This document shows, piece after piece, positions 1 to 23,671 of a stretch of 23,671 nucleotides of DNA. The stretch is from NCBI GenBank assembly GCA_031459875.1, contig JAVKHQ010000036.1, forward strand, positions 1 through 23,671, in the 5' to 3' direction. Each line of letters starts with the position of its first letter. Positions within the stretch are counted from its first letter, which is position 1. The notes under the pieces are model-generated. The model made no database searches and had not been told where the DNA came from. It was given only the letters and a program-made list of their open reading frames with translations. The translations under genes were made by a program, and so were the position numbers. Source of the DNA: Candidatus Fervidifonticultor sextus. Lineage in GTDB: Bacteria; Sysuimicrobiota; Sysuimicrobiia; Sysuimicrobiales; Humicultoraceae.

Positions 1-41
1 AGTTCTCTAACCCTTGTCAAACTTGGGCGACGGCGCACTAG
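1..41 (-). mobile_element. Terminus of an insertion sequence (left copy), bounded by CTAG at 38-41; element continues off the window edge
   Basis: 1-41 (agttctctaacccttgtcaaacttgggcgacggcgcactag) is the exact reverse complement of 23595-23635. It is lower in GC than its surroundings. CTAG is a common IS target. No transposase is inside the window. Confidence 0.75.
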
Positions 42-47
42 CGGCGC

Positions 48-797
48 TCACGGAGCCATGACCGCGTCGTAGGCGCACCGACTGACCTGGGCGATGAGCG
101 CAGCCGCCTCGCCGCCGATCAGGCCCTGGCCCAGCGGCGTTGCAAAGTCTTTCGTGAGCGCGGCGATGACCAGCGGGCCCGCGTCGGTGAAAACCACCCC
201 GACGTCGTGCCGGATGCCGGCGAGCTCGCCGGTCTTGTGCGCCACGCTCGTCCCCGGCGGCAGGAGCAGCGGGATGCGATCCCGGACCTGCTGCCGCCGG
301 AGGATGTCTAGGGCCGGATCGCACAGCTCAGCGGTCAGGATCTCGCGCCGGACCAGCCGCTCGAGCAGGTACGCGGTCTCGGCCGGAGTGGTGAAGTTGT
401 CTAGGCCGCGCTCCCGGGCGGCGGTGCCCATCATCTTGCGCTGCAGCACCGTATCCCGCAGCCCGAGCGCGGCCAGCCCCGCGTTGACCCGCGCCATGCT
501 CACCCGGTCGATGCAGAGGTTCGCCGCAGTGTTGTCGCTGATGACGATCATGAGCGTGAGCAGATCGCGCAGGCTCAGGTCCCCGACGCTCTCCAGATCC
601 TTCAGAATGCCGAACCCGCCGACCTTGTCTACCGCTCTGACCGTCACGCGCTCATCGAGGCGAAGGCTGCCCTCTGCAACCTGCCGCAGCGCCTCGATCA
701 GGACCGCGATCTTGATGACGCTGGCGGCCGGGAACCGCTCGTGCGAAGCCCACTCCAGGGTGACGCCTCGGCGCAGGTCCTTGATCACCAATCCCAC
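48..797 (-). CDS. Class A beta-lactamase-like serine hydrolase (PBP-A/Beta-lactamase2 type), probably 5'-truncated
   Basis: FPAASVIK (SxxK), SDN and HKTG motifs are present. No E166-type omega-loop Glu is visible (LQRKMMGTAARERGLDN). The frame continues upstream (IEALIRSAPGT, to about 830) with no nearby in-frame start. Confidence 0.85.
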   Translation of the reverse strand: MGLVIKDLRRGVTLEWASHERFPAASVIKIAVLIEALRQVAEGSLRLDERVTVRAVDKVGGFGILKDLESVGDLSLRDLLTLMIVISDNTAANLCIDRVSMARVNAGLAALGLRDTVLQRKMMGTAARERGLDNFTTPAETAYLLERLVRREILTAELCDPALDILRRQQVRDRIPLLLPPGTSVAHKTGELAGIRHDVGVVFTDAGPLVIAALTKDFATPLGQGLIGGEAAALIAQVSRCAYDAVMAP

Positions 798-835
798 CGT
801 ACCGGGTGCGCTCCTGATCAGGGCCTCGATGGGCG

Positions 836-1000
836 CATCATCTCCAGGCTCTGGTACGGCTGGCGACCACCGACGACCATAAGCAGGATGCGACCGTCGG
901 CAAGGCGTCCGATGGCCGTGCGAGGGTGACGCCGGTCTGTGAACCCCGATCGAAATACCCTCCGACGAACTGCTCGCCCTGCGACCATGTTTGGGCCGTA
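836..1000 (-). pseudogene. Fragment of a phosphodiester glycosidase (NAGPA/DUF2233-like) gene
   Basis: Minus strand 931->836 reads RHPRTAIGRLADGRILLMVVGGRQPYQSLEMM, matching the family motif RHPRTAIG...VVDGRQ...SxGMT with the D and G/T positions substituted. The upstream part is frameshifted. Confidence 0.7.
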
Positions 1001-1069
1001 CGACTCCCTCGGAGAACGGGCCGAGAGACCTTCCTTCGCTGGTGCGTCAAGACCGGCGCGCTTGCAGAT

Positions 1070-1240
1070 TAGGTAGCGCGTGAGCTCGACTGTACCCGCG
1101 GGTCATCCATCGGGATGGTCGAGGGCAGGATCAGCGGGTTCCTGTCGCCCCGCTCCCACAAACTGTGGATCACCGCGGCCATGAGCTGCAGAACGCCCCT
1201 GTTGCGTTGGAACTTCACGAGGGTAGAGCAGTCCGCGTCT
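1070..1240 (-). pseudogene. Internal fragment of a DUF499-family AAA+ ATPase gene
   Basis: DCSTLVKFQRNRGVLQLMAAVIHSLWERGDRNPLILPSTIPMDDPRVQ, then after a 1-nt frameshift ELTRYL. This matches the DUF499 segment DWSTLxxFQRTRGVLRLMAAVIH...DDPRVQFELTRYL as recalled. Confidence 0.75.
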
Positions 1241-1265
1241 CGGGCCCTCAACCGCTCGGGATCGG

Positions 1266-1487
1266 TCAAAGAAGCCGCAGGAGCTCTTCCACACTGAGCC
1301 CCGCATGCCGCAGGATGGCCCGCAAGGTACCGCGGTCGAGTTCGGAGTGGTCCGGCACCACTACTTGCGCGAACGGATCGTCTCTGCGCATGACGATATG
1401 ACTACCGGTCTGCCGCCTGCGGAAGAAGCCGGCTCGCTCCAGGGCCCGGACGCAGTCACGCCCGGAAATACGCGGGAGCCGGTTCAC
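1266..1487 (-). CDS. hicA: Type II toxin-antitoxin HicA-family toxin (mRNase)
   Basis: 73 aa with RQTGSHIVM (GSH motif), VVVPDH and ELDRGTLRAIL. GTG start overlaps the hicB stop (GTGA). Confidence 0.92.
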   Translation of the reverse strand: MNRLPRISGRDCVRALERAGFFRRRQTGSHIVMRRDDPFAQVVVPDHSELDRGTLRAILRHAGLSVEELLRLL

Positions 1488-1690
1488 ACCACCACTAAGA
1501 CGGCCTCGAACCGCTCCGGTGGGACGGGCAGCCCGTCATCCTCCAGCGCTCCGACGTAGGCCTGAATCGCCTCTCGAACGTTGGCAATGGCCTCTTCCTT
1601 CGTCCTCCCCTGGCTCACACAACCCGGGAGGCTCGGACACTCTGCCACCCAGTAGCCGTCCTCGCCGGGATACAAGACGACCTGTCTCAT
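1484..1690 (-). CDS. hicB: HicB-family antitoxin (short form, no DNA-binding domain)
   Basis: 68 aa with GYWVAECPSLPGCVSQGRTKEEAIANVREAI. Strong RBS (aggagggaaggag) before ATG at 1690. Confidence 0.92.
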   Translation of the reverse strand: MRQVVLYPGEDGYWVAECPSLPGCVSQGRTKEEAIANVREAIQAYVGALEDDGLPVPPERFEAVLVVV

Positions 1691-1764
1691 GGCTCCTTCC
1701 CTCCTTTGAGCCGTCCCGAACATCCCACGCGACGAACTTCTCTCACCAGTCCATCAGGTCTCCG

Positions 1765-1850
1765 CAGCTCTGCCTGCCCGCAGTCCCCTCCCCGAACCCG
1801 TACTGCTCGAACCAGGCGATGGCCCACCGGTCTCGTTGTCGCACTCATCC
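1765..1850 (-). pseudogene. Fragment of a DUF1156-family adenine DNA methyltransferase gene (C-terminal region)
   Basis: With two 1-nt frameshifts it reads DECDNET(R)WAIAWFEQYGFGEG(D)CGQAEL, resembling the DUF1156 motif DFDxDTRWAxAWFEQxGFxEGxFGxAE as recalled. Confidence 0.6.
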
Positions 1851-1982
1851 CCGAGTTTATCACAGCAATCGCCGGGCCCCCTCCAGGCCGCCGCTCCAGG
1901 TGAATCCTCGCGAGAAGACGGGCCGCGCCCGCGCGTCGCCGGTTTCGCCTGCCCGGTGCGGCGGCCGACACCGCGTCCGCAT

Positions 1983-2029
1983 GATTGTGTACAATCACGT
2001 TGACAAATCTCGGCTGCTGAGGATAGCAT
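1983..2029 (+). promoter_or_regulatory. Sigma70-type promoter with upstream GntR/FadR-type palindromic operator (ABC operon)
   Basis: Palindrome tGATTGT-gt-ACAATCa (1982-1997), TTGACA at 2000-2005, 18-bp spacer, TAGCAT at 2024-2029. A near-identical block occurs at 14110-14132 on the minus strand. Confidence 0.8.
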
Positions 2030-2284
2030 GAGGCATGATCGGGGCTTCAGCGGTCGTCGCGGCTCGCGGGACCGGTCCTGCGGTAGGGGCCGCCGCGGCT
2101 AGGCCGCCAGACCCTGTGCCCGCCTGGGGGGGTGCCGCGAGGGAAGTTCGACCCGGCAGCCAGCCTCGGGATGCGCCGGCTGCGCCACGCCCGCATTCGA
2201 CCGCGTCGCCAGGCCCGATGAGGCCGACCCCCAGCCGGTCCCATGGATCTCGTTGCCAGGATGCCAGCAGAGGAGGTGGTGGCT

Positions 2285-3481
2285 GTGCAGCGTCGCGCGG
2301 TGATCGTCACGGCCGTGGTCTTCGGCCTGATCGCCCTGGTCCTGGCTCCCGCGGGGGGTCAGGCGAGGCCGCTCCGGGTCGCCATGCTGAGTTCGCTGAG
2401 CGGCCCCTTCACGTTCTGGGGGGTCAACGTGCGGGACGGGATGCGGATGGCCGTCGAGGAACTGAACACGGCCGGGGGCGTCCTGGGGAGGCCGGTGGAA
2501 CTCCTCGAACGGGACGATCGCAACAACCCGGCGGAGGCGATCAGCGCGTTCCGGGCGTTGGTGGAACGCGAAGGGGTGGCCGCGGTAGGAGGCATCCTTG
2601 GCAGCGATGTGGGGCTCGCGCTCTCTCGGGAAGCGGAACTGTTGCGCGTCCCCGTCTTTCTCAACCGGGCGGGCGCGCACACCATCCTCCAGCGCACCAC
2701 CCGCTACACGTTCCGCACCTGTCTGGTCTCGTCCCCCATGTACGTGCAGGCGTCCGCCGCGCTCATGCGCTACGCGAAGTACACCCGGATCGGCGCCGTC
2801 ATCGCCGACTACGGCTGGGGCCATTCGTACATGGAGTGGCTCAGGCGCTTCGTGGCCACCATCCCCGGCATGCGGCTGCAGCTGGAGGTGGCCCCCGTGG
2901 CGACGTCGGACTTCACGCCCTACCTGCGCCGGGTCCAGGCGGTCGACCCGCAGTTCCTCGACGTCGGCGGGCATCCGCCGGGCAATGCGGTCCTCGTGCG
3001 TCAGGCGGCGGAGCTGGGGATGACGCAGCAGATGTTCGGGGCGGCCAACCCGCCGGAACTGGTCGTCCAGCGGGCGGGGGAGGCGGCCTTCGGCCGCTAC
3101 GTCGACTACACCTGCGCGGACGTCTCGCACCCGACGTTCCGGCGGCTCGGGGCCAAGTTCTACGGCGCCTATCGACGCTACTTCGACGACAACGCCTTCT
3201 CCGGTTACGTCACCGTGCGGATGGTCGCCGATGCGGCGGTGCGGGCGAACACCACGGATCCCCGGCAGATCGCGGATGTCATCCGCCGCGGTCGCTTCGT
3301 GCAGCCGGGGTACGGCTGGCCGCTCTCCTACACCGAGTGGGGCGAGATGCGGGAGGCCCGGCCGTTCCTCTTCAGCCTCCAGCGCGGCGAGGCGCCCGGC
3401 GGCATCTGCCCGGGGTGCGGGTGGGTGCAGAAGGTGGAGTTCCGGACGCCTCCCCTGGAGCCCTATGTCCCCGAACAGTGA
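2285..3481 (+). CDS. ABC transporter substrate-binding protein, Leu/Ile/Val (HAAT) family; probably binds an aromatic acid
   Basis: Signal peptide, LSGPFTFWG, AVEELNTAGGVLGRPVELLERDD, DYGWG, TSDFTPYL. RBS aggagg before GTG at 2285. Confidence 0.9.
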   Translation: MQRRAVIVTAVVFGLIALVLAPAGGQARPLRVAMLSSLSGPFTFWGVNVRDGMRMAVEELNTAGGVLGRPVELLERDDRNNPAEAISAFRALVEREGVAAVGGILGSDVGLALSREAELLRVPVFLNRAGAHTILQRTTRYTFRTCLVSSPMYVQASAALMRYAKYTRIGAVIADYGWGHSYMEWLRRFVATIPGMRLQLEVAPVATSDFTPYLRRVQAVDPQFLDVGGHPPGNAVLVRQAAELGMTQQMFGAANPPELVVQRAGEAAFGRYVDYTCADVSHPTFRRLGAKFYGAYRRYFDDNAFSGYVTVRMVADAAVRANTTDPRQIADVIRRGRFVQPGYGWPLSYTEWGEMREARPFLFSLQRGEAPGGICPGCGWVQKVEFRTPPLEPYVPEQ

Positions 3482-4235
3482 ACGGGCCCTCCTGCGCTGC
3501 CGGCACGTCACGAAGCGGTTCGGAGGGATGGTGGCCCTGTCGGACGTGGGGGTGGAGGTTCACGCGGCCGAACTGGTGGGGTTGATCGGGCCCAACGGAG
3601 CCGGGAAGACCACCCTGCTGAACGTGATCAACGGGCTATTGCGCCCCGACCGCGGTGTCGTCGAACTGGACGGTCGGCCGATCTCCGGCATGCCGCCGCA
3701 TGCCGTCACGCGGCGGGGGGTCGGGCGCGTCCTCCAGATTCCCCGGCTGTTCCCCCACCTCACCGTCGAGGAGAACGTGCTCGTGGGGGCGCTCTTCGGC
3801 CGCGACGGGCAGGTGACGCAGAACGAGGCGCAGGCGAGCGCCGCAGAGGCGCTGGCGCTGGTCGGACTGGAGGAGAAGCGGTCTGTACGGGTGGCCCGGC
3901 TGAACACCCAGGAGCGGCGGCTGGTGGACCTGGCCCGGGCCCTGGCCGCACGGCCCCGTCTGATGCTCGTGGACGAACTCATGAGCGGGCTCAACCCCGT
4001 CGAGGTCGGGCGCGGCACCGCCCTCCTGCGCCGCATCCGGGCGGGCCTCGGCGTGGCCGTCCTCTGGGTGGAACACGTGATGGAGGCCGTGCTGGGGACG
4101 GTGGACCGGGTGATCGTTCTGAACTACGGGGCCGTCCTCGCCGACGGCCCCCCCGAACGTGTGGCGCGAGATCCGGCGGTCGTGGAGGCCTACCTGGGAG
4201 CCCCGATGGAGCCGGTCGCACCGGTCGAAGGGTAG
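3465..4235 (+). CDS. ABC transporter ATP-binding protein (LivG-like)
   Basis: KRFGG, Walker A GPNGAGKTT, LMLVDE, WVEH, DPAVVEAYLG. RBS ggag before ATG at 3465. Confidence 0.92.
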   Translation: MSPNSERALLRCRHVTKRFGGMVALSDVGVEVHAAELVGLIGPNGAGKTTLLNVINGLLRPDRGVVELDGRPISGMPPHAVTRRGVGRVLQIPRLFPHLTVEENVLVGALFGRDGQVTQNEAQASAAEALALVGLEEKRSVRVARLNTQERRLVDLARALAARPRLMLVDELMSGLNPVEVGRGTALLRRIRAGLGVAVLWVEHVMEAVLGTVDRVIVLNYGAVLADGPPERVARDPAVVEAYLGAPMEPVAPVEG

Positions 4236-4238
4236 GTC

Positions 4239-4976
4239 GTGCTGGTCGTTCAGGGCCTGTGGGCCGGATACGACGACGTGCCGCTGGTGCATGATGTGCA
4301 CCTGGCCGTGCCGGGCAGGGGCGCGACGGCGGTGCTCGGTGCCAACGGCGCGGGCAAGACCACGCTGTTCCGGGCCATCGTCGGACTGCTCCGGCCGTGG
4401 CGGGGAACCGTCCGGTTTGACGGCGAACTCCTCAGCGGCCACCCCCCTCACGAAGTGGTGCGCCGGGGCGTCGTGTACGTCCCCGCGGAGCGCGAACTCT
4501 TCCCGCAGCTCACGGTCGCCCAGCACCTGGAACTGGGAGCCTACTGCGCGCCGGGCCTGTTCCGGTCCGGGCTCGAGCGCGTCTACACCCTCTTCCCGCG
4601 GCTGGCGGAACGCAAGAACCAGCGCGCATCGACGCTGAGTGGCGGTGAACAGCAGATGCTGGCCATCGCCCGGGCGCTCATGGCCGCCCCCAGGCTGCTC
4701 CTGCTGGACGAACCCTCCACGGGACTGGCCCCCCGGTTGGTGGCGGAGCTCTACCGTCAGCTGGGCACCCTGCTGCGGGAGGGCGTGACCATCCTGCTGG
4801 CGGAACAACACGTCCAGGCCGCCCTCCATTTCTGCCAGCAGGTCTACGTGCTGAAGGACGGTCGCATCGCCTACGGCGGCCCGGCCGGGGCCTTGCGCGG
4901 GGACCCGGAACTCTACCGCACCTACCTCGGCCAGGCTCCGGGCCCGCCCGCGCCCGGTGGGCCCGGGCATCCATGA
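4239..4976 (+). CDS. ABC transporter ATP-binding protein (LivF-like)
   Basis: GANGAGKTT, LSGGEQQMLAIARALM, LLLDEPSTGLAP, LAEQ. Confidence 0.93.
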   Translation: MLVVQGLWAGYDDVPLVHDVHLAVPGRGATAVLGANGAGKTTLFRAIVGLLRPWRGTVRFDGELLSGHPPHEVVRRGVVYVPAERELFPQLTVAQHLELGAYCAPGLFRSGLERVYTLFPRLAERKNQRASTLSGGEQQMLAIARALMAAPRLLLLDEPSTGLAPRLVAELYRQLGTLLREGVTILLAEQHVQAALHFCQQVYVLKDGRIAYGGPAGALRGDPELYRTYLGQAPGPPAPGGPGHP

Positions 4977-5830
4977 CCAGCATTGTGCTGGACGGGCTGG
5001 TTCAGGGCCTGCAACTGGCCCTCCTCAGCGTCGGGGTCGTCTTCGTGTACGGGCTGGGCGGCGTCCTGAACCTGGCGCACGGCCAGCTGGCGGTGGCCGG
5101 CGGCCTCGCGGTCGCCATCCTCCGGTCTGCCCGCTGGCATCCGCTCCTCGCCTCGACGGCCGGCGTGGTCGTCGCGGGGTCGTTGGCCCTGCTGCTGGAC
5201 CGCACCCTCCTGCGCGCGGCCTACGCGCGGCGCGGGGAAGAGCGCCTGCTGCTGGGCCTCATCCTGACCCTGGGCGTCTCCTTCGCGCTGGACGGGTTCT
5301 ATGCCCTGGGGGCCCCCAACGTGGCGTTGACGCTGCGCATGCCCTCCCCATCGCTGGAGATTCTGGGCGTCCGCGTCCGCACTGCCAGTCTCGCGGTGGG
5401 CGGGCTCTCGCTGCTCACCTTCGCGGTCCTGCTGGCCTTCCTGAGGGGGACTCGCGTCGGGCAGGCGATTCGGTGCATCATCCAGAACGAGGTGGGCGCC
5501 GTGCTCTGCGGCGTGGATGTGGAGCGGGTGCGCACCCTGACCTTGTTTGTAAGCGGCGTGCTGGCCGGTGTGGCCGCCCTCGCCCAGGGCTTCTCCTCCT
5601 TCCTCGGCCCCGAGATGGGGACCGAGTTCACCATCCTGGCCGTCATCGTCGCGGTCGTCGGCGGCGTCCGGAGCCTCACGGGGACCTTCCTGGCCAGCCT
5701 CCTGCTGGGCCTGGTCAATTCGGCGCTGAGCTATACGGTCGGGACGTACCTGACGTGGATCGTCCTCTTGACCGTCGCCGTGCTGACCCTCCTGGTGCGG
5801 CCCGAGGGACTCCTCGCGTACTGGCCGTGA
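4973..5830 (+). CDS. ABC transporter permease (LivH-like)
   Basis: VYGLGGVLNLAHG, TRVGQAIR, AVVGG and multiple TM segments. ATGA overlap with the upstream gene. Confidence 0.92.
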   Translation: MTSIVLDGLVQGLQLALLSVGVVFVYGLGGVLNLAHGQLAVAGGLAVAILRSARWHPLLASTAGVVVAGSLALLLDRTLLRAAYARRGEERLLLGLILTLGVSFALDGFYALGAPNVALTLRMPSPSLEILGVRVRTASLAVGGLSLLTFAVLLAFLRGTRVGQAIRCIIQNEVGAVLCGVDVERVRTLTLFVSGVLAGVAALAQGFSSFLGPEMGTEFTILAVIVAVVGGVRSLTGTFLASLLLGLVNSALSYTVGTYLTWIVLLTVAVLTLLVRPEGLLAYWP

Positions 5831-6927
5831 ACCGGCCTGCCATGCTGCGCGCCGCGGCCCCGGTGGCCATCACCGCGCTCCTGCTCGTGGCGGTGCCCGC
5901 CCTCGTAGGCGGCAGTTCCTACGGGCTCCGCATCGCCAGCCTCACGGTGATCGTGGCCACGTATGCCGTCGCCTTCAACCTCCTGTTCGGACACACCCGT
6001 CAGCTCTTCCTCTGCATCGGAGCCCTCGCCGGGGGTGGGGCCTACGGGTTCGTCCTGTTGGTCCGCGACCTCCGGCTGGCCCCGCCTCTGGCCCTCGCGG
6101 TGGTGGCCGTCGGGGTGGCCGCCTTCGGGGCGTTTTTGAGCTACGTGAGCATCCGGCGGGGATTCGGAGTCCTGTTCGTCGGCGTCGTGACCCTGGCGGT
6201 CTCCATCATGTTCCACAACCTGCTCCTGGGCCTCCGGCAGTACACCAACGGGGAGACGGGCCTGGCCACCCGGGGAGTGGGGTTCGGCCTCGGCAACGCC
6301 CCGCAGGAAGGCTACCTCGTGCTGGTCGGGGTGCTGGTCGCCGCACTGGCAGGCCACCAGGCGCTGTTGCGCTCCCGACACGGCCTCGCGTTCCAGGCTC
6401 TCGGTGAGGACGAACTGAGCGCGGCGCTGTCGGGGATCGACGTCACCAGGTACAAGGTGGGCGCGGCCGCTGTGGCGTCCGGGCTGATCGGCCTCGTCGG
6501 AGCCCTCTACGCCGACGTCAACGGGTTCATCAGCCCTTCGGTCTTCGCCCTGGGCCATGTGGACATCCCCGTCTTCGTCGCCCTCCTGCTGGGGGGGATG
6601 CGGACCCTCCTCGGTCCGGTCGTGGGCGCGGTGCTGTTCAGCGCCGTGGACGAGGTGGTCCGGCCATTCGGACAGCTCACGGTGCTCACCTACGGGACGC
6701 TGATGGTGGTCCTCTTCCTGCTGTTTCGGGAGGGGGTGGTGCCGGCGGTTCAGCGGGTTCTCCTCCGGGCGTGGGCCCGGCGCCTTCGCGCCCGCCCCAC
6801 GCCACCAGGGGTGGAGGGCGAACCCGTCGCCTACGTGGCTGCGCCCCGCACCGTCCTGCCGCCGGAGGGCCGGAACACGGCGTCGGAGGGAGGCAAGGCC
6901 TCCGCGCGGGACCCTTCGCCGCGGTAG
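5827..6927 (+). CDS. ABC transporter permease (LivM-like)
   Basis: NLLFGHT, TNGETGL, SRHGLAFQALGEDELSAALSGID, LLGGMRTLLGPVVGA. GTGA overlap with the upstream gene. Confidence 0.9.
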   Translation: MNRPAMLRAAAPVAITALLLVAVPALVGGSSYGLRIASLTVIVATYAVAFNLLFGHTRQLFLCIGALAGGGAYGFVLLVRDLRLAPPLALAVVAVGVAAFGAFLSYVSIRRGFGVLFVGVVTLAVSIMFHNLLLGLRQYTNGETGLATRGVGFGLGNAPQEGYLVLVGVLVAALAGHQALLRSRHGLAFQALGEDELSAALSGIDVTRYKVGAAAVASGLIGLVGALYADVNGFISPSVFALGHVDIPVFVALLLGGMRTLLGPVVGAVLFSAVDEVVRPFGQLTVLTYGTLMVVLFLLFREGVVPAVQRVLLRAWARRLRARPTPPGVEGEPVAYVAAPRTVLPPEGRNTASEGGKASARDPSPR

Positions 6928-8426
6928 TGGTGGACCCACGAGCACGTGCCCCGCACCGCCTCGGGCACCGGCGGCACCCAGGTGGCCTCCCAGGTCTCCA
7001 GGTGCCCGGTGTGCTTCGCGAGCCGGTAGATGCCGGCGTGGATGCACTCCCGGTCGCCAAACTCGCAGGTGTTGCCGTCAGTCCCCCCGCAGGGGCCGTT
7101 GGCCAGACCCTTGGGGCACGTCTCCGGGCAGACGAAGAAGGTGTGGGGCAGCCGGCAGTGGCCGCAGAGCTGGCAGCCGAGCCAGCGCCCCTTCACCGCG
7201 CCCTCCGCGCGGGTGAGCAGCCGGGCGGCCGGGCCCTGGGAATTCACGCCGCGCAGCGCGACACCGGCGATCCGGGAGACCGGTGAAGCCGGGTCGAAGA
7301 CCCAGCGGTCGATGGCCTGGAGGAAGTGAAACCTCCGGATCTCGCCGGAGGAGGCAGCAGCCGGCTGAAGGGACTCCACACCGAGGTAGAAGGCGTCCTG
7401 CGGCGCCAGAACCACCGGACGGCCGTCGGGATGCCGCATCACCTCCGCCCAGGCCGCCTCCCATGCGCTCACGTCCCGGCAGGACTCCAAAAGGCGCGCC
7501 ACGGCATCCAGCAGCTCCTCCAGCGTGCGCGGTGTGTGCACCCCACACAGGTGCGCACCCGCCAGGCCCATAAGCCGCGCCCCCACCACCTGGAGCGCCG
7601 CACGGTGCATGGCGCGCCGGCGTGCCAGCGCCGGCGCGTCCAGTTCTGAGCGCAGGCAGGCCAGCAGGTCAGGGGGCACGAACACGCCGGGCAGAGGCGA
7701 GCCGCCCAGCAGGCGGGTGGCCGCCCGCGGACCGAGCAGCCACACGCTGGCCAGCACCGGCACGCGCAGCCCCCGGGCCTGAAAGAACTCCACCACCTCG
7801 CGCCACTTGCGCGGGTCCCACCCGATCTGGGCCATGAGCACGTCCGCGCCGGCCCGCAACTTCTTTGCGGCCTTGATGTACTGGCCCAGCAGCGCCTCTT
7901 CGCGGTACTTGAACGGGTTCACCGCAGCCGCAAGGAAGAACTCGGGAAAGGCCCGGCGGGCGATGCGGATGGCGTCCACCGCGTCCACGTAGCGAGCGGG
8001 CCCCTTCGGGGGAGGCTGGCGGAGCGCGTCGCCCGTCAGCAGCAGGAATGCGGACAGGCCCGATGCCGCCGCGCGCTCCAGGTCCTGTTGCAACACCTGC
8101 ACCGTGCGGCCCTTGCCCGCCCAGTGGACCAGCGGCACCACCCCCGTGGCGTCCATGGCGCGCCGCGCCACCTCGACCGCGTCGTGGTCCTGGTCGGTCC
8201 GCACCCGGTCCGACACCGTGAGGGTGGCGATGCGCCCGTCCTGCCCAACCCAGCGGGCGAGGCGTACGACATCGGCGACGACCTCCTCCAGCGGACGGGC
8301 GCCGACCAGGGGAGGTGATTCCACGGTGAGGACCAACGCCTCTCCCCGAAGCGCCGCCCGCAGGAGGCTCTGGTACCCCTGCGGCGCCGCAGGGGCGGCG
8401 CCGCCGCGAGGCGAGTCGTCCGCCAT
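6831..8426 (-). CDS. metF: Methylenetetrahydrofolate reductase (MetF domain) fused to a C-terminal Cys-rich MetV/MTHFR_C domain
   Basis: LTVES, TVSD, LLLTGD, AAVNPFKY, KKLRAGADVLMAQIGWD, GAHL. C-terminal CQLCGHC...CPETCPKGLANGPCGG...CEFGDRECIH has 8 Cys. ATG at 8426 overlaps the demethylase stop. Confidence 0.88.
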   Translation of the reverse strand: MADDSPRGGAAPAAPQGYQSLLRAALRGEALVLTVESPPLVGARPLEEVVADVVRLARWVGQDGRIATLTVSDRVRTDQDHDAVEVARRAMDATGVVPLVHWAGKGRTVQVLQQDLERAAASGLSAFLLLTGDALRQPPPKGPARYVDAVDAIRIARRAFPEFFLAAAVNPFKYREEALLGQYIKAAKKLRAGADVLMAQIGWDPRKWREVVEFFQARGLRVPVLASVWLLGPRAATRLLGGSPLPGVFVPPDLLACLRSELDAPALARRRAMHRAALQVVGARLMGLAGAHLCGVHTPRTLEELLDAVARLLESCRDVSAWEAAWAEVMRHPDGRPVVLAPQDAFYLGVESLQPAAASSGEIRRFHFLQAIDRWVFDPASPVSRIAGVALRGVNSQGPAARLLTRAEGAVKGRWLGCQLCGHCRLPHTFFVCPETCPKGLANGPCGGTDGNTCEFGDRECIHAGIYRLAKHTGHLETWEATWVPPVPEAVRGTCSWVHHYRGEGSRAEALPPSDAVFRPSGGRTVRGAAT

Positions 8427-9829
8427 CAACGGTGGGTCACCGCGGCGCGGTACTGCCGTGCGGCCTCGGAGAACGGCACCGGCGCCACCGTCGCCCGGAT
8501 CTCGGTCTGCACGTGGGGCTCCACGCTGGGCTTGCGCGACCCTCCGCCCTCCTCCCCCCACACGACGACCACCGGGGTCCCGGGCTGGCTGTACTCCTCG
8601 CGCACAATCGCCAGGGACACCATCGCCGCGTCGTTCCAGCTGTAGCCGGGCCACATGGAGATGCCCACCAGGTCGCCCTGCCGGTTCAGGATCTTGTCGT
8701 ACATCCACGTGGCGTACTGCGCCACCGGCAGGTCGATGTACTTGGCCTGTTGCCCCCTGGGCCGGGTGAAGAACGTGGCGAAGACCCGGGCCACGTCGTC
8801 AGCGTCCCACACCAGGGTGACGCGACGGCGGTGCGCCTCCCCAGCCCGGGCCTCCAGCGCCTGGCGCCCGACAAAGTCGTGGTCGAATTTCAGGATGTGC
8901 CCGTAGCCGAGTTCCCAAGGCGTCAGGTAGTAGTCTTCCACGGTGCGCGAGTAGAAGCTTCCGCCCAGGGATCCCACGGCCTCGTAGCCGTTGGCCGGAA
9001 GCCACTCGCGGTAGGGCCGCAACGCGGGACCGGTGTAAATCGCGGGCAACGGGCAGGGGATCCACCCCGAGTCCAGCGCGTTGCTCGGGTACGCCCGGGA
9101 GCCCACCTGGCGCAGCCCGAACTCCTTCCCGGCCTCCACGATGGCCGCTTTCACCGCGGGCCCCTCCTCGAACGGGCCGAAGAGTTCCGCCCCCGCCACG
9201 CCCGCCATCCCGTGGTGCAGCATCCGGACCCGGCGCCCGGCGATGGTGATCCAGCCCATGTGGAAGAACTTCACGTCGGGCACGGGTCCGCCGGCGAGCT
9301 TCGCCAGCAGGGCCGGGGCATTGGGACCCTGCACCTGGTACCGGTAGACCTTCCGCGGACGGTAGGGGTCGGCAATCGACCACTGGTCCCACTCCAGCTC
9401 CACGTCGTACCCACCCGTCCGGGCGTGGTAGGCGACCCAGTTGTGGGCGGACGGCCTGCCCACCAGCTGGAACGCGTCCCTTTCCAGGTAGAAGAGGATG
9501 CCGTCCCCGATGACGTGGCCGTCCGGACCGCACACCACCAGCTGCTTGGCCCGGCCGGGTTCGAACCCTCTGAAGCTGTTGATGGCCAGGCCTGACAGCA
9601 GCCGGAATGCGTCCGGGCCCCGCACGTACAGGTCCGTCATGTGGTACGAGAGGTCGTATAGGCACACGCTCTCCCGCCACGACCGCTGTTCGTCGCGCCA
9701 GTTGGTGAACTCCGGGGGGACCACGGGGTAGATGCGGGTCCCCGTGCGGTTGTTGAACAGGTACTCGGTGATGCTGGACACCGAGTTCAGGACGTCCTGC
9801 AGCGTCCGCGGTGCCTCACCCTGGGTCAT
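8426..9829 (-). CDS. THF-dependent aryl O-demethylase, LigM/DesA family (GcvT-like aminomethyltransferase fold)
   Basis: YPVVPPEFTNWRDEQ, SYHM, HVIGDGILF, HGMAG, VGSRAYPSN, SGWIP, KFDHDF and VEPH are characteristic of vanillate/3-O-methylgallate/syringate demethylases. RBS gaggaggag. Confidence 0.92.
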   Translation of the reverse strand: MTQGEAPRTLQDVLNSVSSITEYLFNNRTGTRIYPVVPPEFTNWRDEQRSWRESVCLYDLSYHMTDLYVRGPDAFRLLSGLAINSFRGFEPGRAKQLVVCGPDGHVIGDGILFYLERDAFQLVGRPSAHNWVAYHARTGGYDVELEWDQWSIADPYRPRKVYRYQVQGPNAPALLAKLAGGPVPDVKFFHMGWITIAGRRVRMLHHGMAGVAGAELFGPFEEGPAVKAAIVEAGKEFGLRQVGSRAYPSNALDSGWIPCPLPAIYTGPALRPYREWLPANGYEAVGSLGGSFYSRTVEDYYLTPWELGYGHILKFDHDFVGRQALEARAGEAHRRRVTLVWDADDVARVFATFFTRPRGQQAKYIDLPVAQYATWMYDKILNRQGDLVGISMWPGYSWNDAAMVSLAIVREEYSQPGTPVVVVWGEEGGGSRKPSVEPHVQTEIRATVAPVPFSEAARQYRAAVTHR

Positions 9830-9872
9830 GGTGATCCTCTCCTCCTCGCGCAGGATCGAATCCTCGCGTTCC

Positions 9873-10889
9873 TCACGGCGGTGTGGCCGCCCCCTCCGAC
9901 CGGCCGTGCACGGGCGTGGCCTCCGCGGGAGGCGTGCCGTAAGTATGGAACGTGGCCACGGTCGGCAGCCCCCACGCCTGTCCCCTCTTGCGCTCCGCCT
10001 CGGTCCACACCACGACTCTCCAGTCGGGGGCGAGGAGGAGGCGGGCGCCCGGACAGGCCACCTCGAACCGGTTGCCGCCCGGTTCGTAGACGTAGAGGAA
10101 GAATGTCTGCTGGATGGCATGCTTGTGGGGTCCTGTCTCGATTCGGACGCCGTGCTCCAGGCAGATGTCGGCAGCCCGCAGCACCTCCTCACGGCTGTCC
10201 ACGGCGAACGTGACGTGGTGGAAGCGGCCACGGCTCCCCGTGCCGTCTTCCGTGATGGCGAGGTCGTAGCTCTTGTTGCAGACCGTCAGCCAGGCGCCCT
10301 TCTCCGAGCCGTCGTCGAAGACGAGGATTTCGCTGAGGCGGAATCCCAGCACCTCCTGGAAGAAGCGCCGGTTGGCGCGGACGTCGGCGGCGAAGAAGTT
10401 GACGTGGTCCAGGCGCCGCAGGTTGGCCCCGCGGGCCGGAAACCGGGACGCCTGGTTCTTCAGGGCGGGACGCGCCTGCGGGGTCGGCCGGTACCACTCC
10501 ACCTCGTAGAGCAGCTCCAGCGCGTGCCCGTCGGGGTCACGGAACCGGTACGCCGGCCCGTGGCCCAGATCGCCATCCACCCACCCGAGACCGCGGCCGG
10601 ACCGCTCGATGCGCTCCACCCGCCGCGCCAGGGCCTGCGGGTCCATCGCGCGGAACGCGCAGTGCCCCATGCCGGGCACCGGGGAGGCGGTCACCTTCAG
10701 GGTGTGGTGCGCGTAGTCGTCCCAGCCGCGGAGGTAGATGGACTCGCCCCGACGGCCGCTCTCAACCAGGCCCATCACCTCGGTGAAGAACCGGACGGTC
10801 TCCTCGGGTGCGGGCGTGAGCAGTTCGACGTGGCTCAGGTGCGCCACGTCGAAGCTCAGGGGGCCTTCCGAGAACCGGACGTCCTCCAT
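9873..10889 (-). CDS. VOC-family extradiol ring-cleavage dioxygenase (catechol 2,3-dioxygenase-like)
   Basis: HLSHVEL, YLRGWDD, DPDGH; metal ligands LDHVN, FHHVT and NRFEV; GPHKHAI, FLYVYEPGGN. Confidence 0.92.
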   Translation of the reverse strand: MEDVRFSEGPLSFDVAHLSHVELLTPAPEETVRFFTEVMGLVESGRRGESIYLRGWDDYAHHTLKVTASPVPGMGHCAFRAMDPQALARRVERIERSGRGLGWVDGDLGHGPAYRFRDPDGHALELLYEVEWYRPTPQARPALKNQASRFPARGANLRRLDHVNFFAADVRANRRFFQEVLGFRLSEILVFDDGSEKGAWLTVCNKSYDLAITEDGTGSRGRFHHVTFAVDSREEVLRAADICLEHGVRIETGPHKHAIQQTFFLYVYEPGGNRFEVACPGARLLLAPDWRVVVWTEAERKRGQAWGLPTVATFHTYGTPPAEATPVHGRSEGAATPP

Positions 10890-10959
10890 GCCCACTCACC
10901 CCCTGTCTCCTAGTGGCCCCCTCCACCTGCTGGGCAGGCCGTGCAGGCGAGCGGCACGG

Positions 10960-11679
10960 TCACAACGCCCTCACCACCTGGGGCAGGAGGCGCTGGAACG
11001 CCTCGGCGTAGCGGATCGCGCGGTCGCCCGCGATGCGGCGGGCATGGTTGGCGCGCCGCACGGCCGTGGCCGTGTAGTAGTCCACCAGGTAGCGCTGCGA
11101 GGCGATGGCCTCCATCGCCTGCTGCTTGAGCGGGTAGACGGGCGTGATGTCGAGGAAGGTGGTGGGCAGGAACCCGCACAGCTCGGACTGGTGGGGCTCG
11201 AACGCCAGCACCTCCGAGGGGCGCACCGTCTCGAAGGCGCTGGCCACGCCGGCTCCCGCCGCCAGCTGCCGGGCACGTTCGGTGACCTGGTGGGCCACGG
11301 GGTGATCGGGGTTGAAGGGGTCGCGCTCAGGATGGGTGAGGATGACGTCAGGTCCCCACGAGCGCACGACCTGGGCGAGTTCCTCGGTGGCCTGCGGGCG
11401 CACCTCCAGCGGGTAGTCGCCCCAGTCCAGGCATCGGAAGGCCGCGCCCAGGATCTCGGCGGCGCGGGCAGCCTCCTCGTGGCGGATCGCCTTCACGCGT
11501 TCGACCGTCTGACCGGGCCGGTCCCACAGCTCCCCGGACTCGCCGCGCTCGCCGTACGACAGGGCGACCACCAGCGCCGCCCCCCCGGCGGCGGTGGTGG
11601 TGGCGATGGCCCCGCCGGCCCTCCAGACGAAATCCGCGGCGTGGGCGCTGATGACCAACAGTCTCCGCTGCGCCTCCAT
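10960..11679 (-). CDS. galB: 4-oxalomesaconate hydratase GalB-like (PIG-L family)
   Basis: SAHAADFVWRAGG, LSYGERGES, GDYP, DPFNPDHP, FEPHQ and FLDIT match the GalB signature. Confidence 0.85.
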   Translation of the reverse strand: MEAQRRLLVISAHAADFVWRAGGAIATTTAAGGAALVVALSYGERGESGELWDRPGQTVERVKAIRHEEAARAAEILGAAFRCLDWGDYPLEVRPQATEELAQVVRSWGPDVILTHPERDPFNPDHPVAHQVTERARQLAAGAGVASAFETVRPSEVLAFEPHQSELCGFLPTTFLDITPVYPLKQQAMEAIASQRYLVDYYTATAVRRANHARRIAGDRAIRYAEAFQRLLPQVVRAL

Positions 11680-11685
11680 GGCCTG

Positions 11686-12372
11686 CTAGGGCACGGCTGC
11701 GGCCGCCGTCCGGCGGGCGACGTGGCGCAGGGCCTCCAGCACCCCGCCCAGGTGCACGCGCATGGCCGCTTCCGCCGCGTCTGGGTCTCTGGAGGCCACG
11801 GCGGTCACAATGGCGCGGTGCTCCTGCAGGGACCGCTCGACCCGGCCTGGCGCCATCACGGTGCGGTACTGGTAGCGGACCATCTGGGTCCGCAACGAGT
11901 CCAGCAGCCGCACCACGGTGGCATGGCCGCTCGCGCGGGCCAGTTCCTGGTGGAACCGACCGTTCCGCTCGGAGTACCCGAGGAGGTCTCCGGTCCGCGC
12001 ACACTCCGTGCTCTCGCGCAGGATTTCCCTGAGGACCTGCACGTCTTCGGCCCGGGCACGCAGGGCGGCGTAGCGCACCGCCACGCACTCCAGCGCGGCC
12101 CGCGCCTCGAGGATCTCCACCGCCTCTCCCTCGGTCAGCAGCCGCACCCGCGCCCCGCGGTTGAGGACCCGCTCCACCACGCCCTCCTGTTCGAGGCGGG
12201 CCAGGGCCGTCCGCACCGCGGCCCGGCCCACGCCGAACATGCGCACGAGTTCCGTCTCCACCAGGCGTTGCCCGGGAACCAACCGCCCCTCCAGGAGGGC
12301 CCGGCGCAGCTCCCGGTAGCAGTGACCCTCTCCTTCTCCTCGCTTCGGACGCCGCATGCGGATCGGGCTCAC
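11686..12372 (-). CDS. GntR-family (FadR/FCD) transcriptional regulator
   Basis: LVPGQRLVETELVRMFGVGRAAVRTALARLEQEG HTH; FCD motifs NGRFH, EHRAI, MRVH. GTG at 12372 overlaps the upstream stop (alternative ATG at 12357). Confidence 0.93.
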   Translation of the reverse strand: MSPIRMRRPKRGEGEGHCYRELRRALLEGRLVPGQRLVETELVRMFGVGRAAVRTALARLEQEGVVERVLNRGARVRLLTEGEAVEILEARAALECVAVRYAALRARAEDVQVLREILRESTECARTGDLLGYSERNGRFHQELARASGHATVVRLLDSLRTQMVRYQYRTVMAPGRVERSLQEHRAIVTAVASRDPDAAEAAMRVHLGGVLEALRHVARRTAAAAVP

Positions 12373-13292
12373 ACCCCCACCTCGCCGCGGGCGATGCGCA
12401 CGGTGTTCCAGACCGCCATGGTGTGGACCTCCTCCTCGGGAACGCCGAGGGCCAGCAGCCGATCCGCCATGAGCGCGAGGCCCTCCTCGATGGGCGGGTT
12501 GTGGGGCTGGCCCAGGTCGCTGGAGAGAAACGAGTGTCGGGCGCCCACGGCGCGGATCACGTCGGCCAGCACGTCCCAGGCAATCTTTCCCGTATGGGCC
12601 GTGGTGAAGCAGCGTTCCAGCATGACGCCGTCGCGTGCCAGCGCCTTCTGGTCCTCCACCGAGAGCCGCTGCGTGGGAAAGTCGGGGTGCGTCACCACCA
12701 TCGTCCGAACCCCTGCCCGCCTGGCCGCCTCCACCACCGCGAAGATCTCGGCGCGGCTCAGATGGCCCGTGGCCAGGACCATCTGGCGCCGGGCCGCCAC
12801 CTGCAGCACGTCCCGGACTTCCGGCAGCACGCATCCGTTGCCGTCCACCACCCGGAAGGCCGCGCCGGCCACCCCCATCGTCCGCAGTTCCTCCTGCAGG
12901 GCGGCCCAGGCCGGCGGGTTCGCTGCGGACGCTCCCGCATGGTGGCGTTCGTTCTCCGCGTCCACGGTGGGCATCCAGACGATCCGCGCCCCCTCCCGGG
13001 CGGCCAGCTCCACCGCCAGAGGGTTCAGCCCTCCGACCGAGGCGTTGAGGCAGATGGATCCCAGCACGTCGACCTCCGGCACGAGCCAGCGGGCCAGGCA
13101 GGCCCGCGCGGCCGTGGAGGCATAGTGCGACTTGATGGCAAACCCTGCAAGCCCCCTCGCCGCGAACCGGCGGGCCACCTCAATGTCGTTCGCCTGCCGC
13201 GGCAGCACGTCGGGGCCGCTGTGCACGTGGAGGTCGTAGCCGCCCCGCACCAGAGCCCGGGCCCGCTGGCTGCTCTCGGCCTGTGCGCTCAT
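12369..13292 (-). CDS. DUF6282-like amidohydrolase-fold metalloenzyme of unknown function
   Basis: DLHVHSGPD, KSH, VWMPT, ATGH, VTHP, SSDLGQ. ATGA overlap with the upstream gene. Confidence 0.78.
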   Translation of the reverse strand: MSAQAESSQRARALVRGGYDLHVHSGPDVLPRQANDIEVARRFAARGLAGFAIKSHYASTAARACLARWLVPEVDVLGSICLNASVGGLNPLAVELAAREGARIVWMPTVDAENERHHAGASAANPPAWAALQEELRTMGVAGAAFRVVDGNGCVLPEVRDVLQVAARRQMVLATGHLSRAEIFAVVEAARRAGVRTMVVTHPDFPTQRLSVEDQKALARDGVMLERCFTTAHTGKIAWDVLADVIRAVGARHSFLSSDLGQPHNPPIEEGLALMADRLLALGVPEEEVHTMAVWNTVRIARGEVGV

Positions 13293-14080
13293 CCCGCCGT
13301 CGCGAGATCGTCCAGCCATTCCACACACGCCCGGGTGACGCGCGGGGGGACGCCGAGCGACTCCAGGAGTTCTGCAGCGCCCCGCATCTCGTCGGCGCGC
13401 CGGGCGGCGTGCGTCCGCGTACCCTCCAGCAGGCGGCGCAGGAGGGCTTCGTCCGCTCCGTGCAGGGTCTGCGCCATGTCCTGGTAGACCTCATCGGCAC
13501 AGCCGAGGGCCTGCGCCGCCCGCAGCGCCTCGACGGCGGAGGCGGCCAGCCCCTTGGTGAACACGCTGCGGACGAGCTTCCGGCCACTCGCCTCACCCAC
13601 CTGCGGGCCGAGCACGCGCACGGGCATGCCGAGCCCCCCCGCCCACGCAGCGAACGCCTCCGCCCCCGGTCCACTGGCCAGCGCGGGGGTGCGCAGCCCA
13701 CGTCCCGGCACCGGCGCCATCAGGGCCACGTCGGCGAACAGCACCCCGGCCGGGTGCAACAGCGACGCCGTGCCCTCCTTCTGCCGGGGGGACGCGCTGG
13801 TGGCGTCGGCATACACCTGGCCGTCGCCGAGGTGGCGCGCCAGCACCTGCGCGACGTCCGCGGCCGCCCGCGGGGTGGTGAGCACCAGGACCACATCCGC
13901 CTCGGCCACGGCCGCCGCAGGGCCCTGGGCGAGGGCGACACCGGGCGGGATCCGCTTGGGCTGGGGGTCCCAGCCGACCGTGCGCACGCCGCGCTGCACG
14001 AGGTCCTCGGCGATGGCGGACCCGGCCTCCCCCAGGCCGAACACCGCCACGGTGGCGCGGGAGGACGACGCGGGCCGCAC
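13289..14080 (-). CDS. NAD(P)-dependent oxidoreductase (beta-hydroxyacid dehydrogenase fold with DUF1932-like C-terminus)
   Basis: GLGEAG Rossmann motif, DVALMAPVP, KLVRSVFTKG, HAARRADEM. GTG at 14080 follows the -10 element after a 6-nt gap. Confidence 0.85.
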   Translation of the reverse strand: MRPASSSRATVAVFGLGEAGSAIAEDLVQRGVRTVGWDPQPKRIPPGVALAQGPAAAVAEADVVLVLTTPRAAADVAQVLARHLGDGQVYADATSASPRQKEGTASLLHPAGVLFADVALMAPVPGRGLRTPALASGPGAEAFAAWAGGLGMPVRVLGPQVGEASGRKLVRSVFTKGLAASAVEALRAAQALGCADEVYQDMAQTLHGADEALLRRLLEGTRTHAARRADEMRGAAELLESLGVPPRVTRACVEWLDDLATAG

Positions 14081-14086
14081 GGCTCC

Positions 14087-14132
14087 ATGGTACCGACGGT
14101 GCGCACCTCTGTCAACTTTATTGTAAACAATC
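14087..14132 (-). promoter_or_regulatory. Sigma70-type promoter and GntR-type operator of the catabolic operon
   Basis: Minus strand GATTGT-tt-ACAAT-aaag-TTGACA (14132->14110), 17-bp spacer, TACCAT (14092->14087). Confidence 0.82.
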
Positions 14133-14169
14133 CTGCCGGACACATCGGGGGCGGGTGGTGCGGGGACCG

Positions 14170-15378
14170 TCAGCGCGTGGTGATGCGAAAGACGGCGCCC
14201 TCGTGGTGCACCACGTAGAGCCCGCCCTCTTCGTCTTCGCCGAAGGAACTGATGCGAAGCCCCGATTCGAGCAGGAGGGTGCTCGTCCACCGGCCCGGGC
14301 CGCTCTCGCGCAGCCCCCAGATCTGGCCGCCGCAGTAGTCCCCGTACACGTACCATCCGATCAGGCCGGGCGACCCCGCGCCGCGGGCGACGTAGCCGCC
14401 GGTGACCGCGCACCCCAGCGAGGTCCGGTACTCCGCGATGGGCCGGATGAGTCCTTCGGTCCGACAACCCGACGGGGGAGCAAAACAGTGACTGCCCTCC
14501 ATGATGCGCCAGCCGTAGTTGCCGCCTCTCCGGAGCACGTTGATCTCCTCCCAGGAGCCCTGGCCCACGTCGGCCAGGAAGAGACGGCCGTCGCACCGGT
14601 CGAAGGAGAAGCGCCACGGATTCCGCAGCCCGTAGGCCCAGATCTCGGGCCGCGCATCCAGCCGGCCTGCGAACGGATTGTCCGGCGGCACGGTGTAGGG
14701 GCGGCCGCCGTCCACGTCGATGCGCAACAGTTTCCCCAGCAGCGACCGTAAATTCTGCGCGTGGTTCCCGGGATCGCCGCCGGAACCGCCGTCACCCATG
14801 GCGATGTAGAGCATGCCGTCGGGGCCGAATTTGTTGAGACCGCCGTTGTGGTTCGGGAAGGGCTGGGGAATCTCCAGCAGGACCTGCTCGGACGGATCGG
14901 CCGCGTCGGGATCGAATCGGAAGACGCGGTACTCGGCGATCACCGTGCGGCCGTCGGGGCGGGCCGTGTAGTTCACGAAGACCCGACCGGTCTGCGCGTA
15001 CCTCGGATGAAATGCCACGCTGAGCAGCCCGCGTTCGCCGCCGGTCAGCACACGGGATCGGATGTCCAGGAAGGGACGCGGGAGCAGGCGGCCGTCGCGA
15101 GCGATGCGAACGGTCCCTCCCTGTTCGACGAGGAAGAGCCGCCCGCTCCGGTCGCCCGCGTGGGTGAGGTAGACGGGGGAGGCGAGTCCCCCGGCGATCT
15201 GCTCCAACCGGATTCGCGGGGGTGTCGGCGCGGCCGGTCGGCACACATCCGGAGGGACGCCTCCGGCCGTCGCGGGACGGGTCGCCGCCATGCCCGGCAG
15301 GGCGAGGACGGTGGCCGCCACGGCGACAGCCTGGCCGATGCGCCGGCGAGGGACGGCCGTGCCCCTCCCGGAGCTCAC
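14170..15378 (-). CDS. PQQ-dependent sugar dehydrogenase (glucose/sorbosone dehydrogenase family), exported
   Basis: GERGLLSVAFHP, NHNGG, FGPDGMLYIAMGDGG, YGLRNPWRFSFD, NYGW, SSFGED, plus an N-terminal signal peptide. Start uncertain. Confidence 0.9.
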   Translation of the reverse strand: MSSGRGTAVPRRRIGQAVAVAATVLALPGMAATRPATAGGVPPDVCRPAAPTPPRIRLEQIAGGLASPVYLTHAGDRSGRLFLVEQGGTVRIARDGRLLPRPFLDIRSRVLTGGERGLLSVAFHPRYAQTGRVFVNYTARPDGRTVIAEYRVFRFDPDAADPSEQVLLEIPQPFPNHNGGLNKFGPDGMLYIAMGDGGSGGDPGNHAQNLRSLLGKLLRIDVDGGRPYTVPPDNPFAGRLDARPEIWAYGLRNPWRFSFDRCDGRLFLADVGQGSWEEINVLRRGGNYGWRIMEGSHCFAPPSGCRTEGLIRPIAEYRTSLGCAVTGGYVARGAGSPGLIGWYVYGDYCGGQIWGLRESGPGRWTSTLLLESGLRISSFGEDEEGGLYVVHHEGAVFRITTR

Positions 15379-16268
15379 GGCAGCCACCCGCCGGCCCGGC
15401 GGCCCCCTGAGAGCAGGAAGGCGACCTCGCGCGCCACCTCCTCGACCGACTTGCCGGTCACGTCGATCTGCCGCCAGCCGTGACTGGCGGCCAGGTGCTG
15501 AGAGTATCGGAGTTCCTCCCGGATGCTCTCCAGGGAGGCATAGGCCTCCGCCGGGATCCCGAAATGGTCGACCCGGACCTTCCGCAATTCGTGCAGCCGG
15601 CTGGGGCTCATGACCAGGCAGAGGACCCGCTCGGGCGGCAGCGCCAGCAACTCCGCGGGAGGGGCGATCCCCGGGACGATGGGCACGTTGGCGGCGAACC
15701 ACCCGCGGTAGGCCAGGTACAGCGTGGTCGGCGTCTTCATCGTTCGGGACACGCCGACGAGGACGACTTCGGCGCGGCCCAGATCGCCGACATTCTGCCC
15801 GTCGTCGTGGCGGAAGGCGAAGTCCACCGCCTCGATCTCCCTCGACCTGGCCTCGACCAACTGCTTGAACAGGCCGGGTTTCTCCCTGGGCGTGAGCTTC
15901 AGGTGGGTGGCGAGGCGGTCCAGCACGGGGCCCATGAGATCCAGCGAGTCGAGTCCGTGGGCACGGCACTCCGCCAGCATCAGGCGGCGCAAGGTGTTCG
16001 ACACCAGGGTGTGCACGATCACCGAGTTGGCGCCGGCGGCCTCCCGGACCACGGCCCGCAGCCTCCTGGCGGTCCGCACGTTTCCCCGCCTGATGACCTC
16101 GGCGGGTGCCCCCTCGAACTGGACGAGGGCGGACCTGACCACGCGCTCCGCGGTCTCGCCGGAGGCATCAGACACGGCGTAGACGACCACGCCTCCGTCC
16201 CTGCGCCCGGTCGCAGGTGCCGGAGCCCGCAGGGAGCGTCTGGAACGCGAAGTCTGAACACGAACCAT
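15375..16268 (-). CDS. ppsR: PEP synthase / pyruvate phosphate dikinase regulatory protein (kinase-pyrophosphorylase, DUF299)
   Basis: VSDASGETAE, HDDG, GVSRTMKTP, ANVP, IDVTGKSVEE. Start could be later (about 16190). Confidence 0.88.
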   Translation of the reverse strand: MVRVQTSRSRRSLRAPAPATGRRDGGVVVYAVSDASGETAERVVRSALVQFEGAPAEVIRRGNVRTARRLRAVVREAAGANSVIVHTLVSNTLRRLMLAECRAHGLDSLDLMGPVLDRLATHLKLTPREKPGLFKQLVEARSREIEAVDFAFRHDDGQNVGDLGRAEVVLVGVSRTMKTPTTLYLAYRGWFAANVPIVPGIAPPAELLALPPERVLCLVMSPSRLHELRKVRVDHFGIPAEAYASLESIREELRYSQHLAASHGWRQIDVTGKSVEEVAREVAFLLSGGRRAGGWLP

Positions 16269-16284
16269 GCATCCCTCGTCAAGA

Positions 16285-16315
16285 CGGAGAATCCGGCCGA
16301 AGCGACCGGATCTTC
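16285..16315 (-). terminator. Strong hairpin between LOG and ppsR (possible terminator or attenuator)
   Basis: Minus strand GGAAGATCCGGTCG-CTT-CGGCCGGATTCTCC, followed only by a weak U tract (gtcttg). Confidence 0.4.
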
Positions 16316-16461
16316 CGCGTTGTTCTCTTCCCTATGGACAACTCCTGCACTTGTCCATGAGGACCGAGGGCGCTCCGGCCCTGGCGAGGCCTCCGGCCGG
16401 GCTCCGCACCGGGCTGCGGTGGCCGGCGGCGTCCGCTGAGCCGCCCCCGCGCGGGCTCCCT

Positions 16462-17025
16462 CTACACTCTGTTGACGTTGGACATCAGGTATCCCCGAAG
16501 TCGGTCGAGCAGACCATCGGGGTCGTCGTCGGTCAGGATGATCGGACGGTACTCCGGCTTGATGAACCCCTGTTCGACGGCGTGGTCGAGGAAGGCGATC
16601 AACGGTCGGTAGTACCCGCACACATCCAGCAGCCCGCACGGTTTCTGCTGGAGGCCGAGCTGCGTCCACGACACCATCTCAAAGAACTCGTCCATGGTGC
16701 CGATGCCGCCGGGCAGCGCGATGAACGCGTCGGCCAGTTCGGCCATCAGGGCCTTCCGCTCGTGCATGGAGTCCACAATCCGCAGGTCGGGCAGGCTGAC
16801 CAGGGCCACTTCCCGGTCCACGAGCAGGCGCGGAATCACGCCGATGACCTCGCCGCCGGCCTCCACAGCCGTCCGGGCCAGGATCCCCATCGTCCCGATG
16901 CTGGAGCCGCCGTAGACGAGGCCGATCCTCCGGCGGACCAGGGTCTGCGCCAGCCGCCTGGCCGCCTCCGCGTACGCGGGCCGGGTCCCGGGATTCGACC
17001 CGCAGAAGACGGCCACCCGCTTCAT
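16462..17025 (-). CDS. LOG-family nucleotide phosphoribohydrolase (TIGR00730-like)
   Basis: VAVFCGS, LVYGG, MHERK, PGGIGTMDE, KPCGLL. Confidence 0.93.
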   Translation of the reverse strand: MKRVAVFCGSNPGTRPAYAEAARRLAQTLVRRRIGLVYGGSSIGTMGILARTAVEAGGEVIGVIPRLLVDREVALVSLPDLRIVDSMHERKALMAELADAFIALPGGIGTMDEFFEMVSWTQLGLQQKPCGLLDVCGYYRPLIAFLDHAVEQGFIKPEYRPIILTDDDPDGLLDRLRGYLMSNVNRV

Positions 17026-17160
17026 CTCGTCCTTGCAAATACGATGCCGCCGCCCCCCTTCCCTCGGCGCGTCCCAGGCTGGGCCCCGCTCCCCGTCGGG
17101 ACCGCCCCAGGGGGGCGAACAGGTGGCTCCCCGGGTGAGGTCGAACCATGACGCGTTCAC

Positions 17161-18021
17161 GTGACAGCCCTCGCCCTCGCGCTCGTGCTGTCTGCCGCGG
17201 TCATCCACGCGACGTGGAACTACCTGGCCAAGCGAATCGGCGTCACCTCCCAGGACGGCTGGTTGTTCGCGGCGCTGGCGGTGATCGTCTACGCCCCCGT
17301 CGTGGTGGGGATCGTCCTGTGGCGCCGGCCGGTCCTGGGCGGCCGCGAGGTCTTCTTCATGGCCGGCACGGCCATCCTGCACACCGCCTACTTCCTCCTG
17401 CTCTTCCGCGGCTACCAGGCCGGAGCCCTTTCGGTCGTCTACCCCCTGGCCCGCGGTACCGGGCCTCTGCTGTCCACGGTCGGGGCCGTTGCGTTTCTCG
17501 GGGAGCGGCCCAGCTGGCTGGCGGTAGCGGGGGCCACGATGATCGGCCTGGGGGTCGTCGTGCTGGCGGGCGACCCGCGCCGGCTCACGCTGCGGGGGTC
17601 GGGCCAGGCGGTGGTCTACGCCCTGATCACCGGCGGCGTGATCGCCCTCTACACGCTGTGGGACAAGTACGCGGTCAGCGTCGTCGGCATCCACCCCCTG
17701 CTCCTGGACTGGGGCAGCAGTATCGGCCGCACCGTCCTGCTGACGCCGCTGGCCGTCCGCCACTGGGACAGCATCCGGGCGCGGGTGCGGATACACCCGT
17801 TCCAGACCCTCGCGGTCGCCGTGCTCACACCGCTGGCCTACATCTTCGTGCTGACCGCGCTGGCCTTCACCCCGGTCAGTTACGTGGCGCCGCTGCGCGA
17901 GGTGAGCATCCTCGCGGGCGCGGCCATGGGCGCGCGGCTGCTCAGCGAAGGCGACGTCCGCAAGCGGCTCTTCGCCGCGGCGGTCATGGTGATCGGGGCG
18001 GTGCTCCTCTCAGTCGGCTGA
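17161..18021 (+). CDS. EamA/DMT-family transporter
   Basis: SAVIHATWN, LSVVYPLARG, LGER, SYVAPLREVS; about 10 TM segments. Confidence 0.9.
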   Translation: MTALALALVLSAAVIHATWNYLAKRIGVTSQDGWLFAALAVIVYAPVVVGIVLWRRPVLGGREVFFMAGTAILHTAYFLLLFRGYQAGALSVVYPLARGTGPLLSTVGAVAFLGERPSWLAVAGATMIGLGVVVLAGDPRRLTLRGSGQAVVYALITGGVIALYTLWDKYAVSVVGIHPLLLDWGSSIGRTVLLTPLAVRHWDSIRARVRIHPFQTLAVAVLTPLAYIFVLTALAFTPVSYVAPLREVSILAGAAMGARLLSEGDVRKRLFAAAVMVIGAVLLSVG

Positions 18022-18036
18022 GCCGACGGCGCGGCC

Positions 18037-18702
18037 TCACCGTCGGGCCAGGAGCCCCAGGCCCGAATAGAGGAAGAAGCCGCCCATCCCGACCACGAAC
18101 ACGCCGCACAGCCCCAGGACGGCGCGGTAGGCCGCCACCGGCAGGCGGCCGCGGCCTGCGCCCACGGTGATGGCCAGGAACGAGGTCCAGCTCAGATCGA
18201 GCGCGATGTGGCCCACGAAGAAGAAGAGCACCAGCGCCGCCGGCCCGAACCGGTGAAAGGCGACGAAGTACGCCGCGCCGACCGTCGTCCACCACAGCAG
18301 CCAGTAGGGATTCCCGAGGGTCATGAGGATGCTGGCCCGCACCACGCCGGCCCCGGTCCGCACCGGCGATCCTGCCGCGGGCGCCGGGCCCAGCGTCTCC
18401 TCACGCGCCGATCGGGCGATGCCCCACCCCATCCACACCAGCACGAGCCCGCCCAGGACTCCGATGGTGCCCACCACGGCCGGAGCCTGCAGGACCCGGC
18501 TCAATCCGACGGCGAGCGCGCCCACCATGACGAGCTCCGTCGCCGCGTGCCCCGCGGTGATCAACGGGCCGGCGAGCGCGCCGCGGCGCGCGCCCTCGCT
18601 GATGGCCATCGCCGAAATCGGCCCGGGCGACATGACGCCTGAGAGGCTCACCGCCCACCAGGTGGCGGCCAGCGGCAGGAGTTCTTGCAGGTCGTAGAGC
18701 AC
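18037..18702 (-). CDS. LysE-family translocator
   Basis: SGVMSPGP, GH, GNPYWLLWW. RBS ggaggagg before GTG. Confidence 0.88.
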   Translation of the reverse strand: MLYDLQELLPLAATWWAVSLSGVMSPGPISAMAISEGARRGALAGPLITAGHAATELVMVGALAVGLSRVLQAPAVVGTIGVLGGLVLVWMGWGIARSAREETLGPAPAAGSPVRTGAGVVRASILMTLGNPYWLLWWTTVGAAYFVAFHRFGPAALVLFFFVGHIALDLSWTSFLAITVGAGRGRLPVAAYRAVLGLCGVFVVGMGGFFLYSGLGLLARR

Positions 18703-18741
18703 CGTCTACCTCCTCCGCGCCCTGGGCATAACCCGCTTGGA

Positions 18742-18821
18742 CCTCCGAGAAGGGCAAACCCGTCGCGAGGCGGGGGCGCAAAGCCACAGGACCCTGCGGG
18801 TCGGCTGGGTTGCCGAAGAGG
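18742..18821 (+). ncRNA. c-di-GMP-I (GEMM-I) riboswitch
   Basis: agGGCAAACCcgtc-GCGA-ggcgGGggCGCAAAGCCacaggacc...ggtcggctGGGTTGCCGA. P2 has a GNRA loop, P3 is present, and P1 is CCTC/GAGG. It lies upstream of an HD-GYP gene. Confidence 0.9.
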
Positions 18822-18855
18822 ATTTCGCGCCTGGTGCGGGATCCTCATTTCTCTT
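18818..18855 (+). terminator. Putative riboswitch expression-platform terminator
   Basis: GAGGATTTCGCGC-ctg-GTGCGGGATCCTC stem followed by ATTTCTCTT. Its 5' arm overlaps the 3' strand of P1. Confidence 0.6.
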
Positions 18856-18902
18856 GTGGCGCGGATGTCGCAGCGCGGACCCCGCGCGGGGAGTTCGCCA
18901 CG

Positions 18903-19955
18903 GTGAACACGACAGCCGTCTGGGGCTCGGTTCTCGTCGTCGACGAAGACGCACGGACCCGGGAGTTGCTCTCCGAACTGCTGGGGGCCCACAGGTATGC
19001 CGTCGTGACCGCCCGGGGGGCCGCGGAGGCCCTGGCCCGCGCGGCCGTGTCGCGTCCGGATGTGGTACTTGTAGACGAGACGCTCGCCGACGGCGACGGG
19101 GCGTCGCTGTGCCTGCGGCTGAGGGCGGAGGGGAACCACCCGGGGCTCCCCATCGTGCTGATCGCGCCGCCGCCCGACGGGGCCAGCAAGGCCCTGGCGT
19201 GCGGGGCAGATGCCGTCCTCCACCGGCCCATCAAGCGCGCCGAGGTCCTCTCGTGGGTCCGGGTGCTGGTGCGGGTGCGGAGGGCCGAGGCGGCGCTGGA
19301 GCACGCGGAGATCCTGCTGGTCTCCGTGGCCGCGGCCGTCGAGGCCCGCAGCGCGTACGACGGCGACCACCTCTGGCGCGTGGCCCAGTACAGCGCGCAG
19401 CTCGCCGCCTCCGTCGGGGTGCCCGAGGCGGACAGGGCGGCCGTCCGCCGCGCGGGGATCCTCCACGACATCGGGATGATCGGCGTCCCCGACGCCCTCC
19501 TGCACCTCCCGCGGCCGCTCACGCAGGACGAATTCACGCAGATCAGACCCCACCCGCTGCTCGGCGCCGACCTCTGCCGTCCTCTGTCCGACGGGGGCAC
19601 GGTGGCGGCCATCGTGCGCGGGCACCACGAGCGCTGGCACGGCGGCGGGTATCCCCACGGGCTGGCCGGAGAGGCGATCCCGGTGGGCGCCCGGATCGTG
19701 GCCGTGGCGGATGCCTACGATGCGCTGACATCCGACCGCCCCTACCGGCCGGCCTACACGCCGCGCGATGCGCTGGACATCCTGAGGATCGGCGCCGGCA
19801 CCCAGTGGGACCCCACGCTGGTCGACGCGTTCGCGTCGGTGATCCTCGCGCCGGATCGAGGACAGGGCTCAGATCGAGAGCCCGGCGATGCGCAGCCGGC
19901 CGATCCCCGCGAGGTGCTGCTCCGCTACATGGCCTACAGCGGCGACCGCCCGTAG
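18903..19955 (+). CDS. REC (degenerate) + HD-GYP cyclic dinucleotide phosphodiesterase (RpfG-like)
   Basis: VLVVDED...VLVD receiver; HLWRVA, LHDIG, HHERWHGGGYP, ADAYDALTSDRPYR, GTQWDP. RBS ggggag before GTG at 18903. Confidence 0.9.
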   Translation: MNTTAVWGSVLVVDEDARTRELLSELLGAHRYAVVTARGAAEALARAAVSRPDVVLVDETLADGDGASLCLRLRAEGNHPGLPIVLIAPPPDGASKALACGADAVLHRPIKRAEVLSWVRVLVRVRRAEAALEHAEILLVSVAAAVEARSAYDGDHLWRVAQYSAQLAASVGVPEADRAAVRRAGILHDIGMIGVPDALLHLPRPLTQDEFTQIRPHPLLGADLCRPLSDGGTVAAIVRGHHERWHGGGYPHGLAGEAIPVGARIVAVADAYDALTSDRPYRPAYTPRDALDILRIGAGTQWDPTLVDAFASVILAPDRGQGSDREPGDAQPADPREVLLRYMAYSGDRP

Positions 19956-19992
19956 CGCGGAATCCTCCGAGGCGGCGACGCGAGGATCAGGC

Positions 19993-20898
19993 CTAGCGGC
20001 CCACCCTGACCGGATTCTGCGGAGGATGCGCGCCCCGCGCACCCAGGAAGATCTGCCCGAGACCTGCAGGCGCCCCATCGACCAGGAGGGTGAACGTGAG
20101 GCGAAAACCTGTCGTCTGGAAGTCCAGGCCGTCTGCCCCTCCCGAACTGCGCGCCTCCCAGGCGATGAGGCTCCGGTCCCGCGCGACGAGATCGTCGTCC
20201 TCCAGCCGGACCCGCCGGACCTCCTGGAAGCGGCCATCGGTGGAGATCAAGCCGGAGAGTTCCCGAGCCCAGCCGCGCGCCAGCCACCGGATGTGCCAGC
20301 CGTCCTCCTCAAACCAGATGAAGTAGCCGGCGGCCGCTCCAACGAGGGAAGGCCGGCCCCAGTAGACCGCGGGCCAGCGATCCCTGAACGCCTCTCCCAG
20401 GCGGATGGCAAACGGGTTGCCCGCCGGGTGGACCCCTCGATTTCCGATGAAGATCCGTTCGGGGGCCAGCAGGCGGCCTTCGACCCGAAGCGCAAAGCGG
20501 ATCCACCCCCCTGGCGGCGCGACGGTGAAGACGAAGCCGTCGCGCCCGCTGGTGAAGGCCTCCCAGGAGATCGTCCGCGCGGTCCGCCGCAGGTCGCTGT
20601 CCTCCCGGCCCTCGCGGCGGAGGCCGGTGATGATGCCCTCGGTGGTGATCTCTCCGCTGAACGTGCGCAGGGCTCCTACCGCGGCCCAGTGGAGGTGGAT
20701 GCCCTCGTGGTCCCGCCAGAGGAAGTAGGCCGGCGCCCAGCCAGCCTCAAACGACGGCCTCCCCTGGATCGCATCGGGCGCCAGGGTGGGGCCCCCGCCG
20801 GGCGCCACCGTTGTCTCGGGTTGCGCGGATGCGGGGAACGCGGTGAGCAGGCCCGCGGCGAGAAGCGCCGTCAGGATGCCCGACGTCCGTCGCTCCAT
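19993..20898 (-). CDS. Secreted hypothetical protein with two tandem ~130-aa beta-rich repeats
   Basis: Signal peptide ending ASA-Q. Repeats GRPS...YFLWRD..GIHLHW...FSGEITTEG...DGFVF...IFIGNRGVHPAGNPF and GRPS...YFIWFE..GWHIRW...LSGLISTDG...DGLDF...IFLGARGAHPPQNPV. Confidence 0.8.
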   Translation of the reverse strand: MERRTSGILTALLAAGLLTAFPASAQPETTVAPGGGPTLAPDAIQGRPSFEAGWAPAYFLWRDHEGIHLHWAAVGALRTFSGEITTEGIITGLRREGREDSDLRRTARTISWEAFTSGRDGFVFTVAPPGGWIRFALRVEGRLLAPERIFIGNRGVHPAGNPFAIRLGEAFRDRWPAVYWGRPSLVGAAAGYFIWFEEDGWHIRWLARGWARELSGLISTDGRFQEVRRVRLEDDDLVARDRSLIAWEARSSGGADGLDFQTTGFRLTFTLLVDGAPAGLGQIFLGARGAHPPQNPVRVGR

Positions 20899-21116
20899 GG
20901 TCGTCTCCCTCCCGACCCGTCGTCGTGCGCACCCTGTCATACGGCGGGGGCGGATCAGGGGTTCCACCGCGAGGCCGGCGCCACGATGATCGAGGTGCAG
21001 CGCGTGGGTGGGGTGCGGATCGTCGTGCGCGAGCAGTCGCCAGCCGGTGGAGCGCGGTCAGGCTGAAGGAAGCAGCCTCGAGCCTCCTCGAACCCTTCCT
21101 GGCGGAGGGATCACCC

Positions 21117-22532
21117 ATGAAGATGTACGTGGGCGGACAGTGGGTCGCCAAGTCCAAGACGATCCCCGTCTACAACCCCTATGACGGATCGGTCCTCGAC
21201 ACCGTGCCGGCGGCCGATGCCGAGGATGTCGAACACGCCCTGGAGACCGCGGTGCGCGGCGCCGGGGTGATGCGGCGGCTCTCCGGGCACGAACGCTACC
21301 AGATCCTGATGAAGGCCGCCGGGCTCATCACACAGCGGGCCGATCACTTCGCCCGCACCATCACGCTGGAAGAAGGCAAGATCCTCAAGGAAGCGCAGGT
21401 GGAGGTCGCACGCGCCATCGAGACCCTGACGCTGTCGGCCGAGGAGGCCAAGCGGATCGCCGGCGAGGGCATCCCGCTGGACGGCGCGCCGGGGTATGCC
21501 GGACAGTTCGGCTTCACGATCCGGGTGCCGTGCGGTGTGGTGGTGGCCATCACCCCCTTCAACTTCCCGCTCAACCTCGTGATGCACAAGGTCGGACCGG
21601 CACTGGCCGCCGGGAACAGCGTCATCGTCAAGCCGGCCAGCGACACCCCGCTGTCCGCCCTCAAGCTGGTCGAAGTGCTGCTGGAGGCCGGCGTCCCCGC
21701 CGAGGCGGTCCAGTGCATCACGGGCAGCGGCAAGGAAGTCGGTGAAGCGCTGTGCGCCGATCCCCGGGTCCGCAAGATCACCTTCACGGGCAGCCGGGAG
21801 GTCGGCGAACGCATCTGCCGGGTGGCCGGCATCAAGAAAGTCACCATGGAACTGGGGAGCAACTCCCCGGTGGTCGTGCTGCCGGATGCCGACCTGGAGG
21901 AAGCCGCCGCGGCCATCGCCGCCACCGGGTACGCCAATGCCGGCCAGGTCTGCATCAGCGCCCAGCGGATCATCTCGATGAAGCCGGTCTACGCCGACCT
22001 CCTGGACGCCCTCACGCCCAAGGTGGCGGCGCTGACCACGGGAGACCCCCTGGACGAGCGCACGAAAGTGGGGCCGATGGTCCGCGAGGCGGACGCCCGC
22101 CGGGTGGAGGCCTGGGTCCGCGAGGCCTTAGACGGCGGGGCCCGGTTGGTCCTGGGCGGCGAGCGCCGCGGTGCCATCTACGCGCCCACGATCGTCGCCG
22201 ACGTCAAGCCCCAGATGCGCATCTCCTGCGACGAACTGTTCGGGCCGGCGGTGGCCCTCACCCCGGCGGGCACCATTGACGAGGCCATCGCGCTCGCCAA
22301 CGACACCAACTACGGGCTGGCTGCGGGGGTCTTCACGAAGAACCTGGACTGGGCCATGCGCTTCGCCCGCGAGGTCGAATCCGGCAACATCCACATCAAC
22401 TGGGGACCGCAGTGGCGGGCGGACCTGATGCCCTACGGCGGCCTCAAGGAGAGCGGGTTCGGCAAGGAAGGGCCCCGGTACGCCGTCTCGGAGATGACGG
22501 AGAGCAAGATGGTGGTGATGCACCTCAAGTAG
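21117..22532 (+). CDS. NAD(P)-dependent aldehyde dehydrogenase
   Basis: ITPFNFP, KPA, FTGS, MELGSN (Glu), GQVCIS (catalytic Cys), ELFGP, PYGGLKESG. RBS ggaggg. Confidence 0.95.
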   Translation: MKMYVGGQWVAKSKTIPVYNPYDGSVLDTVPAADAEDVEHALETAVRGAGVMRRLSGHERYQILMKAAGLITQRADHFARTITLEEGKILKEAQVEVARAIETLTLSAEEAKRIAGEGIPLDGAPGYAGQFGFTIRVPCGVVVAITPFNFPLNLVMHKVGPALAAGNSVIVKPASDTPLSALKLVEVLLEAGVPAEAVQCITGSGKEVGEALCADPRVRKITFTGSREVGERICRVAGIKKVTMELGSNSPVVVLPDADLEEAAAAIAATGYANAGQVCISAQRIISMKPVYADLLDALTPKVAALTTGDPLDERTKVGPMVREADARRVEAWVREALDGGARLVLGGERRGAIYAPTIVADVKPQMRISCDELFGPAVALTPAGTIDEAIALANDTNYGLAAGVFTKNLDWAMRFAREVESGNIHINWGPQWRADLMPYGGLKESGFGKEGPRYAVSEMTESKMVVMHLK

Positions 22533-22588
22533 GCCGGCGCGGGAATCCGCGCCCGCCGGTCAGGATCCGCGGACGGCGGTGGACCCGG

Positions 22589-23230
22589 CTAGGCGCCTGC
22601 CCCGGCCCGCAGGGCGCTGCCGGCCCACGCCAGCCAGACGATGGTCAGGATGAAGCTCCCGAAGAACAACACCGGCTGCGTCGGCGCAAACAGCGTGAGG
22701 ACGTTGACGACCCCGGCGACGACGGCAAGCCACCCCAGGCTCGAGGCCAGCGCGCCGGTACCGATGATCGCCCAGCCCGCCACGGCCGTGGCGGCACCGG
22801 TGAAGGCGTTCCCGAAGCCTTCCAGCGCGCCGGCGATCGCGGTCAGCGCCAGCCAGGCGTGCGTGGCGGCAGTCTCGTCCTGGACGGCCAGGACCTGTCC
22901 TCCGCCCAGCCACCTCGCGACAGCTCCAACCCCGTAGCCCGCCAGACCCACCAGGGCCAGGTACAGGACCACCCGTGCCCGGGTCGGGGCCTGATCGCGC
23001 AACCGCATGGACAGTCCGGTGACGAAGACCACCGCGAACCCGATGGCGAGCAGCGCGACGATCGACCCGAGCACCCACGTGCTCCACTTCTGCCTGACCG
23101 CGCCGAGCGACCTGGCCGGATCGCCCGCCATGATATCCTGACCCATCGTGAGAATGAGGATGAAGAGCAGCGCGAGGAGGACTGCCGCGATGATTCCTGC
23201 TATTCCGCCGTTGCGCTGTACCCGATCCAT
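22589..23230 (-). CDS. DUF4386-like multi-pass membrane protein
   Basis: 213 aa with about 6 hydrophobic helices; LGWLAVVAG and C-terminal IVWLAWAG pattern. RBS gggaggg. Confidence 0.65.
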   Translation of the reverse strand: MDRVQRNGGIAGIIAAVLLALLFILILTMGQDIMAGDPARSLGAVRQKWSTWVLGSIVALLAIGFAVVFVTGLSMRLRDQAPTRARVVLYLALVGLAGYGVGAVARWLGGGQVLAVQDETAATHAWLALTAIAGALEGFGNAFTGAATAVAGWAIIGTGALASSLGWLAVVAGVVNVLTLFAPTQPVLFFGSFILTIVWLAWAGSALRAGAGA

Positions 23231-23407
23231 AACGCATCCCTCCCGGTGATGAGATACGGACAGGCACGTGAAGGCAGCCGAACAAGCGGTACGAGGCAGG
23301 ACGGCAGATCCCTGCCTCCCCGGCGCCGCCAGCCAGGCACGCGCCCAGGCTGCACCCTGCGCCGGGTAGGCAGGAAGGCGCCCCGGCGGGCGGAACGAGG
23401 ATCCATC

Positions 23408-23597
23408 ATGAAGGCGCGCCTGATGGGCCTGGCGGCCCGGTTCGCAGAGGTCGGGATCGTGCCGACCGATCCCGACGACGAGCGCATGCTGAAGGCGATC
23501 CTCACCCTGTGGGCGGTGCTCTCGATCTTCGTCGCGGCCCTGTGGGGGGGCCATGTACGCCCTGCTGGGATTGCGGACGGCGGCGGCGATTCCCCTA
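23408..23597 (+). pseudogene. 5' fragment of a membrane-anchored adenylate/guanylate cyclase-like gene, frameshifted and IS-interrupted
   Basis: MKARLMGLAARFAEVGIVPTDPDDERMLKAIL...ALWG, then one extra G in a G7 run (23544-23550); the corrected frame gives AMYALLGLRTAAAIPL, which stops at CTAG 23595. It resembles the N-terminus of TM class III cyclases; the catalytic domain is not visible. Confidence 0.55.
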
Positions 23598-23671
23598 GTG
23601 CGCCGTCGCCCAAGTTTGACAAGGGTTAGAGAACTCACTATGCTGAGCCCAACGGTTCGACATCACACCTT
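23595..23671 (+). mobile_element. Left end of an insertion sequence (right copy) inserted at CTAG
   Basis: Inverted copy of 1-41. It cuts a coding frame and contains a promoter pointing into the element. Confidence 0.78.
23616..23644 (+). promoter_or_regulatory. Near-consensus sigma70 promoter within the IS end (probable transposase promoter)
   Basis: TTGACA (23616-23621), 17 bp, TATGCT (23639-23644). Confidence 0.75.

Follow-up and report, generated by a model that had tools for sequence, protein, structure and literature searches.

A putative GntR-controlled regulon for taking up and degrading methoxylated hydroxybenzoates, built on a DUF6282-GalB cassette

How might a bacterium that encodes an aryl O-demethylase and a GalB-type hydratase, and none of the textbook ring-cleavage families, degrade a methoxylated aromatic acid? 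The question is raised by the window studied here, a stretch of 23,671 nucleotides from a hot-spring bacterium whose assembly comprises 3.05 Mb and is 96% complete. The initial annotation had named seven genes on one strand, and all seven are present as intact, co-oriented ORFs between 6831 and 14080; profile and structure-sequence matches uphold every one of its gene identities. In the order of the operon, they are:

13289..14080, minus strand: DUF1932 / 6PGDH-like NAD(P) oxidoreductase (NAD_binding_2), 263 aa, GTG start (domain match)
12369..13292, minus strand: DUF6282, amidohydrolase-superfamily TIM barrel, 307 aa, core member (PF19799, E 7e-69; model)
11686..12357, minus strand: GntR/FCD transcription regulator, 223 aa, within the operon (domain match)
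10960..11679, minus strand: GalB-type (PIG-L fold) hydratase, 239 aa (structure-sequence match)
9873..10889, minus strand: type I (VOC) extradiol dioxygenase, two-domain, 338 aa from ATG (profile and structure match)
8426..9829, minus strand: tetrahydrofolate-dependent aryl O-demethylase, LigM/DesA family, 467 aa (profile and structure match)
6831..8426, minus strand: MetF-MetV fusion, 531 aa, in which an MTHFR domain is joined to a Cys-rich PF12225 (MetV-like) domain (domain match)

The DUF1932 stop and DUF6282 start overlap (ATGA), as do the LigM/DesA-like stop and the MetF-MetV start (TGATG), and the remaining intergenic gaps are 11, 6, 70 and 43 nt. In the window, none of the canonical families LigAB/GalA, GalD/LigU and LigK/GalC had been recognised. 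This absence extends to the genome, since the LigB, PrpF and RraA families have no member in the window or in the whole assembly; among five other genomes that carry the cassette, PrpF is absent from four and LigB from four.

A gene-neighbourhood search for a conserved set had also been suggested. Here, 80 related loci were retrieved with the DUF6282 profile and their members were scored by tblastn. The set does recur: GalB adjoins the DUF6282 relative at 75 loci, VOC is found at 68, GntR at 47, DUF1932 at 16, LigM-like genes at 13 and MetFV at three, and ORF clustering finds RraA-like aldolase genes in 70. The core DUF6282-GalB-aldolase-VOC cassette is present in most of the 80, in Actinomycetota, Chloroflexota and Armatimonadota/CSP1-3, and no paper on it was found in the literature. 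The whole seven-gene order is repeated in three loci (L001-L003), and three others (L051, L074 and L076) are four-gene operons, DUF6282-GalB-RraA-VOC, with unrelated flanks. A SnoaL_4 gene follows VOC at 31 of the 80 loci, and many actinobacterial cassettes adjoin pcaHG.

On balance, we favour the view that the locus comprises two operons in one GntR-controlled regulon, which serves to take up and break down methoxylated hydroxybenzoates (the syringate, 3-O-methylgallate or vanillate class), using a variant of gallate or protocatechuate-4,5 meta-cleavage. Most likely, the catabolic operon demethylates aromatic acids of the lignin type and then cleaves the ring, its enzymes for this being unrelated to those of the textbook. 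The second operon and the control elements are:

14120..14131, minus strand: putative GntR operator ATTGTTTACAAT, imperfect palindrome, 12 bp (motif count and conservation)
14087..14115, minus strand: catabolic-operon promoter, -35 TTGACA (14115-14110), 17-nt spacer, -10 TACCAT (14092-14087), read from the sequence
1984..2028, plus strand: another operator-promoter pair with the same arrangement, ATTGTGTACAAT, 4 nt, TTGACA, 17 nt, ATAGCA (genome motif search)
2276..6927, plus strand: Liv/HAAT-type ABC transporter operon, with binding protein, two ATPases and two permeases (ORFs and domains)

The pattern TTGTNNACAA has two matches within the window against 0.03 expected, and in alignments the putative operator is kept in L001-L003 although the surrounding intergenic DNA has diverged; both promoter hexamers are conserved across the same loci. 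The GTG start of the DUF1932 gene lies 6 nt past the -10, so the catabolic-operon mRNA is probably leaderless. This palindrome-plus-promoter architecture occurs at just two sites in the genome, ahead of the catabolic operon and ahead of the transporter operon, which is convergent with the catabolic operon and overlaps its 3' end. Because the operator is common to both, the transporter operon is probably a member of the same GntR regulon, and the unit would therefore span 1984-14131. The extent first given, 6831..14132, took in the seven genes and, at its end, the operator and promoter; it is too small in that the apparently co-regulated transporter operon belongs too. The transporter's binding protein gives no clue to the ligand, which counts against the favoured reading.

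Catabolism would start with the LigM/DesA-type enzyme, expected from its family to move the aryl O-methyl group to tetrahydrofolate, and the translationally coupled MetF-MetV fusion may re-oxidise the 5-methyl-THF into the C1 pool. The demethylase matches 5x1i (E 2.3e-158), scores 592.5 against the NCBIfam LigM model (cut-off 580) and 636.9 against DesA (cut-off 800), and is the single LigM/DesA-like gene in the assembly. The fusion is about 30% identical to separate metF and metV genes on contig C4. A same-family THF-dependent O-demethylase with a dedicated MetF is also found in the syringate/protocatechuate 4,5-cleavage pathway of Sphingobium sp. SYK-6 and Novosphingobium aromaticivorans (DesA, LigM, MetF, LigAB/DesZ/DesB, LigC, LigI, DesCD, LigU, LigJ and LigK), although in the window MetF and a MetV-like domain form a single protein. 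Actinobacterial loci have DesA-like paralogues and strong LigM orthologues (840-875 bits) next to the cassette; L017 and L060 have a DesA-like/LigM pair beside it, which fits syringate-type substrates, and downstream in L001 come a formate-THF ligase and another LigM-like gene.

The presence of LigM-like genes at just 13 loci could mean that the cassette acts on another, non-lignin catecholic acid, with the demethylase recruited only locally. Some carriers have no orthologous VOC, and the frequent neighbours in Solirubrobacterales, which by ORF clustering include GMC oxidoreductases, MetE-like proteins and, in 37 loci, a TPP enzyme, are unexplained. We nevertheless hold this to be very improbable, as GalB and a LigK-like aldolase make up a lower pathway of the OMA/CHA type, and such demethylases as do occur are genuine relatives of LigM or DesA.

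On the favoured reading, the resulting catechol or pyrogallol acid would be opened by the VOC dioxygenase. The enzyme scores 333.5 bits against TIGR03211 (cut-off 320.2), and in alignment with homoprotocatechuate 2,3-dioxygenase the metal triads coincide, with Tyr in place of the second-sphere His. Its closest solved relatives include 9wgj (E 6e-116), deposited as 'Catechol 1,2-dioxygenase' and with no published paper found in the literature, which has the same Tyr, and AphC / 3lm4 of Rhodococcus (E 8e-70), which unlike the window enzyme retain the His. The substrates of AphC are alkylcatechols, compounds without a carboxyl group. The candidate substrates here would be 3-O-methylgallate, gallate or protocatechuate. 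The SYK-6 and N. aromaticivorans pathway likewise opens the ring in extradiol fashion and runs through OMA and CHA in its lower part, but its dioxygenases are LigB-type.

The ring-fission product, either the lactone 2-pyrone-4,6-dicarboxylate or CHMOD, a methyl ester that cyclises to that lactone, would then be converted to 4-oxalomesaconate / 4-carboxy-2-hydroxymuconate by DUF6282 acting as a metal hydrolase. The DUF6282 model (pLDDT 90.5) has an amidohydrolase fold, to whose superfamily LigJ also belongs. Nearest to it in fold, at Z 19-20, stand PTE-homology proteins and lactonases (20.4 to 4lef, 19.4 to lactonase 3pnz), followed by LigI-like chains at Z 17-18 (17.8 to 4i6k); many amidohydrolase subfamilies lie within 2-3 Z units, so the fold search cannot tell lactonase, esterase, C-C hydrolase, hydratase or isomerase apart. 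There is an invariant HxH...H...H...D set with many invariant Arg, the invariant residues including D20, H22, H24, K54, H56, D111, H177, H202 and D259. DUF6282 is most likely a hydrolase of a ring-fission lactone or methyl ester. The available text of PMC8091115 describes the cyclisation of CHMOD to PDC as non-enzymatic.

The initial annotation had placed gallate before OMA. That order loses its privilege here: given only one demethylase, and one that leans towards DesA, a route that first opens the ring of 3-O-methylgallate and then hydrolyses the ester or lactone fits at least equally well, and excerpts of PMC12314914 and PMC8091115 describe such a sequence in Pseudomonas sp. NGC7 and Novosphingobium. 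As outlined in the former, the linear syringate pathway of NGC7 (VanA1B1, MgaAB, MgaC, MgaD, GalD, GalB, GalC) resembles the proposed route in having one demethylation, 3-O-methylgallate cleavage, a dedicated hydrolase and then GalB; it also has a GntR-type repressor, and its isomerase MgaD is of the SnoaL-like (PF13577) family that stands beside VOC at 31 of the related loci. It differs in that its demethylase is the Rieske enzyme VanAB, releasing formaldehyde, whereas the window's is THF-dependent; in its LigAB-like dioxygenase; and in its hydrolase MgaC, an alpha/beta-hydrolase and not an amidohydrolase fold (PMC12314914, in part).

An alternative retains gallate: two demethylations would lead to it, VOC would be a gallate dioxygenase yielding OMA, and DUF6282 would stand in for the GalD/LigU isomerase before GalB. 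The four-gene core does map one-to-one on GalA, GalD, GalB and GalC of Pseudomonas putida KT2440, whose gal cluster shares with the window the GalB-type hydratase and a four-enzyme logic from trihydroxybenzoate to pyruvate and oxaloacetate; PrpF is missing from this genome and from four of the five other carriers. The pcaHG genes adjoining many actinobacterial loci, and pcaHG-like genes in this genome, also suit it, and in P. putida the gal cluster coexists with an ortho pathway. Gallate cleavage, according to the accessible part of PMC8091115, gives OMA directly, so that with gallate as the substrate no lactonase would be needed, a point against our own reading. We regard the gallate route as unlikely all the same: the genome has only one LigM/DesA-like gene, the nearest folds of DUF6282 are hydrolases, a candidate isomerase (SnoaL_4) already stands alongside DUF6282 at 31 of the 80 loci, and the tight DUF1932-DUF6282 coupling is left unaccounted for. 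Unlike KT2440, the window has no GalA (a fused LigB/LigA type), no GalD (PrpF) and no aldolase, and its regulator is GntR where that of KT2440 is LysR.

It has also to be considered whether DUF6282 is a C-C hydrolase. Here VOC would cleave protocatechuate at 4,5, DUF6282 would remove formate from the resulting semialdehyde, the GalB-like enzyme would hydrate the dienoate to 4-hydroxy-4-methyl-2-oxoglutarate (hereafter HMG), and the aldolase would yield two pyruvates. LigY is an amidohydrolase acting as a C-C hydrolase on another ring-fission product, and the layout resembles that branch of the classical meta pathways in which dioxygenase, hydrolase, hydratase and aldolase follow one another. 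No dehydrogenase is encoded in the minimal four-gene operons, a DUF6282 paralogue on contig C52 (32% identical) lies between two bicupin dioxygenase-like genes, and HMG is also cleaved by RraA-type aldolases, as stated in the available text of PMC5065237. This route appears quite unlikely, however, as no precedent with defined genes was found in the literature, the GalB similarity favours a C7 substrate, DUF1932 is left without a role, and pcaHG stands beside many cassettes and occurs in this genome as well.

Returning to the hydrolase reading, DUF1932 is an accessory member of the cassette, usually directly upstream of DUF6282, and is absent from 64 of the 80 loci and from the minimal operons. 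It matches 3qsg (E 1.9e-28), and all of its closest structures are of unknown function. Read-through or fused forms exist (DUF1932::DUF6282 and DUF6282::PIG-L), and the order DUF1932 > DUF6282 > GalB > aldolase mirrors LigC > LigI > LigJ > LigK. DUF1932 might conceivably act as a LigC-like enzyme, oxidising a hemiacetal from ring fission to the lactone and opening the route to substrates of the protocatechuate type. Against the favoured reading count its occurrence in nine of 67 loci without any demethylase and the genome's own pcaHG-like pair, which weakens the need for a protocatechuate branch here. In contrast to SYK-6 and N. aromaticivorans, the operon has no Gfo/Idh/MocA LigC, Amidohydro_2 LigI or LigJ, or PrpF LigU, and the intermediate steps are proposed to fall to DUF6282 and DUF1932. 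Of the two DUF proteins earlier suggested to fill the missing steps, core membership holds for DUF6282 alone, DUF1932 being present at just 16 loci; nor is the aldolase step filled by a DUF, since relatives carry an RraA aldolase gene, which is deleted here.

4-Carboxy-4-hydroxy-2-oxoadipate would be made by the GalB-type hydratase, as its family indicates and in place of LigJ. Residues 6-237 of its 239 match the P. putida GalB structure 5cgz (E 1.5e-57), and the next-best PIG-L match has E 1e-6. Pyruvate and oxaloacetate would be released, in relatives, by an RraA aldolase like LigK of SYK-6 and N. aromaticivorans, encoded between GalB and VOC. In the window, this position holds:

10890..10959, minus strand: deletion scar, where relatives have a ~200-aa RraA/LigK-like aldolase gene (alignment)

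Alignment with relatives shows that ~590 bp of the gene is gone in this genus. A second species and an independent contig show the same loss: the gap recurs at 73 bp in a same-genus genome (G002), and contigs of runs X1 and X3 span the scar unbroken. The aldolase step was lost by deletion and has not been replaced, which leaves the fate of the C7 product unexplained and is a point against our reading.

With the aldolase interior missing and no RraA gene in a 96%-complete genome, the operon could be a decaying remnant that lost its function upon the deletion. This we consider highly unlikely. Two species of the genus retain all seven ORFs intact, with dN/dS of 0.12-0.31 between them for the remaining genes; the operator and promoter are intact, and among the 23 VOC differences listed for X3, 16 are at third codon positions, a further 61 differences lying outside that listing. 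The rest of the operon thus appears to be under purifying selection. It is worth adding that the sole HpcH/HpaI aldolase of the genome, encoded on contig C13 within an unrelated cluster, shares 29% identity with an HpcH domain that is fused to DUF6282 elsewhere.

All seven genes of the operon proposed in the initial annotation are intact and co-oriented on the minus strand, as judged by Pfam, NCBIfam and PDB sequence searches. The window is the entire contig C30 (23,671 bp) of an assembly of 3.05 Mb in 67 contigs, 96% complete and of about 71% G+C. The genes are as follows.

Genes of the operon (coordinates in the window, strand, assignment and basis)
13289-14080, minus strand: DUF1932/NAD_binding_2 oxidoreductase (Pfam, NCBIfam and PDB searches)
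12369-13292, minus strand: DUF6282 protein, its start overlapping the DUF1932 stop (ATGA)
11686-12357, minus strand: GntR/FCD regulator (Pfam, NCBIfam and PDB searches)
10960-11679, minus strand: GalB-like PIG-L protein (5cgz, E 1.5e-57, full length)
9873-10889, minus strand: predicted two-domain VOC extradiol dioxygenase (TIGR03211, 333.5 against a cut-off of 320.2)
8426-9829, minus strand: predicted LigM/DesA-family demethylase (5x1i, E 2.3e-158)
6831-8426, minus strand: fusion of MTHFR with PF12225 (MetV-like), overlapping the demethylase stop

For the GalB-like protein, the PDB sequence search gives 5cgz at 1.5e-57 against 1.2e-6 for the next-best PIG-L match, and in the printed alignment the N-terminal AHxADFVWRAGG is identical to that of P. 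putida GalB. This full-length similarity, well above that to the PIG-L deacetylases, points to the GalB family. The demethylase has the GcvT-type folate-binding fold (PF01571, E 5.5e-37) and aligns with 5x1i over residues 5-459 of its own 467, the combination of fold and full-length similarity arguing for a tetrahydrofolate-dependent aryl O-demethylase of the LigM/DesA family. It scores 592.5 against the NCBIfam model for LigM (cut-off 580) and 636.9 against that for DesA (cut-off 800), and is a single-copy, DesA-leaning member; related loci carry strong LigM orthologues (840-875 bits), and two of them (L017 and L060) carry pairs of DesA-like and LigM genes. The last gene encodes an MTHFR barrel and a Cys-rich MetV-like domain in one 531-aa ORF (PF02219, E 7.5e-13; PF12225, E 1.1e-17). 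It scores far under the MetF equivalog cut-offs, and is thus a distant MetF member. Since a separate metV, formate-THF ligase and metF cluster, about 30% identical to it, is present on contig C4 of the same genome (66953-70033), the copy in the operon is a dedicated second one.

A DUF6282 profile of 26 sequences was used to retrieve 80 genome loci, and their gene neighbourhoods were compared. Neighbours were counted beside DUF6282 by tblastn (E <= 1e-10, coverage at least 50%) or by clustering of ORFs combined with Pfam.

Neighbours of DUF6282 in the 80 genome loci
GalB: 75/80 (tblastn)
VOC enzyme: 68/80 (tblastn)
GntR: 47/80 (tblastn)
DUF1932: 16/80 (tblastn)
LigM: 13/80 (tblastn)
MetF-MetV: 3/80 (tblastn)
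RraA-like aldolase: 70/80 (ORF clustering and Pfam)
TPP enzyme: 37/80 (ORF clustering and Pfam)
SnoaL_4 gene after VOC: 31/80 (ORF clustering and Pfam)

The expected co-occurrence of LigM, VOC, GalB, DUF6282 and DUF1932 is therefore borne out in part: GalB and the VOC enzyme recur in most loci, and the full gene order of the window is reproduced in three loci (L001-L003), but DUF1932 and LigM are found in a minority. These three loci are catalogued as hot-spring MAGs of CSP1-3/Armatimonadota. Downstream of its cassette, L001 also has a gene for formate-THF ligase and another that is LigM-like. Further neighbours identified by clustering and Pfam are GMC, Zn-ADH, MetE-like and β-ketoadipate genes (pcaHG, CoA-transferase and thiolase). 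In L051, L074 and L076 the cassette is reduced to a bare four-gene operon, DUF6282-GalB-RraA-VOC, with unrelated flanks, which argues that the core needs no linked dehydrogenase and that DUF1932 is accessory. DUF1932 is present in 7/13 loci that have a LigM-like gene, compared with 9/67 that do not. A link between DUF1932 and absence of pcaHG was also considered, but pcaH is nearby in 2/17 DUF1932 loci (the 16 and the window) against 13/64 others, a difference too weak to retain.

The cultured actinobacterium Gryllotalpicola ginsengisoli DSM 22003 has the arrangement DUF1932-GntR-DUF6282-GalB-RraA-MFS transporter (L057, 8452-13783). This cluster has no VOC gene, VOC homologues elsewhere in that genome being only 30-32% identical, and LigB and PrpF were not found in the genome. 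The strain would be a handy organism for testing the lower pathway.

The canonical ring-cleavage and lower-pathway families, noted earlier as unrecognizable in the window, are missing more widely: PF02900 (LigB), PF04303 (PrpF) and PF03737 (RraA-like) have no match in the whole genome, and tblastn of the genome with two of the relatives' aldolases gave no match. No Amidohydro_2 protein of the LigI or LigJ kind was found in the window by Pfam; four PF04909 (Amidohydro_2) genes occur in other parts of the genome, and its contig C66 has a pcaHG-like pair. In L001-L003 an RraA-like gene of about 200 codons stands between GalB and VOC. The best NCBIfam model for this aldolase in the relatives is CHA (4-carboxy-4-hydroxy-2-oxoadipate) aldolase/oxaloacetate decarboxylase, for which it scores 169 bits (cut-off 179). 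In the window the space between GalB and VOC is 70 bp, in which remnants of both ends of the lost gene are recognizable. The same arrangement was found in a Logan contig from run X1 (perhaps the source sample), covering 9800-12000 with zero differences; in a contig from another sample (run X3), covering 10048-11426 with 62 substitutions and no gap; and in a genome of the same genus (G002, 84% complete), where the gap is 73 bp long and no match to an RraA-like gene was found. These three sources argue that the deletion is not an assembly artefact; runs X2 and X4 gave short pieces only, none bridging the scar. Orthologues that keep the aldolase, with GalB 75-84% identical, are found in three genomes of another family in the same taxonomic order (G039, G036 and G033).

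Comparison of the window with G002 gave dN/dS values of 0.12 for VOC, 0.13 for the demethylase (its first 121 codons), 0.15 for GalB, 0.21 for GntR and 0.31 for DUF6282, so that selection is maintaining the truncated operon. The single HpcH/HpaI aldolase elsewhere in the genome was considered as a possible stand-in for the lost enzyme; it sits in a cluster with PTE, GntR, DUF3830 and Gfo-Idh-MocA genes, and is only 29% identical to the HpcH domain found fused to DUF6282 in other organisms.

The VOC enzyme matches PF00903 in two stretches, with PDB matches to 9wgj (E 6e-116) and to 3lm4 and 7q2a (both about 8e-70). Its metal triad comprises the His of LDHVNF, the second His of FHHVTF and the Glu of NRFEV, which align with the ligand positions of 1f1x and 3hpv, and it matches the triad of homoprotocatechuate 2,3-dioxygenase. 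The two-domain fold and the 2-His-1-carboxylate triad place this enzyme among the type I extradiol dioxygenases. The second-sphere catalytic His of this family is His200 of homoprotocatechuate 2,3-dioxygenase. It is absent from the window enzyme and from 9wgj, which have Tyr at the aligned position where the homoprotocatechuate and catechol 2,3-dioxygenases have His. The position could be resolved by pattern in 52 of the 68 VOC orthologues, giving Tyr in 16 and His in 36. The Tyr form is carried by CSP1-3, Thermomicrobium, Ktedonobacteria, Rubrobacter and some Thermoleophilia (L001-L005, L008, L010, L012, L017, L019, L039, L043, L044, L052 and L065), and 9wgj, deposited as 'Catechol 1,2-dioxygenase', falls in this subclade.

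DUF6282 gave no usable match to PDB sequences, either as a single sequence or as the 26-row profile. The AlphaFold model built from the 26 sequences (pLDDT 90.5) is an amidohydrolase-superfamily barrel. A fold search with it gave Z 20.4 to 4lef, the E. coli phosphotriesterase-homology protein (244 residues aligned, rmsd 3.3), Z 19.4 to the lactonase Lmo2620, and Z 19-20 to dipeptidases, TatD and PTE-like chains; the LigI-like 4i6k and 2ffi come lower, at Z 17.8 and 17.2. Among named clusters of the ESM Atlas, those of PTE and TatD come closest at 0.82-0.83, under the level that would count beyond a lead. D20, H22, H24, K54, H56, D111, H177, H202 and D259 are invariant in the 26 sequences, as are eight Arg/Lys residues. 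The model would place H22 and H24 on strand 1, H177 and H202 on later strands, and D259 late. The predicted (β/α)8 barrel, with its HxH, later His residues and late Asp, is that of the amidohydrolase superfamily. Together with the invariant residues it suggests a metal hydrolase whose substrate is anionic, without fixing the reaction.

There are more than 4,700 homologues of DUF6282, and those from Armatimonadota, Ktedonobacteria, Thermomicrobium, Limnochorda and Actinomycetota share about 60% identity. Some are longer: HpcH/HpaI::DUF6282 fusions occur in three 90%-identity clusters (P0127, P0129 and P0130, 616-625 aa), and other homologues are read-through or fused forms with a DUF1932 or a PIG-L partner (DUF1932::DUF6282 and DUF6282::PIG-L). 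A metagenome scan with HpcH::DUF6282 found one fusion locus (L100), its partial copy L101, two closer relatives at 47-52% identity, each on a short contig (L102 and L103), and a further 76 relatives of DUF6282 that are more distant (32-40% identity); ORF clustering found no neighbours conserved among these loci, and hence no functional clue. L100 (983-4744) encodes in order a 116-aa cupin, HpcH::DUF6282 with a frameshift inside the aldolase part, a VOC enzyme and an MBL-fold protein, and GalB is absent from this 4.7-kb contig. A DUF6282 paralogue 32% identical to that of the operon lies between two bicupin dioxygenase-like genes on contig C52 of the same genome. The fusions, the layout of L100 and the setting of the paralogue all connect DUF6282 proteins with the steps that follow ring fission. 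The cluster on C52 (L086, 298-11534), a second one of aromatic type, also holds RidA, Amidohydro_1, GntR/FCD, a Liv-type ABC transporter and SDR genes.

It is useful to compare the cassette with known routes, whose logic it shares with different folds. Cleavage of 3-O-methylgallate gives a methyl ester (CHMOD) that cyclizes non-enzymatically to the lactone PDC (2-pyrone-4,6-dicarboxylate), while cleavage of gallate gives 4-oxalomesaconate, as outlined in PMC8091115. In Pseudomonas sp. NGC7, according to PMC12314914, a single demethylation is followed by MgaAB, MgaC (an α/β-hydrolase acting on CHMOD), MgaD (a SnoaL-like isomerase, PF13577), and then GalD, GalB and GalC, under the control of a GntR repressor. 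The cassette has a VOC enzyme in place of LigAB or MgaAB, and DUF6282 where LigI, DesC or MgaC act; the SnoaL_4 gene in 31/80 loci would be the counterpart to MgaD; and the cassette ends with GalB and then a LigK-like aldolase. The order DUF1932, DUF6282, GalB, aldolase mirrors LigC, LigI, LigJ, LigK.

On the logic of the known routes and this mirrored order we favour DUF6282 as a hydrolase of PDC lactone or of its precursor CHMOD; DUF1932 would be an accessory enzyme of the LigC kind. The barrel would also accommodate other reactions, and DUF6282 may instead be an isomerase, a formate-releasing C-C hydrolase or a hydratase. The suggestion that the two DUF proteins fill the missing steps survives for DUF6282 but not in full, as the aldolase, RraA-like in L001-L003, has been deleted and DUF1932 is accessory. 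All of the enzymatic steps of the route we infer from families, folds and gene context.

Upstream of the GTG start codon of DUF1932 is the sequence ATTGTTTACAAT, followed by 4 nt, TTGACA, 17 nt and TACCAT. The start codon is 6 nt past the -10 element, so the operon mRNA is probably leaderless. This operator/promoter block is conserved in L001-L003. A similar block, ATTGTGTACAAT, 4 nt, TTGACA, 17 nt and ATAGCA, is found at 1984-2028, before an operon for a Liv-type ABC transporter that runs convergently. Of the 7 sites in the 3.05-Mb genome that have the core palindrome TTGTNNACAA, only these two have an adjacent TTGACA, and the window has 2 matches against 0.03 expected. From the shared putative operators we infer control of the two operons by the internal GntR, in which case the functional unit would be 1984-14131. 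The binding protein of the transporter gave only generic HAAT-family matches in the PDB (E 1e-19 or weaker), with binders of amino acids and aromatic acids mixed. At 6831-6927 the 3' ends of MetF-MetV (minus strand) and of the second ABC permease (plus strand) overlap by about 94-97 bp, so that terminators would not fit between these operons of the putative regulon.

A literature search, mostly of journals open without subscription and of main texts, found no description of the cassette, DUF6282 or 9wgj, and nothing relevant on DUF1932 or on a hydrolytic protocatechuate route; the main text of two CSP1-3 papers does not contain aromatic, vanill, methoxy, demethylase or gallate. To our knowledge, molecular detail of the catabolism of syringyl and guaiacyl lignin monomers comes mainly from a few Proteobacteria. 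The cassette would replace the dioxygenase and two or three of the middle enzymes with unrelated folds. It would be an alternative route that is common in phyla without characterized examples (Actinomycetota, Chloroflexota and Armatimonadota/CSP1-3), and would provide a first function for DUF6282. All steps are directly testable, the proteins being small and soluble and cultured carriers being available (Gryllotalpicola ginsengisoli DSM 22003, Rubrobacter taiwanensis and Thermomicrobium sp.), and thermophilic versions could serve for the funnelling of lignin to PDC.

Two points are specific to the window, namely the regulon of THF-demethylase, MetF-MetV and transporter, and the selected loss of the terminal aldolase. 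With the operon retained but its aldolase gone, one may ask what purpose the pathway serves in a putative chemoautotroph; the host phylum is reported to use reductive-glycine or Wood-Ljungdahl chemistry (PMC11604079). One joint reading, which we consider unlikely as a whole, is that in this genus the cassette serves to harvest methyl groups, the aldolase having been discarded while the demethylase, MetF-MetV, ring-opening enzymes and transporter were kept under selection, and that DUF6282 and the Tyr-form VOC enzyme are new families. Methoxy groups of lignin-type acids would then enter the folate C1 pool, with the ring only detoxified or handed to an unrelated aldolase. As a separate matter, DUF6282 would be the first member of a new family of hydrolases for ring-fission products, and the Tyr variant would be a new class of gallate or 3-O-methylgallate dioxygenases.

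Three other features of the window are worth adding. At the start of the contig (48-797, minus strand) is a gene of the class A β-lactamase family (PF13354, E 1.4e-69), which is not among the clusters that recur in at least 6 of the 80 loci. A gene for a PQQ-type glucose/sorbosone dehydrogenase (14170-15300, minus strand) ends 90 bp upstream of the operon start codon; it is beside the cassette in 0/80 loci. Finally, a c-di-GMP-I-GGC riboswitch aptamer (RF03167, 18744-18818, plus strand; 65.1 bits, gathering score 59, E 1.5e-13) immediately precedes a response-regulator/HD-GYP gene (PF00072 and PF13487, about 18810-19955), whose start it overlaps, so that a cyclic-dinucleotide sensor may control a likely cyclic-dinucleotide phosphodiesterase.
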